From Novosphingobium sp. BL-A-41-H4 (GTDB taxonomy: Bacteria > Pseudomonadota > Alphaproteobacteria > Sphingomonadales > Sphingomonadaceae), in contig JBPVJP010000001.1 of NCBI GenBank assembly GCA_051942645.1, positions 1,054,812-1,118,811 on the forward strand: a stretch of 64,000 nucleotides of DNA, written 5' to 3'. Shown one piece after another: positions 1 to 64,000 of the stretch. Numbering within the stretch: position 1 is the first letter of the stretch; every line of letters begins with the position of its first letter. Position numbers and translations under genes: made by a program. The notes beneath the pieces were generated by a model. It saw only the letters and a list, made by a program, of their open reading frames with translations. It ran no database searches and had not been told where the DNA came from.

Positions 1-1836
1 TTCATCGGGATGAACATTTCGGTTCGCGCCAACGTCCGCACGGCTGCCGCGGCGCAGACCGGCCTGCAGGCGGGCCTGACCATGGCATTCCGCGCCGGCG
101 CGATCACCGGCCTGCTCGTGGCCGGCCTCGCGCTGCTCGCGATCGCGGTGTTCTTCTGGTACCTGACCGGGCCGATGGCGCTGGCCGTTGACAGCCGCAA
201 GGTGATCGACGGGCTGGTGGCACTGGCCTTCGGCGCTTCGCTGATCTCGATCTTCGCCCGCCTTGGTGGCGGGATCTTCACCAAGGCTGCCGACGTCGGC
301 GCTGACCTCGTCGGCAAGGTCGAGGCGGGCATTCCCGAAGACGATCCACGCAACCCGGCCGTGATCGCCGATAACGTGGGCGATAACGTGGGTGACTGCG
401 CCGGCATGGCTGCCGACCTGTTCGAAACCTATGTCGTTACCGTCGGCGCCACCATGGTGCTGACCGCCCTGCTGATGTCGCAGGCTCCGCAGCTGGCCAA
501 CCTGATGGCCCTGCCGCTGCTGATCGGCGGCGTCTGCATCGTCACCAGCATCATCGGCACCTTCTTCGTCCGCCTGGGAGGCGGCACGAACGTGATGGGC
601 GCGATGTACAAGGGCTTCCTGGTTTCGGCCGTGCTGGCCGTTCCGGCAATCTGGTGGGCCACCGATACCGCTCTGGGCGGCATGGCCACCGAGCTGACCG
701 TCGGCACCCAGACCTTCAACGGGCGTGAGCTGTTCTACTGCTCGCTGCTGGGCCTGGTCATCACCGGCCTGATCATCTGGATCACCGAGTACTATACCGG
801 CACCAAGTATCGTCCGGTCCGCTCGATCGCCAAGTCGTCGGAAACCGGCCACGGCACCAACGTGATCCAGGGCCTGGCGATCAGCCTGGAATCGACCGCA
901 CTGCCGACCCTGGTGATCGTGGCGGGCATCATCATCGCCCACCAGCTCGCCGGTCTGATCGGCATTGCCTATGCCGCTACCGCCATGCTGGCGCTAGCCG
1001 GGATGGTCGTTGCGCTCGACGCTTATGGTCCGGTGACCGACAATGCCGGCGGGATCGCCGAAATGGCCGGTCTGGACGATAGCGTCCGCGAAAAGACCGA
1101 CCTGCTCGACGCCGTGGGCAACACCACCAAGGCTGTGACCAAGGGTTACGCGATCGGTTCGGCCGGCCTCGCCGCGCTGGTGCTGTTCGCCGCCTATACC
1201 GAAGACCTGCGGTACTTCTCGACCGGCCTCGGCCTGACGGGCGCGGTGAACTTCAGCCTCGAGAATCCCTACGTTATCGTCGGCCTGCTGCTTGGCGCGC
1301 TGCTGCCCTACCTGTTCGGGGCGATGGGGATGACCGCCGTTGGCCGCGCCGCGGGCGACGTGGTGGTCGACGTGCGCGACCAGTTCAAGAACAACCCGGG
1401 CATCATGGCGGGCACGTCCAAGCCCGACTATGCCCGCACGGTGGACCTCGTCACCAAGGCAGCGATCAAGGAAATGATCATTCCTTCGCTGCTGCCGGTG
1501 CTGGCCCCCATCGTGGTCTACTTCGTGATCGCCGCCGTGGCGGGCCAGGAGAACGGCTTTGCCGCGCTCGGCGCCCTGCTGCTGGGCGTGATCGTGGGCG
1601 GCCTGTTCGTGGCCATCTCGATGACCTCGGGTGGTGGCGCGTGGGACAACGCCAAGAAGTACATCGAAGACGGCCATCACGGCGGCAAGGGCTCGGAGGC
1701 CCACAAGGCTGCGGTGACCGGCGATACCGTGGGCGATCCCTACAAGGACACCGCGGGTCCGGCCGTGAACCCGATGATCAAGATCACCAACATCGTCGCG
1801 CTGCTGCTGCTCGCGGCGCTGGCCGGGGGGCACTGA
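1..1836 (+). CDS. hppA: H(+)-translocating membrane pyrophosphatase, 5'-truncated at the window edge
   Basis: Frame 1 is open from base 1 ([15 protein letters not shown]...). Polytopic. Motifs [37 protein letters not shown] and [21 protein letters not shown] are typical of M-PPases. Confidence 0.93.
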
Positions 1837-1876
1837 GGCGGTCAAGACCGCTTCAACCCAGCCAGGGTGAAGGAAA

Positions 1877-1906
1877 CCCCGTCCGGAGCGATCCGGGCGG
1901 GGTTTT
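1877..1906 (+). terminator. Rho-independent terminator after hppA
   Basis: CCCCGTCCGGA-GCGA-TCCGGGCGGGG imperfect stem, followed by TTTT. Confidence 0.6.
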
Positions 1907-2008
1907 CCCTATATAGCGGTACAAAGCCCCATTGCACCCGAAGGGCGACTTGATAGACTTTTGTTCATTGGAGGTCGCACTAGTCGCGCCCTGTCGGAGG
2001 TATTGAAA

Positions 2009-4111
2009 GTGCTAGCTAAACACACTCTGCTCGGCGGCGCGCTGGCCGCTGTGCTGGCCCTCTCGTTGTCCACTCCCCTCGCCGCCCAGGGCACGCCGCA
2101 GGCCAAGCCCGAGATCGTGGTAAAGGGAATCAAGGGCCGCGTGCCGACCGAGGTATTCGGGAAGCGCCCCTTCATGCGCAGCCCGGCCATTTCACCCGAT
2201 GGCACCAAGATCGCCGTGATGATGAGCCGCAACGGGATCGACAACCTTGGCATCATCGATCTGACCAAGCCCGGCAGCCCGCCGAAGTTCTTCGCCCGGG
2301 CCGAGGAGTTCCGTGAAGCGGGTGACCGCACGATCGGCACCTGGTCATGGGTCGGCAACCGCACGGTGCTCTTCACCGTACTGTCGCGCGAGATCATCTT
2401 CGGACAGCGTTCGGACCTTCGCCGCCTTGTGGCTTATGATCTCGAATCCGGCTCGATCACGCCGTTGGCCTGGGAGGGGACGACCGGCGATGGCGGCACG
2501 ATCCTGCATCGTGACCACCAGAAGGAAACGATCCTGCTCCAGCGTTCGTCCTTCCGCAATGAACAGAACGAGTTCCGGCCGGAAGTAATCTCGGTCGATG
2601 TCCGGACCGGCAAGTTTTCCACCGTGCAACGCCCCAACGTGTTCGTTCGCAGCTGGGTGGCCGATGGCAGCGGCGTGATCCGTGCCGGGGTGGGCAACAG
2701 CGATGACGGCAAGGTACGGCTGATGTACCGCGCCAGCGCCAGCGAACAATTCCGCACGATCTCGAACGAGAAAGATGCCACCTTCACCGGCACCCAGGTC
2801 GTCCCGGATATCTTCACCAGCGATCCGAATGTGGCCTATGCGACCAGCAACCGGGACAACTTCCGCCGGGTCTACCGGATCGATCTCAATACCCTGCAGC
2901 CGATCGGCAAGCCGATCTACGAAGTACCAGGCCACGATGTCGACGACCTGATCCGCGACAAGAGCGGCTCGCGTCTGCTGGGTGTACGCTACACCACCAA
3001 CAAGCCTTATGTTCGCTGGTACGATGAGCGCCTGCGCGCAATCCAGGGATTCTTCGACGAGGATTTCGGCAAGGGCAACGCCCAGCTGATCTCGGCCAAT
3101 GACGATTACACCAAACTGGTCATGTTCATCGCCAAGCCGTCGGAACCCGGCACCTATTACGTCTATGACACTGAAAGCGGCAACCTGGCGGTGCTGGGGC
3201 ATTTCCATCCCGAGCTCAAGGATGCCGACATGAACCCGACCGAGACAATCCGCTACAAGGCGTCCGACGGGATGGAGATCCCGGCGGTGGTGACTTATCC
3301 GCGGCATCGCCCGCACCGCAAGAACCTGCCGGTGATCGTCATGCCGCACGGCGGCCCGTTCGGCGTACGTGATCAGGAAGGTTTCGGCTTCTTCCCCTGG
3401 CACCAGGCGATGGCCGAACTGGGCTATGTGGTAATCCAGCCGAACTATCGCGGTTCGGGCGGCTATGGCCGCGAGTTCGTGATGGAGGGCCGCAAACCCA
3501 ACGGTTACGGCCAGCGCATGCAGGACGATCTGAATGACGCCCTGACCTGGTTCGGCCAGGCCGGGCTGATCGATCCCAAGCGCGCCTGCCTGATGGGCTG
3601 GTCCTATGGCGGCTATGCCACGGCCCGGGGCGCCCAGCGCGATCCCAGTCTGTGGAAGTGCGCAATTGCCGGCGCCGGCGTCTATGACTTCCCGATGATG
3701 AAAGCCTTTGACCAGGGTACCTTCGGCAGCTTCGGTGCCAGCTTCCAGGCTACGGCCGAAAACCTGGTGGCGATCTCTTCGGCGCGCAACACCAACGGTC
3801 CCTGGTCGCCGATCCTGATCGTGGCAGGCCTGCGCGATGCACGCATCCCGATCGAGCAGTCGCGCACGCTGGTTTCGCGGCTGAAAGGCTCGGGCAAGAC
3901 CGAAGGTGTCGACTTCCGCTATGTCGAGCAGCCCAAGGGGACGCACAACTTGCCCTATGAAGACGTCCACATCGAATGGCTGGTCGAAGCCGAACGCTGG
4001 GCCGAACGGTTCAACCCGGCCTATGTTTCGACCGACGTGGACTATGACAAGAAGCCCAATGTGGATTCGCGCTTCGTGGGTTCCGCGGCTCCGGCACCTG
4101 CCGCCATGTGA
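2009..4111 (+). CDS. S9 family serine peptidase (DPP IV / acylaminoacyl-peptidase type), secreted
   Basis: ORF is open from 1961. GGAGG at 1996-2000 lies 8 nt before GTG 2009, giving the signal peptide MLAKHTLLGGALAAVLALSLSTPLAAQG. C-terminal alpha/beta fold has HGGPF and the GWSYGGY nucleophile elbow. The start is uncertain by about 48 nt. Confidence 0.85.
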   Translation: MLAKHTLLGGALAAVLALSLSTPLAAQGTPQAKPEIVVKGIKGRVPTEVFGKRPFMRSPAISPDGTKIAVMMSRNGIDNLGIIDLTKPGSPPKFFARAEEFREAGDRTIGTWSWVGNRTVLFTVLSREIIFGQRSDLRRLVAYDLESGSITPLAWEGTTGDGGTILHRDHQKETILLQRSSFRNEQNEFRPEVISVDVRTGKFSTVQRPNVFVRSWVADGSGVIRAGVGNSDDGKVRLMYRASASEQFRTISNEKDATFTGTQVVPDIFTSDPNVAYATSNRDNFRRVYRIDLNTLQPIGKPIYEVPGHDVDDLIRDKSGSRLLGVRYTTNKPYVRWYDERLRAIQGFFDEDFGKGNAQLISANDDYTKLVMFIAKPSEPGTYYVYDTESGNLAVLGHFHPELKDADMNPTETIRYKASDGMEIPAVVTYPRHRPHRKNLPVIVMPHGGPFGVRDQEGFGFFPWHQAMAELGYVVIQPNYRGSGGYGREFVMEGRKPNGYGQRMQDDLNDALTWFGQAGLIDPKRACLMGWSYGGYATARGAQRDPSLWKCAIAGAGVYDFPMMKAFDQGTFGSFGASFQATAENLVAISSARNTNGPWSPILIVAGLRDARIPIEQSRTLVSRLKGSGKTEGVDFRYVEQPKGTHNLPYEDVHIEWLVEAERWAERFNPAYVSTDVDYDKKPNVDSRFVGSAAPAPAAM

Positions 4112-4152
4112 TCCCTCGGACGTTAGCTAATCCTTGGCATTTCAGGATTAAG

Positions 4153-4197
4153 ACCCCCGGTTGCGGCGATTTGAGTCGCCCATGACCGGGGGTTTTC
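4153..4197 (+). terminator. Terminator hairpin after the S9 peptidase gene
   Basis: ACCCCCGGT ... ACCGGGGGT 9-bp stem enclosing an inner GGCGA/TCGCC hairpin, followed by TTTTCTTT. Confidence 0.55.
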
Positions 4198-4198
4198 T

Positions 4199-5386
4199 TT
4201 GGCGAGCACGGCCGCTCTGGCTCCGTCTGATCTGTCGCAGACTGATGCTGCGCCTGGCGCCGCGCCAGCCGTTCCGGCTCGTGCGCGCCTGATCGCGAGC
4301 GATTGGCGCAGCCTGGAGGAACCCGGCGTACGGCATGCCTGGGACGAACTGGCGCAAGGTGCGGCGGAACCCAACCCCTTTTTCGAGAGCTGGTATCTGC
4401 TGCCAGCGCTACGCGCCTTTGATCCCTGCGGTCGGGTTACGATCCTGCGCCTTGAGCAAGAGGGCAGGCTGGCCGGACTGGTCCCGGTGCACCGGCCTGC
4501 ACGCTATTATGGCAGGCCGCTGCCACACTGGAGCGTATGGCTGCATGGCAATGCTTTCCTCGGTACGCCGCTCGTCGCGAGGGGGCTCGAAACCGAATTC
4601 TGGGTGGCACTGACTGAATGGATGGACCGCCAAGGCGGCGCCAGCCTGTTCCTGCATCTGCCGCAGATTCCGGTCGAGGGTGCGGTGCGCCAGGCATTGG
4701 CCGACCTTGCCGCCCGTCAGGGACGACCATTCGGCGTGGTCTTTCGCGAGGAGCGGGCCATGCTCACCTCTCCGCTTGGACCCGACAGCTATCTAGAAGC
4801 CAGCCTGAGCGGCAAGAAACGCAAGGAACTGCGTCGCCAGTTCAACCGCCTAGGCGAGCTTGGCGCGCTTAAGGTTGAGCGCTGTCGTGACGATGACGAC
4901 CTGTCCGACTGGATCGACCATTTCCTGGCGCTGGAGCATTCCGGATGGAAGGGGGGTGCTGGATCGGCCCTCGCCTCGCACCGGGCCACTACCAGCCTGT
5001 TCAGCGAGGCCCTGCACGGCGCGGCTGCGCGCGGGCGGCTGGAGCGGCTGACCCTATGGCTCGATGATGCGCCGATTGCCATGCTGGCCAGCTTCATCAC
5101 CCCGCCGGGAGCCTTCTCCTACAAGACCGCCTTTGATGAGCGATTTGCCCGCTTTTCTCCTGGCGTCCTGCTGCAGCGCGAAAACCTGGCGCTGCTGGAT
5201 GATCCGCAAGTGGATTGGTGCGACAGTTGCGCCGCCGCCGATCATCCGATGATCGACCATATCTGGCGGGAGCGCCGCACCATCGGCCGCTATTCGCTGG
5301 GCATTGGCGGCCCGGTGCGCCGCGCGCTGTTCAAGGCCCTGCTCCGGCTGGAGCGGGGCGAGATCATGAGCGGAACGGAAGAATGA
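4199..5386 (+). CDS. GNAT-superfamily acyltransferase, CelD/BioF2-like (FemAB-type)
   Basis: 395-aa ORF. Family look comes from SWYLLPALRAF, GKKRKELRRQFNRL, ALEHSGWKG and a C-terminal acyltransferase half. The TTG 4199 start abuts the upstream terminator, so the true start may lie further downstream. Confidence 0.6.
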   Translation: MASTAALAPSDLSQTDAAPGAAPAVPARARLIASDWRSLEEPGVRHAWDELAQGAAEPNPFFESWYLLPALRAFDPCGRVTILRLEQEGRLAGLVPVHRPARYYGRPLPHWSVWLHGNAFLGTPLVARGLETEFWVALTEWMDRQGGASLFLHLPQIPVEGAVRQALADLAARQGRPFGVVFREERAMLTSPLGPDSYLEASLSGKKRKELRRQFNRLGELGALKVERCRDDDDLSDWIDHFLALEHSGWKGGAGSALASHRATTSLFSEALHGAAARGRLERLTLWLDDAPIAMLASFITPPGAFSYKTAFDERFARFSPGVLLQRENLALLDDPQVDWCDSCAAADHPMIDHIWRERRTIGRYSLGIGGPVRRALFKALLRLERGEIMSGTEE

Positions 5387-6222
5387 CCGTATTCAGCAAA
5401 ACGGCGCGGGCCACCTTTGCCGCGCATTATCCCGAAGTGCCGCACAAGCTGCCTCACGCGCTGGGTCGCCATCCGCTGCTGGAAATCGATGCCTTGGCGC
5501 GCCTCGCCGAAGCGCTGCCTCGCGCCTCGGTGGAGTACAATCAGGCTGATCTGCCAATCGGGATCAGCGAAAAGCCCGATACGCCTGCGCTGTCGATCGG
5601 CGAGACGATCCGCCATATCGCGGAAAGCGGCAGCTGGGCGGCGCTGAAGAACATCGAGCAGGTTCCCGCCTATGCCGCGTTGCTGGCCGACCTGCTGGCC
5701 GAGATCCAGCCGCAGATTGAAATGAAGACCGGGCGTATGCTCAGGACCCAGGGGTTCATTTTCATCACCAGCCCCAATGGCGTGACACCCTATCACTTTG
5801 ATCCGGAGCACAACATCCTGCTGCAGATCCGGGGCCGCAAGGTGATGACGCAGTTCCCTGCCGGCAATCCGCTCTTTGCCCCGGACGAGGTGCACGAAAC
5901 CTATCACACCGGCGGCGGTCGAGAACTGACCTGGCGCGAGGAACTGCTCGGCGGGGGCACCGAGTTTCCCCTTGAACCGGGCGAGGCCCTGTTCGTGCCA
6001 GTGATGGCCCCGCATTTCGTACGAAACGGGCCGGAACCATCGGTGTCATTGTCGATCACCTGGCGTTCTGAATGGTCCTTTGCGGAAGCCGATGCCCGCG
6101 CCTTCAACAGCGTGCTGCGACGCATCGGCATCCAGCCGCGCAGCACCGGGCGTTGGCCCCATACCAACCGGGCAAAGGCAATAGGCTGGCGCCTGATCCG
6201 GAAACTGCGCGGCGCAGATTAA
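5383..6222 (+). CDS. JmjC/cupin-like Fe(II)/2-oxoglutarate oxygenase family protein
   Basis: ATG 5383 overlaps the upstream stop (ATGA). Candidate HxD...H facial triad: YHFDPEH ... VMAPHFV. The 5215-5382 part of the track ORF is a spurious N-terminal extension. Confidence 0.6.
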   Translation: MTVFSKTARATFAAHYPEVPHKLPHALGRHPLLEIDALARLAEALPRASVEYNQADLPIGISEKPDTPALSIGETIRHIAESGSWAALKNIEQVPAYAALLADLLAEIQPQIEMKTGRMLRTQGFIFITSPNGVTPYHFDPEHNILLQIRGRKVMTQFPAGNPLFAPDEVHETYHTGGGRELTWREELLGGGTEFPLEPGEALFVPVMAPHFVRNGPEPSVSLSITWRSEWSFAEADARAFNSVLRRIGIQPRSTGRWPHTNRAKAIGWRLIRKLRGAD

Positions 6223-6277
6223 GTGCGCGATTGAAACCGGATTGACGCAGCCCCGCCCGCGCCGCAAAGCGCGCGTC

Positions 6278-7171
6278 ATGGACGTGCCCGAAATCTCTCC
6301 CGAACGCCTCGTTTCCGGCCTGGTCCGGCTGCTGACTGTCGAACCCGATGGAGAAGACCAATTCGTCGGTCGCCGCAAGAAAGGAGGCGTTGGCCGGGTA
6401 TTCGGCGGCGAGGTGATTGCCCAAGCGTTGAACGCAGCCCAGGCCACAGTGGCCGATGACCGTGCTGCGCACTCGCTCCACGCCTATTTCCTGCGCGGCG
6501 GCAGCGAGGAATACCCCAGCGATTACCGGGTCGAGCGTGATTTCGATGGTGGCTCGTTCTCAAATCGTCGAGTCGTCGCCAGCCAGCAGGGTCGCCCGAT
6601 CCTGAACCTCACCGCCTCTTTCCAAAAGCATGAGGCCGGCCTTTCGCACCGCGATGCGCCGATGCCCGATGTGCCGCCGCCTGAAGAGCTGGAACCGGAA
6701 GTCGATGTGCGCCGCCGCTTTGCCGAACAGGCCCGACCAGAAGCGCGGCACCATTTCCTTACCCCGCGCCCGGTGGAAATGCGCGCGGTCGAGGGGCGGC
6801 ACTGGATGAATCCCAAACCTGCTCCGCCGCGGATGCATTCGTGGTTCAAGACGGTTGCCCCGTTACCCGACGATCCGTCGATCCACCGCGCAGTGCTGGC
6901 CTACGCCAGCGACATGTCATTGCTTGGCACTTGCGCATTGCCTCATGGCCTTTCGTGGGCGCGTGGTGAGGTGATGAGCGCCAGCCTGGACCACACGATC
7001 TGGTTTCACGACGATTTCCGCGCCGACGAATGGCTGCTCTATGCCACTGACAGCCCTTGGAGCGATCGCGGGCGCGGCTTCAACCGCGGGCGGATATTCA
7101 CGCGCGATGGACGCCTGGTGGCTAGCGTCGCGCAGGAAGGCATGATCCGGAAAGTAACGCCGAAAGAATAG
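6278..7171 (+). CDS. tesB: acyl-CoA thioesterase II
   Basis: Double hot-dog TesB pattern: LLTVEP..DQFVG....GGVGRVFGGEVIAQAL, HSLHAYFLRGG, DHTIWFH. ATG 6278 fits the TesB N-terminus better than 6242. Confidence 0.85.
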   Translation: MDVPEISPERLVSGLVRLLTVEPDGEDQFVGRRKKGGVGRVFGGEVIAQALNAAQATVADDRAAHSLHAYFLRGGSEEYPSDYRVERDFDGGSFSNRRVVASQQGRPILNLTASFQKHEAGLSHRDAPMPDVPPPEELEPEVDVRRRFAEQARPEARHHFLTPRPVEMRAVEGRHWMNPKPAPPRMHSWFKTVAPLPDDPSIHRAVLAYASDMSLLGTCALPHGLSWARGEVMSASLDHTIWFHDDFRADEWLLYATDSPWSDRGRGFNRGRIFTRDGRLVASVAQEGMIRKVTPKE

Positions 7172-7203
7172 CGGCAACGAACGGGAGAAGGAGAACAAGG
7201 TCG

Positions 7204-8406
7204 ATGCGCAAGCGGACGATCATTCTGGGGGCGCTCGCCCTCGCTATGGCTGGCGCCGGTGGCTGGTATGCCAGCCTTGACAAGGAAACGCGCGGGCTGC
7301 TTGCCGCCATGCCGACTGACCGCGACGTGCTGATGTGGTCGATCGACCAGCGCGATGCCGCGTTCCGGGCGATGGACCGCCTTCCGGTGCTGGCCGAAGC
7401 CAGGACCATGGCTCCGGCGGCCAAGCCATTGCCCCTGCCAGCCGGCAAGCCTTTGGCAATCCCGGGAATTGACGAATACCTCGCCAAGCAGCGTGCGGCG
7501 GGAATCGTGATCGTGCACGACGGCAAGGTTCGCTTTGAACGCTATGGCCTCGATTTTGACGCGACCGGGCGCTGGACCAGCTTCTCGGTGGCCAAGTCGT
7601 TCACTTCCACCCTGGTCGGGGCGGCAATCCAGGATGGCTATATCAAGAGCCTGGATGACAAGGTCAGCCAGTATATCCCCGGCCTGCGCGATTCGGCTTA
7701 CGACGATGTCTCGGTTCGCCAGCTGCTGACCATGAGTTCCGGCGTAAAGTGGAATGAGGACTACGAAGATCCCAACGCCGACGTGGCAAAGTTCAACAAT
7801 GCCAAACCCGAAGCCGGGATGGACGCGACCGTCAGCTACATGCGCAAGCTGCCGCGCGCCCATCCACCGGGCGAAGTGTGGCATTACAACACCGGTGAAA
7901 CCAACCTGATCGGCGTGCTGGTTTCCTCGGCGACGAAGAAGCCGCTGGCCCAGTATCTGCAGGAAAAGGTCTGGCAGCCGGCCGGCATGGAAGCACCGGG
8001 CACCTGGTTGCTCGGCCAGAGCGGCCACGAGATCGCGGGTTGCTGCATCCAGGCCAGCGTCCGCGATTTCGCCCGGTTCGGCATGTTCGTGCTGGCGAAT
8101 GGCAAGGTCGGCGATCAGGGGATCGTGCCGGCCGACTGGTTCGCCCAGGCCACGACCAAGCAGAAGGATATCGGCGAACCAGGCAAGGGTTATGGCTTCC
8201 AGTGGTGGACCTACGACGACGGGTCGATGGAGGCAGAAGGAATCTTCGGTCAGGGGATCTTCATCGATCCCAAACGTCGATTGGTGATCGCCAGCAACGC
8301 CAACTGGCCCCGCGCCATCAAGGGGCCGGAGCTAGGCGAGCGCGCAGCTTTCTATCGGCAGGTCCAGGCGCTGATCGATGCCGAGGCGGCGGCTGCGGGG
8401 CGTTGA
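7204..8406 (+). CDS. serine hydrolase, beta-lactamase/transpeptidase-like (class C related)
   Basis: N-terminal signal/anchor sequence. SxxK motif in FSVAKSFTS, and a YNT (YxN-like) motif in WHYNTGE. Confidence 0.8.
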   Translation: MRKRTIILGALALAMAGAGGWYASLDKETRGLLAAMPTDRDVLMWSIDQRDAAFRAMDRLPVLAEARTMAPAAKPLPLPAGKPLAIPGIDEYLAKQRAAGIVIVHDGKVRFERYGLDFDATGRWTSFSVAKSFTSTLVGAAIQDGYIKSLDDKVSQYIPGLRDSAYDDVSVRQLLTMSSGVKWNEDYEDPNADVAKFNNAKPEAGMDATVSYMRKLPRAHPPGEVWHYNTGETNLIGVLVSSATKKPLAQYLQEKVWQPAGMEAPGTWLLGQSGHEIAGCCIQASVRDFARFGMFVLANGKVGDQGIVPADWFAQATTKQKDIGEPGKGYGFQWWTYDDGSMEAEGIFGQGIFIDPKRRLVIASNANWPRAIKGPELGERAAFYRQVQALIDAEAAAAGR

Positions 8407-9137
8407 CCCCCGCTTACGACACGATCGGGATCGACTATGCCCGTCTGCGCCAGCCCGATCCGCGCATTGCCGCGCGGATCGAGGCAGCACTGGGTGATGC
8501 ACGGACGGTCCTGAACGTCGGCGCGGGAACCGGATCCTATGAGCCGGCCGACCGAGCGGTGACCGCGCTGGAGCCATCGGCGGAGATGATCCGCCAGCGC
8601 CCAGCTGGGGCCGCCCCGGCAGTGCAGGGAACGGCCGAGGCCCTGCCCTTCCCCGATCAGTGCTTCGATGCCGCAATGGCGGTGCTGACCGTTCATCACT
8701 GGACCGACCAGCGCCTGGGCCTCGCCGAATTGCGCCGGGTAACTCGCGGACCGATCGTGATCCTGACCTATGACCCGGCGTTCCGGGGGTTTTGGCTCGC
8801 CGATGACTACTTCCCTGCCCTGACCGCTCTGGACGAAGCCAAGATGCCGCCACTCGCCATCTATGGTGGAATTCTGGGCAAGGTCAGGGTTGAAGCCATG
8901 CCGATCCCGCATGATTGCAGCGACGGCTTTCTCTGCGCCTATTGGCGGCGACCGGCAGCCTATCTGGATCCGCAGGTTCGCGCCGCCATGTCGTCCTTCC
9001 ACCTGATCGGCGACGTTTCTGGCCCGATCGCGCAACTGGAAGCCGATCTGGCCAGCGGCGCCTGGCATGCCCGCCACGGCCACTTGCTGGCGCGCGAGGA
9101 GCTTGACCTTGGCTATCGCCTGGTGGTGGCCGGCTGA
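8403..9137 (+). CDS. class I SAM-dependent methyltransferase
   Basis: Motif I is VLNVGAGTGSYEP; also FDAAMAVLTVHHW. TTG 8403 overlaps the upstream stop. The track ORF from 8040 is an out-of-context extension across the previous gene. Confidence 0.75.
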   Translation: MTPAYDTIGIDYARLRQPDPRIAARIEAALGDARTVLNVGAGTGSYEPADRAVTALEPSAEMIRQRPAGAAPAVQGTAEALPFPDQCFDAAMAVLTVHHWTDQRLGLAELRRVTRGPIVILTYDPAFRGFWLADDYFPALTALDEAKMPPLAIYGGILGKVRVEAMPIPHDCSDGFLCAYWRRPAAYLDPQVRAAMSSFHLIGDVSGPIAQLEADLASGAWHARHGHLLAREELDLGYRLVVAG

Positions 9138-11072
9138 CTACCCGCCAGGGTGATAGAAATCATAGACCGTCTGGGCCACGGTCGCACTGACACCCGGCGC
9201 CCGCTGAAGGTCTTCAAGGCTGGCGGCGCGGACCTTGCTGGCCGTGCCGAAGTGCAACAACAGCGCGCGCTTGCGGGCCGGGCCGATGCCGGGGATCTCA
9301 TCCAGCGGACTGGCAGTGATCGCCCGGCTGCGCTTCTCGCGATGCGCGCCGATGACAAAGCGGTGGACCTCGTCGCGCAGTCGCTGAAGATGGAACAATA
9401 GCGGTGAATTGACCGGCAGCATCTTCTCCCGCCCGTCGGGAAAGTGGAACACTTCGCGCCCCTCGCGACCATGATGCGGACCCTTGGCGATGGCGATCAG
9501 GGGCACGTCCTCGATCCCCAACTCCTCCAGCGTATCGCGCGCTGCCGACATCTGACCCTTGCCGCCATCGATAAGCACCAGATCGGGCCACATCCCGCTG
9601 TCGCGGTCCGGGTCCTCGTCCTGGGCGCGAGCGAAGCGGCGCTGGAACACTTCGCGCATCATCGCAAAGTCGTCATTGGTCTGGGCGGTCTTGATGTTCC
9701 ACTTGCGGTACTGGCCCTTCACGAACCCATCCGGCCCGGCGACGATCATCGCGCCAAGGGCATTGGCGCCCTGGATATGGCTGTTGTCGTAGACTTCGAT
9801 CCGCTGCGGCGGCTCGGGCAGCTCGAGGAATTCGGCAAGTTCGCGGTTCAGCCTCGCCTTGGTGCCACTTTCAGCCTGTCGCCGCTCAAGCGCCTCGACC
9901 GCGTTGCGACTGGCCTGCTCCATCAGGCGCCGCCGGTCACCGCGCTGGGGGACCGAGATCTCCACCTTGCCGCCAGCCGCACCGGTCAGTGCCTCAGCCA
10001 GCAGAGCCGCCTCGGGCAATTCACGATCGACCAGGATCAACCGTGGCGGCGGTACTTCTTCATAGAACTGGGCCAGGAAGGCAGTCAGCACCTCGGCCTC
10101 GTCCAGTCCGTCGGTATGGCCGGGAAAGAACGCACGGTGGCCCCAGTTCTGTCCGCCGCGAATGAAGAAGGCCTGGATCGCGAAGTGTCCGCCCTTGCAG
10201 CCCACGGCGAAGACATCGGCATTGCCCACGCCCTCGGCATTCACGGCCTGGCTGCCCTGGATGAAGGTCGCGGCGCGGAGCCGGTCGCGCAGCATCGCGG
10301 CCCGCTCGAAATCCAGCGCCTCGGCGGCCGCTGCCATCTGGTCCTCCAGCTTGCGCTGCACCGCCGAGCTGCGCCCGCCGAGGAAGTCCTTCGCTTCGCT
10401 GACCAGCTCGGCATAGCCGGCGGCGTCGATCCGCCCCACGCAGGGCGCCGAACAGCGCTTGATCTGGTAGAGCAGGCAAGGCCGGTCGCGTCGGCCGAAA
10501 AAGCTGTCAGTACAGGATCTTAGCAGGAACAGTTTCTGCAGTGCATTGATCGTGGTGTTGACCGATCCGGCGCTGGCGAAAGGACCGTAATAGTTGCCCT
10601 TGGCCTTGCGCGCGCCGCGATGCTTCATGATCCGCGGGAAGTCGTGATCGGCCCGCAGCAGGATGAAGGGGAAGCTTTTGTCATCGCGCAGCAGCACGTT
10701 GTACGGCGGGCGATAGCGCTTGATCAGCTGCGCTTCGAGCAGCAGCGCCTCGGCCTCGGAATTGGTGGTGACTATCACCATCGACCGGGTCTGCGCCACC
10801 ATCCGCTTCAGCCGCAGCGGCAGGCGCTCGACCTGGATGTAATTTGCCACCCGGTTCTTCAGCGCCCGCGCCTTGCCCACATACAACACGTCACCGCGCG
10901 CATCGAGCATGCGGTAAACGCCGGGCTTGGGCTTGAGCGTTGCCTGGACCTCGCGGATCGCGGCCACGCCGGCTTCAAGGTCCGGCTGGCTACCTTTGAC
11001 CACATAGGTCGCCCGCTCCTCGTTGAAGCGTTCGGCGGCATTAGGTTGGTCGGGACGTCCGGCGCGGGCCAT
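9138..11072 (-). CDS. uvrC: excinuclease ABC subunit C
   Basis: GIY-YIG region (GVYRMLDARGDVLYVGKARALKNRVANY), UVR domain, endonuclease and C-terminal (HhH)2 (IPGIGPARKRALLLHFG). ATG at 11072 (MARAGRPD...); the upstream part of the ORF is spurious. Confidence 0.95.
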   Translation of the reverse strand: MARAGRPDQPNAAERFNEERATYVVKGSQPDLEAGVAAIREVQATLKPKPGVYRMLDARGDVLYVGKARALKNRVANYIQVERLPLRLKRMVAQTRSMVIVTTNSEAEALLLEAQLIKRYRPPYNVLLRDDKSFPFILLRADHDFPRIMKHRGARKAKGNYYGPFASAGSVNTTINALQKLFLLRSCTDSFFGRRDRPCLLYQIKRCSAPCVGRIDAAGYAELVSEAKDFLGGRSSAVQRKLEDQMAAAAEALDFERAAMLRDRLRAATFIQGSQAVNAEGVGNADVFAVGCKGGHFAIQAFFIRGGQNWGHRAFFPGHTDGLDEAEVLTAFLAQFYEEVPPPRLILVDRELPEAALLAEALTGAAGGKVEISVPQRGDRRRLMEQASRNAVEALERRQAESGTKARLNRELAEFLELPEPPQRIEVYDNSHIQGANALGAMIVAGPDGFVKGQYRKWNIKTAQTNDDFAMMREVFQRRFARAQDEDPDRDSGMWPDLVLIDGGKGQMSAARDTLEELGIEDVPLIAIAKGPHHGREGREVFHFPDGREKMLPVNSPLLFHLQRLRDEVHRFVIGAHREKRSRAITASPLDEIPGIGPARKRALLLHFGTASKVRAASLEDLQRAPGVSATVAQTVYDFYHPGG

Positions 11073-11194
11073 GGGATCCCAATAGGCACGATATGCGCAC
11101 GGCAAAAGGCCAATGTTGACGCAAGCCCTTGGTCTGTTAGGCTCTCCTCCCAACAACAGGCCAATCACGGCCGCCAGACAGGAGGGGATCGGGT

Positions 11195-12772
11195 TTGCGT
11201 CAGCTCCAGGGGATGGATGCGTCATTCGTGGCGCTTGAGACGCGCAATTCGCCGATGCACATCGGCTCGATCCTGATCTACAATCCAGCCACCGCACCCG
11301 GCGGTTTCGTCCGTTTCAAGGATATCCTGCGCTTCATGGAAAGCCGGATGCAGCTGTCGCGCACGATGCGGCAGCGGCTGGTGCGGGTGCCCTTCGATCT
11401 CGACTATCCCTACTGGATCGAGGATCCCGATTTCGACCTCGAGTATCATGTCCGGCATCTGGCCTTGCCCAAGCCGGGAGATTGGCGCCAACTGTGCATC
11501 CAGGCCGCGCGGATCTTTGCCCGGCCGCTCGATCTGAACCGTCCCCCGTGGGAATTCACGGTGATTGAAGGGCTGGACAATATCCCTGGGGTAGCACCCG
11601 GCAGCTATGCCATGGTCACCAAGGTGCACCATGCTGCGATCGACGGGATGAGCGGGATCGACCTGATGGAGGCGCTTCACACGCTGATGCCCGATGCGCC
11701 GCCGCCGTCCACTCCGGACGACTGGCAGCCAGAGCAGGTGCCTAGCCCGGCCTCGCTGGTCGCGCGCTCATGGCTCAATGCTGTGGCCAACCCGGTCCGC
11801 CAGCTTGAGGTGGCTGCCAAGGCCGTGCCCGGCCTGGCCCGCGCGGTGAAGGGCCTCGCGACCAAGGATTTCGCCCTGCATGGCGAGATGCTGGCCCCCC
11901 GCACCCGGTTCAACCAGGTGATCTCGGCCAACCGCGTGGTTGAGGGCAGGTCGGTGCCGCTCGCCGCAATCAAGGCGATCCGCGAGGCGGTGCCGGGTGC
12001 CAAGGTCAACGACGTGTTCCTGACGATCATCGGCGGGGCCATGCGCAAGTATCTTGAGGCCAAGAACGACCTGCCGGACAAGACGCTGACCGCGATGGCC
12101 CCGATCTCGGTGCGCGGAAAGGACGAGAAGGGCGACATGGGCAACCAGGTCGCGGCGATGATCGCGCCGCTGGGTACCCATATCGCAGACCCGCTGGACC
12201 GGCTGGAATACGTCTATTCGCAGACCACCAATTCCAAGGCCATGACCGACGCCCTCGGCGCGCGCAACATGACCGAGATGAGCAAGGTCAGCCCGGCGCT
12301 GTTTCTGGCGCTGGCGGCGCAGGCCTATACCCGGCTCGGCCTCGCCAACCGGGTCGCCCTGCCCTTCACAACGGTGGTGACCAATGTGCCCGGCCCGCCG
12401 GTGCCGATCTATTCGGCCGGAGCGCGACTGGAGAGCATGATGGGCCTGCTTTGCCTGACTGACGGGCTGGGCCTGGGCCACGTGGTGCAAAGCTATGTGA
12501 AGGAGGCGACGATCGCGTTCACCGCCTGCCGCAAGCTTTTGCCTGATCCAGAGTTCTACGCCCAGTGCATCGAGGACAGCTTCAACGAGCTGCGCGAGGC
12601 CGCGGCAAATGCACCGGAACACCGCGCCGCGCAGGCAAAAGCAAAACCCAAGGCCAAGGCCGGAACCAAGGCGAAGCCAGCTCAAAAGTCCGCCGCCCGG
12701 ACCAAAGCCGCGGTTGCCAAGCCCAAGTCAGCGAGCAAGGCCAAACCAGCCACAACGGCCAAGAAACGTTAA
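11195..12772 (+). CDS. WS/DGAT family acyltransferase (wax ester synthase / diacylglycerol acyltransferase) with a Lys/Ala/Pro-rich C-terminal tail
   Basis: Catalytic HHxxxDG motif (VHHAAIDGMSG). N-terminal LQGMDASFVALE. GGAGG lies 9 nt before TTG 11195. The last ~50 aa read AKAKPKAKAGTKAKPAQKSAARTKAAVAKPKSASKAKPATTAKKR. Confidence 0.88.
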   Translation: MRQLQGMDASFVALETRNSPMHIGSILIYNPATAPGGFVRFKDILRFMESRMQLSRTMRQRLVRVPFDLDYPYWIEDPDFDLEYHVRHLALPKPGDWRQLCIQAARIFARPLDLNRPPWEFTVIEGLDNIPGVAPGSYAMVTKVHHAAIDGMSGIDLMEALHTLMPDAPPPSTPDDWQPEQVPSPASLVARSWLNAVANPVRQLEVAAKAVPGLARAVKGLATKDFALHGEMLAPRTRFNQVISANRVVEGRSVPLAAIKAIREAVPGAKVNDVFLTIIGGAMRKYLEAKNDLPDKTLTAMAPISVRGKDEKGDMGNQVAAMIAPLGTHIADPLDRLEYVYSQTTNSKAMTDALGARNMTEMSKVSPALFLALAAQAYTRLGLANRVALPFTTVVTNVPGPPVPIYSAGARLESMMGLLCLTDGLGLGHVVQSYVKEATIAFTACRKLLPDPEFYAQCIEDSFNELREAAANAPEHRAAQAKAKPKAKAGTKAKPAQKSAARTKAAVAKPKSASKAKPATTAKKR

Positions 12773-12829
12773 TTAGCCAGACCGGCCACCAAGAAGCCGG
12801 CGGCAAGAATCGCAGAGGATCGCCAACCA

Positions 12830-13627
12830 ATGACCGCAGCCAGCGCCGCATTTCCGCAGCCGAGCCATGCCCGACCACCTTCGCGTTTCCTGGCTTTTGC
12901 CGAACCGCGCGCGCTGTTGGAACTGGCGGCCTTCTATGCCGTGCGGCCTTATCTGACCAACCTGCCCAAGGGGGATGGTCACCCGGTCCTGGTGCTTCCG
13001 GGGTTCCTCGCCTCGGATACTTCGACCGCGCCGCTGCGCCGCCTGCTGAAGCAGCTGGGCTTTGATGCGCGCGGCTGGGGCATGGGGCGCAACGTGCGGA
13101 TTGATGCGCCCCGCGTGCACGAGATGGAATCGATGCTGCTGCGGATCTACCGCGAAACGGGCCGCAAGGTCTCGATCGTGGGCTGGAGCCTGGGCGGCGT
13201 CTTTGCCCGCGAACTGGCCAAGGCCCATCCCGAGGCGGTCCGACTGGTGATCTCGCTTGGCAGCCCGATCTCCGACGATCGCCGCCACACCAACGCCGCG
13301 CGGCTGTTCGAATACCTCAACGGCAAGGATCCCGAACCGATCCGCCATGGCCGGTTCACCGATCTGCACCGCGCGCCGCCGGTCCCCACCACCTCGATCC
13401 TGACCAAGACCGATGGCGTGGTGCACTGGCGCGGCTCCGTCCAGCGGCGCGACCATCACCCCCACACCGAGAATATCGAGGTGCTGGCCAGCCATTGCGG
13501 CCTGGGCTTCAATCCCAGCGCGGTGATCGCCATCGTCGACCGGCTGCTCCAGCCAGAGGGCGAATGGCAACCCTTCGAACCGCGCCTGTCGCAGCGCTGG
13601 ATGTTCCCGAAAACCAGCCTGCAATAG
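12830..13627 (+). CDS. alpha/beta hydrolase (lipase/esterase-like)
   Basis: GxSxG nucleophile elbow GWSLGG. PVLVLPGF oxyanion-region pattern. 265 aa. Confidence 0.7.
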   Translation: MTAASAAFPQPSHARPPSRFLAFAEPRALLELAAFYAVRPYLTNLPKGDGHPVLVLPGFLASDTSTAPLRRLLKQLGFDARGWGMGRNVRIDAPRVHEMESMLLRIYRETGRKVSIVGWSLGGVFARELAKAHPEAVRLVISLGSPISDDRRHTNAARLFEYLNGKDPEPIRHGRFTDLHRAPPVPTTSILTKTDGVVHWRGSVQRRDHHPHTENIEVLASHCGLGFNPSAVIAIVDRLLQPEGEWQPFEPRLSQRWMFPKTSLQ

Positions 13628-13634
13628 CCGCGCA

Positions 13635-14594
13635 ATGACCCGCCATCTCGTTGATCCGGAGCTGTTGCCGCTGCTCGATCTGATGCCCGGCATCGATTTC
13701 GCGCAGGTCGACCTGCCCGAACTGCGTCAGGCCAGCAACGCGCGCTACGCCTTCCTCGGCGATCCGCCGCTGGCGCCCCGGATCGAGACGATAGCCGGCC
13801 CCGGCGGACCGCTGGAGCTGTTCATCTACGATCCGGCGCCAGGCACGGGCAACCGCGCCGCGCTGCTGCACATTCATGGCGGCGGCATGATCATGGGATC
13901 GGCCCGGGCGATGCAGCTAGGCCCGGCCAACATGGCCCAGTCGCTGGGCATACCGGTGGTCTCGGTCGAGTACCGGCTGGCACCCGAGCACCCCTTCCCC
14001 GCCCCTCAGGAAGACTGCTACGCCGCACTGTGCTGGCTGGCGGACCATGCGGATGAGCTGGGCGTAGACCGGCAGCGGATTGGTATTACTGGTGAGAGTG
14101 CGGGCGGCGGGCTGGCAGCGGCAGTTGCGCTGATCGCGCGCGACCGCAAGGGTCCACACCTTGCCGGACAGTTCCTGACCTATCCGATGCTCGATCATCG
14201 CACCGGCGGGCCGGACTGCCCCTATACCAATCCGGTGACCGGCGAATTCGTCTGGACTGCGGCAGCCAACCAGTTCGGCTGGGCGGCACTGCGTGGGGAT
14301 TATCGGGCGGACGATGCGCGCAAGGGCTGGTACTCCCCCGCCATCGCCGATGATCTGGCCGGATTACCGCCAACCTGGATCGGCACGGGCAGCCTGGACC
14401 TGTTCCTGGATGAGGACCTGGCCTATGCCCGCCGCCTGATCGCGGCTGGTGTCCCGGTCGAACTGCATGTCTATCCGGGCGCGATCCACGCCTTCAATGC
14501 GGTGGCTGGCAGCCGCCTGGCCAAGGCTTTTGGCCGGGACCTGATGAGCGCCATTGCCCTGGGGCTGGGCATTATCAGCCAGGCGCAGCCTTAG
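13635..14594 (+). CDS. alpha/beta hydrolase fold-3 esterase/lipase (HSL/Aes family)
   Basis: HGGG oxyanion motif (LHIHGGGMIMGS), GESAGG nucleophile elbow, and a C-terminal PGAIHAF catalytic His region. Confidence 0.85.
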   Translation: MTRHLVDPELLPLLDLMPGIDFAQVDLPELRQASNARYAFLGDPPLAPRIETIAGPGGPLELFIYDPAPGTGNRAALLHIHGGGMIMGSARAMQLGPANMAQSLGIPVVSVEYRLAPEHPFPAPQEDCYAALCWLADHADELGVDRQRIGITGESAGGGLAAAVALIARDRKGPHLAGQFLTYPMLDHRTGGPDCPYTNPVTGEFVWTAAANQFGWAALRGDYRADDARKGWYSPAIADDLAGLPPTWIGTGSLDLFLDEDLAYARRLIAAGVPVELHVYPGAIHAFNAVAGSRLAKAFGRDLMSAIALGLGIISQAQP

Positions 14595-14600
14595 CCCCGG

Positions 14601-15125
14601 TCAGATTGCCTGCCCGTCGATATTGACGTTGCGGATCCGCCCGTCGCGGTCGATCGTGCAACTGAAATTGCCCCGGCCGGTGGTGGTGCCGCTGACGCGC
14701 CAGCCATCGGTGTCACGATTGACGCTTTCGACTTCGCCAACCCGTTCGCGCCCGCGATTGACCTCGTCGATGCACCGATTGACCGCCATGTCGATCCCGT
14801 TGCCCTCGCGCCATTCCGGGCGATCATCGCCGCGGCCATAGTCGTTGCGGTCTTCGCGATAAGAATCGTCCGGATAGTCGCGCGGCATTTGCTCGCGTTC
14901 CTTTTTCGCCTTGCTCGCAGCGCTGGCGATCGCGGCAATTCCGCCGATGATCAGGATCCCGGCCAGGATGTCGCCACCATCGACCCGGTCGCGGTGACGA
15001 TGATGGCCCCAGCCATCTCCCCATCCGCGAGCAAGCGCGGGACTGGCCGCCATCGAGAAGGAAGCCACCAGCGCCAGGGCAGCGGCGCCACGCTTTAACT
15101 TGCCGGTCATTGGCAGGGTTCCCAT
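14601..15125 (-). CDS. hypothetical secreted/membrane protein, tandem paralog 2
   Basis: Signal-peptide-like MTGKLKRGAAALALVASFSMAASPALA. Conserved DRVDGGDILAGILIIGGIAAIASAAS glycine-zipper/TM segment. R/D/Y-rich linker. C-terminal two-Cys domain. Start is ATG 15125 or ATG 15110. Confidence 0.6.
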   Translation of the reverse strand: MGTLPMTGKLKRGAAALALVASFSMAASPALARGWGDGWGHHRHRDRVDGGDILAGILIIGGIAAIASAASKAKKEREQMPRDYPDDSYREDRNDYGRGDDRPEWREGNGIDMAVNRCIDEVNRGRERVGEVESVNRDTDGWRVSGTTTGRGNFSCTIDRDGRIRNVNIDGQAI

Positions 15126-15215
15126 CGCAGGGGACTCGCGTTGAGTCCCGATAATCAGGCAGTTAGGCGGCCCAGGCTTGCTCTCGCCTGAACCGCCCAA
15201 TGCAGGTAACCGGGC

Positions 15216-15809
15216 CTAGAGGCCGCGAATTCCGTTGTAGTCGAGATCAACCACCCGGCCACGCTCGATCCGGCACTTGAACGAGCCACTGTCGTAACCG
15301 CGCAGGCTGGCATTCCAGCCGCGAAAGTCACCACCCCAGCCCCGGCCATAGTGGCCATCGCCCCGGCGCCAGTCGCGGCCCAGCGAGTTCACGGCGATCC
15401 GGCCGCGCACTTCATAACCCCACCGGGTTTCGCGCACCTGGCGAATGTCGGTCACGTCGGCCCGACCATAGGAATAACGGCTGGCATCGCGTTCGGCGGC
15501 GTAGACGCACTGCTCGATCGCCCGGCGCGGGCTGATCCACCCGCCGCGATCGCGGTCGTAACCGCGGTCATAGCCATAGCCGGCGCGACCGTCGCGATAA
15601 TCACGATCATCGCGGCTGGCAGCTGCGGCAACAGCGGCAATTCCGCCGATTACCAGCGCCCCGGCAATGATATCGCCGGCGTCGACACGATCGTTGTCGC
15701 GGCGATCGGCAAAAGCCGGGGTCGCCGAGGAAAGTGCCATCGCGCCAGCGGCAAGGCTGGCAATGGTACCCTTGGCCAGTGCTGTGGAGCGGGTCTGCAT
15801 CGTCTTCAT
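15216..15809 (-). CDS. hypothetical secreted/membrane protein, tandem paralog 1
   Basis: Same architecture as the 14601-15125 product: signal peptide, DRVDAGDIIAGALVIGGIAAVAAAAS, an RDYRDGRAGYGYDRGYDRDRG linker, and a C-terminal C...C domain. Confidence 0.6.
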   Translation of the reverse strand: MKTMQTRSTALAKGTIASLAAGAMALSSATPAFADRRDNDRVDAGDIIAGALVIGGIAAVAAAASRDDRDYRDGRAGYGYDRGYDRDRGGWISPRRAIEQCVYAAERDASRYSYGRADVTDIRQVRETRWGYEVRGRIAVNSLGRDWRRGDGHYGRGWGGDFRGWNASLRGYDSGSFKCRIERGRVVDLDYNGIRGL

Positions 15810-15910
15810 CCTTCACTCTCGCCCGGCGGAATAGCCCGGCGTCGAGTGGAGGATTAGCGATTCGGCCGTGGCGTGAAGCTGAACCTCTCGGTTAGCCTTT
15901 GTTCATAAAG

Positions 15911-18121
15911 CTATTCGCTTTTCTGAACGGATAGCCCACTCCACTGCGCCAGGAATGCCAGGATATCGGCATTCTCGGCCACCACCTTGTCAGTCGGCTT
16001 GCCCGAGCCATGACCCGCGCGGGTTTCGATCCGGATCAGGTGCGGCTTGCTGCCGGCCTTGGCCGCCTGCAGCGCGGCCGTGTATTTGAAGCTGTGGCCC
16101 GGCACGACGCGGTCGTCGGTATCGGCGGTGGTCACCAGCACGGCCGGATAGTTCACCCCCACCTTGATGTTGTGATAGGGCGAATAGGCCCGCAGCACCC
16201 GCCAATCAGCCTCCTTGTTGGGATAGCCATAGTCATCGACCCAATACCGCCCGGCGGTGAAGCGATCGAAGCGCAGCATGTCCATCACGCCCACGGCTGG
16301 ATTGGCGGCAGCGAACAGGTCGGGCCGCTGGTTGACCACGGCGCCGACCAGCAGGCCACCGTTCGAGCCACCCTGGATCGAGAGGCCACCCTTGGGGGTG
16401 ATCCCTTCGGCGATCAGATATTCCCCCGCGGCGATGAAATCGTCGAACACGTTCTGTTTGTTGCCAAGCCGACCGGCATCGTGCCAGGCCTTGCCGTATT
16501 CGCCGCCGCCGCGCAGGTTGGCGAGCGCAAAGGCCCCGCCAGCCTCCAACCAGGCCATCCGCACTGCCGAAAAGCCCGGCGTCAGCGCGATATCGAACCC
16601 GCCGTAGCCATAGAGCAGCGTCGGCACCGACTTGCGGGCATCAGCCACGGCCTTCTTGCGGACCACGAACATCGGCACCCGGGTGCCGTCCTTCGAGGTG
16701 TAGAACCGCTGCTCGATCGCGTAGTCGGCAGGGTTGAAGGTCAGCTTCGGCAGAGCAAAGGGCGTGCTCTTGCCGGTGCTGGCATCGAACCGGAAAATGC
16801 CGGTCGGCTGGTTGAAGCTGGAGAAGGCATAAAAGGTTTCCGGATCATCGGGCCGGCCCGTGAAGCCCGAGGCCGTGCCGATCGCGTTGAGCGTGATCTG
16901 CTGCACCGGTTTGCCATCGAGCGAGCGCACTTCCGCGACCGACTTGGCATCCTTGAGATAGGCCAGGACCAGCCGATTGCCCACGATTTGCGCCCGGTCG
17001 AGCGTTTCGGCCCGTTCCGGGATCACATCGACCGGCTCGGGGCGGGGTTCCATGCAGACGTCGTCGGGCTTGGCCGGCGCCTCGCATGTGGTGCGGTAAA
17101 GCGCGGTCTTCTTGCGAAGATCGAACTTCACCACCTTCATCTTCGGGGCGTCCTTGTTGGTGACGAAGTACAGCGTGTCACCAATCCCCTCGATCAGGTT
17201 CCAGGCATGATCCAGCCCACCGATCAGGGTCTGCGCCTGCCACTTGCGATCCTTGCGCAGCGGCATGACGTGGATGGCATAACGGCTGTCGGTGCCCTTG
17301 GCCGTCGTGATCACCACCCAGCGGTTATCGTGCGTGACTTCGGCCGAATGGCCCAGATCCGGATCATTCGGGGTCGAATAGACCAGTTGGTCCTCGGCCT
17401 GGCTGGTGCCGATCCGGTGGAAATAGACCGCCTGGTTCTTGTTGAGCGACTGGAATTCATCCCCCGGCTTGGGTTCCGGGAAGCGCGAATAGAGGAAGCC
17501 TTCGTTGCCAACCCAGGCGATGCCGGTGAACTTGGCCCACTTTACCCCGTCACCCAGGTCCTTGCCGGTCGTGGTGTCGAGCACCTTGATCGTCCGCCAG
17601 TCCGATCCGCCATCCTGGATCGAATAGGCCAGCAGTTTGCCGTTATCGGACGGCACCCAGGCATCTAGGGCGGTTGCCCCGTCCTTGGCCCAGGCATTGG
17701 GATCGATCAGCAGTCGGGGCGTACCGTTCAGCCCCTTGCGGACGAACAGCTGCGATTGGTTCTGCAGGCCCGAATTGCGCATGTAGAAGTAATGCTGGCC
17801 CGCCTTGCGCGGCAGACCGAAGCGTTCGTAGTCCATCAGGCCGCGAATCCGCTGGGCAAACCAGTCACGCTGCGGCAATTGCGCCAGATACTGCTGCGTC
17901 ACGGCGTTCTGCCGCACAACCCAGTCGGCCACCTCCTTGTCGGTTCGGACATCGTTTTCGAGCCAGCGATAGGGGTCGGCGACCTTCTCGCCAAATTGCT
18001 CCTCAACCAGATCGATCTGGCGGGTATCCGGATAGGCCAGGGTCATTTTTTCGGCAATCAGCGGGGCGGCGGCGGTGGAAAGCAAGGCAGCGGCCAGGAT
18101 GGCCGGAACGCGGCGCGACAT
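15911..18121 (-). CDS. prolyl oligopeptidase (S9A prolyl endopeptidase), secreted
   Basis: N-terminal signal peptide. DPYRWLE motif, beta-propeller region, catalytic GGSNGGLLVGA and C-terminal RAGHG. Confidence 0.92.
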   Translation of the reverse strand: MSRRVPAILAAALLSTAAAPLIAEKMTLAYPDTRQIDLVEEQFGEKVADPYRWLENDVRTDKEVADWVVRQNAVTQQYLAQLPQRDWFAQRIRGLMDYERFGLPRKAGQHYFYMRNSGLQNQSQLFVRKGLNGTPRLLIDPNAWAKDGATALDAWVPSDNGKLLAYSIQDGGSDWRTIKVLDTTTGKDLGDGVKWAKFTGIAWVGNEGFLYSRFPEPKPGDEFQSLNKNQAVYFHRIGTSQAEDQLVYSTPNDPDLGHSAEVTHDNRWVVITTAKGTDSRYAIHVMPLRKDRKWQAQTLIGGLDHAWNLIEGIGDTLYFVTNKDAPKMKVVKFDLRKKTALYRTTCEAPAKPDDVCMEPRPEPVDVIPERAETLDRAQIVGNRLVLAYLKDAKSVAEVRSLDGKPVQQITLNAIGTASGFTGRPDDPETFYAFSSFNQPTGIFRFDASTGKSTPFALPKLTFNPADYAIEQRFYTSKDGTRVPMFVVRKKAVADARKSVPTLLYGYGGFDIALTPGFSAVRMAWLEAGGAFALANLRGGGEYGKAWHDAGRLGNKQNVFDDFIAAGEYLIAEGITPKGGLSIQGGSNGGLLVGAVVNQRPDLFAAANPAVGVMDMLRFDRFTAGRYWVDDYGYPNKEADWRVLRAYSPYHNIKVGVNYPAVLVTTADTDDRVVPGHSFKYTAALQAAKAGSKPHLIRIETRAGHGSGKPTDKVVAENADILAFLAQWSGLSVQKSE

Positions 18122-18159
18122 GCGGTTCTCCGAAAAGAATAGGGCACCTCAACGAGAAA

Positions 18160-18194
18160 GGCGGGGACGACCTTAACAGTCACCCCCGCCTTTT
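18160..18194 (-). terminator. Bidirectional-looking terminator hairpin downstream of rplQ
   Basis: AAAG-GGCGGGG(18160-18166)...CCCCGCC(18184-18190)-TTTT. Confidence 0.55.
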
Positions 18195-18222
18195 CAACCG
18201 GACCAAAGGCCGCAGTTAAGAC

Positions 18223-18636
18223 TTATTCGGCGTCTTCGTCGATCATTACCGGACCCGAATCCTGGCCCTTCGCGGCCGGATCGCGGTCAACCAGTTCGAT
18301 CACTGCGAGCGGAGCCGCGTCCGAGGCGCGGATGCCGGCCTTGAGCACGCGGGTATAGCCGCCCTGACGGTCGGCGTAACGCGCGGCCAGAACTTCGAAC
18401 AGCTTCTTTTCCTGGGCTTCGTCGAGCAGGCGGGCATGAGCCAGACGACGGTTCGACAGGCCACCGCGCTTTGCCAGAGTGATCAGCTTTTCCAGATAGG
18501 GACGCAGTTCGCGCGCCTTGGGCAGCGTGGTGGTGATCTGTTCGTGCTTGATCAGTGCTGCCGACATGTTGCGCAGCAGCGCCTTGCGGTGGCTGGAAGT
18601 GCGGTTGAGCTTACGCCCGCCAAGCTTGTGACGCAT
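18223..18636 (-). CDS. rplQ: 50S ribosomal protein L17
   Basis: [24 protein letters not shown]... is a canonical L17 N-terminus. It is the last gene of the alpha operon. Confidence 0.98.
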
Positions 18637-18718
18637 GGGTCTTTCCTTCGTTCGTTAGGGGGCCGTGCAAGGTACCCCATAGCTGGCGGCAGTTCCGGTC
18701 GCCGCCGATCACCGTGGC

Positions 18719-18742
18719 GGGGACGCCCCTTGGAGCGTCCCC
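18719..18742 (-). other. Intercistronic stem-loop between rpoA and rplQ
   Basis: GGGGACGC / GCGTCCCC 8-bp stem with an 8-nt loop. No U-tract follows. Confidence 0.4.
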
Positions 18743-18750
18743 TAATTCGA

Positions 18751-19809
18751 TCAGCCAAGCAGTTCCTGTTCGAGCTTCTTGGCCATTTCCTCGATATTCT
18801 CCGGCGGCCAGCCAGGGATGTCCATACCGAGGCGCAGGCCCATCGAGCTCAGGACTTCCTTGATCTCGTTGAGGCTCTTGCGGCCGAAGTTCGGCGTGCG
18901 GAGCATCTCGGCCTCGGTCTTCTGGACCAGGTCGCCGATGTAGATGATGTTGTCGTTCTTGAGGCAGTTGGCCGAACGGACCGACAGTTCCAGCTCGTCG
19001 ACCTTCTTGAGCAGGTAACGGTTGAGCTGGTTGGCATCGCTTTCCTCGACCGGCGCGGCCGCCAGGCCAATCATCGGCGAAGCGCCCATCGGCACCGCGT
19101 CTTCGAAGTGGACAAAGAGCGAGAGCTGGTCCTGCAGGATGCGCGCGGCATAGGCCACGGCATCTTCCGGGGTGACAGTGCCATCGGTTTCCACGGTCAG
19201 GCTCAGCTTGTCGTAGTCAAGCTCCTGGCCGATACGGGCGTTGTCGACCTTGTAGGAGACCTGACGGACCGGCGAGTAGAGGCTGTCAACCGGGATCAGG
19301 CCGATCGGCGCATCGACCGGACGGTTCGACACGGCCGGGACATAGCCCTTGCCGGTGTCCGCGGTCAGTTCCATGTTCAGCGTCGCGCCTTCGTCGAGAT
19401 GGCAGATCACCAGGTCCTTGTTCATGACCTCGATGTCGCCCGACACGGCAATGTCGCCAGCCTTCACTTCAGCCGGGCCGGTGGCCGACAGCTGGAGCCG
19501 CTTGGGGCCTTCGCCCTGCATGCGCAGCGCGATCTGCTTCACGTTCAGCACGATGTCGGTGACGTCCTCGCGCACGCCAGCCAGCGACGAGAATTCGTGG
19601 AGCACGTTCTCGATCTTGATCGAGGTAATCGCGGCGCCCTGCAGCGAAGACAGCAGCACGCGGCGCAGCGCGTTGCCCAGCGTCAGACCGAAGCCGCGCT
19701 CAAGCGGTTCGGCCACGAAGGTAGCGCGGCGCTTCGAGTCCGAGCCCGACTTCACTTCCAGCGCGTTGGGCTTCTTGAGTTCCTGCCAGTTCTTGATGTT
19801 GACAGTCAT
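18751..19809 (-). CDS. rpoA: DNA-directed RNA polymerase subunit alpha
   Basis: 352 aa. NTD ([17 protein letters not shown]) and CTD ([13 protein letters not shown]...IGDLV) are both present. Confidence 0.98.
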
Positions 19810-19933
19810 GGAGGTCCCCTAATGGTTCTCTGGCCCGATGGCCTTGATTATGGCGGAAACGGCCGCTGCGCCTCTCAGCGCCGCGACCGACCCGGAACTG
19901 CGGCAGTGGGGCCCCACCACCGCGATAGCTCGA

Positions 19934-20323
19934 TCAGACGCGGCGACGCTTGGACGGCCGGACCCCGTTGTGCGGGATCGGCGTGACGTCGCGGATCGAG
20001 GTGATCGTGAAGCCAACGGCCTGCAGGGCACGCAGCGCGCTTTCGCGGCCCGAACCGGGACCCTTCACTTCGACTTCCAGGGTGCGGACGCCATGCTCGG
20101 CGGCCTTCTTGCCGGCGTCGTCCGCAGCCACCTGAGCGGCATAGGGGGTCGACTTGCGGCTGCCCTTGAAGCCCATCATGCCGGCGCTCGACCAGGAGAT
20201 CGCGTTGCCCTGGGCGTCGGTGATGGTGATCATGGTGTTATTGAAGCTGGCATTCACATGCGCGATGCCGCTGGTGATGTTCTTCCGCTCGCGGCGCTTG
20301 ATGCGCTGGGGTTCGCGTGCCAT
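19934..20323 (-). CDS. rpsK: 30S ribosomal protein S11
   Basis: [18 protein letters not shown]...[13 protein letters not shown]. Confidence 0.98.
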
Positions 20324-20377
20324 TTTTCGTTCCTACTCGAATATCGGGAAGGGAAAGCCGGGGTCCTGGGGACCAGC

Positions 20378-20746
20378 TTACTTCTTCTTGCCGGCGATCG
20401 GCTTGGCCTTGCCCTTGCGGGTGCGGGCGTTGGTGTGCGTGCGCTGACCGCGAACCGGCAGCCCCTTGCGATGGCGCAGGCCGCGATAGCAGGCCAGGTC
20501 CATCAGGCGCTTGATGTTCATTGCGGTTTCGCGGCGAAGGTCACCTTCAACCGTGTGCTCGGCGTCGATGGTTTCGCGGATCTGCAGGACTTCCTGGTCA
20601 GACAGGTCCGAAACGCGGCGGGTAACATCGATACCCAGCTTGTCGACGATCTGACGGGCCTTGAACGGGCCGATACCGTGAATGTAGGTAAGCGCGATGA
20701 TCACGCGCTTGTTGGTGGGGATATTGACCCCGGCAATACGAGCCAC
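20378..20746 (-). CDS. rpsM: 30S ribosomal protein S13
   Basis: [26 protein letters not shown]... Confidence 0.98.
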
Positions 20747-20942
20747 TTAATTCTCCATGCTCCACAGAAGGTGGCGGGTTGCCCCACGGCCTTCCATCTC
20801 AACGCTCCATCCATGAGAACGGCAAAAAGCCCGGTTGGCGCGCACAAAGGCCCTCGCCTTCCGGACTTGACGTCGATCACGGATGGACGGCGCGCTTAGG
20901 GCGATTCGCGGCTGCTGTCAACGCCGCTGATAACAACGGCCT

Positions 20943-21545
20943 TCAGGGCTGCGCCGCTGCTTGTGGTGCCGACTCCAGTGGAGCGAACTTCGCTGCAAGA
21001 CGCTTGACCTGCTCACCCAGAACGCCATCGACCAGCGGACCGACTTCGGCCGGCTTGCCTTGCCAGACGCCGCCGACGACATAGCGTAAGGTCAGGCGCG
21101 ATCCCTCGCCTTCGGGGCGGATCGCGATGGTCATGACGCCGGTCACAGCCTCGGCCTGGGGCGGCCCGAGCCCGCCGGTCATCCGCAGAATGCCGCGCTG
21201 CGGATCGGCATAGACGATATGCATATGCTCGACGCTGCCCATCCTTTGGCCTTCGGGTGCATCGGCCGGTCGCGGCAGTTTCTCGCAAAAGCAGCCGGTC
21301 GCCTGGGCATCGAGGTAGAGGTTGTCGGCATTGCCCGAATAGGTGTGATCCGACGACCACCACTGCGCCGGAGCGATGAGCACCTTCCATATTGCCGAAC
21401 GGTCGGCGGGAATGTCAGCGCTGTGGCTGATCACGAAACCGCCATCGGAAGATGCAATGACCTCGGCTCGCGCAGGACTTGTCAGTACTGCAGCGGCCAG
21501 CGTTGCGGCGGTGAGGATCGGTCGGGTGCGCATGCCTTCTCCCAA
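20943..21545 (-). CDS. SRPBCC (START/AHSA1-like) domain protein with signal peptide
   Basis: Begins MRTRPILTAATLAAAVLTSPARA, followed by ~170 aa with an AHSA1/polyketide-cyclase-like pattern (DRSAIWKVLIAPAQWW..., LTLRYVVGG). The family call is from pattern memory only. Confidence 0.5.
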   Translation of the reverse strand: MGEGMRTRPILTAATLAAAVLTSPARAEVIASSDGGFVISHSADIPADRSAIWKVLIAPAQWWSSDHTYSGNADNLYLDAQATGCFCEKLPRPADAPEGQRMGSVEHMHIVYADPQRGILRMTGGLGPPQAEAVTGVMTIAIRPEGEGSRLTLRYVVGGVWQGKPAEVGPLVDGVLGEQVKRLAAKFAPLESAPQAAAQP

Positions 21546-21552
21546 AGCAGGA

Positions 21553-22200
21553 TCAGGCAGCCATAATCCCTTCGATCGCCGCCGTCACCTCATCCATCGC
21601 CGCCATGCCATCGACCCGCGACACGATGCCGCGTGCATCATAGATCGGCAGGATCGGAGCGGTCTTCGCGCGGTATTCCGCCATGCGGGTCCGCACGGTT
21701 TCCTCGTTATCGTCGGGACGGCGCTTGAACTCGGTCGAACCGCACTTGTCGCAGACCCCGGCAACCTTCGGCTGCTCGTACTTGTCGTGATAGCCCTTGC
21801 CGCAATTGGCGCAGGTGAAGCGGCCGGTAATGCGCTCAACCAGGGCGTCTTCATCCACCGCCAACTCGATCACGCGATCAAGCGTGCGGCCGCGCCCGGC
21901 GAGGATCGCATCGAGCGATTCCGCCTGGGCCGCCGTGCGCGGATAGCCATCGAAGATCGCGCCTACTGCCGGCCCCATCGCATCGAGTTCTTCACCGATC
22001 AACGCCGAGACAATTTCGTCCGAAACCAGCTCGCCCCGCTCCATCACCGCCTTGGCCTCCAGACCGACCGGCGTGCCGGCCTTGACCGCAGCGCGCAACA
22101 TATCGCCGGTGGAGAGCTGGCGCATGCCATGCCGTTCCACCAATCGCTGGGCCTGAGTGCCCTTGCCCGCGCCCGGAGGGCCAAGAAGGATGATGTTCAC
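21553..22200 (-). CDS. adk: adenylate kinase (long form with Cys4 lid)
   Basis: P-loop ILLGPPGAGKGTQ. Lid is CANCGKGYH...CDKCG. Confidence 0.97.
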   Translation of the reverse strand: MNIILLGPPGAGKGTQAQRLVERHGMRQLSTGDMLRAAVKAGTPVGLEAKAVMERGELVSDEIVSALIGEELDAMGPAVGAIFDGYPRTAAQAESLDAILAGRGRTLDRVIELAVDEDALVERITGRFTCANCGKGYHDKYEQPKVAGVCDKCGSTEFKRRPDDNEETVRTRMAEYRAKTAPILPIYDARGIVSRVDGMAAMDEVTAAIEGIMAA

Positions 22201-22221
22201 GCGATACCCCCGAATCTGCGG

Positions 22222-23589
22222 TTAGCGGATGCGCCCTTTGAGCTTGGCCTTCTTGATCAGGTCACCATACTGGTGAGCCAGCAGATGCGACTGGATCTGC
22301 GTAATCGTATCGACGGTCACGTTGACCACGATCAGCAGGCTGGTGCCCCCCAGGAACATCATGTTGAGCCCGGTCGTGCCGATCCACCATTCGGGGATCA
22401 CGCAAACCACGGTGATATAGAGAGCACCGATCACAGTGATGCGCGTCAGCACATAATCAAGATAGGTCGCCGTGCTCTTGCCCGGGCGGATGCCGGGGAT
22501 GAACCCGCCATTGCGCTTCAGGTTGTCGGCAGTCTCTTCCGGATTGAACACCACGGCGGTGTAGAAGAAGCAGAAGAAGACAATGCCGATCGCATAGAGC
22601 GTCATGTAAAGCGGCTGACCATGCGCGAGATACTGGTTAAGCGTCACGATCGCACTGCCCAGCGGCGTGTCCGGCGAGATTGAATTGCCGGCGAACTGGC
22701 TGATCGTCAGCGGCAGCAGCAGTAGCGAGCTGGCGAAGATCGGCGGGATCACGCCGGCGGTGTTGATCTTCAGCGGCAGGTGGCTGCGATCGGCCTGCAT
22801 CATGCCGTGCTGGCTTGCCCGCTTGGGATACTGGATCAGCAGCCGCCGGGTAGCGCGCTCCATGAAGCAAATGAACAGGACCAGCACGATCAGAACGGTT
22901 ACGGCCAGGGCAATGGTGAAGCCGCTGATCGAACCGCTGCGCCCGCCTTCGAACAGCTGGGTCACGAACCGCGGCATCTGCGCCACGATCCCGGCCATAA
23001 TGATCAGTGAGGTGCCGTTGCCAATGCCGCGGCTGGTGATCTGTTCACCCAGCCAGAGCAGGAACATGGTGCCGCCAATCATGCTGACCACCGCGCCGAC
23101 CTTGAACATCAGCCCCGGATTGACCACCGCCTGCAAACCGCTCGAAGCGCCATAGGCCTCAAGGCCCGAGGCCACGAACCACCCCTGGATCGCCGTAAGC
23201 AATACCGTGCCATAGCGGGTATACTGGTTGAGCTTCTTGCGACCGCTTTCACCTTCCTTTTTCAGCGCCATCAGCGAGGGATGGAGCGAAGCAGCCAGCT
23301 GCACCACGATCGAAGCCGTGATGTAAGGCATGATGCCAAGCGCGATGAGGCTCATGCGCTCAAGGCTGCCGCCCGAGAAGGTGTTGAAGATATCGAGGAT
23401 GCCGCCGCGGGTCTGGGCATAGAGCTGCTCAAGCACCAGCGGATTGACTCCGGGTAGCGGCACGAAGCTCAGGAAGCGGAAGACGATCAGGGCACCGAGG
23501 GTGAACCAGATGCGGTTCTTCAGCTCGGTCGCCTTGGAGAAGTTCGCGAGATTGAGATTGCTCGCAACGTTATCGGCACGTGAAGCCAT
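22222..23589 (-). CDS. secY: preprotein translocase subunit SecY
   Basis: 455 aa, 10-TM pattern, in the conserved position in the spc operon. C-terminal region reads LLAHQYGDLIKKAKLKGRIR. Confidence 0.98.
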   Translation of the reverse strand: MASRADNVASNLNLANFSKATELKNRIWFTLGALIVFRFLSFVPLPGVNPLVLEQLYAQTRGGILDIFNTFSGGSLERMSLIALGIMPYITASIVVQLAASLHPSLMALKKEGESGRKKLNQYTRYGTVLLTAIQGWFVASGLEAYGASSGLQAVVNPGLMFKVGAVVSMIGGTMFLLWLGEQITSRGIGNGTSLIIMAGIVAQMPRFVTQLFEGGRSGSISGFTIALAVTVLIVLVLFICFMERATRRLLIQYPKRASQHGMMQADRSHLPLKINTAGVIPPIFASSLLLLPLTISQFAGNSISPDTPLGSAIVTLNQYLAHGQPLYMTLYAIGIVFFCFFYTAVVFNPEETADNLKRNGGFIPGIRPGKSTATYLDYVLTRITVIGALYITVVCVIPEWWIGTTGLNMMFLGGTSLLIVVNVTVDTITQIQSHLLAHQYGDLIKKAKLKGRIR

Positions 23590-23664
23590 GGATCAAACAA
23601 GCCTTGCTTGGATGCCAGCCACCTGGCCGGCCATCCCCCTCTATCGGATCACGTCCATATAGTG

Positions 23665-23697
23665 CGCGGGGCGGGATGCAATAACCCCCGCCCCGCG
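23665..23697 (-). other. Perfect 11-bp GC stem-loop between rplO and secY
   Basis: CGCGGGGCGGG (23665-23675) pairs with CCCGCCCCGCG (23687-23697), with an 11-nt loop. No U-tract on the transcribed strand. Confidence 0.45.
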
Positions 23698-23710
23698 ACA
23701 ATTGGGGATT

Positions 23711-24190
23711 TTATTCGGCCGCAGCAACCTTGGCGGCGATCACCTCGACCGAACCGCCAGCCTTTTCGACCGCCGCAACCGCGCCCTTCGAGGCACCGGC
23801 AACGGCAAACTTCGCCTTGGCGCTGAACTCACCCTTGGCCAGCAGACGCACGCCATCCTTGCCGCCACGAGCCAGGCCAGCAGCCTTCAGGGCAGCGTGA
23901 TCGATCACGGCCTTGGCATCCAGCTTGCCCGCGTCGATGAACTTCTGGACCAGGCCCAGGTTCACTTCGGCATAGTCCTTGGCGAAGATGTTGTTGAAGC
24001 CGCGCTTCGGGATCCGCATGTGCAGCGGCATCTGGCCGCCTTCGAAGCCGTTCACCGAGACGCCCGAGCGAGCCTTGGCACCCTTCTGGCCGCGACCAGC
24101 AGTCTTGCCCTTGCCCGAACCGATGCCACGGCCGACGCGCATGCGACCCTTGCGGGCGCCCTTGTTGTCAGAGATTTCGTTGAGTTTCAT
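23711..24190 (-). CDS. rplO: 50S ribosomal protein L15
   Basis: [37 protein letters not shown]... Confidence 0.98.
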
Positions 24191-24261
24191 GTCGTTGCAC
24201 TCGCTTTCGCTTTAGTCGCGCTGAAAGGAAGGCCCGGCACTAAGGTCGGGCCCGTATCTGG

Positions 24262-24438
24262 TCAATCGACCACTGCCACCATGTGCGGCAGCTTGGCGAT
24301 CGCGCCGCGCACTTCCGGGGTGTCTTCCACCTCGACCACGCGGTGCATCTTGCCCAGGCCCAGGCCGACCAGAATCTTCTTCTGGCTTTCCGGGCGACGG
24401 ATCGGCGAGCCGATCTGCTTGATCTTGATCTTGGCCAT
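24262..24438 (-). CDS. rpmD: 50S ribosomal protein L30
   Basis: Hand-translated; under 60 aa, so absent from the ORF track. Sequence: [61 protein letters not shown] at 24438, TGA at 24264-24262. Confidence 0.93.
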
Positions 24439-24444
24439 CTTGGC

Positions 24445-25167
24445 TTACTCCGTGATCGCGGCAGCTTCGGCTTCCGCCTCGGCTGCGCTGGCACCGCCAC
24501 GACCCAGCAGGTCGGCAACCTTCTTGCCACGACGCTGGGCGACCGACTTCGGCGAAGTCTGGTTGACCAGCGCGTCGAAGGTGGCGCGGATCATGTTGTA
24601 GGGGTTCGAGGTGCCGACCGACTTGGTCACCACGTCGGCCACGCCCAGGCTTTCGAACACGGCGCGCATCGGACCACCGGCGATGATGCCGGTCCCGGCC
24701 GGAGCCGAACGGACATTGACCTTGCCGGCGCCAAAGCGGCCCTTGCCGTCATGGTGCAGGGTCCGGCCTTCCTTGAGCGGAACGCGAACCATCTTCTTCT
24801 TGGCCGAAGCAGTCGCCTTGGTGATCGCTTCCGGCACTTCGCGGGCCTTGCCATGGCCAAAGCCGACGCGGCCCTTGCCATCGCCAACCACGACCAGCGC
24901 GGCGAACCCGAAGCGCTTGCCGCCCTTCACGGTCTTCGAGACGCGGTTGATGTGCACGAGCTTCTCGATCAGCTCCTCGCCACCGTCCTCGTCACCGCCA
25001 CGACCGCGACGATCATCACGGCCACGACCGCGACCGCCCCGGTCACCGCCGCGATCGTTGCCACCACGCCCACGGCCACGACCGCGGCCTTCGCGCTGCT
25101 CGCCACCTTCGGTGGGCACTGCCTCGACAGCGACGCCTTCGGCTTCAATGTTGGTTTCGTCAGCCAT
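24445..25167 (-). CDS. rpsE: 30S ribosomal protein S5 with RG-rich N-terminal extension
   Basis: Conserved core [32 protein letters not shown]... Starts at MADETN (ATG 25167). About 70 aa of acidic plus RG/RGG repeats precede the core. Confidence 0.95.
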
Positions 25168-25168
25168 C

Positions 25169-25510
25169 TTAGAACTCCAGCCCGCCTTCACGCGCGGCAT
25201 CAGCCAGCGCCTTGACGCGGCCATGGAAGAGGTACCCGCCGCGATCGAACACGACGGAGGTCACGCCAGCCTTCTTGGCGGCTTCGGCCAGGGTCGCGCC
25301 AACCTTGGCAGCGGCGTCGACGTTGGAGCCACCCTTGCTGCCCAGGGTCGAAGCAGCGGCCAGCGTACGGCCGGCGGCATCGTCGATGATCTGAGCATAG
25401 ATGTGGCGGCCCGAACGGTGCACCGACAGCCGCGGACGGCCACCGGCACGCGCCTTGAGCGCGGTGCGAACGCGCCGGCGACGGCGCTCGAAGAGAGAGA
25501 TCTTGGCCAT
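25169..25510 (-). CDS. rplR: 50S ribosomal protein L18
   Basis: [35 protein letters not shown]... Confidence 0.97.
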
Positions 25511-26046
25511 TACTTCTTCTTCCCTTCCTTGCGGAAGATGAACTCGCCGCGGTACTTGATGCCCTTGCCCTTGTAGGGTTCAGGCTTGCGCCAGCGACGG
25601 ATCTCGGCCGCAACCTGGCCGACCTTCTGCTTGTCGATCCCGGAGATCTCCACCGTGGTGTTGTCCGGGGTCTTCACTTCGATGCCTTCCGGCACGTCGA
25701 AATCGACATCGTGGCTGTAGCCCAGCTGGAGCTTCAGCTTGCGCGGACCCTGGGCATTGGCGCGATAGCCCACACCGGTGATCTCGAGGACCTTGGTGTA
25801 GCCCTGGGTCACACCGGTGACCAGGTTATCGACCAGCGTGCGCTGCATGCCCCAGAAGGCACGCGCCTGCTTGCTGTCGTTGCCCGGCCGCACGACGATG
25901 GCGTCGCCATCGACCGTGTAGCTGATCTCGTCGCGCAGGGTCAGCGTCAGGGTGCCCTTCGGGCCCTTGACGGTGAGGGTGCCGTTCGCGATTTCGGCGG
26001 TAACGCCGCTCGGAATGGCAACCGGCTTCTTGCCGATGCGGCTCAT
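25510..26046 (-). CDS. rplF: 50S ribosomal protein L6
   Basis: [19 protein letters not shown]...GPKG... Confidence 0.98.
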
Positions 26047-26441
26047 CAGAACACCTCCGCCAGCACTTCGCCACCGACGTTGGCAGCGCGCGCTTCGGCA
26101 TCCGAAAGCACGCCCTTCGGCGTCGAGACGATGGTGATGCCCAGGCCATTGCGGACCACCGGGAGTTCCTTCGAACCCGAGTAGACCCGGCGGCCAGGCT
26201 TGGAGACGCGGGCCACGTGCTTGATCGCGGGCTCGCCTTCGAAATACTTCAGCTCGATGCGCAGCTGCGGGTGGGCGCCGGTGGCGTCCTCGCTGAAGCC
26301 ACGGATGTAGCCTTCGCGCTGCAGCACTTCGAGCACGTTGGCGCGAAGCTTCGAGGCCGGGGACAGGACAGAGTCCTTCTTGGCCCGCTGGCCGTTGCGG
26401 ATGCGGGTGAGCATATCACCCAGGGGATCGGTCAGTGCCAT
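26046..26441 (-). CDS. rpsH: 30S ribosomal protein S8
   Basis: [18 protein letters not shown]... Confidence 0.98.
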
Positions 26442-26450
26442 CGCTCTTCC

Positions 26451-26756
26451 TTACCAGCTCGACTTCGTCACGCCCGGGATCATGCCCTTGTTGGCAAGAT
26501 CACGCAGCTCAACGCGGCAAAGGCCGAACTTGCGATAGTAGCCGCGCGGGCGGCCGGTGGTGGCGCAGCGGTTGCGGACCCGGGTCGGGTTCGCATTGCG
26601 CGGGATTTCGGCCAGCTTCAAGCGCGCGATGAGACGTTCAGTCTCATCAAGCGACTTGTCATCAGCCTGCGCCTTGAGCGCGGCATACTTGGCCGCGTAC
26701 TTCTTGACGAGCTTCTTACGACGCTCGTTCTTGTTCACGGAACTCAGTTTCGCCAT
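26451..26756 (-). CDS. rpsN: 30S ribosomal protein S14 (long form)
   Basis: [20 protein letters not shown]...[23 protein letters not shown]. Confidence 0.97.
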
Positions 26757-26779
26757 GGACTTAAGCTCTCTTCTCTAAC

Positions 26780-27358
26780 TCAGGCCGCCTGGGCGGTTTC
26801 GGCTTCAGCCGGGAACGGGAAACCGAAGAGACGCAGCAGTTCGCGCGCTTCCTCGTCGGTCTTGGCGGTGGTGGTAACGATGATGTCCATCCCGCGCACC
26901 TTCTCGATCTGGTCGTAGCTGATCTCCGGGAAGATGATCTGCTCCTTCAGGCCCATGGCGTAGTTGCCACGGCCATCGAACGACTTGGCGTTCAGACCAC
27001 GGAAGTCGCGGATACGGGGCATCGCCACGGTGATCAGGCGGTCGAGGAATTCGTACATCCGCTCGCGGCGCAGGGTAACCTTGCAACCGATCGGCATGCC
27101 TTCACGCAGCTTGAACTGCGCGATCGACTTCTTCGCCTTGGTGATCACCGGCTTCTGGCCGGAAATCAGTTCCATTTCCGCCGCGGCGGTCTGGACCTTC
27201 TTCTTGTCCTGGCTGCCCTCGCCCACGCCCATGTTGAGCGTGATCTTCTCGATCTTGGGCACTTCCATGACGTTCTTGTAACCGAACTTTTCGGTCATCG
27301 CCTTGGCGATCTGCTCGTCGTACTTCTTGCGAAGACGGGGCACGTACTTGTCAGCCAT
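26780..27358 (-). CDS. rplE: 50S ribosomal protein L5
   Basis: [11 protein letters not shown]...[19 protein letters not shown]... Confidence 0.98.
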
Positions 27359-27671
27359 CGATGGTCTCCCCGGACTTCACGGCCACGCGGACCTTCTTGC
27401 CGTCCTTCTCTTCGAACCGGACGCGGGTCGCCTTGCCGGTCTTGGGATCGGCCAGGCCAACCTTGGCAATCGCCATCGGCGCTTCGCGGCGCTCGATCCC
27501 GCCCTGCGGGTTGAGCTGGGTCGGCTTGCGATGACGCACGGCGACGTTCACGCCCTGAACCACGACCTTGCCTTCCTTCGGCATGACCTGGAGGACGGTG
27601 CCGGTACGGCCCTTGTCCTTGCCCGAGCGGACGACGACGTTGTCACCCTTCTTGATCTTGGCGGCGGACAT
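27351..27671 (-). CDS. rplX: 50S ribosomal protein L24
   Basis: [25 protein letters not shown]... Confidence 0.97.
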
Positions 27672-28039
27672 TACAGCACCTCCGGCGCGAGCGAGATGAT
27701 CTTCATGTAACCCTTGCCGCGCAGTTCACGCACGACCGGGCCGAAGATGCGGGTGCCGATCGGCTCCGCATTCTTGTTGATCAGCACGGCAGCATTGCTG
27801 TCGAAACGGATCACGCTGCCGTCAGCACGGCGAACGTCCTTGCGGGTGCGAACGATGACGGCGCGGTGCACGTCACCCTTCTTCACCTTGGTGCGGGGCT
27901 GGGCTTCCTTGACCGACACCACGATGATGTCGCCCACGCCGGCGGTCCGGCGCTTCGAGCCGCCCAGCACCTTGATGCACTGGACGCGCTTCGCGCCGCT
28001 GTTGTCAGCGACGTCGAGGTTTGATTGCATCTGGATCAT
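27671..28039 (-). CDS. rplN: 50S ribosomal protein L14
   Basis: [28 protein letters not shown]... Confidence 0.98.
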
Positions 28040-28099
28040 AGATCCGGTTCCTTCTCACTGGCTTGCCGGAACCAGTCCGGCAGTTCCAAATTGGGTGAC

Positions 28100-28369
28100 T
28101 TAGACGTCGGCTTCGACCGCGGCGGTCTTGCCGGCCTGGACCCGCTCGATGACCTTCCAGGTCTTGAGCTTCGAAATCGGCGCAGTCTCTTCGATCCGCA
28201 CGGTTTCGCCGGTCTTGAAGGCGTTGTCTTCGTCGTGGGCGTGATACTTCTTCGAGCGGCGGATGATCTTCCCGTACAGCGGGTGCTTCACCTTGCGCTC
28301 GACCTTCACGACCACGGTCTTGTCGGTCTTGTCGGATACGACGGTCCCGATCAGGATACGCTTGGGCAT
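28100..28369 (-). CDS. rpsQ: 30S ribosomal protein S17
   Basis: [33 protein letters not shown]... Confidence 0.97.
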
Positions 28370-28379
28370 CGTCGGCTCC

Positions 28380-28583
28380 TTACTTCGCGGTGCGGGCGCG
28401 CTCGCCCTGCAACGTCTTGATGCGGGCGATATCGCGGCGCACTTCCTTGATGCGCGCCGGACGTTCCAGCTGGTTGGTCGCCGCCTGGAAGCGCAGGTTG
28501 AACGCTTCCCGCTTCAGATCGGCCAGATCAGCGGTCAGCTGATCGTCGGTCTTGGCGCGCAGGTTATCCACCTTGGCCATCAT
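28380..28583 (-). CDS. rpmC: 50S ribosomal protein L29
   Basis: [33 protein letters not shown]... Confidence 0.95.
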
Positions 28584-29014
28584 TCACCTCCGAGGTGCGA
28601 GGTGTCACCCAGGCGGGCGACAACCTTGGTCTTGATCGGCAGCTTCATCGCCGCACGGCTGAAGGCTTCAGCGGCCAGCGGACCGGCCACGCCATCGAGC
28701 TCGAACAGGATGCGGCCCGGCTTCACGCGAGCAGCCCAGTATTCCACCGAACCCTTGCCCTTACCCTGACGGACTTCAGCAGGCTTCTTCGAAACCGGCA
28801 CGTCCGGGAAGACGCGGATCCACAGACGCCCCTGGCGCTTGATGTGGCGCGTGATCGCACGGCGAGCCGCCTCGATCTGGCGGGCGGTGATCCGCTCCGG
28901 CTCCATCGCCTTCAGGCCATAGGAGCCGAAGTTCAGATCGGTGCCACCCTTGGCGTCACCCTTGATCCGGCCCTTGAAGGCCTTGCGGAACTTGGTTTTC
29001 TTAGGTTGCAGCAT
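28580..29014 (-). CDS. rplP: 50S ribosomal protein L16
   Basis: [19 protein letters not shown]... Confidence 0.98.
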
Positions 29015-29017
29015 GAC

Positions 29018-29728
29018 TTAGTTCCTGCGGTCATCGCGCGCCGGGCGCACGCCGGAGGTCTGAGCCTCCATCATCAGGCGGTCCTGGGCCATCGGATCGT
29101 GACCGAGGATCTCGCCCTTGAAGATCCAGCACTTGATGCCGATGATCCCATAGGCGGTCAGCGCTTCGGCTTCGGCATAGTCGATGTTGGCACGCAGCGT
29201 GTGCAGCGGCACGCGGCCTTCACGGTACCATTCGACGCGGGCGATTTCCGCCCCGCCGAGACGGCCCGAGCAGGTGATCTTAATGCCTTCGGCGCCCAGA
29301 CGGAGAGCCGACTGCACAGCGCGCTTCATCGCCCGGCGGAACGCCACGCGGCGCACCAGCTGGTCGGCAATGCCCTGGGCGACGAGCTTCGCATCGATTT
29401 CCGGCTTGCGGATTTCGACGATGTTCAGCTTCACGTCGCTCGAGGTCATCGCGGCGAGCTGCGAACGCAGCTTCTCGATGTCGGCGCCCTTCTTGCCGAT
29501 GATGACGCCCGGACGAGCGGCATAGATCGACACGCGGCACAGCTTGGCCGGGCGCTCGATGACCACCTTGGAGATCGCGGCCTGGGGCAGCGTTTCCATG
29601 ATGAACTTACGCATCTTGAGGTCTTCCTCAAGCATCTGCGCATAGTTCTTGCCCTCGGCGTACCAGCGGCTGTCCCAGGTGCGGTTGATCTGCAGACGCA
29701 GGCCGATCGGGTTGCTCTTGTGACCCAT
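29018..29728 (-). CDS. rpsC: 30S ribosomal protein S3
   Basis: [24 protein letters not shown]... Confidence 0.98.
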
Positions 29729-29730
29729 GA

Positions 29731-30108
29731 TCAGGCCTCCTCAACTTCACGGACCACGATCCGCAGCCGCGAGAACGGCTTGAGGATGCGGGTCGACTTG
29801 CCACGGCCACGAGTGTGGAACCGCTTCATGGTGACCGACTTGCCAACCGAAGCTTCAGCCACCACCAGCGCGTCAACGTCGAGGTTGTGGTTGTTTTCCG
29901 CATTGGCGATCGCCGAGGCGAGCACCTTGCGGGCATCGACAGCCATCGCCTTCTTCGAGAAGGCGAGGATGTTCATGGCTTCTTCGGCCTTCTTGCCACG
30001 GATCAGCGCGGCGACCAGGTTGAGCTTCTGGGCCGAACCACGGATGGTGGTGCCGACCGACAGCGCTTCCTTGTCGCCAACGCGGCGCGGAGCTGCTTGC
30101 TTGCCCAT
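29731..30108 (-). CDS. rplV: 50S ribosomal protein L22
   Basis: [28 protein letters not shown]... Confidence 0.97.
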
Positions 30109-30386
30109 TAGCGCTTGCCCTTCTTGTCGGCGGCGTGGCCGGGGAAGTTGCGCGTGGGCGCAAATTCACCAAGCTTGTGGCCGACCATGTCTTCGTTGAC
30201 CGAGACGGGAATGAACTTCTGGCCGTTATAGACGTTGAACGTCAGACCGACGAACTGCGGCAGGATCGTCGAACGACGCGACCAGGTCTTGATCGGAGCG
30301 GCGCGAGTGCCGGCTTCCTGCTGGGCTTCCGCCTTCTTCAGCAGGTGCAGGTCGACGAAGGGGCCTTTCCAGACGGAGCGTGCCAT
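30108..30386 (-). CDS. rpsS: 30S ribosomal protein S19
   Basis: [18 protein letters not shown]...[12 protein letters not shown]... Confidence 0.98.
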
Positions 30387-30392
30387 GGTGGC

Positions 30393-31229
30393 TTACCTCT
30401 TCTTCTTGGCGTGACGCGAACGGATAATCATCTTGTCCGTCTGCTTGTTGTGGCGAGTGCGGGCACCCTTGGTCGGCTTGCCCCACGGAGTGACCGGATG
30501 GCGGCCACCCGAGGTCCGGCCTTCACCACCGCCGTGCGGGTGGTCGACCGGGTTCTTGGCAACGCCGCGGGTCAGCGGGCGACGGCCCAGCCAGCGATTG
30601 CGGCCGGCCTTGCCGAGGTTCTGGTTCTGGTTGTCGGGGTTCGAAACCGCGCCAACCGTGCCCATGCAATCGCCGCGCAGGTAGCGCTGCTCGCCCGAAT
30701 TCAGGCGAACGATCACCATCCCGCGGTCACGACCGACGACCTGGACATAGGTCCCGGCCGAGCGGGCGATCTGGCCACCCTTGCCCGGCTTCATCTCCAC
30801 GTTGTGACAGATGGTGCCGACCGGCATCTGGCTCAGAAGCATGGCGTTGCCCGGCTTCACGTCGGTCTTTTCACCGGCGATCACAACGTCACCAACGGCA
30901 AGGCGCTGCGGCGCGATGATGTAGGCCTGCTCACCGTCCTCGTACTTGACGAGCGCGATGAAGGCGGTGCGGTTCGGGTCATATTCCAGACGCTCGACCG
31001 TGGCCGGCATGTCCCACTTGCGACGCTTGAAGTCGATGAAGCGGTACTTCTGCTTGTGGCCGCCGGCGATCCCGCGCGAGGTCACGTGGCCCTTGTTGTT
31101 ACGGCCACCGGTCTTGCGCTTGCCTTCGGTCAGCGCCTTGACGGGCTTGCCCTTCCACAGCGACGACTTGTCGACCAGGATCAGGCCGCGGCGGCCGGGG
31201 CTGGTCGGGTTATAGTTCTTGAGTGCCAT
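30393..31229 (-). CDS. rplB: 50S ribosomal protein L2
   Basis: [15 protein letters not shown]...[25 protein letters not shown]. Confidence 0.98.
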
Positions 31230-31238
31230 GGTTCAGCC

Positions 31239-31544
31239 TCAGATCCCGCTGGTCACGTCGATCGACTGGCCAGCAGCCAGCGTCACAACGGCCTTCTTCA
31301 CATCCGAGCGGCGGTAGGGCTTGCCCTTCCAGCGCTTGGTCTTGCCCTTCTGGGTCAGCGTGTTCACGCTCTTGACCTTCACCCCGAACAGCGCCTCGAC
31401 GGCGGCCTTGATTTCGGGCTTGGTGGCCTTGTCAGCCACCTTGAAGACCACAGCGTTGTTCTCGCTGAGCAGCGTCGACTTTTCGGTGATGTGGGGAGCC
31501 ACGATCACGTCGTAGTGACGCGTGTCGATTGCGTCCTTAGCCAT
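31239..31544 (-). CDS. rplW: 50S ribosomal protein L23
   Basis: [14 protein letters not shown]...[18 protein letters not shown]... Confidence 0.97.
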
Positions 31545-32163
31545 TGAAACGCGCCTCCAGCTTTTCGACCGCGGCGCGCGTCAGCACCAGCGTATCATGC
31601 TTCAGGATGTCATAGACGTTCGCGCCGATGGCCGGCAGGACGTTGACGCCGACGAGGTTGGCCGAAGCGCGGGCAAAGCCCTCGTTCACGGCTTCACCGT
31701 CGATCACCAGCACCTTCTTGCCCCAGTTCGCCTTGGCGAGTTGCGCGGCAACGGCCTTGGTCTTGACGTCCTTGATGTCCAGGCTGTCGACCACGACCAG
31801 GCCTTGCTTGGCCTTGGCCGAGAGCGCCATCTTGAGACCGAGGGCACGGACCTTCTTGTTCAGCGAGACGTCGAATTCACGACGGCGGGCACCATGGGCC
31901 TTACCACCGCCGATGAACACCGGCGCCTTGCGATCGCCATGACGGGCAGTACCGCCGCCCTTCTGGCGACCGAACTTCTTGCCGGTGCGGGCAACGTCCG
32001 AGCGCTCACGGGTGGCGCGGGCGATGCCACGACGGTTTTCGAGCTGCCAGGTGACAACCCGGTGCAGGATGTCGGCGCGCGGCTCGAGCCCGAACACCGC
32101 ATCGTTGAGATCGATGTCGCCCTTGGCGGCAGTGCCATCGAGGTTGGAAAGCTTGACCTTCAC
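31537..32163 (-). CDS. rplD: 50S ribosomal protein L4
   Basis: [38 protein letters not shown]... Confidence 0.97.
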
Positions 32164-32166
32164 GAC

Positions 32167-32925
32167 TTAGCCCTCCTGGCCTTCGGTGGCTTCGACAGCC
32201 GCGACGTCTTCCGCCGGGGTGTCGGCAGCTGCCGAGTCATTGCTGTTGGCGGCGCCCTTGAGGCCGGCCGGATAGGGAGCCTCGGCGTGACGGGCGACCT
32301 TGACGGAGTCCTTGACGGTCAGCCACGAGTTCTTCGCGCCCGGGACCGAGCCCTTGACGAAGATCAGGCCGCGTTCGTCATCGACGCGCACGATTTCCAG
32401 GTTCTGCTGGGTGCGGTTGCGATCACCCATGTGGCCGGCCATCTTCTTGTTCTTGAAGACGCGGCCCGGATCCTGGCGGTTACCGGTCGAACCGTGGGCA
32501 CGGTGGCTGATCGACACGCCGTGGGTGGCGCGCATACCGCCGAAGCCCCAGCGCTTCATCGCGCCCTGGAAGCCCTTGCCCTGGGTCGTGCCGGCCACAT
32601 CGACCAGCTGACCGGGGACAAAGTGCGAGGCGGCGATGGTGCTGCCGACTTCGAGCACGGCATCGTCTGCCACGCGGAATTCGACGACCTGCGCCTTCAG
32701 CGGCACCTGAGCCTTGGCGAAATGTTCACGCTGCGGCTTGGCAACGTTCTTCTGCTTGGCTTCGCCTGCACCCAGCTGAACCGCGACATAACCGTCGCGA
32801 TCCGCGGTGCGGACCGAAACCACCTGGCAGTCTTCCAGCGCCAGGACGGTAACCGGCACATGCCGACCGTCCTCCTGGAACAGGCGGGTCATCCCCACCT
32901 TCTTGGCGATCACGCCGGTACGCAT
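32167..32925 (-). CDS. rplC: 50S ribosomal protein L3 (Ala/acid-rich C-terminal tail)
   Basis: [16 protein letters not shown]...[15 protein letters not shown]... Confidence 0.98.
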
Positions 32926-33155
32926 GATCCGTTCTCCTACAGAGGCCTGTGGGGACCATCCCCAAAGGCGTGTTCAGCCCGAAATGTGAAGCGAGCCCCG
33001 TCCGGGCTGAGCGCCACCTTGCGGTGACAGACGGGGGACGCTTGCCCGGCCAGATTGCTCAAATGAGCGAAGCCGGAGGTATCCCTATGTCCGCGCAGGG
33101 TTTCCCCGACGTAACCGGCCGAAGCCGGAAGGTTTGGCCCGAAGGCCACTGGCGA
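32926..33155 (-). other. Unusually long (230 nt), hairpin-dense intercistronic spacer between rpsJ and rplC; candidate structured RNA or REP-like insert
   Basis: On the transcribed strand: UGGCC-UUCG-GGCCA (33135-33148), CCGGC-UUCG-GCCGG (33115-33128), CACC-GCAA-GGUG (33015-33026), AGCCC/GGGCU (32994-33008), and a 6-bp UGGGGA-UGG-UCCCCA hairpin (32950-32964). Confidence 0.4.
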
Positions 33156-33467
33156 TTAGGCCAGTTTGATCTCGACGTTCACGCCAGCAGCCAGGTCGAG
33201 CTTCATCAGCGCGTCCACGGTGGCGGCGTTCGGCTGCACGATGTCCAGCAGCCGCTTGTAAGTGCGCACCTCGAACTGCTCACGCGACTTCTTGTCGATG
33301 TGCGGGCCGCGGTTGACGCAGAACTTCTCGATCTGGGTCGGCAGAGGAATGGGGCCCCGGATCAGCGCGCCGGTACGTCGGGCGGTTTCCGCGATTTCGC
33401 CGGTCGCCTGGTCAAGCACGCGGTGATCGAATGCCTTCAGGCGAATACGGATATTCTGAGCTTCCAT
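33156..33467 (-). CDS. rpsJ: 30S ribosomal protein S10
   Basis: [29 protein letters not shown]... Confidence 0.98.
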
Positions 33468-33497
33468 TTTATCCTGCTACCGATGAGAAAGAGCAAA

Positions 33498-33563
33498 GGG
33501 GCTTGCGCCCCGACTGAATTCGAGCCGCGCCCCTACACGCGGGTCAGGATTCGTGCAAGCCCC
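33498..33563 (-). promoter_or_regulatory. Structured 5' leader of the S10 operon with a terminator-like hairpin and alternative pairing
   Basis: RNA sense: GGGGCUUGC (33563-33555) ... GGGGC-GCAA-GCCCC (33511-33498), then UUUGCUCUUUCUC, then AGGA SD and AUG 33467. The upstream 9-mer can pair with GCAAGCCCC in place of the local tetraloop hairpin. Confidence 0.4.
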
Positions 33564-33709
33564 TTTTTCGCGGATTTCCGGCCTTTCCAGCCAAGCCAGC
33601 GAACACCCCGATGGCGCGCAATAAAATAACTCGATTGAGCACCCAGGCGACATTAAGTGCTTATCGGCGCCCTGCTGTGCCGATCTGCCCTGCCCGCCTT
33701 CCTGCAACG

Positions 33710-33740
33710 AAAAAGCCCGGCTTCCTTGCGGAAGCCGGGC
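33710..33740 (-). terminator. Rho-independent terminator after tuf
   Basis: Minus sense: GCCCGGCUUCC-GCAA-GGAAGCCGGGC (11-bp stem, GNRA loop), followed by UUUUU. Confidence 0.85.
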
Positions 33741-33773
33741 CTTTCATTCCGGTGTCAGCCGAAGATCAGCGAA

Positions 33774-34964
33774 TTACTTCGTGATCTTGGCAACCACGCC
33801 CGAACCGACAGTGCGGCCGCCTTCGCGGATGGCGAAGCGAAGACCTTCGTCCATGGCGATCGGGGCGATCAGCTTGACCGACAGGGCAACGTTGTCGCCC
33901 GGCATGACCATTTCGGTGCCCTCGGGGAGGATCACTTCACCGGTCACGTCGGTGGTGCGGAAGTAGAACTGCGGGCGGTAGTTGGCGAAGAACGGCGTGT
34001 GACGGCCACCTTCATCCTTCGACAGCACGTAGACTTCGGCGCTGAATTCGGTGTGCGGGGTGACCGAGCCGGGCTTGGCCAGAACCTGGCCACGCTCAAC
34101 GTCTTCACGCTTCAGACCACGAACCAGGGCACCGATGTTGTCGCCGGCTTCACCCTGATCGAGCAGCTTGCGGAACATTTCGACGCCGGTCACGACGGTC
34201 TTCTGGGTGTCCTTGAGGCCGATCACTTCGACTTCGTCGCCAACCTTGACGATACCGGTCTCGACGCGGCCGGTCACGACGGTGCCGCGACCCGAGATCG
34301 AGAACACGTCTTCCACCGGCATCAGGAACGGCTTGTCGGTCGGACGCGGCGGCTGCGGGATGGCGGTGTCGACGGCGTTCATCAGGGCAACGATCGAGTC
34401 CTTGCCGATGTTGTCGTCGCGGCCTTCCAGAGCGGCCAGAGCCGAACCCGGGATCACGGGGATGTTGTCGCCGTCGAAGCCATACGAGCTCAGCAGCTCG
34501 CGGATTTCGAGTTCGACGAGCTCGAGGATTTCGGCGTCGTCGACCTGGTCAACCTTGTTCATGTAGACGACCAGGGCGGGCACGCCGACCTGGCGGGCCA
34601 GCAGGATGTGCTCGCGGGTCTGCGGCATCGGGCCGTCAGCAGCGTTCACCACGAGGATGGCGCCGTCCATCTGCGCCGCGCCGGTGATCATGTTCTTCAC
34701 ATAGTCGGCGTGGCCCGGGCAGTCGACGTGCGCATAGTGACGCGCAGCGGTCTCGTACTCGACGTGAGCGGTCGAGATGGTGATGCCACGCTCGCGCTCT
34801 TCGGGAGCCTTGTCGATGTTCGCGAAGTCAACGGCTTCACCGCCGTTGATTTCAGCCATGACCTTCGTGATCGCAGCGGTCAGCGTGGTCTTGCCATGGT
34901 CAACGTGACCGATGGTGCCGATGTTGCAGTGCGGCTTGGTCCGCTCAAACTTAGCCTTAGCCAT
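33774..34964 (-). CDS. tuf: elongation factor Tu
   Basis: [32 protein letters not shown]..., 396 aa. Confidence 0.99.
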
Positions 34965-35055
34965 TGTCTCAAACCTTCTTTCGCTTGGAATTGAATCTGC
35001 GGGGTTTGGACGGCGCCCGCTGAATCAGGCGCCGCCCCTAGTATCATCTTGCCAG

Positions 35056-37128
<2,073 letters not shown>

Positions 37129-37215
37129 GGTCTGGGTGTCCTTAAGTGGGAAGGGAGCCGCTTGCTGGCCCCCGCCCCTGGTTCAATTATGTGACCGCGT
37201 TGTGACGACTTACCA

Positions 37216-37241
37216 CCCTTCGACAAGCTCAGGGCGAACGG
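37216..37241. repeat. Half-copy of a dispersed alphaproteobacterial intergenic repeat, in the rpsG-fusA spacer
   Basis: CCCTTCGACAAGCTCAGGGCGAACGG. Its reverse complement reads PFALSLSKG when translated. I recall this as a widespread intergenic repeat family in alphaproteobacteria. There is only one copy in this window, so the repeat status is from memory. Confidence 0.35.
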
Positions 37242-37255
37242 ACGTCAGCCGGCGG

Positions 37256-37726
37256 TTACCACCGGTAGTGGCTGAACGCGCGGTTCGCGTCGGCCATGCG
37301 GTGGGTGTCTTCACGCTTCTTGACCGCGTTGCCGCGGTTGTTGGCGGCATCCAGCAGCTCGCCCGACAGGCGCGCGGCCATCGTGGTCTCGCTGCGGTTG
37401 CGCGCGGCGGTGATCAGCCAGCGGATCGCCAGCGCCTGGGCGCGTTCCGGGCGAACTTCGACCGGAACCTGATAAGTCGCACCACCAACGCGGCGGCTGC
37501 GGACTTCGATCTGCGGCTTCACATTGTTCAGCGCATCGTGGAACAGCGCGATCGGATCGCTCTTGGCGCGGGTTTCCATGGTTTCGAGCGCACCATAGAC
37601 GATGCTTTCGGCAACCGACTTCTTACCGTCGAGCATGAGGTTATTCATGAACTTCGACAGAACCTGATCCTTGAACTTCGGATCGGGCAGGATTTCCCGC
37701 TTCTCGGGACGACGACGACGTGACAT
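37256..37726 (-). CDS. rpsG: 30S ribosomal protein S7
   Basis: [28 protein letters not shown]... ATG 37726 is preceded by AAGGAG. Confidence 0.98.
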
Positions 37727-37749
37727 CTTTTCTAACTCCTTCGGAGTGC

Positions 37750-37769
37750 GCGATCGCATCCGCGATCGC
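37750..37769 (-). other. Hairpin formed by two GCGATCGC octamers
   Basis: GCGATCGC-ATCC-GCGATCGC: 8-bp stem, 4-nt loop. Confidence 0.4.
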
Positions 37770-37782
37770 TTGCGGCACCGGC

Positions 37783-37843
37783 CCTCTCCCCCACCCGGGC
37801 ACCCAAAGGATACCTTCGTAAAGGTGCCCGGGTGGGGAAGAGG
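37783..37843 (-). repeat. Long GC-rich inverted repeat (REP/MITE-like hairpin) inside the rpsL-rpsG spacer
   Basis: CCTCTCCCCCACCCGGGCACC (37783-37803) pairs with GGTGCCCGGGTGGGGAAGAGG (37823-37843): 21 bp with 1 mismatch. The 19-nt loop contains its own AAGG-ATA-CCTT hairpin. Confidence 0.55.
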
Positions 37844-37861
37844 ACCGCTGCCGCGTGAACC

Positions 37862-38233
37862 TTACTTCGGACGCTTCGCGCCGTACTTCGAGCGGCTCTG
37901 CTTGCGGTCCTTGACGCCCTGGGTATCCAGCACGCCGCGCAGCACGTGATAGCGCACGCCCGGAAGGTCGCGCACACGGCCGCCGCGGATCAGCACAACG
38001 CTGTGCTCCTGCAGGTTGTGGCCTTCACCCGGAATGTACGAAATGACTTCGCGGCTGTTGGTCAGGCGGATCTTCGCCACCTTGCGCAGCGCCGAGTTCG
38101 GCTTCTTCGGGGTGGTGGTGTAAACGCGGGTGCAGACACCGCGCTTCTGCGGGTTCTGTTCCATCGCAGGGACCTTGCTCTTGGCCTTCTGCGGTTCGCG
38201 ACCCTTGCGGATCAGCTGGTTGATCGTAGGCAT
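37862..38233 (-). CDS. rpsL: 30S ribosomal protein S12
   Basis: [24 protein letters not shown]...[13 protein letters not shown] 38233; the upstream part of the track ORF is spurious. Confidence 0.98.
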
Positions 38234-38241
38234 GAAGTACT

Positions 38242-38277
38242 CTTCACCTTGGTTGTGGCCGCGCCAGCAAGGTGAAG
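38242..38277 (-). promoter_or_regulatory. Perfect 10-bp hairpin in the rpsL 5' leader overlapping the SD-like sequence
   Basis: CTTCACCTTG (38242-38251) pairs with CAAGGTGAAG (38268-38277). RNA sense: CUUCACCUUG-16 nt-CAAGGUGAAG-AGUACUUC-AUG. Confidence 0.4.
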
Positions 38278-38510
38278 GGCATGCGAATCGCGAATGCGCC
38301 AAACGCGGGGCCAGCCCCGCCGCGGCGATCAATCACGAGCCGAAAACGCTCCACCCGGCTGAAAAGACCGGGTTACTTTGACGGATTACCTGGCAAACCA
38401 GACGCCCCGGCAATGTTCAGCTCAAACCGGAACAGGTCCGGAAGATGCGCGGCGTTAGGGGGAAACCGGTCGAGGGTCAAGGATTAAGCGTCCTGCGCCA
38501 CCACCTGAAA

Positions 38511-40133
38511 TCAAGCTCGCTTGCCCTGCCCGCGCCGGATTTCCTCGCGGCGGGCCTTGTCCTCGCGGAAATCGGCATAGCTATCGAGCACGGCGCGCAT
38601 CTGGGTGATGGCCTTGGCCCGCGCCTCGGCATCGCGGATATTGGCGAGGCGGCGCTTCAGGCTGGTGGCGAGATCGGCATATTCGTTCTGCCAGTCGCGG
38701 CCCAGCGCGGGGCGCAGTTCGGTGCGGCCGGTCTTGATCCGCCTGGCCGGGACGCCCGGCGGCAATTCCCAGGTCTCGCCGATCTCGGGCACGATCAGCG
38801 ATTTGGCCAGGCCCTGGCTTTCCGCCAGGCGGCGCAGTTCGGCGATCGATCCGGCCTCGCCATGATCGAGGAACAGGCTGCCGGCAATCGGCGCGCGGCC
38901 CGCAATCCAGGCCAGCAGCTCGGTCTGATCGGCGTGGGCGGAATAGCTGTCGATCTCGCGGATCTGGGCGCGCACCTGCACGTCGCGCCCGGAAATGCGC
39001 ACCCGCTTGGCTCCCTCCAGAATGACCCGGCCGAGCGAGCCTTCGGCCTGGAAGCCGACGAACAGCACGGTCGAATCCCGGCGCGGCAGGTTGTGGAACA
39101 GGTGGTGGCGGATGCGTCCGGCCTCGCACATGCCCGAAGCGGCCAGGATGATCGCGCCCGAGACACTGTTGAGCCGCATCGATTCCGCCACGTCGTTGAC
39201 ATAGCGGATCGAAGGATGGCCAAACGGGTCGCGTCCATCGGTATCCTCCAGCTGGTCGGCATATTTGCGGAAGGCCAGCGTCGCCCGGTTTGCGAGCGGG
39301 GAATCGACAAAGACCATCGCCTGGCCGATCCGCCCGCTGGATGACAGCGAGGCAATGTCGAGCAGCAGTTCCTGCGTGCGTTCCAGCGCGAAGACCGGGA
39401 TGACGAGGTTGCCACCGCGCGCCCGGGCGGCAAGGATTTCCGCTTCCAGCAGCCGGCGGCGCTCTTCGATCGTCACCTTTTGACGCGCCCGGTCGCCATA
39501 AGTGCTTTCGCAGATCACGTGATCCAGCCCCGAAGGGGAATCCGGATCCAGCTGAAATGCCTTGTTGTCCGGCCCGAGATCGCCCGAGAACAGCAGGCGG
39601 GTTCCCCCGGCCTCGACCTCGACCGAGGCGGAGCCAAGGATGTGTCCGGCATTCCACAGCCGCACGCGAAAGCCCTCGGCCGGTTCGAACCAGGTGCATA
39701 GCGGAACCGGGCGGGTGAGCCGCCAGGCGGCAACGGCGTCTGCTTCGGTATAGATCGGTTCGAACGGATCGTCTCCGGCGCGGTCCCGGCGACGGTTGCG
39801 GCGCTCGGCCTCGGCCTCCTGGATGCGGCCTGCGTCGGCCAGCATGAATTCCAGCAGATCGGATGTTTCCGGGGTGCACCAGATCGCCCCCTGATAGCCT
39901 TCCTTCACCAGCCGTGGGAGCTGGCCACTGTGGTCGATGTGGGCGTGGCTCACGATCACGGCATCGAGTCCGGAGACAGCGAACGGCGGCGGCTCGTGAT
40001 TGAGGGCTTCGAGCGAGCGCGAGCCCTGGAACAGCCCGCAATCGAGCAGGACCCGCGACTTGCCATGGCGCAGTTCCAGGCAGGACCCGGTCACCGTCTG
40101 CGCCGCGCCGTGGAATGTAAGCGAAAGCGTCAT
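38511..40133 (-). CDS. MBL-fold metallo-hydrolase, beta-CASP RNA-metabolising family
   Basis: HxHxDH motif (VSHAHIDHSG), beta-CASP region, and C-terminal YSAHAD motif. ATG 40133 (MTLSLTFHGAAQTVTGS). About 85 aa of charged C-terminal extension. Confidence 0.85.
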   Translation of the reverse strand: MTLSLTFHGAAQTVTGSCLELRHGKSRVLLDCGLFQGSRSLEALNHEPPPFAVSGLDAVIVSHAHIDHSGQLPRLVKEGYQGAIWCTPETSDLLEFMLADAGRIQEAEAERRNRRRDRAGDDPFEPIYTEADAVAAWRLTRPVPLCTWFEPAEGFRVRLWNAGHILGSASVEVEAGGTRLLFSGDLGPDNKAFQLDPDSPSGLDHVICESTYGDRARQKVTIEERRRLLEAEILAARARGGNLVIPVFALERTQELLLDIASLSSSGRIGQAMVFVDSPLANRATLAFRKYADQLEDTDGRDPFGHPSIRYVNDVAESMRLNSVSGAIILAASGMCEAGRIRHHLFHNLPRRDSTVLFVGFQAEGSLGRVILEGAKRVRISGRDVQVRAQIREIDSYSAHADQTELLAWIAGRAPIAGSLFLDHGEAGSIAELRRLAESQGLAKSLIVPEIGETWELPPGVPARRIKTGRTELRPALGRDWQNEYADLATSLKRRLANIRDAEARAKAITQMRAVLDSYADFREDKARREEIRRGQGKRA

Positions 40134-40246
40134 CCCCGGTACCTCCCTCACACTGATTGTGGCGCGATCGCGAAGACCCCGCAAGTTCGTAGCTTCCCGA
40201 GCTGGCGCTAACGCGGAATTAACAGGTCAAGGCCAGACCGGGCGCC

Positions 40247-40927
40247 ATGGCTATTGCAGGACGGATCGACCCCGCCCCTTATCAGGGTGAGCGGGCTGAG
40301 CGCAGGGAACTGCTACTGGAAACGTCCGGCGAGCTGGGCGGTGTGCCCGCCAATGTGACGGTGCACAACATCTCGGCCACCGGGCTCCTGATCGAGACCG
40401 CGCAGGAACTGGCAGCAGGCGATGGCCTGCGGGTGACCCTGCCCGAAGCCGGCGCGGTTGATGCCGAGGTGGTCTGGGTGAGCGGGACATTGCGCGGCTG
40501 CCGCTTTGCCCAGCCGATCGGACGCGCCGTGCTGAGTGCGGCGCAGCTTCGCTCGGTAGTCGAACCGGCACCACAACCATCGGCTGAAGCTGCCAACGCG
40601 CCAGCCGAAATCGCTGGCGCGACACTGGGACAGCGGATTGCGGCCGCACGCCAGGCCCGGCGCTTGTCACTCGCGCAAGTGGCGGGTGCGCTCAATGTCA
40701 GCCGTCCAACCGTCTGGGCCTGGGAGCACGACCGTGCCCGACCCGCCGGTGCACGGATGACGGCACTGGCCGCCGTCCTCGGGGTCGAGCCCGAAACATT
40801 GGCCGGAACGGGTGAAGCCGTTGGCGTCTCTGGCGATCTGGCAAAGCTGGTCGATACCTCGCGCCAGCGGATCGCCGCCGCAGCGGGTGTCAGAACCGAA
40901 CGGGTACGCATCCTGATCGAGCTTTGA
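40247..40927 (+). CDS. PilZ domain - XRE-family helix-turn-helix fusion protein
   Basis: N-terminal PilZ signatures: RxxxR (RAERR) and N/DxSxxG (NISATG). C-terminal HTH: LGQRIAAARQARRLSLAQVAGALNVSRPTVWAWEHDRARP. Confidence 0.75.
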   Translation: MAIAGRIDPAPYQGERAERRELLLETSGELGGVPANVTVHNISATGLLIETAQELAAGDGLRVTLPEAGAVDAEVVWVSGTLRGCRFAQPIGRAVLSAAQLRSVVEPAPQPSAEAANAPAEIAGATLGQRIAAARQARRLSLAQVAGALNVSRPTVWAWEHDRARPAGARMTALAAVLGVEPETLAGTGEAVGVSGDLAKLVDTSRQRIAAAAGVRTERVRILIEL

Positions 40928-41030
40928 CACCCTCGCAGAGGATTACCGGCCATCGCCTCGCAAAACCCCGCTTAAATCTGCCGTGAAACATGGTAAATGA
41001 ATCTTAAGTTACTGATTCGTTGATACTTTT

Positions 41031-41049
41031 GTTAGTTTACAAAACTAAC
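41031..41049. promoter_or_regulatory. 19-bp palindrome in an AT-rich island upstream of the PAS-GGDEF gene; candidate operator
   Basis: GTTAGTTT-ACA-AAACTAAC (perfect 8-bp arms). TTGATA at 41020-41025 lies just upstream. The surrounding ~100 bp is far more AT-rich than the rest of the window. Confidence 0.3.
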
Positions 41050-41215
41050 GCAGTTCCTCGGTCAAGTAACACGAACGGGTTCGCAACAACGTCGATCGGG
41101 CGCCACCCGGTCGCCGTGGACGGCTACCCGGCACGGTCGTGTCTCAGGGGGGCGCCAGATATGGCGCAGTGTGACTCAGCCATGCCGAAGCCGCCGAGGC
41201 AGGGGCAACAAGGCA

Positions 41216-42133
41216 ATGGGGATTCACTTCTTTCCCGGGGGGCAAGACGCACTCTATCGACATTGGGCCGCGGCCAGTCGGGAGATCGTGCTGGCCTGCG
41301 ATCTGGCCGGGAGGATCATCCAGGCGACTGCCGCAGCGGCTCGGCTGGGCCGGGGCCGGGCCGAGAGCCTGCATGGGTTGCCGATCTGGGAATGCCTGTC
41401 ACCACCCGACGCCAGGCACCTGCAATCGCTGTATAATCAGGCCATGGCGGATGGCTGCCGGACGGGCTGGATCGAGATCGAGCTTGCCAACCTTCCCCCC
41501 GCCCGGCGCTGGCATGAACTGCGGATCGACCCCGTCTTGCTCGGTGACAGCCATCTTCCCGGAGCAATCTGCATACTGCGTTCGATTGCCGAACGCCGCG
41601 AGCTGGAGCGCGAGGCATTTGCCGCGGCGATGACCGATCAGCTGACCGGCTTCACCAACCGGGCGGCGTTTCTGACCATGCTCGATCACCTGGCCCACCA
41701 GGAAGTGCCGGGCTGCCTGACCTTGATCGACCTCGACCGGTTCCGTGCGATCAACCTCCGCCACGGTCATGAGGTGGGTGATTGTTTGCTAACAAGCTTC
41801 GCGGCAATGCTGCGCCGCCTGACCAGCCCGCGACACATCCTGTCGCGGATCGATGGTGAAAGTTTCGCGGTGATCATGCCCGGCGAGCCCGTCGCCACCG
41901 GCGCAGAATTGGGTGAAGCGGTTCGTTCGGCGCTGGCCGAAGTCGCACGGGATGCATCACCCGGAGAGCTGCCCTTCACCGCCAGCGTTGGCGTTGCCGC
42001 ACTTGACCGGAGCCGCGATGTCACGCTCCGCGCCGCCGAACTCGCGGTCACCGAGGCCAAGGCGCGCGGCCGGGCGCAGGTTGCGACTTGCCCCCCGGGC
42101 CGCTTGCGCCTGCCCTGGCGGCGGCGGGGCTAG
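41216..42133 (+). CDS. PAS - degenerate GGDEF domain protein
   Basis: PAS-like N-terminus. GGDEF fold ([29 protein letters not shown]), but the active-site pentapeptide reads DGESF ([10 protein letters not shown]). No RxxD I-site. ATG 41216 chosen; the ORF is open from 41171. Confidence 0.8.
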
Positions 42134-43404
42134 GCCGCCTGCCGCACGTGATTGAGGAAGTCGTCAACCTGATTGCGCAAGGCCGCCGACTGGTGCTTGA
42201 GCTCGCTTGACGAGCCCAGCACCTGGCTGGCCGCCGCACCGGTCGCCAGCGCGCCTGCCCGGACCTGGCCGATAGAGGTGGAAACCAGTTCGGTGCTGCG
42301 CGCGGCAAGGTCGATCGAGCGGGCCAGGTCCTGCCCGGCTGCCGACTGTTGATCGACCGCCGCGGCAATCGAGACCGAGGTGATTTCCAGATCGTTGATC
42401 TGGCGGGCAATCGATTGGAGCGAAGTCACGCTGGTGCCCGTATCTTCCTGGATCTTCTGGATCTGCACCGCGACGCGCTCGGTCGCCTTGGCGGTCTGGG
42501 CGGCCAGCTCCTTCACCTCGGCAGCCACCACGGCAAAGCCGCGCCCGGCCTCGCCGCCGCGCGCCGCCTCGATCGAGGCATTGAGCGCGAGCAGGTTGGT
42601 GCGCTGGGCGATCGAGGAGATCAGCTCGACAATCTGGCCCACTTCGGCAGCGGATTCGGCCAGGGCACCAATCGTGCTATCAGCCTTGCGGGTGGCTTCC
42701 GCGGCCTTGCGCGCCAGTTCGGCCGAACCGGACGCCTGACGGCTGATTTCGTTGATCGACAGCGCGAATTCGTCAGTGGCAGCGGCGGCGGCGGTCACCC
42801 CGGCAGCGGCATTGTCCATCGCATCGGCCACGGTACCGGACTGGCGGGCCGAGACTTCGGCGCTTTCGGCCATGGCGGTAGCAGTCGATTCAAGCTGCGA
42901 CGAGGCCGCGGCCACACCGTTCACGATCTCGCTGACCTGGCGCTCAAACCGTGCGGCCAGTTCGGCCAGTTGCGCCGCGTGGAGTTCCTGCCGGGCCTGG
43001 GCCTGCTCCCGCAGGTCCTTGAGCAGGAAGGACGCCTTCTTCGCCTTTTCCAGCGCGCGGCACATCATTCCGATCTCATCGGCGCGCTCGGTATGCTTCA
43101 CTTCAAGATCATAGACCCCTTCCCCGATCTTGTTCATGCCGTCGGCCAGATCCTCGAACGGCCGAATCACATGCTCCATCACGTAGCGACCGGTAAACAC
43201 CGAATAGATCAGGCTGGCCGCCGCAACCAGCAGCGGCAGGGTGATGATCGTCCAGGGGGCATCAAAGGCCAGCAGCGTTGCGGCACTGACCCCGCTGACG
43301 AGCAGCGTCACCAGGTTCGAAGCCAGCAGCAGCACCCTGAGCTTGCCCGCGACTGACAGGTCAACGAACCAGTTCTTGGAATTGGACATGGCGGACATCG
43401 GCAT
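42130..43404 (-). CDS. methyl-accepting chemotaxis protein (2 TM, minimal periplasmic loop, HAMP)
   Basis: Signalling hairpin [37 protein letters not shown]. Its 3' end overlaps the convergent 41216-42133 gene by 4 nt. Confidence 0.92.
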
Positions 43405-43410
43405 GGTTCC

Positions 43411-44964
43411 CTAGCGGTTACCGCCCCGAGCGCGCCGGGGGGCGTCGGAGCCGGAGGAGAGGTTTGCGGCCAGCGCGGTGCTGGCGGCGATATCGGTGGC
43501 GAGCTGGCGGGTCAGTTCATCGGCCGGAACGGCGCGCGAATAGAGCCAGCCCTGCATCTGGTCGCAGCCGGCGGTACGGGCCATGCTGGCCTGGCCTTCG
43601 GTCTCGATACCCTCGGCGGTCACCTGCATGCCCAGCGCCTTGGCCATGGTCACGCTGGACGCCATGACGGTCCGCGTGGCGGCATCGCCGGTGGCGTCAA
43701 CGATCAGCGAGCGGTCCAGCTTGAGCTTTTCGAAGCGGAATCGGCGAAGGAAGCCGATCGAGGCATAGCCGGTGCCATAGTCATCGAGCACGATGCCCAC
43801 GCCAAAATCGCGCAGCATTTCCAGGTTGCGCCCCGCCACCAGCGGATCACCAACCAGGAAGGTTTCGGTCAGTTCCAGTTCCAGCCGCTCGGGCGGGAAG
43901 CCGGTTTCTTCCAGGATCTGGCCCAGCTGGAGCGGAAACTGGGTGTTGCGCAGTTGGGCGACGGAGACGTTGACCGACACCTTGATCCCGTCCCAGCCCA
44001 ACGCATCGCGGCAGGCGCGGCGCAGAACCCAGAGGCCCAGCGCCTCGATCAGTCCGGTTTCCTCGGCCACGGGGATGAACTGGTCAGGCCCGATCCGGCG
44101 ACCATCAGGCCGTTCCCAGCGAACCAGCGCCTCGACCGCACAGACCCGGCCGGTGCGGCTGTCGATCAGCGGCTGGTAATGGACCTGCAGTTCATCGCGT
44201 TCCAGCGCGGCGCGCAGGTCAAGGTCGATCTCGTGCAGCCAGGCCCGGTCACGGTCGAATTCGGCGCTGAACCAGGTCACCCGGCCCTTGCCGCGCGCCT
44301 TGGCGACATACATCGCCACGTCCGCCTGACGCAGCAGGATGGACGAAGTGCTGGTCCGCCCGGCCTGCCCGCGCGCCAGCCCGATGCTGGCCCCCAGCGC
44401 CAGCGCACGCTCATCGATCATGATCGGATCGGCAAGCCGCAGCAGCAAGCGGCGGCACAGACCTTCGAGGATGGTCCCCGCCAAAGGGCCTGACGTGACG
44501 ATAGCGAACTCGTCTCCGCCAAGTCGATAGGCGGTCGCCCCATCCTCGCACAGTCCGGACAACAGCCGCGCCACTTCCTTGATGGTTCGATCGCCGACCG
44601 AATGGCCGTAGAAGTCATTAACCGACTTGAACCCGTCGAGATCGATCAGCGCGATCGCCAGTTCATCGCCGGTGGCAACATCACGGGCGATATTGCGATG
44701 CAGGGCGCGGCGGTTGGGCAGCCCGCACAGGCTGTCCGACAGGGCCATCAGCTCCAGCCTTTGGCGGTTGCGCTGCTCGTGCCGCACGAGCAGCACGGTG
44801 ACCAGCAGATAGATTGCAAATCCACCCACAAACAGGAGATTGCGCCCCAAAGCACCTGGCTGCAGAACCTCATCGGCCAGCAGCACCGCCACGAAGATCG
44901 CTCCGGGCACTGCAAACAGCAGTGCCAGTCGAGACGATCCGGCCATGGCAAGCAGCTTCCGCAA
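43411..44964 (-). CDS. membrane-anchored GGDEF-EAL protein (both motifs intact)
   Basis: N-terminal TM segments. YRLGGDEFAIV. EAL region CAVEALVRWERPDG, DDYGTGYAS, KLDRSL. Confidence 0.92.
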   Translation of the reverse strand: MRKLLAMAGSSRLALLFAVPGAIFVAVLLADEVLQPGALGRNLLFVGGFAIYLLVTVLLVRHEQRNRQRLELMALSDSLCGLPNRRALHRNIARDVATGDELAIALIDLDGFKSVNDFYGHSVGDRTIKEVARLLSGLCEDGATAYRLGGDEFAIVTSGPLAGTILEGLCRRLLLRLADPIMIDERALALGASIGLARGQAGRTSTSSILLRQADVAMYVAKARGKGRVTWFSAEFDRDRAWLHEIDLDLRAALERDELQVHYQPLIDSRTGRVCAVEALVRWERPDGRRIGPDQFIPVAEETGLIEALGLWVLRRACRDALGWDGIKVSVNVSVAQLRNTQFPLQLGQILEETGFPPERLELELTETFLVGDPLVAGRNLEMLRDFGVGIVLDDYGTGYASIGFLRRFRFEKLKLDRSLIVDATGDAATRTVMASSVTMAKALGMQVTAEGIETEGQASMARTAGCDQMQGWLYSRAVPADELTRQLATDIAASTALAANLSSGSDAPRRARGGNR

Positions 44965-45062
44965 GATTTCGATCCCCCGTTATCTTTCCGAGGGTTAGCC
45001 CGTGCAAGGTTAAGATGATGCTAATCGCGCACGGATTGTAACAGGTGGGAAGAGCGCCTTGC

Positions 45063-45905
45063 TCAGGCCGCAAGTGCCTGTCCGGATTGGCGATAAAGCG
45101 CACAATCGGACGCAGCGGCAACGAAGCCGGTAGCCCGGTCCAGCGTCCCTTCGCCCCCGCCCAGCAACAGTCGGCCATGCGGTGCCAGCGCCGCGTGCAG
45201 CCGCGCACAGGCAGCCCGCTTGGCCGTATCGTCAAAGTACAGCAACAGGTTGCGGCACAGGATCAGGTCGAACGCCGGGCCGGGCACGGGGCTTTCCAGC
45301 AGGTTACCCACTTCATAACGGATCATGCCCAGCAACTGACGCGATGCCTGCCAGCCATCGTCCTGTTCACTGAAGTGGCGCAGCATCTGCCCCACGCTCA
45401 GCCCGCGCTGGATTTCGAACCTCGAGTAAAGCCCGCGCCGCGCAGCCTCGATCGCGCCGCGCGAAACGTCGGTGGCGACCAGTTCGACGGTCCAGCCATT
45501 GCTTGCGGTGATGCCCTGTTCGATCAGCATGATCGCCAGCGACAAGGCCTCCTGCCCGGTGGAACAACCAGCCGACCAGATCCGCAGATGACGCGTTTCA
45601 GCCCGGGCGCGGCACAGCGCGGGTACGACAGCGCTGGCCAGTTGGCCGAATACCTGGCGATCGCGGAAGAAATAGGTCTCGTTGTTGAGCAACGCCTCGA
45701 CCAGTTCGTCCTCGACCGCCGCCGCATCGGGCTGGGTCAGCAGGGTCAGGATATCGCCGCTGCGGACAATCCCGCGGCGGCGCAGCACCGCCTCGATCGC
45801 ACGGTCGATCCGCCAGCGGCGGTCTTCGCTGATCACCTGGCCGGTGCGTTCGCGCAGCAGACGGGCGATCAGGCCGATGGCATGCTGTTGAAGCGACCGT
45901 TCCAT
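45063..45905 (-). CDS. cheR: chemotaxis protein methyltransferase CheR
   Basis: NETYFFRD, LRIWSAGCSTGQEALSLAI, DLILCRNLLLYF. ATG 45905; the 45906-46181 portion of the ORF is spurious. Confidence 0.93.
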   Translation of the reverse strand: MERSLQQHAIGLIARLLRERTGQVISEDRRWRIDRAIEAVLRRRGIVRSGDILTLLTQPDAAAVEDELVEALLNNETYFFRDRQVFGQLASAVVPALCRARAETRHLRIWSAGCSTGQEALSLAIMLIEQGITASNGWTVELVATDVSRGAIEAARRGLYSRFEIQRGLSVGQMLRHFSEQDDGWQASRQLLGMIRYEVGNLLESPVPGPAFDLILCRNLLLYFDDTAKRAACARLHAALAPHGRLLLGGGEGTLDRATGFVAAASDCALYRQSGQALAA

Positions 45906-45910
45906 CACGC

Positions 45911-47005
45911 TCACACCGGCCGGGCACAGGCGGCCACGCGCGCCGCAATGTCGCGGGGGTGGAGCACGGCGGCGGCCAGGCCAGCCCGCGCGATCGAACC
46001 GGGCATGCCCCAGACGGCCGAGCTGACTTCGTTCTGGACCAGGATGTTGCCACCCGCCGCGACCACGGCGCGGGCACCCTCGGTCCCGTCGCGGCCCATG
46101 CCGGTCAGCACCACGCCCAGCACGTTGGGTCCATAGACCTCTGCCAGCGAAGCGAACATCGGGTCGACCGCGGGCATGCACCCCGTTTCCGACGGGCTGC
46201 GATCGAGCCGGATCATGATCCGCTGGTCAATCCGCTTGACCGTGACATGGGCATCGCCCGGAGCAAGGTGGATCTGCTCGGGCAGCAATTCCATCCCGTC
46301 CTCGGCAATCGCCACCTCGCGGCCCGAAAACTCGCGCAGCTGATTGGCATAGGGCCGGGTAAACTCGGCCGGAAGGTGCTGGGTAATGATGATCGGCATA
46401 CCCAGAACCGGCGGCAGCGCGCCGAGCAACTGGCCGGTGGCGTGGATCCCGCCGGTCGAGGCGCCGATGGCCAGCACTTCCGGTCGAACCCCGGTAAGGG
46501 CCCGACGGGGCGGTGCAGCCATCACCGGCGCGGTGCCGGGGCGGCGCAACGGGCGGCGGCCCAGGCCCTTGATCCGCTCGATCAGGCGCTCGCGATAGCC
46601 CTGGTCAAACCCGCCCAGCCCCGGCTTGCGGAGCGCATCGGCCGCTCCCAGCGCCAGCGCCTGAACGGTATGCTCGGCCCCTTCCGCCGTCAGCGTGGAC
46701 ACCACCATGACCCGCGCCGAACCGGATCGCCGGATGATTTCCGGCAGCGCCCGCATTCCGCCCATGCCGGGCATTTCCAGATCGAGCAGGATCACGTGGA
46801 CATGCAGGCTGCCCAGCTGCGCCAGGGCATCTTCGGCAGTCGTGGCGGTTCCGGCCAGTTCAAGTCCCGGTTCGCTCTCGACCAGCCGGGAAAAGGCCGA
46901 GCGGACGAGGGCGGAATCATCGACAATGAAGACACGGATCGACCCGGCCAGAGGACCGACCGAGCCGCCCCCGCCTGGATCGAACCGGGCCGTCTGAAAG
47001 GTCAC
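45911..47005 (-). CDS. cheB: protein-glutamate methylesterase CheB (REC + methylesterase)
   Basis: REC (IRVFIVDDSALVR...LLDLEMPGMGG). Esterase (IGASTGG, ...GMGRDG...). GTG 47005 overlaps the cheY stop (GTGA). Confidence 0.9.
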   Translation of the reverse strand: MTFQTARFDPGGGGSVGPLAGSIRVFIVDDSALVRSAFSRLVESEPGLELAGTATTAEDALAQLGSLHVHVILLDLEMPGMGGMRALPEIIRRSGSARVMVVSTLTAEGAEHTVQALALGAADALRKPGLGGFDQGYRERLIERIKGLGRRPLRRPGTAPVMAAPPRRALTGVRPEVLAIGASTGGIHATGQLLGALPPVLGMPIIITQHLPAEFTRPYANQLREFSGREVAIAEDGMELLPEQIHLAPGDAHVTVKRIDQRIMIRLDRSPSETGCMPAVDPMFASLAEVYGPNVLGVVLTGMGRDGTEGARAVVAAGGNILVQNEVSSAVWGMPGSIARAGLAAAVLHPRDIAARVAACARPV

Positions 47006-47424
47006 GCCATGATCCCGATCAGTTGCAGCTTCAGCAGCAGGGTTTCGTGATCGAATGGCTTCATCACATATTCGTCGGCCCCGGCGGTAATGGCCTCGCG
47101 GATATGGTTGGCATCGTATTCGGTCGTGCAGAACACCACCTTGGGTGCCGCGCCATCGGGTCGGGCCCGCAGCGCGCGCAGAAAGGCAATGCCGTCCATG
47201 ACCGGCATGTTCCAATCGAGCAGGATCAGGTCGGGCATGGCCGCATCGCAGGCGGAGAGGGCCTGCTGCCCATCCTCCGCCTCGAGCGCGGTCATCCCGA
47301 GGCTCTCGACGATATGGCGCGAGATGCGCCGGATCACTCGCGAATCCTCGACGATCAGGCAGGTAAGGGCGCTTTCGCCCGCGCCGAGCGGGGCTCCCTC
47401 GATCGCTCCGGTTGCTGCGTTCAT
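47002..47424 (-). CDS. cheY: CheY-like single-domain response regulator
   Basis: LIVEDSRVIRR...DLILLDWNMPVMDG...VVFCTTE...KPF. Confidence 0.9.
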   Translation of the reverse strand: MNAATGAIEGAPLGAGESALTCLIVEDSRVIRRISRHIVESLGMTALEAEDGQQALSACDAAMPDLILLDWNMPVMDGIAFLRALRARPDGAAPKVVFCTTEYDANHIREAITAGADEYVMKPFDHETLLLKLQLIGIMA

Positions 47425-47427
47425 GGG

Positions 47428-47862
47428 TCAGGCTGCCTTCTGCTGGGGTTCGATCCCGACGAGCCTGGTCAGATCGACCAGCATGACGGTGCCGACGGCT
47501 GTATCTATCATTCCGACCGCGCTGCGCGCCCAGCCGGGGGAAAGCTTCATCTTGACGGGCTGGACCTCGCCCTCGCCCGGCAGCACATGCTCCACGGCAT
47601 CGACCGCAAGCGCATAACCCACCCCGTCGATCTCCACGACCACGGCAAAGCGCGCCGGATGGGGCCGGGTCGGCAGGTCGAGCGCCAGCGCAACGTCGAT
47701 CACCGTCAGCGTGCGGCTGCGCTGGGTAGCCAGGCCGGCGATGATCCCCGGCGCGCGCGGCACCGGCACGATCGCGCCAAGCTCGATCACCGACTGGACC
47801 TCGACCGCCGCCATGGCGATCCGCTCCCCGGCAACGCGGGCAATCAGCAGGTCATTGTTCAT
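47428..47862 (-). CDS. cheW: chemotaxis coupling protein CheW
   Basis: 144 aa CheW-like fold (LLIARVAGERIAMAAVEVQSVIE...). Its start overlaps the cheA stop. Confidence 0.88.
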   Translation of the reverse strand: MNNDLLIARVAGERIAMAAVEVQSVIELGAIVPVPRAPGIIAGLATQRSRTLTVIDVALALDLPTRPHPARFAVVVEIDGVGYALAVDAVEHVLPGEGEVQPVKMKLSPGWARSAVGMIDTAVGTVMLVDLTRLVGIEPQQKAA

Positions 47863-49943
47863 GCGTACCTCCGCGCGCCGTCATCCGCCCCGATCAGCCC
47901 GCCGGCTCGCGCCAGCACCGCCAGGTCAAGCAGTTCGAGCGACCGGCCCTCGTGCAGCACCAGTTGCCGCCCAGCCTCGCCGGTCAACGTCGCCAGATCG
48001 ATGTCGGCCGTGTCGATTGCCCCGGCGGTGGCATAGGCCAATCGCGCGCCGGCCTGCGACAGGACCAGCACGTCGACACTCTCGCCAGCCAGCTCTCCAG
48101 CCAGACCGTGCAGCGGCACGATCGCCTCTTCGAACACGATATGCGGGAAGCCTCCGCCATGGGCGATTTCGTCCAGCGGCACGTCGATCAGCCGCTCGAC
48201 CGTGGCCATCGGCACCGCCCGGGCGATCCCATCCAGCCCGGCGAACAGGATCATTGCCGCCAGGTCGCGGGCCTCTTCATTCGCCTGGGCATCGGTCTGG
48301 ACAGCAGTGCGGGCTTGACGGTCGGTATTGAGGCCGCCGAGTTGCGAAACGCCGTGCAGATCCAGCATCAGCGCCGGCTGCCCATCGTTGAGCTGTGCCA
48401 CCCCGACATAAAGCCCGGTGGCGATGACCTGCGGCGCGACCGGGCGGATCACCAGGTCGCAGTGGTCGGCAATCCCGTCGACGCACAGCGCGAAGACCGA
48501 TCCGTCGATCATCTTGAGCATGACCAGCGTCTGCCGGTCGGGATCGGTTTCACCGGCAATGCCGAACAGGTCCGCCAGGCCGAGGCAGGGATAGAGCTCG
48601 CCGCGCACCCGCACGTGGCGCATCCCGCCGATCCGGTCCACCTCTACATCCCGGCCATTGCGGACGATCTCGCGCACGAACGAGCGCGGCACGGCAAAGA
48701 CCTGCCCTCCCGCCTCGACCGTGATCGAGGGCACGATCGACAGGGTCAGTGGAACGTCGAGCATGATCCGGCACCCTTCGCCGGGCGTGCTGAGGATCCG
48801 CAGCTTCCCGCCGATCCGCTCGATGCTGGCGCGCACGACATCCATGCCCACGCCGCGCCCCGAAATCGCGGTGACTTCGGCCGCGGTCGACAGCCCCGGT
48901 TCGCAGACCAGCATCAGGCGCTGGGCCGGATCGAGCCGCGCGGCATCCTCGGCCGAAATGACGCCGCGTTCGATCGCGCGGGCCACCACCTTGTCGCCAT
49001 CGATCCCGCGCCCGTCGTCAAGGATCGCGATGCGGATCTCGTTCCCGGTCTGGCGGGCCGACAGCATCAGCCGCCCGGCGGGACGCTTGCCCGCCGCGCG
49101 GCGCTCGGCCGGTGCCTCGATGCCATGATCGATCGCATTGCGGATAATGTGCAGCAGTGGATCGCGCAGCAGTTCGATCATCTCGCGGTCCAGTTCGACC
49201 TGCCCGCTCTCGATCTCCAGTTCCACGTCCTTGCCCAGTTCGACGGCCAGGTCGCGGATCATCCGCTGATAGCTGTCGAGCAGGGTGGCAATCGGCTGCA
49301 TGCGCACCCGCGCCATCGCCGTCTGCAATTCCGACAGCAGCGAGGAAAGGCGCCCGAAATTGGCCAGCAGCGCCGGATCACCGTCGCTTTGCCGCAACTG
49401 CCGCTCCAGTTCGTTGCGGACCAGGATCATGTCGGACACGCCGCTCATCACGCGGTCGACCAGGCTGGTCGGCAGGCGGACAGAACGGAAAGGGTCGCGC
49501 GCCTTCGCAGCCTTGGCAGGGGCGGCTTCGACTGCCGGGAGTACTTCCGGTTCAGGCAAAGGTGCGGCGGCCGCCGGGCGCGCCGCGCAAGCGGCAATCA
49601 AGGCGCTGTCGTCACCCTCGCTCAGTTGCCCCCCTTCGGCGAGCGTTTCGATCATCGCGCCGATGCGGTCGATCACGGCCAGCACGGCGTCGACCAGCGG
49701 GCGGTCGATCGCGCGCTGCCCGGCGCGGGCCTCGCCCAGTGCATCCTCGGCGGCGTGGGCCAGCGCTTCCAGCCGGGGCAGGTCAAAAAATCCGCAGTTG
49801 CCCTTGACCGTGTGGACGAAGCGGAAAATCTCGTCGAGCAGGGCGCGGTCCTCTGGCTCGCGCTCCCAGGCCACGAGTCCGCGTTCGAGCGCTTGCAGCA
49901 TCTCGCGCGATTCAGCGATGAATTCGGTAATGAGGTCGTCCAT
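47859..49943 (-). CDS. cheA: chemotaxis histidine kinase CheA with two C-terminal CheW-like domains
   Basis: HPt (FRFVHTVKGNCGFF), dimerisation domain, HATPase (DDGRGID, GRGVGMDVV), P5, then a second CheW-like segment (MILFAGLDGIARAVPMATVERLIDV...). ATG 49943. Confidence 0.93.
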   Translation of the reverse strand: MDDLITEFIAESREMLQALERGLVAWEREPEDRALLDEIFRFVHTVKGNCGFFDLPRLEALAHAAEDALGEARAGQRAIDRPLVDAVLAVIDRIGAMIETLAEGGQLSEGDDSALIAACAARPAAAAPLPEPEVLPAVEAAPAKAAKARDPFRSVRLPTSLVDRVMSGVSDMILVRNELERQLRQSDGDPALLANFGRLSSLLSELQTAMARVRMQPIATLLDSYQRMIRDLAVELGKDVELEIESGQVELDREMIELLRDPLLHIIRNAIDHGIEAPAERRAAGKRPAGRLMLSARQTGNEIRIAILDDGRGIDGDKVVARAIERGVISAEDAARLDPAQRLMLVCEPGLSTAAEVTAISGRGVGMDVVRASIERIGGKLRILSTPGEGCRIMLDVPLTLSIVPSITVEAGGQVFAVPRSFVREIVRNGRDVEVDRIGGMRHVRVRGELYPCLGLADLFGIAGETDPDRQTLVMLKMIDGSVFALCVDGIADHCDLVIRPVAPQVIATGLYVGVAQLNDGQPALMLDLHGVSQLGGLNTDRQARTAVQTDAQANEEARDLAAMILFAGLDGIARAVPMATVERLIDVPLDEIAHGGGFPHIVFEEAIVPLHGLAGELAGESVDVLVLSQAGARLAYATAGAIDTADIDLATLTGEAGRQLVLHEGRSLELLDLAVLARAGGLIGADDGARRYA

Positions 49944-50094
49944 CGGCGGCAGTCTCCACCGCTGGCTATGGACGAATATCGTTAATCGGGGGTTATGGAC
50001 CGGGTGGCAATGCCATGGTTTCGCCAGGCTGCCTTGACCAGCTGTTAACCATTGCCCGTTAGCCAAAACGCCAGACCAAGTCTGGGGCAATTGC

Positions 50095-51498
50095 ATGTAT
50101 CTAGAGAAGATTCCCGCCGGAGTGCCGCTGCTCGACCAGTCGGCCGCAACGCACTGCGGCGACCTGGCGGTGGGCTGCACCGAGGCGGCCGGCCAGATCG
50201 AACGCGCGACCGAGGCGATGCAGCGCCAGATCGGTGACCTGGCCGAACTGGACGAGATCGCCGGCGCGCTCGAACTGGACCAGCGCCAGATCGCCGAATC
50301 CGCCGACGAGGCCCGGCTGCTCTCCGCCCAGGCCTATGACCGGCTCGACAAGGGGACCGAGCGGGTCCACGACGCGGTGGTCGAATTCCGCGCGATTATC
50401 GGCCTGATTTCGCGCCTTGGCCTGCACGTGACCAATTTCGCCACGGTGATGGAACAGGTCCAGCAGGTGTCCAAGGGGATCGAACAGATCGCCCGCACCA
50501 CCAACATGCTGGCGCTCAATGCCACGATCGAGGCCGCCCGCGCGGGCGAGGCCGGCAAGACCTTTGCCGTGGTTGCCTCGGAAGTGAAGAAACTGGCCCA
50601 GAATTCCAGCGCCGCGGCCGAGGAAATCCGCCAGGCGGTGGGCAAGCTGGCCGGAGAGGCGGCCGGCCTCGTGACCGAGATCCAGTCCGGCGTGGAACAG
50701 TCGAGCCAGGCCGAAGAGCGGCTGGAAACCGTTACCGACGTGCTGGCGGAAACCACGCGGCTGGTCTCGCAGCTCGATGAAACCGGGGCCAAGGTGGCCC
50801 AGGCCAGCGCCGAGGTCCACGCCAAGGGCCTGGCCGTGCGCGGCGCGCTCGATACCGTGATCGGCTCGGTGCGGCAGAACGCCGTGCTGCTCGATGCCAC
50901 GCGCGGCAACGTGCTCGACATGGAATCGACCTCGAACAAGCTGTTCAACGCCGTGATCAGCGCCGGGGTATCCCCGCGCGATACCGAGATCGTCGAGCTG
51001 GCCGCCCAGGCCCGCAACGAACTCGTCACGCTGGTCGAGGACGCGGTCGAACGCGGCGAGCTGCGGCTCGACCAGATGTTCGACACCAATTACCGACTGG
51101 TTCCCGGCACCAACCCGGAGCTCTACCGCACCCAGTTCAGCGACTGGGCCGATGCCAACTGGCGGCCGCTGTTCGATCGCCTGCGCACCAGCCATCCCAA
51201 CGTGATCATGTGCAGCGCGGCCGACATGAACGGCTTCCTGCCCACCCACGTGACGGAGCATTCGCGCAAGCCGATTGGCGACCTGGCCCACGACACGAAG
51301 TACTGCCGCAACGGCCGGATCATGCTGGGGGGAGCCGACCACCTGGCCAAGGCCAGCGATGCACCGTTCTTCATGTCGGTCTATCGCCAGGAAGGTGACG
51401 GCACCAATTACCTTGTGGTCCGCAACGTCTATACCCCGGTGATCGTCCAGGGTCGGCGTTGGGGCGACTTCGAAGTGGCTTACCAGATCCGGGGCTAA
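50095..51498 (+). CDS. soluble MCP-like protein: N-terminal MA signalling domain, C-terminal ~180-aa sensor-like domain
   Basis: No TM segment. [37 protein letters not shown] at residues ~130-170. The C-terminal region ([28 protein letters not shown]...[11 protein letters not shown]) could not be assigned to a family by eye. Confidence 0.85.
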
Positions 51499-51508
51499 AG
51501 GCCCCGGA
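51488..51508. other. 8-bp hairpin between convergent genes, with the MCP stop codon in its loop
   Basis: TCCGGGGC-TAAAG-GCCCCGGA. No clear U-tract on either strand. Confidence 0.35.
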
Positions 51509-51518
51509 TCCCCCTGCC

Positions 51519-52625
51519 CTAGCCCGCGATCGGGCCGTGCTTGATCTGCGGCAGCACGTAACGCGCGAACATGTCGCATTCGTTGACGTGCGGGTAGCCG
51601 GACAGGATGAAGGCTTCCATGCCCGCTTCCTGATAGGCGCGCAGCTTGGCGATCACCTGGTCGGGCGTGCCGACGATAGCCGCGCCGCAGCCTGAGCGGG
51701 CGCGGCCGATGCCGGTCCACAGGTTCTCTTCCACGAAGCCGTCGCCATCGGCGGCGCTGCGCAGTTCCTGCTGGCGCTGGACGCCATAGTTCTGCGCGTC
51801 GAGGCTCTTTTCTCGGATCGCGCGGCCCATTTCGTCATCCAGCTTGGACAGCAGCCGGTCGGCATAGAGCCGGGCTTCGTCCTCGGTCTCGCGCACGATC
51901 ACGTGGGCGCGGTAGCCGAACTTGAGCGTGCGGCCCTTGGCGGCGGCGCGGGCCTTCATGTCGGCCACGACTTCGCGCACGTTCTCCATCTTGTCCGGCC
52001 ACATCAGGTAGACGTCAGCCGCTTCGGCGGCGCATTCGCGCGCTTCGTGGCTGAGGCCGCCGAAGTAGAGGTTCGGGCACTTGCCCGACAGGGTGGTGAT
52101 CCGCGCCGGATCGAGCTTGAGGTTATAGAACTCACCCTGGAAATCGAGATGCTCGCCATTGAGCAGCGTGCGGATGATCTTCATCACTTCGGTGCCCCGG
52201 CGGTAACGCGGGCCGCTTTCCAGCGTCTCGCCCGGCATGGGTGAGGAGATGATGTTGACGTTGAGGCGGCCACCCGTCCCGGCGGCATTGGGGCCCAGGA
52301 TCCGGTCCAGCGTGGCGATGCGGCGGGCCAGCTGCGGCGGCCAGTCCTCGCCCATGCGGGTGGCCCAGAGCAGCTTGATCCGCCGGACCTGGGTGGCCAC
52401 GGCCGCGGCGAAGGCGGTGGTATCGAGGCCCAGCTCATAGCCCGAAGGCAGCAGGATATTGTCAAACCCGCCCTCTTCGGCGCGCAGCACGATATTGCGG
52501 CAATGCTCCCAGCTGGACTTCAGGTAGGGATCGGGAACGCCCAGGAACTCGTAATCGTCATCGCACAGGGCGGAAAACCAGGCGATCTCGCAGTCCATGC
52601 CGGGCTTCAGTTCTTGGGCGGTCAT
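51519..52625 (-). CDS. LLM-class flavin-dependent monooxygenase, SsuD (alkanesulfonate monooxygenase) family; candidate sulfoquinovose monooxygenase
   Basis: SsuD-like throughout: IAWFSAL..DDYEFLG, NLYFGGLSHEA, DVYLMW, FGYRAHVIVRETEDEA, ENLWTGIGRARSG, IVGTPDQV, FILSGYPH. ATG 52625; the upstream part of the ORF is spurious. Confidence 0.8.
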   Translation of the reverse strand: MTAQELKPGMDCEIAWFSALCDDDYEFLGVPDPYLKSSWEHCRNIVLRAEEGGFDNILLPSGYELGLDTTAFAAAVATQVRRIKLLWATRMGEDWPPQLARRIATLDRILGPNAAGTGGRLNVNIISSPMPGETLESGPRYRRGTEVMKIIRTLLNGEHLDFQGEFYNLKLDPARITTLSGKCPNLYFGGLSHEARECAAEAADVYLMWPDKMENVREVVADMKARAAAKGRTLKFGYRAHVIVRETEDEARLYADRLLSKLDDEMGRAIREKSLDAQNYGVQRQQELRSAADGDGFVEENLWTGIGRARSGCGAAIVGTPDQVIAKLRAYQEAGMEAFILSGYPHVNECDMFARYVLPQIKHGPIAG

Positions 52626-52647
52626 TGCAGCATCCTCTGTCTTCGTC

Positions 52648-52764
52648 GTCCCGGACCTGATCCGGGACCGGTGGCCGGTTGTTCTGGCCATGCTTGTCCA
52701 GGCCAGCGATCCCGGCCTGCGCCGGGATGACGGGGGAGGCACTAGGCCGACAGCGCCCCTCCCG
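52648..52764 (-). repeat. Array of four GC-rich REP-like hairpins between the AKR and LLM genes
   Basis: GTCCCGGA-CCTGA-TCCGGGAC (52648-52668). CTGGCC...GGCCAG (52684-52706). ATCCCGGC-CTGC-GCCGGGAT (52709-52728). CGGGGGAGGC...GCCCCTCCCG (52731-52764; 1 mismatch, 1 GU). From memory, the GTCATCCCGGCGCAGGCCGGGAT type is a common dispersed proteobacterial palindrome. Confidence 0.55.
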
Positions 52765-52776
52765 CCTTGATTCAGA

Positions 52777-53691
52777 TCAGGGCAGCGGCACGCCCCGCGC
52801 CGCGACGAGCACAGCGTACCAGTCGGTCCGGGTCCAGCGGACCTGCAGCGCGGCCATGCCCTCGGCAATCCGCTCCGCCTGCTGCGAGCCGATGATCGGC
52901 ACGATCCCGGCCGGGTGGGCCATCAGCCACGAATAGGCCGCGACCGAGCGCGAGACGCCCTGCTCGCCCGCCACCTTGTCCAGCGCGGCGCAGATCGCGT
53001 GATCGCGCGCGCTTTCTGGCTTGGCGAGACGCCCGCCGCCCAGCGGCGACCAGGCCAGCGGGGTCAGTCCCAGCATCATCGCCTGGTCAAGCTCGCCGTT
53101 CTCGAAACAGTCGATCCGCAGCGGGCTGATCTCGGGCTGGGTGGAGACCAGCTTGTGGCCGAGGAACTGGTTGAGCGCGGCGGTCTGGTGGATTGTAAAG
53201 TTGGAGACGCCGAGCGTGCGGATCTTGCCTGCGGTCACGGCATCGTCGAGCACCCGGGCCACTTCCTGCGGGTGGGCCAGGATGTCCGGGCGGTGGACCT
53301 GCCACAGCTCCACCGTATCCGTCTTGAGCCGGGTCAGCGAGGCGTCGATCGCCTTGCGCAGATAGTCGGCGCTCTGGTCATAGGGCAGCGGCGGCATGAT
53401 CCCGCCCTTGGTGGCCAGCACCATCCGCCCGCGCAGGCCAGGCTCGGCGGCGAGCACTTCGCCCAGCAGCGCCTCGGCATCGCCGAAGCCGCCGGAACCG
53501 TTAAAGCCATAGATGTCCGCCGTGTCGAGGAAGTTGATCCCGGCATCGAGCGCGGCGTGGACCAGCCGCGCGGCATCGGCGGCAGTCCGGCCATTTTCGG
53601 CCAGGCGCCACATGCCCCAGGCGATCGGGGAGACCTGAATGCCGCTGGCGCCAAGCTGGCGAGTGGCAGGGGGAGAAGGCAGCTGGCTCAT
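52777..53691 (-). CDS. aldo/keto reductase; candidate 6-oxo-glucose reductase
   Basis: AKR pattern: GINFLDTADIYG, LATKGG, and a C-terminal IPIIGS (NADPH-binding region). ATG overlaps the LacI-gene stop (ATGA). Confidence 0.85.
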   Translation of the reverse strand: MSQLPSPPATRQLGASGIQVSPIAWGMWRLAENGRTAADAARLVHAALDAGINFLDTADIYGFNGSGGFGDAEALLGEVLAAEPGLRGRMVLATKGGIMPPLPYDQSADYLRKAIDASLTRLKTDTVELWQVHRPDILAHPQEVARVLDDAVTAGKIRTLGVSNFTIHQTAALNQFLGHKLVSTQPEISPLRIDCFENGELDQAMMLGLTPLAWSPLGGGRLAKPESARDHAICAALDKVAGEQGVSRSVAAYSWLMAHPAGIVPIIGSQQAERIAEGMAALQVRWTRTDWYAVLVAARGVPLP

Positions 53692-54701
53692 GATGGTTTC
53701 CTGTATGGCGGCGCGACCGAGGCGCGTTCGATGAGTTGGTGGGGCAATCGGCGGTGCGTGATGTCACCCCCGGCGATGAGGATTTCGGCAGCCGTACGGG
53801 CAAGCTCGGCCATCGGCTGGTGAATGGTGGTCAGCGGCGGCCAGACGGTGCGGGCCAGCGTGGTATCGTCGAACCCGGCAACCGAGAGCTGCGCCGGGAC
53901 CGGAATGCCGCGATCATGCGCCACAGCCAGCACCCCGGCGGCCATGTCGTCGTTCGAGGCAAAGATCGCGGTGGGCGGCTCGGGCAAGTCGAGCAGGCGG
54001 TCCGCACCGCGCACGCCGGAATCGAAATCGAACTCGCCCTCGCAGACCAGCACGGGTTCATAGGCAATCCCCACCCGGTCGAGCGCGCGGCGATAGCCGG
54101 CCAGCCGGTCTTCCGAGCCCTTGTGATTGGGATGCCCCTTGATGAAGCCGATCCGGCGGTGTCCGGCGTTGATCAGGTGCGTGGTCAGGTCATCCGCGGC
54201 CTGGGCATCGTCCATGAAGACCGAACTGGTCAGGGCATGGTTGGTGCCGGGCGAGATGCGGACGAAGGGGATGTCCATCGATTCGAGCGCGCGCAGCACC
54301 GGCTCGCAATCGGTCACCGGGCTCGACAGGATGATCCCGTCGACGTGGGTTTCGGTAACAAGGCCGCGGACCTGTTCGCCCACCATCGGATCGGCCACGT
54401 CGACCGGCTGGGCCAGCAGGCGGATGCCGTTTTCGCGGCAGAAATCCCAGCACCCGGTCTGAATCTGGAACATGTAGTAGGGGCTGTGATTGTCGTAGAT
54501 CAGGGCGACCTGGTTGCTCTTTGCGCCCGACAGAATGCGCGCGGCGACCGAGGGACGGAAGTCGAGCGCCTTCATCGCCTCTTCCACCCGTGCCTTGGTA
54601 TCGGCCGAGACATAAGGATGGCCGTTCAGCACGCGGCTGACGGTCTTCACCGCCACCCCGGCCCGTGCGGCCACATCCCGGATGTTCGACCGTTCACTCA
54701 C
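53688..54701 (-). CDS. LacI family transcriptional regulator
   Basis: N-terminal HTH: NIRDVAARAGVAVKTVSRVLNGHPYVSADTKARVEEAM. Periplasmic-binding-protein-like core. GTG start overlaps the GH31 stop (GTGA). Confidence 0.92.
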   Translation of the reverse strand: MSERSNIRDVAARAGVAVKTVSRVLNGHPYVSADTKARVEEAMKALDFRPSVAARILSGAKSNQVALIYDNHSPYYMFQIQTGCWDFCRENGIRLLAQPVDVADPMVGEQVRGLVTETHVDGIILSSPVTDCEPVLRALESMDIPFVRISPGTNHALTSSVFMDDAQAADDLTTHLINAGHRRIGFIKGHPNHKGSEDRLAGYRRALDRVGIAYEPVLVCEGEFDFDSGVRGADRLLDLPEPPTAIFASNDDMAAGVLAVAHDRGIPVPAQLSVAGFDDTTLARTVWPPLTTIHQPMAELARTAAEILIAGGDITHRRLPHQLIERASVAPPYRKPS

Positions 54702-56695
54702 AGCGACTTCAGCCCCGCGAACAGATCGGCAAAGGCGCTGTCCGGGCGGTAGAATACCGGCGGCGTACCGATTGGCGCTGCGACGGTATGAGTACCCGGA
54801 GCGGATGTCTCACCCGTGAAGGCATGGAGCCACTCGCCCTCGCCCGGCAGGATCACCTCGCGCGTCGTGGCCCCTTCCTCGATCACCGGGGCCACCAGCA
54901 GGTCCGCGCCATAGAGGTACTGGTCCTGCACCGCGAAAAGCGCGGAGTCGTCGGGATGGTGCAGGAACAGCGGGCGCTGCGCGGGCAGGCCGAATTCCAG
55001 CGCCTCGTCGCACAGGTGGCGGACATAGGGCGCCAGGTGCTTGTGCACCCGGCTCCACCGGGCGAAACAGGCCAGCAGTTCGGGCGTGCTGTCATACTGC
55101 AGGTTATCGTCCGGGCGATTGCCCTCGTGGCTGCGCATGACCGGCGCGAAGGCGGCCAGTTCGCACCAGCGCTCCATCAGCTCCACGGTGCGCACATTGC
55201 CGAGGATCGAGGTATAGCCGCCGCAATCGGCATGGCTGTAGGCATTGCCGACGAGGCCTGCCGAAAGCGCCGCGGTGATCACCGTGCCGATCCCGTCATG
55301 GCGGGTGAAATCGACCGACTGGTCCCCTGCCCACAGCAAGGGGCAATGGGCCTGCACGCCCGAGAACCCGGCGCGCATGAAGAACACGGCATCGCCGGTC
55401 TTGCCCCGGCTCTCGACCGCCTGGGCATTGACCTCGGCCCACAGCACCGGCCAGCGGTTGTGCGCTTCCATCGGGTCCGAGCCGTCGGCCAGCTGCACAT
55501 CGGTCGGCAGGTACTCACCGAAGTCGGCCATCCAGCCGGAAATGCCGATATCCAGCATCTCGCGCCCTAGCACCTTTTCGGCAAACCAGTCGCGCGTCTT
55601 GACCTGGGTGAAGTCCAGCACCCCGCAGTCGAACTCGCCGAAATCGACCAGGTAAACCTCGTCGCTGTCCTGCTTGCGGCAGAAGTGCCCGCTTTCCAGC
55701 GCTTCCTCGTAGAGGATACCGTCGTTGCAGAGATAGGGGTTGGCATAGGCCAGGAAGCGGATGCCGCGCGCCTCCAGCGCCGCGATCCGCTGTGGCAGGT
55801 CGGGAAAGCGCTGGTTGTCGCGCCGCCAGTCCCAGAACAGGCGGCGGCCGAAGCTGGTTTCGCGAATGCCCGCCCAGTCCTCGCACCAAAGGCCCGAGAT
55901 GGCGGCCCCGGCCTTGATGAAGTCGTCCAGCCGCTCAAAACTGCGCGCGCCGTCCTTCAGGCCGACGATTGCCCCGCCGATCGCCCAATCGGGCAGGGGC
56001 GGCTGGCGGCCGAAGCGGGTGGACAGCTGCCCGACCAGGTCCAGCGGACCATCGGCGGTGAACAGTTCGAACGCAGCCTCGCCCTTCCACACCTCGAAGG
56101 CATGGACCGAAGGGTAGCTGCAATCGATCACGCTGTAACAGGCCGCGTCGAGATGGATCGCCAGCCAGCGCGAAGTGATGAGTGTCGGTTGTGGGTAGTT
56201 GGTGTGATAGTAGTCACCCCCTGCCATGCCATCGCGGTCCATCGCTTGTGTCAGTGCAGTGGTCTTGTCGCGGCCTACGCCGGGCTCGCTGGTCCACATG
56301 GGGAAGCGGCGGCCATTGAGGGCCAGATAGCTCATCTGTTCGCCCCCGCCCCAGGCCGCTTCGCCCGGTTCGGCATGCCAGTGCAGGGTGATCCGGTCAT
56401 GGCCGGGGCGCAGCAGGACGACGGACAACCGATTGTCCTCCAGCGCGAGTCGCGCGACCGGCGCACCATCTGCGGAGAGCGTCGCGCAGTCGGCCGAAAC
56501 GGCGCATTCGAGCGGAACCAGCGCATTTTCAGGCGCGTCATCAATGTGGAAGTTGCCGCGGTACATCTTTACCGAAGCATTGCCCCGCGCGCTGGTCAGA
56601 ACCGGCGCGTCACTGCGATGGCGCAGCATCAGGCGCCCCGCGAAATGCAGGTCAAACCCACCATCTACCGCCGAAAATCCGGCCTCCACGCGCAT
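54698..56695 (-). CDS. GH31 glycoside hydrolase, YihQ-like; candidate sulfoquinovosidase
   Basis: SFGRRLFWDW (R-x-x-W), GWMADFGEYLPTD (nucleophile Asp), FFMRAG...LLWAGDQSVDF (acid/base region), HADCGGYTS, C-terminal APIGTPPVFYR. ATG 56695 has GGAAGG 8 nt upstream; the alternative is GTG 56758. Confidence 0.8.
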   Translation of the reverse strand: MRVEAGFSAVDGGFDLHFAGRLMLRHRSDAPVLTSARGNASVKMYRGNFHIDDAPENALVPLECAVSADCATLSADGAPVARLALEDNRLSVVLLRPGHDRITLHWHAEPGEAAWGGGEQMSYLALNGRRFPMWTSEPGVGRDKTTALTQAMDRDGMAGGDYYHTNYPQPTLITSRWLAIHLDAACYSVIDCSYPSVHAFEVWKGEAAFELFTADGPLDLVGQLSTRFGRQPPLPDWAIGGAIVGLKDGARSFERLDDFIKAGAAISGLWCEDWAGIRETSFGRRLFWDWRRDNQRFPDLPQRIAALEARGIRFLAYANPYLCNDGILYEEALESGHFCRKQDSDEVYLVDFGEFDCGVLDFTQVKTRDWFAEKVLGREMLDIGISGWMADFGEYLPTDVQLADGSDPMEAHNRWPVLWAEVNAQAVESRGKTGDAVFFMRAGFSGVQAHCPLLWAGDQSVDFTRHDGIGTVITAALSAGLVGNAYSHADCGGYTSILGNVRTVELMERWCELAAFAPVMRSHEGNRPDDNLQYDSTPELLACFARWSRVHKHLAPYVRHLCDEALEFGLPAQRPLFLHHPDDSALFAVQDQYLYGADLLVAPVIEEGATTREVILPGEGEWLHAFTGETSAPGTHTVAAPIGTPPVFYRPDSAFADLFAGLKSL

Positions 56696-56877
56696 TTCCC
56701 CAACCTTCCCGAGCGGCTGTTGCGCCAAAGCCACAAGCGCCGCAAACCCGTATGACACCGCTTGACATATCGAGCGCTTCCCCGCAATTCAAGCACCAAG
56801 CGGAAGGGTGCACCCCGTCCGCCAGAGGAGAATTCGCCGCGGGGCAGGAGGCCCCCGGTACAAGGGAGGACACATCC

Positions 56878-59265
56878 ATGAAGTCGATGCTCCGCGCCTC
56901 GTCGGCCCTGCCCCTGGCAGCGCTGGCCATGGTTGCTTTTGCCGCTCCGGCCTATGCCCAGGACGCGGCTGATGATGAGAATAACCCCGGCGAAATCGTC
57001 GTAACCGCCCAGAAGCGCGCTGAAAACGTCCAGGACGTGCCGGTTGCCGTGTCTGTCCTGTCGGGCGAACGCTTGGCCGATGCCTCGCGTCCGAGCATTG
57101 AAAGCGCCAGCCAGATGGTGCCTTCGCTCAACTTCCTGAAGTCGGGCACCACGCTGAACCAGACGATCTTCCTGCGCGGCGTCGGCACCGCGACCTTCTC
57201 GATCGCGGGCGAACCCTCGGTCTCGACCGTGGTCGACGGCGTGGTCTACTCGCGCTCGGGCGAAGCCTTCTCCGACATGGTCGACGTGGCCCAGATCGAA
57301 GTGCTGCGCGGCCCCCAGGGCACGCTGTTCGGCAAGAACGCCTCGGCCGGCGTGATCAACATCACCACCCAGATGCCGAAGATGGAATTCGGCGGCTCGG
57401 TTGAAGCCAGCTATTTCGATCGGAACGAGTATCGCCTGAAGGGCGCGGTCAACCTGCCGCTGGGCCAGGACCTGGCCGCCCGTTTCACCGCCTTCTACGG
57501 CGAGTATGACGGCAACATTCGTAACGTCACCACCAACGAATGGGTCAACGGCTACAAGCACTGGGGCGTGCGCGGCCAGTTCCTCTACGAACCGAGCGAC
57601 GACCTGCGGCTCTATCTGGCCGCCGACTATTACAAGAACGATGACGATTGCTGCGCCGACATCATCGGCACCGGGCCGCTGACCGGCACCGGCCTGCCGA
57701 GCACGAGCCTGGGCTTCCTTGCCCTGCCCAGCCCGGATGGTGCCAACACCCGCGCCGTCGCCCAGAACCTCGTCACCGCGACCAAGGAAGAAGGCTGGGG
57801 CGTCTCGTTCCAGGGCGATTTCGGCCTTGGCGATCACACCATCACCAGCATCACCGCCTATCGCGGCTGGGACAACACCGAAATCCGCGATGGCGACTGG
57901 CTTGACCGGGCCTACGTCGGCTTCGCCCAGCTCCACGATACCGGGCCGCAGACCTCGACCACGTTCACCCAGGAACTGCGCCTGACCTCGCCCGCCGATC
58001 AGACGCTGTCCTATGTGCTGGGCGCGTTCTACTCGCGCGCGGAATCGGAGCGGACCTTCACCCGCAATGTGACCCAGTGCACCGCCGCAGCCGGTGCGCC
58101 GACCACAGTGCTGGTGCCCTGCGGCAGCGCCTTTGCAAACCCGGCGACCACGCCCTCGGGCTCGGCGACCTTTGGTTCGACCTTCAACAACTTCGCCTTG
58201 TTCGGCCAGGCCACCTACAAGTTCTCGGATTCGATCCGGTTCGTGGCCGGGCTGCGCTACACGCATGACAAGCTGTCGGTATTCCACCGCCGCGTTTCGC
58301 CGCTCACCGGTCCGGGCATCCAGCCGAACTTCGACCAGGGCGTGTACAACGAGTACATCCGCCTGATCGGCCTCGGCACCGCGCCGGGCACCGCCGCGAC
58401 GGCAGCAGCCGCCTTGTCGAACGGGGTTCCGTGGACCAGCGAGACCAGCAACGACAACGTGTCGGGCAAGGCAACGCTGCAGTTCGACCTGAACGACGAC
58501 AGCATGGCCTATGCCAGCTATGCTCGCGGCTACAAGGGCCCGGCCTACAACGTCTTCTTCAACCTCACCGGCACGGGCACCAACGTGATCGAGCCGGAAA
58601 CCTCGGACTCGTTCGAGATCGGTCTGAAGAACACGCTGCTTGACGGCCGCCTGACGTTCAACATCGCGGCCTACTATGCCAAGTACAAGAACTTCCAGGC
58701 CAACAATCCGGACCTGGTGGCCGGCGTGGTAGTCACCCGCTTCACCAATGCCGGCACGATCTCGACCAAGGGCATCGAAATCGACATGAACTGGCGCATT
58801 GGCTCGACCACGAACCTCAGTGCCGGTGTTTCGATCAATGATGCCAAGGTCGTGAACTTCAACGCCCCGCTCGGCACCACGGCGGTGATCCCCGCTGGCA
58901 CCAAGCTTGGCTATGCACCGACCTGGAAGGGTTCCATGGCGCTCGATCACACGATCGAGACGGGCGGCTTTGCCAACATTGCCTTCGGAGCCTCGATGAA
59001 CTTCCAGTCGAAGCAGCTCTCGCTGTTCGCGGCTGACCCGGTGCAGCGCCAGTTCGGCACGATCCCGGCCTATGCCCTTGTCAACGCTCAGGTCGGCATC
59101 GTCGATCCGGACGACAAGTGGAAGCTCACCTTCGTGGTCCGCAACCTGTTCGACAAGGCCTATGCCGCGGCGATCGTAAATGGCGGCGTGGGTGGCTCCT
59201 ATCGCTACCAGATTCCGCGCGATGCGGATCGTTACTGGGGCGTGACCGGCCGGTTCAGCTTCTGA
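56878..59265 (+). CDS. TonB-dependent receptor
   Basis: Signal peptide ...AFAAPAYAQD. TonB box/plug (EIVVTAQKRAENVQDVPVAVSVL). 22-strand barrel region. C-terminal aromatic residue (GRFSF). GGGAGGA SD before ATG 56878. Confidence 0.93.
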   Translation: MKSMLRASSALPLAALAMVAFAAPAYAQDAADDENNPGEIVVTAQKRAENVQDVPVAVSVLSGERLADASRPSIESASQMVPSLNFLKSGTTLNQTIFLRGVGTATFSIAGEPSVSTVVDGVVYSRSGEAFSDMVDVAQIEVLRGPQGTLFGKNASAGVINITTQMPKMEFGGSVEASYFDRNEYRLKGAVNLPLGQDLAARFTAFYGEYDGNIRNVTTNEWVNGYKHWGVRGQFLYEPSDDLRLYLAADYYKNDDDCCADIIGTGPLTGTGLPSTSLGFLALPSPDGANTRAVAQNLVTATKEEGWGVSFQGDFGLGDHTITSITAYRGWDNTEIRDGDWLDRAYVGFAQLHDTGPQTSTTFTQELRLTSPADQTLSYVLGAFYSRAESERTFTRNVTQCTAAAGAPTTVLVPCGSAFANPATTPSGSATFGSTFNNFALFGQATYKFSDSIRFVAGLRYTHDKLSVFHRRVSPLTGPGIQPNFDQGVYNEYIRLIGLGTAPGTAATAAAALSNGVPWTSETSNDNVSGKATLQFDLNDDSMAYASYARGYKGPAYNVFFNLTGTGTNVIEPETSDSFEIGLKNTLLDGRLTFNIAAYYAKYKNFQANNPDLVAGVVVTRFTNAGTISTKGIEIDMNWRIGSTTNLSAGVSINDAKVVNFNAPLGTTAVIPAGTKLGYAPTWKGSMALDHTIETGGFANIAFGASMNFQSKQLSLFAADPVQRQFGTIPAYALVNAQVGIVDPDDKWKLTFVVRNLFDKAYAAAIVNGGVGGSYRYQIPRDADRYWGVTGRFSF

Positions 59266-59292
59266 TCCGGATGGTTTCGACCTGACCAGATT

Positions 59293-59328
59293 GGGGCCTT
59301 CGTCTGCGGACGGAGGCCCCATTTGTTT
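59293..59328 (+). terminator. Rho-independent terminator after the TonB-dependent receptor gene
   Basis: GGGGCCTTCGTC-TGCG-GACGGAGGCCCC (12-bp stem including one GU), followed by ATTTGTTTC. Confidence 0.75.
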
Positions 59329-59345
59329 CAAGCCGCGATGGGGAG

Positions 59346-60587
59346 ATGGCGCGGGTGCAGAAAATCAACAGCCGGCTCAGCTGGACCTTGTTCCTCCTGC
59401 TCTGCGTGGCGGGCGTGTTCAACGCGATGGATCGCCCGATCATCGCGATCCTGAAGCCCGACATGTCGGCCGATTTCGGTTGGACCGATGCCGATTTCGG
59501 CCAGCTGGCTTTCATCACCCAGATGGCTGCGGCCATCTCATTCCTGTTCACCGGTTGGCTGGTCGACAAGCTTGGGGTCTGGCGGTCGATGATCGCGGGG
59601 GTTTCGACCTGGAGCCTCGCCGCCATTGCCCATGGCTGGGCGGTAAGCGCGTGGCACGTGGTGGCCGCTCGCATTGGCCTGGGCGCGACCGAGGCCGTTC
59701 AGACCCCGCTGACGATCAAGACTGTCGCAACCCTGTTCCCGGCCAATCAGCGCAGTTTTGCCTTTGGCGTGGGGACGGCAATCGCCGGGCTGGGCACGTT
59801 GTCGTTGCCGTTCTTCATCCCGATCATCGCTGCCGCCTTTGGCTGGCGCGGCGCTCTGATCTTTGGCGGGGTGGCCGGATTCATCACCCTTGCGTTGTGG
59901 CTGTGGTTTGCCCGGCGCGTTACCTTTGACGATGGCGCCGAAGACGACAACCAGGACTATTCCGACGATGGCGCGCCTTATGGCCCGATCCTGGCCGACC
60001 GACGGACCTGGGCCATTGTTATCGCCAAGGCACTGTCCGATGCCACCTGGTGGCTGATCAATTTCTGGCTGCCCGATTTTTACCGCAAGACCTATGGCCT
60101 CACTACCGAGGAACTGGCCGTACCGCTGGCGATCGCCTTCCTCGGTTCAGGCAGCGGGGCGCTGCTCGCTGGCTGGATCTCCACCCACCTGCTGGAAAAG
60201 GGCTGGAGCCCCAATCGCGTGCGCAAGTCCGTGATGCTCTGTTCGGCTTTGGTCGTGCTGCCCCTGCCGCTGGTACTGCAACTCAACTCGTTCTGGCCCG
60301 TGGCGGTCATGATGGGCGTGGTCATGGCCGGCCACCAGGGCTTCTCGCTTTCGATCTTCTCAACCATTACCGACGTGGTGCCGCGCACCAAGGTTGGCCG
60401 CGTCACCGCTTTCGGTGCCTTCATGGGCAACATGGGCGGGGCATTGATCCAGCTGGTGACCGGTGCGGTGCTGACCGCCGGCCTTGGCTTTACTCCGCTG
60501 TTCATCTTTGCCGCCGTGTCATATCTGCTGGCGCTGGGCTGGCTGCACCTGTTGCTGCCGCTGATCCGCCGCCCCAACGAAGTCTGA
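59346..60587 (+). CDS. MFS transporter, ACS/hexuronate-type (anionic sugar importer family)
   Basis: 12-TM pattern. N-terminal NAMDRPIIAILKPDM motif, typical of ExuT/ACS-like MFS. Alternative GTG start at 59355. Confidence 0.82.
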   Translation: MARVQKINSRLSWTLFLLLCVAGVFNAMDRPIIAILKPDMSADFGWTDADFGQLAFITQMAAAISFLFTGWLVDKLGVWRSMIAGVSTWSLAAIAHGWAVSAWHVVAARIGLGATEAVQTPLTIKTVATLFPANQRSFAFGVGTAIAGLGTLSLPFFIPIIAAAFGWRGALIFGGVAGFITLALWLWFARRVTFDDGAEDDNQDYSDDGAPYGPILADRRTWAIVIAKALSDATWWLINFWLPDFYRKTYGLTTEELAVPLAIAFLGSGSGALLAGWISTHLLEKGWSPNRVRKSVMLCSALVVLPLPLVLQLNSFWPVAVMMGVVMAGHQGFSLSIFSTITDVVPRTKVGRVTAFGAFMGNMGGALIQLVTGAVLTAGLGFTPLFIFAAVSYLLALGWLHLLLPLIRRPNEV

Positions 60588-60600
60588 TCCCGCCACTCCG

Positions 60601-61704
60601 ATGAACCAGAGCGAACCCCGCAAGCCTGTCTCGACAATCGACTGGGACGCCCTGCCCCACGGCGGAGACCTGTTCGGCGAGATGCACCTGGCCGAACAGG
60701 CTGCCCAGGCCGACCGGCCGAAGGACAGCCTGTTCCCCGGGCTGGCCATTTGCGGCGTAGCCGCAGCGGCAGCGGCATGGTTGTCGGAGCATTACGGCTT
60801 TCCGATCATCCTGTTGGGCCTGCTTATCGGGCTGTCCTTGAACTTCATTGCCCGCGATGCCCGGACCCATCCGGGTCTGGACTTTGCCTCGCGCACCTGT
60901 CTGCGGGTGGGGATCGTGATCCTGGGGTTGCAGGTAACGGTCGGGCAGATCACCGCCCTCGGCGCCGCGCCGTTCCTCGCGCTGCTGGTGGTAATGGCCA
61001 CCACGTTCTTCGCCGGAATAGCCGGGGCGCGGCTGGTGACGCAGTCACGCTATGCCGGGATGCTGGCCGGTGGCTCGACCGCGATCTGCGGAGCGAGCGC
61101 TGCGCTGGCACTTTATGGCGTGATCGGCAAGGAACGGCTAAGCCAGGCACAATTCGCACTGACCCTCGTCGGTGTTAGCCTCGCCAGCGCCTTCGCCATG
61201 TCGGTCTATCCCGCGCTGGCCTCCGAACTGCACCTGACCGATCGCCAGGCCGGCTTCCTGATCGGGGCTTCTATCCACGATGTCGCCCAGGCGATCGGCG
61301 GCGGCTATGCCTTCTCCGACGCAGCCGGATCCTATGCCACGATCGTCAAGCTGGCCCGCGTTGCGCTGCTGGCACCGGTAGTGGTGCTGGTCAGCCTGAT
61401 GCTGCGCGACCGGACCGGCGCCTCTGCGGCCCAGCCGCTGTGGAAGCGCTTGTCGCTGCCCTGGTTCATCACCGCCTTCCTCGCGACCGTGGTGCTCAAC
61501 AGCCTGATCACCGTGCCTGAGCCAGTCAGCCACTATGCCCTGGTCGGATCCAAGGGCCTGCTGCTGCTGGCAGTCACCGCCACCGCCATGCGCAGCCGGA
61601 TGGATCTGCTCCTCGACATGGGTTGGCGCGCTACCATCCCGGTCGTGACAGCCACCCTCGCCAGCTTCCTCACCGCTCTGGGCTTTGCGGTGCTGCTGCT
61701 CTGA
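60601..61704 (+). CDS. YeiH/UPF0324 family membrane protein (PSE family, putative sulfate exporter)
   Basis: Polytopic, with a YeiH-like pattern (FPGLAICGVAAAAAAWLSE, ICGASAALA, IHDVAQAIGGGY, KLARVALLAPVV). The N-terminal ~27 aa may be an over-extension. Confidence 0.7.
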   Translation: MNQSEPRKPVSTIDWDALPHGGDLFGEMHLAEQAAQADRPKDSLFPGLAICGVAAAAAAWLSEHYGFPIILLGLLIGLSLNFIARDARTHPGLDFASRTCLRVGIVILGLQVTVGQITALGAAPFLALLVVMATTFFAGIAGARLVTQSRYAGMLAGGSTAICGASAALALYGVIGKERLSQAQFALTLVGVSLASAFAMSVYPALASELHLTDRQAGFLIGASIHDVAQAIGGGYAFSDAAGSYATIVKLARVALLAPVVVLVSLMLRDRTGASAAQPLWKRLSLPWFITAFLATVVLNSLITVPEPVSHYALVGSKGLLLLAVTATAMRSRMDLLLDMGWRATIPVVTATLASFLTALGFAVLLL

Positions 61705-61800
61705 CTTGCCCCGGCCCCGCGATACGGCCTCTCTGCCCCATTGTCGCCTTGGCCCGGCCCGCTTATGGGCCGCGCCAGAGGTTAGTGGAGACATGCCAAA

Positions 61801-63947
61801 ATGACGTTTCGTACCCTTGCCGTTGCCGCATCGTCGCTGGCGATCGGTCTTGCCCTTTCAACGCCTGCCGCCGCCGACGAGGGCATGTGGCTGCCCAGCC
61901 AGATGGCTGAAGTGGCCGCGCAGATGAAGGCTGCCGGTGCCCAGGTTCCGCCGGAACAGCTTGCCGACCTGACCAAGGCGCCAATGAACGCGATCGTCTC
62001 GCTGGGCGGCTGCTCGGCCTCGTTCGTCTCGCCTGAAGGACTGGTGGTTTCGAACCACCACTGCGTCTATGGCTCGATCCAGTACAATTCGAAGCCGGGT
62101 CAGGATTACCTGACCGATGGCTTCCTGGCCAAGACCAAGGCCGATGAAGTCCCCGCCGCCCCCGGCACCCGCATCTTCGTGATCGAGGCCCTGCGCAACG
62201 TCACCACCGACATGCTGAAGGGCGTGACCCCGAAGATGACCGGCCGCCAGCGGTTTGACCGGATGGATGCCAATCGCAAGGGCCTGATCGCGGCCTGCGA
62301 AAAGCAGCCTAACCGCCGCTGCGACGTGCGCAGCTATTTCGGCGGCGAGCGCTATTTCCTGCAGCAGCAGCTCGAGATCAAGGACGTCCGCCTGGTCTAT
62401 GCTCCCGCTGGCGGGATCGGCAATTTCGGTGGTGAGACCGACAACTGGCAGTGGCCGCGCCATACCGGTGATTTCGGGTTCTACCGCGCCTATGTCGGCC
62501 CCGATGGCAGCTCGGCCAGCTATTCCAAGGACAACGTGCCCTATAAGCCCAAGTCCTGGCTGACGATCGCCAAGGAAGGCCTCAAGGACGGCGATTTCGT
62601 GATGCTGGCGGGCTTCCCCGGCAACACCAACCGCTGGCGCATGGCGGCGGAAACCCGCTCGGTCTTTGCCGATCGCTATCCGCTCAACCAGAAGATGCTG
62701 TCCGACTATTCGGACCTGGTGAACAAGCTGACCGCAGGCAATCAGGCTACCCAGATCAAGTACGCCAACAGCGTAAAGGGAGCGGACAACACCAAGAAGA
62801 ACCTGCTCGGCCAGATGTCGGGCGCCGACGCAATCCGCCTGATCGAGACCAAGGAAGCCGAAGAAGCCGCATTCCGCGCCTGGCTGGCTGCCGATCCCAA
62901 GCGGCAGGCCACTTATGGCCCGGCCCTCGCCCAGCTCGACGCGCTGATCGCCGATGGCAACAAGCGCGCCGTCAACGACATCAAGATGGGCCAGCTGGGC
63001 CGCGCCCAGCTGCTCTCGGCGGCCAGCACGCTCTATCGCTGGGCCAAGGAACGCGCCAAGCCCGACGCCCAGCGCGAAGCGGGCTTCCAGGACCGCGATC
63101 GCACCCCGCGCATGGAAGGGCTGAAGCAGATCGAGCGGCCGTTATGACGCCGACGGTCGATCGCAAGATCATGGAATGGGCGCTGGGCCATTACCGTTCG
63201 GTCCCGGCGGGCGAGCGCAACGATGCGCTGCTGGCCAAGCTGGACGAGATCGGCCTCGACAAGCTGTTCGCCGAAACCAGGCTGGGCGACACCGCCACGC
63301 GCCTGGCCTGGATGGACAAGACCCCGGCGGAGTTCGAAGCCTCGACCGATCCCTTCATCCAGCTGGCTGTCGCGGCCTATCCCTACAGCCAGAAGCGGCT
63401 GGAGGAGGACAAGGAGAACGACGGCAAGCAGAACGCCGCCTCGCGCGCGGTGATGGAAGCGCGGATGGCCTGGACCCGCGAACAGGGGAAGTCGGTCTAC
63501 CCCGATGCCAACAGCTCGCTGCGGATCACCTGGGGCCATGTGACCGGCCGCAAGCAGGATGGCGTGGCCTGGAGCGCCTTCACCACTGCCGAAGGCATGA
63601 TCGCCAAGCACACCGGCAAGGGTGAATTCGACGCGCCGGACAAGGCGGTCGAACTGGTGAAGGCCAAGGACTATGGCAACTATGTCGCCCCGGAACTGGG
63701 CACCCTGCCGGTCAACTACCTGTCCACGGTGGACATCACGGGTGGCAACTCCGGTTCGGCCACGCTCAATGCCAAGGGTGAACTGGTGGGCCTCGCCTTT
63801 GACGGCACGCTGGATGGGGTGATTTCCGACTGGCGCTTCAACCCGGCGATCAACCGCACCATCCATGTCGACCACCGCTACATGCTGTGGGTCATGGAGA
63901 AGGTCGATGGCGCGACCAACCTGCTGAAGGAAATGGGCGTCAAGTAA
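61801..63947 (+). pseudogene. S46 family dipeptidyl-peptidase (DPP7/DPP11-like) split by a frameshift near 63130-63147
   Basis: ORF A (61801-63147) has a signal peptide, ADEGMWLPSQ, SNHHC (His) and HTGDFGFYRAY (Asp). ORF B (63144-63947, frame A+2) has TGGNSGSATLN (Ser). Together they total ~715 aa, the normal S46 length. Confidence 0.7.
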
Positions 63948-63960
63948 GCCCCACTTGCCG

Positions 63961-63996
63961 GACCGGAGCTTGCGGAACCATCCGCAGGCTCCGGTC
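63961..63996 (+). terminator. Long hairpin after the S46 gene (window ends before any U-tract)
   Basis: GACCGGAGCTTGCGGA-ACCA-TCCGCAGGCTCCGGTC: 16-bp stem with 1 mismatch. Confidence 0.5.
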
Positions 63997-64000
63997 TGCA

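Follow-up and report, generated by a model that had tools for sequence, protein, structure and literature searches.

The question raised by this locus is whether four neighbouring Novosphingobium genes, encoding a GH31 protein, a LacI-family repressor, an aldo-keto reductase (AKR) and a luciferase-like monooxygenase (LLM), make up a pathway for the oxidative desulfonation of sulfoquinovose (SQ), and whether that pathway is a variant of the known one, as an earlier note on this DNA had proposed. We suggest that the locus, studied within a 64-kb stretch of genomic sequence (the window), is very probably the form that the sulfoquinovose monooxygenase pathway (sulfo-SMO or sulfo-ASMO) takes in sphingomonads. 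As part of the same reading, and with the same strong confidence, we regard it as two divergent transcription units flanking one regulated promoter region. For freshwater Novosphingobium and other sphingomonads, the gene set most likely serves to remove the sulfonate from this plant sulfosugar, the glucose then being eaten.

Gene content, predicted route and enzymes

The ORF listing and Pfam agree on one block of four minus-strand genes, as had been claimed (Table 1). The 4-nt overlaps said to link the first three were read directly: the GTG start of the LacI gene overlaps the GH31 stop as GTGA, and the ATG of the AKR gene overlaps the LacI stop as ATGA. The repressor does sit within the operon. 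The peptides quoted in the earlier note (SFGRRLFWDW, GWMADFGEYLPTD, LLWAGDQSVDF, HADCGGYTS, NLYFGG, HVIVRETEDEA, LWTGIG and ILSGYPH) all occur in the translations. The GH31 ORF is open up to 56758 (54698..56758), with M22 as its probable start; the LLM ORF spans 51519..52868, with a probable ATG start at 52625 and an upstream AGAGGA ribosome-binding site.

Table 1. Features of the locus, with positions in the window.
Feature	Position	Strand	Basis or context
Luciferase-like FMNH2/O2-dependent sulfoquinovose monooxygenase (SmoC/SquD type), predicted	51519..52625	-	Pfam Bac_luciferase
AKR-LLM spacer, 151 nt, with 3-4 GC-rich hairpins (REP-like palindromes)	52626..52776	-	Folding
Aldo-keto reductase, predicted 6-oxo-glucose (6-dehydroglucose) reductase, SmoB/SquF type	52777..53691	-	Pfam Aldo_ket_red
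LacI-family repressor inside the operon	53688..54701	-	Pfam LacI HTH + Peripla_BP_3
GH31 sulfoquinovosidase, predicted (YihQ/SmoI orthologue)	54698..56695	-	Pfam GH31 domains, PRK10426, SmoI identity
Candidate operator motif ATGTCAAGCGGTGTCA, core TGTCA-N5-TGTCA	56753..56768	.	Divergent GH31/TonB-receptor promoter region
TonB-dependent outer-membrane receptor	56878..59265	+	Pfam Plug + TonB_dep_Rec_b-barrel; divergent from the GH31 gene
MFS_1 transporter	59346..60587	+	Pfam MFS_1
YeiH/PF03601-family membrane protein (putative sulfate exporter family)	60601..61704	+	Pfam Cons_hypoth698, 175 bits

In the route that we propose, sulfoquinovosyl glycerol (SQ-glycerol) or SQ would enter through the outer membrane by way of the TonB-dependent receptor, and an anion-type MFS transporter, the predicted importer of the anionic sulfosugar, would carry it across the inner membrane. 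The GH31 sulfoquinovosidase is predicted to split SQ-glycerol into SQ and glycerol. With FMNH2 and O2, the LLM would then break the C-S bond of SQ, giving sulfite and 6-oxo-glucose, and the AKR would reduce the latter to glucose with NAD(P)H. The YeiH-family protein is the predicted exporter of the released sulfite or sulfate. The chemistry assigned to the GH31, LLM and AKR proteins in the earlier note is supported by their matches to SmoI, SmoC and SmoB, respectively, and by conserved residues.

The GH31 protein passes the NCBIfam YihQ equivalog model PRK10426 (860 bits, cutoff 553), and its best match among solved structures is the Agrobacterium SmoI (PDB 5OHY/5OHS/7OFX; 55% identity over 661 residues, 817 bits). 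It keeps the SmoI sulfonate triad Arg283/Trp286/Tyr491 and both catalytic Asp residues; conservation extends to Asp455, to the Asp within GWMADFGE, and to Arg438 and Glu135. The roles of these residues are adopted from the existing account of SmoI. The sulfonate-pocket Arg/Trp/Tyr and the Asp pair that had been ascribed to a YihQ-type enzyme are thus both present. Scored as a YicI alpha-xylosidase, the protein fails the NCBI model (185 bits against a cutoff of 606).

The LLM protein scores 371 and 361 bits against the SmoC structures 7OH2 and 7OLF, 197 against MsuD, 182 against SsuD and at most 42 against NtaA-type proteins, and it is sister to SmoC in a neighbour-joining tree, which places it with SmoC and not with the NtaA type. 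Its identity is about 50–54% to SmoC and about 32–33% to SsuD and MsuD. The end-to-end resemblance to SsuD described earlier is borne out by an alignment to E. coli SsuD across residues 14–359. The LLM keeps RoSmoC Tyr136, Ser189, Trp206, Arg236, His238, Tyr341 and His343, among which are those assigned to sulfonate and FMN in RoSmoC, but these residues are also present in SsuD and MsuD and are therefore no proof of SQ specificity on their own.

SmoB is the best solved relative of the AKR (7BBZ/7BBY, 181 bits, 38% identity), followed by E. coli YdhF at 138 bits. The catalytic tetrad is intact, and SmoB Asp71, Tyr76, Lys104, His151, Arg152 and Trp232 are kept. A 9-residue deletion removes the loop with the glucose-contacting Lys120 of SmoB, and Ala stands at the position of Phe241; together with the low identity, we count these differences against the sulfo-SMO reading.

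Divergent transport genes and the shared promoter region

Beyond the region described in the earlier note, the plus strand carries three transporter genes (56878..61704) that are functionally linked to it.

Pfam scans of ORFs picked by GC3 outside the 18.7–37 kb ribosomal-protein block revealed neither a flavin reductase nor an ABC or solute-binding gene in the window, and tblastn with a sphingomonad FMN reductase over all 64 kb gave no match. This agrees with the absences reported before, of a flavin reductase as well as of ABC-type uptake. The divergent genes for the TonB receptor, MFS and YeiH proteins had been overlooked. These likely provide the uptake and export functions, and this predicted module is the only fresh lead that the locus offers. 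The receptor gene encodes a signal peptide and has GGGAGG as its ribosome-binding site, and its counterpart on N. pentaromativorans pLA3 carries the same annotation. The nearest models of the MFS protein are anion:cation symporters of the D-galactonate transporter type (TIGR00893, 121 bits, below cutoff), and that of the YeiH protein is TIGR00698, 'YeiH family putative sulfate export transporter' (112 bits, below cutoff); both assignments combine sub-threshold NCBIfam matches with synteny.

Full flanks are available for 62 species-level sphingomonad genomes from several genera; 60 of them keep the layout, and the gene order is constant throughout. The LacI, AKR, TonB-receptor and MFS genes are present at this position in all 62, the GH31 gene in 60 and the YeiH gene in 51. 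In about 10 relatives the locus also includes glpD and glpK, consistent with the use of glycerol from SQ-glycerol.

Between the two units, the motif ATGTCAAGCGGTGTCA occurs once in the window, and its plus strand contains TTGACA. When 70 intergenic regions are aligned, it is the sole conserved block, and its 15-nt core TGTCAAGCGGTGTCA is invariant in all 70 loci that have the divergent promoter region. This core is likely a LacI operator, and we suggest that the co-encoded repressor, which reached no NCBIfam equivalog, probably controls both units through the TGTCA-N5-TGTCA site.

It is conceivable, though unlikely, that SQ desulfonation is real while the adjoining TonB, MFS and YeiH genes have nothing to do with it, serving for instance siderophore or other sugar-acid uptake, with the SQ importer encoded elsewhere. 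The receptors at this position do fall into very different sequence classes (40–90% identity), the MFS proteins are of two types and two orientations (as here in 44 genomes), and the NCBIfam matches of all three proteins lie below the family cutoffs. Retention of a TonB receptor and an MFS gene in 62/62 full-length loci from several genera, however, is not a pattern expected of unrelated neighbours, and the shared promoter region holds an invariant operator-like motif. There is also a precedent in the sulfo-SDO cluster of Alteromonas macleodii, which includes a predicted sulfate transporter and a TonB receptor that was about 107-fold more abundant in comparative SQ proteomics (PMC12780224). 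The likeness between that SQ-cleaving cluster and the present locus is one of gene type: A. macleodii is a gammaproteobacterium, and its C-S cleavage relies on an Fe/2-oxoglutarate dioxygenase instead of a flavin monooxygenase.

The AKR-LLM spacer and the supply of reduced flavin

The spacer that sets the LLM gene apart folds into GC-rich hairpins (-79.2 kcal/mol, z = -3.16) and represents a lineage-specific insertion. It had been called a REP array. The hairpins are there, but no further copies were found elsewhere within the 64-kb window, and the spacer had no match in Rfam; two of these motifs turn up at unrelated positions in loci of other sphingomonads, so the label is plausible and only partly verifiable. 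The AKR stop lies 187 nt from LLM residue 13 here and 11 to 188 nt from it among 80 relatives; long spacers are found in many genera, and in some relatives, L018 among them, the two genes overlap, AKR stop with LLM start.

That the window encodes no flavin reductase is a point against the sulfo-SMO reading; the reduced flavin must come from outside it, and we infer a reductase encoded elsewhere as the FMNH2 source. An SsuE-like FMN reductase directly follows the LLM gene in 22/80 relatives.

We consider it very unlikely that the operon is partly disabled, with the inserted hairpins uncoupling or terminating transcription and the pathway functioning poorly for want of a linked flavin reductase. 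The strongly structured spacer lies at the long end of its range, this strain lacks the reductase gene that some relatives keep beside the LLM gene, and a split S46 peptidase is another probably damaged gene in the window. Against this, the spacer contains no terminator-like site, its hairpins being followed by no T-run, and spacers of such length are widespread. The LLM ORF is intact, has a good ribosome-binding site and shows 97% identity to its counterparts in the closest relatives, and the characterised cluster of N. aromaticivorans also lacks the reductase.

Relation to described systems

The sulfo-SMO pathway, to which we very probably assign the locus, has been characterised in Novosphingobium aromaticivorans DSM 12444 (Liu et al. 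2021, as reviewed in PMC9594981 and PMC12890257). As the reviews describe it, that cluster encodes the SquD monooxygenase, the SquF reductase and YihQ and has no SsuE-type flavin reductase, FMNH2 presumably coming from other cellular reductases. Compared through these descriptions, the two loci share the genus, the three enzyme types and the absence of a linked reductase; the search for relatives gave 80 loci, none of them from the N. aromaticivorans genome. The call made in the earlier note was therefore correct but ordinary, the pathway having already been described in this genus, and its claim that a different architecture marks a variant does not hold: the cluster known there also lacks a flavin reductase, and non-syntenic smo clusters with non-ABC transporters were noted by Sharma et al. 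(PMC8795539). In what the two reviews say of the N. aromaticivorans cluster, a TonB receptor, MFS, YeiH and LacI operator are not mentioned.

The pathway is also characterised in Agrobacterium tumefaciens, where strain C58 carries the cluster smoABCDEFGHI (Sharma et al. 2022, PMC8795539). Relative to C58, the enzymes keep the catalytic and sulfonate-binding residues at the identities given above, although the AKR lacks the Lys120 loop of SmoB. The window has neither the SmoA flavin reductase nor the SmoEFGH ABC importer with its solute-binding protein; TonB receptor, MFS and YeiH genes stand in place of the importer, and the regulator is of the LacI family and lies inside the operon.

With E. 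coli SsuD/SsuE and Pseudomonas MsuD, the LLM has in common the luciferase-like TIM-barrel fold and FMN-phosphate and sulfonate-binding residues. It differs in falling below the SsuD equivalog cutoff (238 bits against 518), in carrying the SmoC-type WFSALCDDDY and LWTGIGRARSGCGAA where the SsuD type has WFLPTHGDGHY and LWAGVGLVRGG, and in a locus context of carbon catabolism, not sulfur starvation. Least probable of all, and very improbable indeed, is that ssu-type sulfur scavenging, with the LLM acting on generic alkanesulfonates, lies beside an alpha-glucoside operon with a plain alpha-glucosidase: SsuD models are the best NCBIfam matches of the LLM, whose relatives are annotated 'alkanesulfonate monooxygenase' in their sources, and public records label the GH31 protein 'alpha-glucosidase', but the LLM scores twice as high against SmoC as against SsuD and far below the SsuD cutoff, the GH31 protein has the sulfonate triad and passes the YihQ model, ssuABC and ssuE were not found in the window, a LacI-type sugar repressor is translationally coupled to the enzymes, and the four genes occur together in 60/62 genomes.

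The sulfo-SMO reading has an environmental parallel: in a published study, Novosphingobium became labelled when 13C-SQ was supplied in mangrove and estuary-station incubations, and close relatives had genomes predicted to be sulfo-SMO-positive.

A predicted sulfoquinovose monooxygenase operon

The GH31, LacI, aldo-keto reductase (AKR) and luciferase-like monooxygenase (LLM) genes lie head to tail on the minus strand at 51.5–56.7 kb, as the earlier note had claimed, and all four families were confirmed by Pfam. Direct reading also bore out the two 4-nt overlaps that it described (GTGA at the GH31 stop and LacI start, ATGA at the LacI stop and AKR start), and every peptide motif that it quoted was found in the translations. 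On scanning, the operon showed no terminator and a single weak promoter-like site. The window has a G+C content of about 65% and also holds a ribosomal-protein operon, a chemotaxis cluster and housekeeping genes, indicating that this is chromosomal core DNA. We consider it very probable that the locus is a cluster for the sulfoquinovose (SQ) monooxygenase pathway (sulfo-SMO or sulfo-ASMO), and the oxidative desulfonation of SQ proposed for it is supported by comparisons of the GH31, LLM and AKR proteins.

Features of the operon and its surroundings (window coordinates)
Feature	Position	Strand	Remarks
WS/DGAT gene, then two alpha/beta-hydrolase genes	11195..12772, 12830..14594	+	
che cluster	45063..50180		CheR, CheB, CheY, CheW, CheA; adjoins MCP gene
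Methyl-accepting chemotaxis protein (MCP) gene	50095..51498	+	467 aa; convergent with LLM gene, gap 20 nt
Hairpin common to MCP and LLM gene ends	~51489..51507		
LLM ORF	51519..52868	-	likely start ATG at 52625, AGAGGA ribosome-binding site 5' of it
AKR–LLM spacer	52626..52776		151 nt
AKR ORF	52777..53691	-	
LacI ORF	53688..54701	-	
GH31 ORF	54698..56758	-	likely start M22, at 56695
Candidate operator core	56753..56768		
TonB-dependent receptor	56878..59265	+	signal peptide, good ribosome-binding site; divergent from GH31
MFS_1 transporter	59346..60587	+	nearest NCBIfam model of D-galactonate (anion:cation symporter) type
PF03601/YeiH-family protein	60601..61704	+	NCBI name 'putative sulfate export transporter'
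S46 dipeptidyl-peptidase gene	61801..63947	+	split: 61801..63147 and 63144..63947, ATGA overlap

The GH31 protein, which contains Pfam domains PF01055 and PF21365, passes the NCBI equivalog model for YihQ (PRK10426; 860 bits, cutoff 553), and its best matches among solved structures are those of Agrobacterium tumefaciens SmoI (5OHY, 5OHS and 7OFX; 817 bits); other YihQ-type enzymes come next, and generic GH31 structures score 145 bits or less. It is 55% identical to SmoI over 661 residues. Using the SmoI residue numbers of Sharma et al. (2022; PMC8795539), cross-checked with the structure chain numbering, the alignment shows that the sulfonate-recognition triad Arg283/Trp286/Tyr491 is kept (FGRRLFWDW versus FGARLFWDW in SmoI, and GGYTS in both), as are both catalytic aspartates, namely that of GWMADFGE and the equivalent of Asp455 (GDQSVDF), which we take as the acid/base because 5OHY and 5OHS differ by D455N. 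Arg438 and Glu135, which contact the glycerol, are retained as well. The YihQ model score, the triad and the aspartate pair thus agree with the earlier assignment and support a predicted sulfoquinovosidase of the YihQ/SmoI type. A reading as a YicI alpha-xylosidase was ruled out on score (185 bits, cutoff 606), and the protein likewise fails the MalA model (119 bits, cutoff 800).

The LLM protein matches the SsuD NCBIfam models, with scores far under their cutoff (238 versus 518 bits). Among solved structures it scores highest against the two SmoC entries of Sharma et al. (2022; PMC8795539), 7OH2 (371 bits) and 7OLF (361 bits), followed by MsuD (197 bits), E. coli SsuD (182 bits) and SfnG (105 bits); an F420- or NtaA-type LLM was ruled out by scores of 42 bits or less. 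From a MAFFT alignment, its identity is approximately 50–54% to SmoC versus 32–33% to SsuD and MsuD, and a neighbour-joining tree places the sphingomonad LLM clade as sister to SmoC and far from SsuD/MsuD. Alignment to 7OLF further showed that all seven RoSmoC residues described as forming the FMN-phosphate and sulfonate sites (Tyr136, Ser189, Trp206, Arg236, His238, Tyr341 and His343; PMC8795539) are kept; as these are common to SsuD and MsuD, they are no proof of SQ specificity. The motifs WFSALCDDDY and LWTGIGRARSGCGAA, in contrast, are common to the LLM protein and SmoC and are missing in SsuD and MsuD. Together with its place in one operon with a predicted sulfoquinovosidase and a predicted 6-oxo-glucose reductase, these comparisons support the LLM protein as a predicted SQ monooxygenase of the SmoC/SquD type.

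For the AKR, the best solved match is SmoB (7BBZ/7BBY; 181 bits, 38% identity), the next being E. coli YdhF at 138 bits; an exact-match search with the AKR protein gave no record. The catalytic tetrad is kept (equivalents of SmoB Asp71, Tyr76, Lys104 and His151), together with Arg152, a glucose contact, and Trp232, which stacks on the nicotinamide. A 9-residue SmoB loop carrying the glucose-contacting Lys120 is missing, and at the NADPH 2'-phosphate/adenine site Arg289 is kept and Thr284 is replaced by Ser, Asn285 (a backbone contact) by Gln and Phe241 by Ala. Its assignment as a predicted 6-oxo-glucose reductase is the weakest of the three enzyme calls and is based largely on the conserved operon context.

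The pathway itself was defined in A. tumefaciens by Sharma et al. (2022; PMC8795539), who remarked that some homologous clusters are rearranged or have non-ABC transporters. According to two reviews (PMC9594981, PMC12890257), Liu et al. (2021) characterised sulfo-ASMO, with SquD and SquF, in N. aromaticivorans DSM 12444, and the cluster as these reviews describe it has, like that of the window, no SsuE reductase, FMNH2 being presumed to come from other cellular reductases. The idea that the window holds a variant architecture therefore does not stand: this is a known Novosphingobium type and, its enzymology being known already, only another example of it. N. aromaticivorans itself was absent among the best 80 of 269 related loci, the 120 listed proteins and the 25 listed plasmid matches. 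In a 2026 isotope-probing study, 13C-SQ labelled Novosphingobium at mangrove and estuary stations, and sulfo-SMO was predicted in the genomes of close relatives, a positive call there requiring SmoB and SmoC alone.

Flavin supply and the AKR–LLM spacer

The reported absence of a flavin reductase from the window was upheld by two scans, tblastn with a sphingomonad FMN reductase over the whole 64 kb and Pfam on ORFs picked by GC3 outside the ribosomal-protein block at 18.7–37 kb. A scan of species-representative genomes gave 269 LLM relatives, and among the best 80 of these (85–97% identity) an SsuE-like FMN reductase (PF03358) lies 3' of the LLM gene in 22 loci and RibB, the DHBP synthase of riboflavin synthesis, lies downstream of it in 8; examples of these genes are at 12587..13162 in relative L062 and 13153..13761 in L050. 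Their position suggests that flavin is supplied locally to the monooxygenase. The window and its closest relatives form a subtype without the reductase, which, judging from the N. aromaticivorans cluster as the reviews present it, is dispensable for cluster membership. Among the same best 80 of 269, about ten loci carry glpD and glpK downstream of the LLM gene, and the annotated order on N. pentaromativorans plasmid pLA3 is TonB receptor, alpha-glucosidase, LacI, AKR, LLM, glpD, glpK; these glycerol genes are consistent with SQ-glycerol as the natural substrate.

The spacer that sets the LLM gene apart, called a REP array in the earlier note, folds into three to four GC-rich hairpins (z = -3.2) and contains no T-run terminator. 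An Rfam scan of 51–62 kb returned no riboswitch or sRNA, such as an FMN riboswitch, for the spacer, and two sub-threshold chance matches elsewhere. Among relatives, 11 to 188 nt separate the AKR stop from LLM residue 13; in the window the figure is 187 nt. In one relative (L018) the AKR stop and LLM start overlap as ATGA, suggesting that the four genes were probably translationally coupled ancestrally and that the hairpins were acquired in the lineage of the window; a relative as close as L002 (97% identical) differs in two of the four. The REP label is plausible and partly borne out, in that the hairpins are present and two of their motifs recur at a few unrelated sites in other sphingomonad loci, as would fit a dispersed REP-like family; the 64-kb window holds no further copy.

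Divergent transport genes and a candidate operator

The window has, as claimed, no ABC importer or solute-binding gene, but a candidate uptake and export set had been missed: a TonB-dependent receptor, an MFS transporter and a YeiH-family protein adjoin the operon on the opposite strand, and the first two are conserved beside it among relatives. Almost all of the best 80 of 269 relatives carry sphingomonad labels (Novosphingobium, Erythrobacter, Porphyrobacter, Sphingorhabdus, Blastomonas and Altererythrobacter), a few records being under other taxon names, the nearest being freshwater Novosphingobium MAGs at 97% identity. In 62 of these loci the upstream flank extends over the full 10 kb, and there AKR, LacI, TonB receptor and MFS genes are each present without exception, GH31 in 60 and YeiH in 51; gene order is constant, and so is orientation, except for the MFS gene, which matches in 44. 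A plausible role for the three divergent genes is as an uptake and export set.

When the DNA between the GH31 and TonB-receptor genes was aligned for 70 loci, a single conserved block stood out, whose core, TGTCAAGCGGTGTCA, is invariant in all 70 while the flanking DNA has diverged. The core occurs once in the window, is imperfectly palindromic (ATGnCA-N5-TGnCAT) and overlaps a plus-strand TTGACA hexamer. We infer that it is a candidate operator of the embedded LacI repressor. Weaker operator-like copies, ATGTCTCGCGGTGTCA and ATGTCTTGCGGTGTCA, occur in the MFS-gene region of two relatives, at L043 2158, near the 3' end of an MFS gene on the strand of the TonB receptor, and at L067 1940, just upstream of an alternative, oppositely oriented MFS gene (approximately 40% identity); these may represent a second operator.

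How freshwater SQ degraders acquire their substrates is 'largely unknown' according to a 2026 review, and in comparative SQ proteomics of an Alteromonas SQ dioxygenase cluster a TonB receptor was approximately 107-fold more abundant (PMC12780224). We suggest, at roughly even chances, that freshwater sphingomonads import SQ or SQ-glycerol and get rid of sulfite by a hitherto uncharacterised route made up of the TonB receptor, the anion-type MFS and the YeiH exporter, the embedded LacI acting via TGTCAAGCGGTGTCA to control these genes together with the enzyme operon. The SQ reviews and research papers searched for TonB, and in part for MFS, YeiH or TauE, yielded no mention of this module or operator in sphingomonads; the genes may already have been described in the primary N. 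aromaticivorans paper. What the comparison yields beyond the enzymes is a seven-gene core common to sphingomonad genera, importer candidates for the outer and inner membranes with a candidate sulfite/sulfate exporter, and a precise candidate operator, and all of these bear on how freshwater bacteria acquire SQ substrates.

The module looks interchangeable across relatives, with FMN reductase, RibB or glpD/glpK added and a GFO/IDH/MocA-type gene in the place of GH31. The latter was seen in two Sphingorhabdus loci (L042 and L051), where a 369-aa oxidoreductase of this family (L042 6781..7890, minus strand) is flanked by the TonB receptor and LacI genes; possibly this is an NAD-dependent, non-GH31 sulfoquinovosidase swapped into the cluster. 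On plasmid pWSM4643_1 of Rhizobium sp. WSM4643 (locus L082, 1..13047), an LLM 67–69% identical to that of the window, and closer to it than Agrobacterium SmoC, has as neighbours LacI, an ABC importer and genes resembling those of sulfo-ED (SDR, lactonase, aldolase, dehydratase and alpha-glucosidase), with no adjacent AKR. It appears to be a hybrid SQ locus, and similar matches occur on several other Rhizobium plasmids.

Neighbouring genes

The wax-ester synthase/diacylglycerol acyltransferase (WS/DGAT) gene and the two alpha/beta-hydrolase genes that follow it have no relation to the SQ locus. The two ORFs of the split S46 dipeptidyl-peptidase gene span PF10459 positions 1–424 and 427–697; the split is a frameshift, meaning that the gene is a pseudogene or was misread in sequencing. 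The MCP encoded next to the LLM gene matches Pfam in its signalling domain only, its C-terminal approximately 220 residues having no Pfam match, and conservation of its gene beside LLM is confined to the nearest relatives (L002, L005, L006, L012 and L025).

Follow-up and report, generated by a model that had tools for sequence, protein, structure and literature searches.

The locus raises the question of what three transport genes, at positions 56878 to 61704, are doing beside an operon that resembles those for the breakdown of sulfoquinovose (SQ). They lie in a 64,000-nucleotide stretch of the genome of Novosphingobium sp. BL-A-41-H4 (GCA_051942645.1), called the window here. An earlier note on this DNA had read them as outer membrane capture of a sulfoglycolipid headgroup, inner membrane import of an anionic sugar and export of the sulfite or sulfate produced. 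From what we found, the genes most likely serve the import of a plant sulfosugar across both membranes and the export of sulfite. The layout given in the note (receptor, terminator, carrier, YeiH) was exact to the base, including the 13 nt between the stop codon of the carrier and the start of YeiH and the divergent orientation of the three genes with respect to the GH31 gene; the strong terminator that it placed after the receptor gene at 59293 to 59328 is the same feature as the stem at 59292 to 59321. The genes and the terminator are as follows.

51519 to 52625, minus strand: homologue (by PDB matches) of the LLM-class SQ monooxygenase SmoC/SquD, the sulfite-releasing step
52777 to 53691, minus strand: aldo-keto reductase (AKR), homologue (by PDB matches) of the 6-oxo-glucose reductase SmoB/SquF
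53688 to 54701, minus strand: LacI-family regulator within the operon, with 4-nt overlaps with both neighbours; presumed binder of the motif described below
54698 to 56695, minus strand: GH31 sulfoquinovosidase of the YihQ/SmoI type, no signal peptide (NF007746, 860 bits against a cut-off of 553)
56878 to 59265, plus strand: TonB-dependent receptor (TBDR), 795 amino acids, proposed outer membrane transporter for SQ-glycerol or SQ
59292 to 59331, plus strand: intrinsic-terminator-like hairpin and T tract; 14 nt separate its end from the start codon of the MFS
59346 to 60587, plus strand: ACS/SLC17-like MFS carrier, 413 amino acids, proposed H+-coupled inner membrane importer of SQ-glycerol or SQ
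60601 to 61704, plus strand: YeiH/PF03601 (putative sulfate exporter family) membrane protein, 367 amino acids, proposed sulfite exporter

The operon, which the note had called SQ-like, is by homology a true sulfo-SMO set in which a sulfoquinovosidase, an SsuD-like monooxygenase and a 6-oxo-glucose reductase are clustered, as in sulfo-SMO/ASMO pathways. Its enzymes best match Agrobacterium tumefaciens SmoI, SmoC and SmoB, the closest structures being those of A. tumefaciens or R. oryzae: 5OHY/5OHS/7OFX for GH31 (815 to 817 bits; 7OFX is SmoI, PMC8795539), 7OH2/7OLF (SmoC) for the LLM protein (358 to 366 bits versus 181 to 195 bits for SsuD), and 7BBZ/7BC1/7BBY/7BC0 for the AKR (about 180 bits; codes confirmed in PMC8795539). 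The A. tumefaciens smo cluster, whose enzymes are orthologous to those of the window, also has SQ-glycerol as its imported substrate and releases sulfite into the medium during growth; however, it imports through the ABC system SmoEFGH, with the binding protein SmoF, has neither a TBDR nor an ACS-type MFS, and holds a flavin reductase (SmoA) that the window cluster does not (PMC8795539). Closer in lineage, at the genus level, is the sulfo-ASMO cluster of Novosphingobium aromaticivorans DSM 12444 (Liu et al. 2021, as reported in PMC9594981 and PMC12890257), to which the window is likened by its SquD/SquF/YihQ enzyme set; in those accounts the characterization covers enzymes only, and the cluster is described as being without an SsuE-type flavin reductase, as in the window (PMC9594981). 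A search between 50095 and 63947 found neither a flavin reductase (SmoA/SsuE) nor an ABC importer (SmoEFGH), and the ABC system of A. tumefaciens is replaced here by the TBDR and the MFS. The ABC and YihO/YihP types that the note gave as the known SQ transporters form an incomplete list, TRAP systems being known as well.

A plan of this kind is familiar from TonB-dependent carbohydrate utilization (CUT) loci such as sux of Xanthomonas campestris (SuxA TBDR, SuxC MFS, SuxB GH, SuxR LacI) and from MalA of Caulobacter. The window has the same four parts, TBDR, inner membrane MFS, cytoplasmic GH and LacI-family repressor, all coded within 53688 to 60587 and kept as a set in relatives, with the operator in the divergent promoter region. 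In contrast to those loci, this one would handle an anionic sulfosugar glycoside, with an MFS that belongs to the anion:cation symporters, and it has an additional anion exporter for the sulfite by-product. We consider it quite probable, from the sequence evidence, that these genes provide the transport functions of an SQ monooxygenase (sulfo-SMO/ASMO) cluster built like a TonB-dependent CUT locus.

Conservation across relatives argues for a functional bond. Co-occurrence with the GH31/LLM/AKR trio had been set beforehand as a check. We compared 49 related GH31 loci whose flanks extend 6 kb or more, and the three enzymes stay together in 47 to 48 of them. The TBDR occurs in 48, the MFS in 39 and YeiH in 32, and the full set of five genes is present in 32 loci. 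No more than 600 nt separate the TBDR from GH31 in 62 of 69 loci. The set is kept despite shuffled gene order in Sphingomonas and Caulobacter (L058, L069, L072, L074 and L078) and also where GH31 is replaced by a homologue of the GH188-type NAD+ sulfoquinovosidase (L086/L087). With dozens of independent genomes carrying this gene set, the arrangement is far beyond chance. The automated names of close homologues, "iron complex outermembrane receptor protein" for the TBDR and "ACS family hexuronate transporter" for the MFS, would suit genes that came to stand beside an SQ operon by chance, namely those for a receptor of the siderophore type, a carrier of hexuronate or galactonate and some generic membrane protein. 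Such a meaningless adjacency is very improbable, and is already contradicted by the persistence of the set across Sphingomonadales, Caulobacter and other lineages, by its survival of rearrangements and by a shared motif (see below); moreover, no hexuronate or iron genes were found in any homologue context examined, and the MFS fails the galactonate cut-off. None of the outcomes that the note had listed as contrary and that can be sought in silico was seen.

The receptor gene runs from an ATG at 56878, with a GGGAGG ribosome-binding site, to a stop codon at 59263 to 59265. Its product carries the plug (PF07715, 58.8 bits, GA 23.9) and barrel (PF00593, 156.5 bits, GA 27) domains of a TBDR. As judged by eye from the translation, the N-terminus MKSMLRASSALPLAALAMVAFAAPAYA/QD is a signal peptide ending in AYA/QD, residues 38 to 44 (GEIVVTA) resemble a TonB box, and the C-terminus (...RFSF) has the terminal F. 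The resemblance to solved siderophore receptors is only generic and, thus, the specificity is unreadable from sequence. Among the contexts examined, close homologues of the TBDR occur in SQ clusters only, including both of those looked up in reverse (P0229 and P0240). SQ (about 244 Da) and SQ-glycerol (about 318 Da) could also enter via porins, which counts against the need for a TBDR.

The sulfo-SDO cluster of Alteromonas macleodii ATCC 27126 is, like the window, a Gram-negative SQ-desulfonating cluster with a TBDR; its receptor MASE_18030, whose abundance was 107-fold higher on SQ, was put forward in 2025 as taking up SQ (PMC12780224). The claim of the note that a TBDR route for SQ was uncharacterized is thus partly pre-empted, and receptor-mediated SQ uptake itself is not new, having been proposed with proteomics in Alteromonas. 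By its description, that cluster also compares with the window in having sulfite-handling genes and a "sulfate transporter" (PMC12780224). However, A. macleodii is a gammaproteobacterium that cleaves the C-S bond with a dioxygenase rather than the flavin monooxygenase of the window, and it relies on another sulfoquinovosidase, SqgH, and on a sulfite dehydrogenase.

The note had called the carrier an ACS/hexuronate-type MFS. The protein matches MFS_1 with 163.9 bits. Among NCBIfam models it fits the D-galactonate/ACS subfamily TIGR00893 best, but with 120.7 bits it is well under the cut-off of 395, and it should not be classed with the galactonate or hexuronate carriers. Its residues D29, R30 and E116 align with D46, R47 and E133 of DgoT, so that the Asp-Arg pair in TM1 and the Glu in TM4 of ACS carriers are present; in DgoT these residues have roles in H+ coupling and anion binding (PMC6532931). 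The protein may be compared with DgoT of E. coli and other ACS-family sugar-acid:H+ symporters (PDB 6E9N; PMC6532931; bioRxiv 10.64898/2026.05.20.726482). DgoT is the only solved relative (82 bits) and a distant one, given the score under the TIGR00893 cut-off; the context here is SQ instead of galactonate or hexuronate, and a sulfonate would take the place of the carboxylate as the transported anion. Homologues with 79 to 91% identity adjoin YeiH, and in the contexts examined close homologues are usually inside SQ clusters (P0246 and P0338 by reverse look-up) and never among hexuronate genes, a setting that the note had named as speaking against its reading. One homologue (P0291) lies in an MFS<>YeiH-GlpD module where the motif is still present.

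Direction and substrate are unreadable from sequence, so that the roles could also be distributed in another way. Export, be it of sulfite or of some other by-product, could fall to the MFS and import to YeiH or to an unlinked system; or else the TBDR could be meant for something larger, for example lyso-sulfolipid, with SQ and SQ-glycerol passing via porins. Some SQ clusters (L036 and L050) have a TBDR without a nearby MFS or YeiH, which means that other carriers can import, and of two related MFS genes in the Zymomonas cluster one may serve sulfolactate export. Considering that characterized ACS members are proton-coupled importers of sugar acids, that the coupling and anion-binding residues are conserved in the window MFS, and that YeiH phenotypes suit export of a toxic anion, such a redistribution of roles seems improbable. 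Furthermore, the same slot is held in relatives by an alternative MFS lineage, 42% identical to the window carrier and with the D46/R47/E133 equivalents kept, as expected of a conserved import function.

YeiH belongs to PF03601 (174.6 bits, GA 24.5, 300 of 304 profile positions) and reaches 112.3 bits against TIGR00698, the "YeiH family putative sulfate export transporter," whose cut-off is 232.6; it is 26% identical to E. coli YeiH (E value 8e-30). By these scores it is a divergent branch of the family, and its predicted structure is a poor model (pLDDT 58.9). YeiH-family mutants are reported to be sulfite sensitive (PMC12880088; bioRxiv 10.64898/2026.04.22.720190), and for the Bordetella pertussis homologue BP2808 a role in sulfite export has been described, on which sulfur homeostasis depends (bioRxiv 10.64898/2026.04.22.720190). 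The YeiE-YeiH system of Salmonella, also PF03601 and linked to sulfite toxicity (PMC12880088), includes an adjoining LysR regulator of the YeiE type that the window YeiH does not have. SuyZ and TauZ (Rein et al. 2005, as cited in PMC12890257) share the family and go with sulfite-releasing desulfonation pathways. Unlike in Salmonella and these proteins, YeiH comes under the operator of the SQ cluster in relatives and is fused behind the MFS in the window. Of the two anions that the note had proposed for export, sulfite is the better supported substrate, and sulfate less so.

How closely is YeiH tied to SQ? In a reverse test, 28 of 39 close relatives with long flanks were co-located with SQ enzymes (P0102 and P0092 were within SQ clusters by reverse look-up). 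The other 11 were outside SQ clusters, in unrelated contexts; 9 of these had no motif, and the outside copies form their own similarity group. Since about a quarter of the close relatives are thus outside SQ clusters without the operator, YeiH is, judging from its distribution, recruited rather than dedicated. In the 49 loci, 17 SQ clusters have no YeiH nearby and 10 no detectable MFS. The clusters without YeiH and the outside copies, together with a window copy that has no operator of its own and a family function known from Salmonella and Bordetella mutants rather than from a transport assay, would agree with the TBDR and MFS importing SQ compounds and YeiH being a housekeeping exporter of sulfite or other anions, or having another substrate, with no specific SQ role. 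We give this a minor share of the probability. Against it, YeiH never occurs without the MFS in the 49 loci, the motif precedes it in 30 of 39 genome loci, the pathway yields one sulfite per SQ in the cytoplasm, and the mutant phenotypes of Salmonella and Bordetella indicate sulfite. A link of YeiH to sulfite is further favoured by its absence from both TBDR-containing clusters without the monooxygenase (L065 and L177).

The motif lies between the GH31 and TBDR genes, close to a second conserved element.

56752 to 56768, plus-strand sequence: 17-nt operator-like motif ATGACACCGCTTGACAT in the GH31/TBDR divergent promoter region
56784 to 56794, no strand assigned: second conserved intergenic block GCAATTCAAGC (minus strand GCTTGAATTGC), from the alignment of 11 loci

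The whole window holds one copy of the motif, with about 0.1 expected by chance, and a perfect TTGACA lies within it (56762 to 56767). The pattern ATGACACCGNNNGACAN, with up to 1 mismatch, has 106 matches in the 1.44 Mb of 80 related loci: 66 lie upstream of GH31 (present in 66 of the 80 loci), 30 precede YeiH, 7 precede the MFS and only 3 are elsewhere. Divergent MFS<>YeiH pairs from metagenome loci carry it ahead of YeiH in 33 of 33 cases. A conserved promoter-like CTTGCA-N17-ATAAGG stands ahead of the motif before YeiH in relatives. The motif is non-coding, since stop codons are often met in the frames from its ATG. Its core variant shifts together with the divergence of the LacI orthologue, and it is presumably the site of the LacI-family repressor of the operon, although the palindrome is imperfect (5 of 8 symmetric positions), which counts against a firm assignment. 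In the 11 aligned intergenic regions, 56784 to 56794 is conserved and the remaining spacer is not; with its TTGAAT, the block probably supplies the -35 element for transcription of the GH31 operon. Co-conservation and a motif common to the GH31/TBDR, YeiH and MFS promoter regions of relatives thus lend support to capture, import and export as put forward in the note.

Transcription of the two carriers in the window is a different matter.

59269 to 60636, plus strand: segment without DNA homology to the closest relatives, covering the terminator, the MFS, the 13-nt spacer and the first 12 YeiH codons

Homology to the closest relatives (L001/L005) stops at 59268 and restarts at 60637 and, as judged by this alignment, the segment is a cassette swap that removed the promoter and operator of YeiH. 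The terminator stem has 13 bp with 9 G-C pairs, followed by TTTGTTTC; a hairpin and T tract stand at the same spot in 15 of 15 codirectional TBDR-MFS loci examined, with different stem sequences. In the window, the MFS and YeiH have no promoter or operator of their own, so that they would have to be transcribed by read-through of the hairpin, which would give a high ratio of TBDR to carriers. With a strong terminator 14 nt before the MFS and no second operator, it is an assumption that the operon, the MFS and YeiH are expressed together.

Taken together, a CUT-locus-type uptake route for SQ-glycerol, completed by a sulfite exporter, is the best reading of these sequences. The TBDR would take SQ-glycerol, and probably free SQ too, across the outer membrane, and the ACS-like MFS, as a proton symporter, would move the anionic sugar on into the cytoplasm. 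There, the GH31 sulfoquinovosidase would free SQ, the LLM monooxygenase would cleave the C-S bond to give 6-oxo-glucose and sulfite, the AKR would form glucose, and YeiH would carry the toxic sulfite out. Control would come from the single site at 56752 to 56768, presumably bound by LacI. That SQ-glycerol is imported is suggested by the glpK and glpD genes found inside or adjoining the clusters of many relatives, and by a GH31 enzyme without a signal peptide.

A wider reading, which we hold tentatively and consider rather doubtful, is that the TBDR represents a family dedicated to sulfoquinovosyl glycosides, possibly lyso-sulfolipid, in SQ clusters of at least three catabolic pathways, with the MFS and YeiH as an obligatory SQ-in/sulfite-out pair under one SQ-responsive regulon of the LacI type. 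If this were true, the Sphingomonadales would scavenge the head groups of sulfolipids from fresh water with high affinity.

The SQ (sulfoquinovose) operon, with its GH31, LacI, AKR and LLM genes on the minus strand, and the three transport genes on the plus strand lie on either side of one spacer. All the elements of the transport set were found as the earlier note had described them: a TonB-dependent receptor (TBDR) with its own terminator, an ACS-like MFS carrier and, shortly after it, a PF03601 putative sulfate exporter family protein (YeiH), all three divergent from GH31. The features concerned are as follows.

51519-52625, minus strand, LLM gene
54698-56695, minus strand, GH31 gene
56752-56768, 17-mer from the GH31/TBDR spacer alignment
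56784-56794, second conserved block from the same alignment
56878-59265, plus strand, TBDR gene, its ATG at 56878 preceded by a GGGAGG ribosome-binding site
59292-59321, 13-bp G+C-rich hairpin followed by TTTGTTTC, 27 nt past the TBDR stop
59346-60587, plus strand, MFS gene, starting 14 nt past the T tract of the hairpin
60601-61704, plus strand, PF03601/YeiH gene, 13 nt downstream of the MFS gene

The TBDR protein begins with a signal peptide, carries GEIVVTA as a TonB-box-like motif, comprises both a plug and a barrel domain, and ends in Phe. An Rfam search of 51000-64000 with E values up to 0.1 gave no match, hence no known riboswitch or small RNA in the 110-nt TBDR leader, and a promoter consensus scan, which is weak for alphaproteobacteria, gave no sigma-70-like site for the MFS gene. 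Public sequencing runs searched for 54698-61704 returned metagenomes only, with at most 8% of words, and no RNA runs.

Judged by its closest relatives, the operon adjoining the transport genes genuinely encodes a sulfoquinovose monooxygenase set. GH31 scores well above the NCBI YihQ equivalog cut-off (860 bits versus 553), and its best solved relatives are the Agrobacterium tumefaciens sulfoquinovosidase entries 5OHY, 5OHS and 7OFX (815-817 bits). The LLM protein reaches 358-366 bits with the SmoC structures 7OH2 and 7OLF, against only 181-195 bits with true SsuD, and the best structural matches of the AKR are to SmoB; the codes 7OFX, 7OH2, 7OLF and 7BBY/7BBZ/7BC0/7BC1 agree with the A. tumefaciens paper (PMC8795539). 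The LacI-family gene has GH31 and AKR as its neighbors and overlaps each by 4 nt. There is no flavin reductase in the cluster, and one is likewise reported missing from that of N. aromaticivorans (PMC9594981). Since GH31 has no signal peptide and its alignment to the solved A. tumefaciens enzyme begins at residue 7, it is presumably cytoplasmic; SQ glycosides would therefore have to pass both membranes intact. The presence of glpK and glpD within or beside many SQ clusters points to SQ-glycerol as a substrate. In one genome the Entner-Doudoroff genes zwf-edd-glk-eda directly follow the SQ cluster, and together with glpK and glpD (loci L090 11267-16086, L081 16154-17650 and L175 1-2542) they are consistent with glucose and glycerol as products of SQ-glycerol breakdown.

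Other features of the surroundings are recorded here for completeness. The 151-nt AKR-LLM spacer (52626-52776), whose length differs widely between relatives, contains a perfect hairpin, CCCGGC-GCAG-GCCGGG, at 52708-52729; it was rejected as a repeated element, being present in a single copy in the window. A chemotaxis cluster (45063-51498) abuts the operon, with cheR, cheB, cheY-like, cheW and cheA genes on the minus strand. On the plus strand it has an MCP gene (50095-51498), the end of which is 20 nt away from the LLM stop; only the closest relative, L001, also has an MCP gene adjacent to the operon. On the other side, an S46 (Dpp7-like) dipeptidyl-peptidase gene (61801-63947) is broken into two overlapping ORFs of 448 and 267 aa. 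The break comes from a net difference of +2 nt around 63140-63155 when compared with the related loci L005 and L088, where the gene is intact (710 aa); it is a frameshifted pseudogene unless the sequencing is at fault.

A scan with the GH31 protein, taking one genome per species, yielded 80 loci, mostly from Sphingomonadales with a few from Caulobacter, Niveispirillum and others, onto which the window proteins were mapped. The earlier note had called for a check on whether the three transport genes accompany GH31, LLM and AKR across Sphingomonadales, and they do: among the 49 loci with full flanks (6 kb or more upstream, 5.5 kb or more downstream), TBDR was found in 48, MFS in 39 and YeiH in 32, beside LLM in 47, AKR in 48 and LacI in 46, with the five non-regulatory genes all together in 32. 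In 62 of 69 loci no more than 600 nt separate the TBDR from GH31, and such adjacent receptors are 39-90% identical to that of the window, versus 25-31% for other TBDRs of the same loci. Five Sphingomonas and Caulobacter loci (L058, L069, L072, L074 and L078) have the same genes in another order. YeiH without MFS was never seen in the GH31-scan loci, and a check for substitutes where YeiH or MFS is missing showed just two, an MFS of a third type in L010 and, close to the TBDR, an ABC system in L050.

When the GH31/TBDR spacers are aligned, only two stretches turn out to be conserved, a 17-mer without variation and, about 15 nt from it, a second block; a strict palindrome search of these spacers gave nothing useful, and the motif surfaced from the alignment only. 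The generic pattern ATGACACCGNNNGACAN, scanned with at most one mismatch over the 1.44 Mb that the 80 genome loci add up to, matched 106 times: 66 upstream of GH31, 30 upstream of YeiH (among 39 loci having this gene), seven upstream of MFS, in loci where YeiH is missing or past the contig end, and three elsewhere. The YeiH-side copies are preceded by a conserved promoter-like CTTGCA-N17-ATAAGG. That they might merely be conserved N-terminal coding sequence of YeiH was rejected, as the frame from the motif ATG meets stops in many loci. In metagenomes, the motif accompanies all 33 divergent MFS-YeiH pairs, none of the 11 short-gap codirectional pairs of the window's type and, of 19 YeiH genes that have no MFS next to them, two. 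Loci L084 and L085, found through their MFS homologues, carry a divergent MFS/YeiH-GlpD module that still has the motif at the 5' end of YeiH although it is distant from the enzyme genes. The central CG and partial symmetry of the motif (five of eight symmetric positions) resemble those of LacI-family operators. Where LacI is 52-54% identical the core is altered to ATGACA(A/G)CG(T/C)T(A/G)GACAG, and loci with still other arrangements gave no match; motif and LacI thus covary, in keeping with the LacI protein as putative binder.

The loci nearest to the window in GH31, TBDR and YeiH (L001 and L005, 83-95% identity) have between TBDR and YeiH an inverted MFS gene of another type, 42% identical to that of the window, and a YeiH with its own promoter and putative operator. 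Because DNA homology to these loci ends at 59268 and picks up at 60637, the segment 59269-60636, which runs from the terminator through the MFS gene and the 13-nt spacer into YeiH, up to its twelfth codon, is by this comparison an exchanged cassette. The incoming MFS is of the type of Erythrobacter/Porphyrobacter clusters (about 70% identity), and is 89-91% identical to those of the related loci L029 and L088. The swap left the window with one copy of the putative operator and with too little space for a promoter between hairpin and MFS gene. In all 15 codirectional loci examined the TBDR is followed by a hairpin and T tract, with differing stem sequences; the hairpin is therefore a maintained feature. 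Its partial read-through would give much receptor and less carrier and exporter.

The sole solved relative of the MFS protein is E. coli DgoT (82 bits), with which D29, E116 and R30 align at D46, E133 and R47, the first two being proton-coupling residues and the third carboxylate-binding (PMC6532931). Equivalents of D29, R30 and E116 are also kept in the alternative MFS of the relatives. The earlier note held that a hexuronate setting elsewhere would speak against an SQ carrier; the protein falls below the curated galactonate subfamily cut-off, and none of the contexts examined, those of its homologues included, contained hexuronate or galactonate genes. The YeiH protein is above the PF03601 cut-off and below that of TIGR00698, is 26% identical to E. 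coli YeiH, and a search for a solved relative found none; an AlphaFold2 model based on 33 close homologues reached a mean pLDDT of just 58.9 and a pTM of 0.44, a poor result. What is known of the family's function is of recent date: Salmonella yeiH is needed for sulfite stress resistance (PMC12880088), the B. pertussis homologue has been described as a sulfite exporter (bioRxiv 10.64898/2026.04.22.720190), and A. tumefaciens in sulfo-SMO growth releases sulfite into the medium (PMC8795539).

In reverse look-ups, every context of the close TBDR (L081-L083) and YeiH (L090-L093) homologues was an SQ cluster, and the loci L088 and L089, found through MFS homologues, have the gene order of the window. 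In the metagenome contigs L086 and L087, LLM-AKR-LacI stands beside Gfo/Idh/MocA-TBDR-MFS-YeiH; the Gfo/Idh/MocA protein (L086 6274-7362, also in L087) matches GH188 NAD+-dependent sulfoquinovosidase structures at 381 bits (8QC3), so that a GH188-type homologue occupies the place where GH31 would stand. Monooxygenase and YeiH are both missing from two TBDR-containing clusters, those of Niveispirillum (L065) and of Zymomonas mobilis ZM4 plasmid pZZM402 (L177, 128-11361). The latter, whose TBDR is 35% identical to that of the window, has a class II aldolase, an aldose epimerase, a FucI-family isomerase, a GH188-like oxidoreductase (58% identical to that of L086), two ACS-like MFS and an SSADH-like dehydrogenase, with no kinase in the stretch examined, and looks like a sulfoglycolytic (sulfo-EMP2-like) SQ cluster. 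These two monooxygenase-less cases fit a pattern in which YeiH would track sulfite production, and TBDR and MFS would track SQ glycosides.

A metagenome scan with YeiH added 80 further loci, 39 of them with at least 6 kb upstream. SQ enzyme genes were found in 28 of these 39 and not in the other 11, whose YeiH copies lie in unrelated contexts and group with one another; YeiH therefore belongs to the SQ cluster often, not always, as far as gene neighborhoods tell. The transport interpretation of the earlier note is supported within the reach of sequence comparison, except that YeiH is not exclusive to SQ clusters. Nine loci (L112, L115, L121, L123, L124, L127, L131, L157 and L168) have a YeiH 64-78% identical to that of the window in unrelated contexts and without the operator motif, for instance near cupin, halogenase and esterase genes (L131) or flavin monooxygenase, acyl-CoA ligase and DsbA genes (L157).

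An Azotobacter salinestris plasmid cluster (L176, 6561-15581) was dropped as independent support, its LLM being just 23% identical to that of the window. Bordered by IS elements, it holds LacI and then TBDR (37% identical)-LLM-AKR-aliphatic-sulfonate binding protein-TonB-ExbB-ExbD, and may represent a TonB-dependent system with a different organosulfonate as its substrate.

TBDR-based carbohydrate utilization loci combine a TBDR, an MFS, a glycoside hydrolase and a LacI regulator, the same architecture as the SQ locus of the window. The A. tumefaciens SQ pathway, in contrast, uses an ABC importer (PMC8795539). TBDR uptake of SQ compounds had been put forward in the earlier note as an uncharacterized route; TonB-dependent uptake goes unmentioned in two 2026 reviews of SQ catabolism. 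A TBDR of the Alteromonas macleodii SQ cluster, induced 107-fold, has already been proposed for it (PMC12780224), which reduces the novelty. Our literature search found no paper naming both "sulfoquinovose" and "YeiH". The kind of system and the likely role of each family are known or proposed already, and what is new is the sphingomonad TBDR/ACS-MFS/YeiH combination, the putative operator and the regulon logic. As a whole, it is likely that TBDR and MFS import SQ-glycerol or SQ, that GH31, LLM and AKR degrade it and that YeiH exports the sulfite. Taken singly, the TBDR very probably takes part in SQ uptake, the MFS is probably an importer, and sulfite export is, with somewhat less assurance, the favored role for YeiH.

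Novosphingobium was a dominant SQ assimilator in stable-isotope probing at a mangrove site (PMC13372026), and SQ acquisition by aquatic, especially freshwater, bacteria "remains largely unknown" according to one of the two 2026 reviews (PMC13436972). For this group, the locus provides concrete candidates for outer-membrane crossing, inner-membrane crossing and sulfite disposal, together with a candidate operator and a candidate repressor. It also places the poorly understood YeiH family in a physiological setting with stoichiometric sulfite production, and the TBDR subfamily and the 17-mer could serve as markers of SQ-uptake potential in metagenomes.
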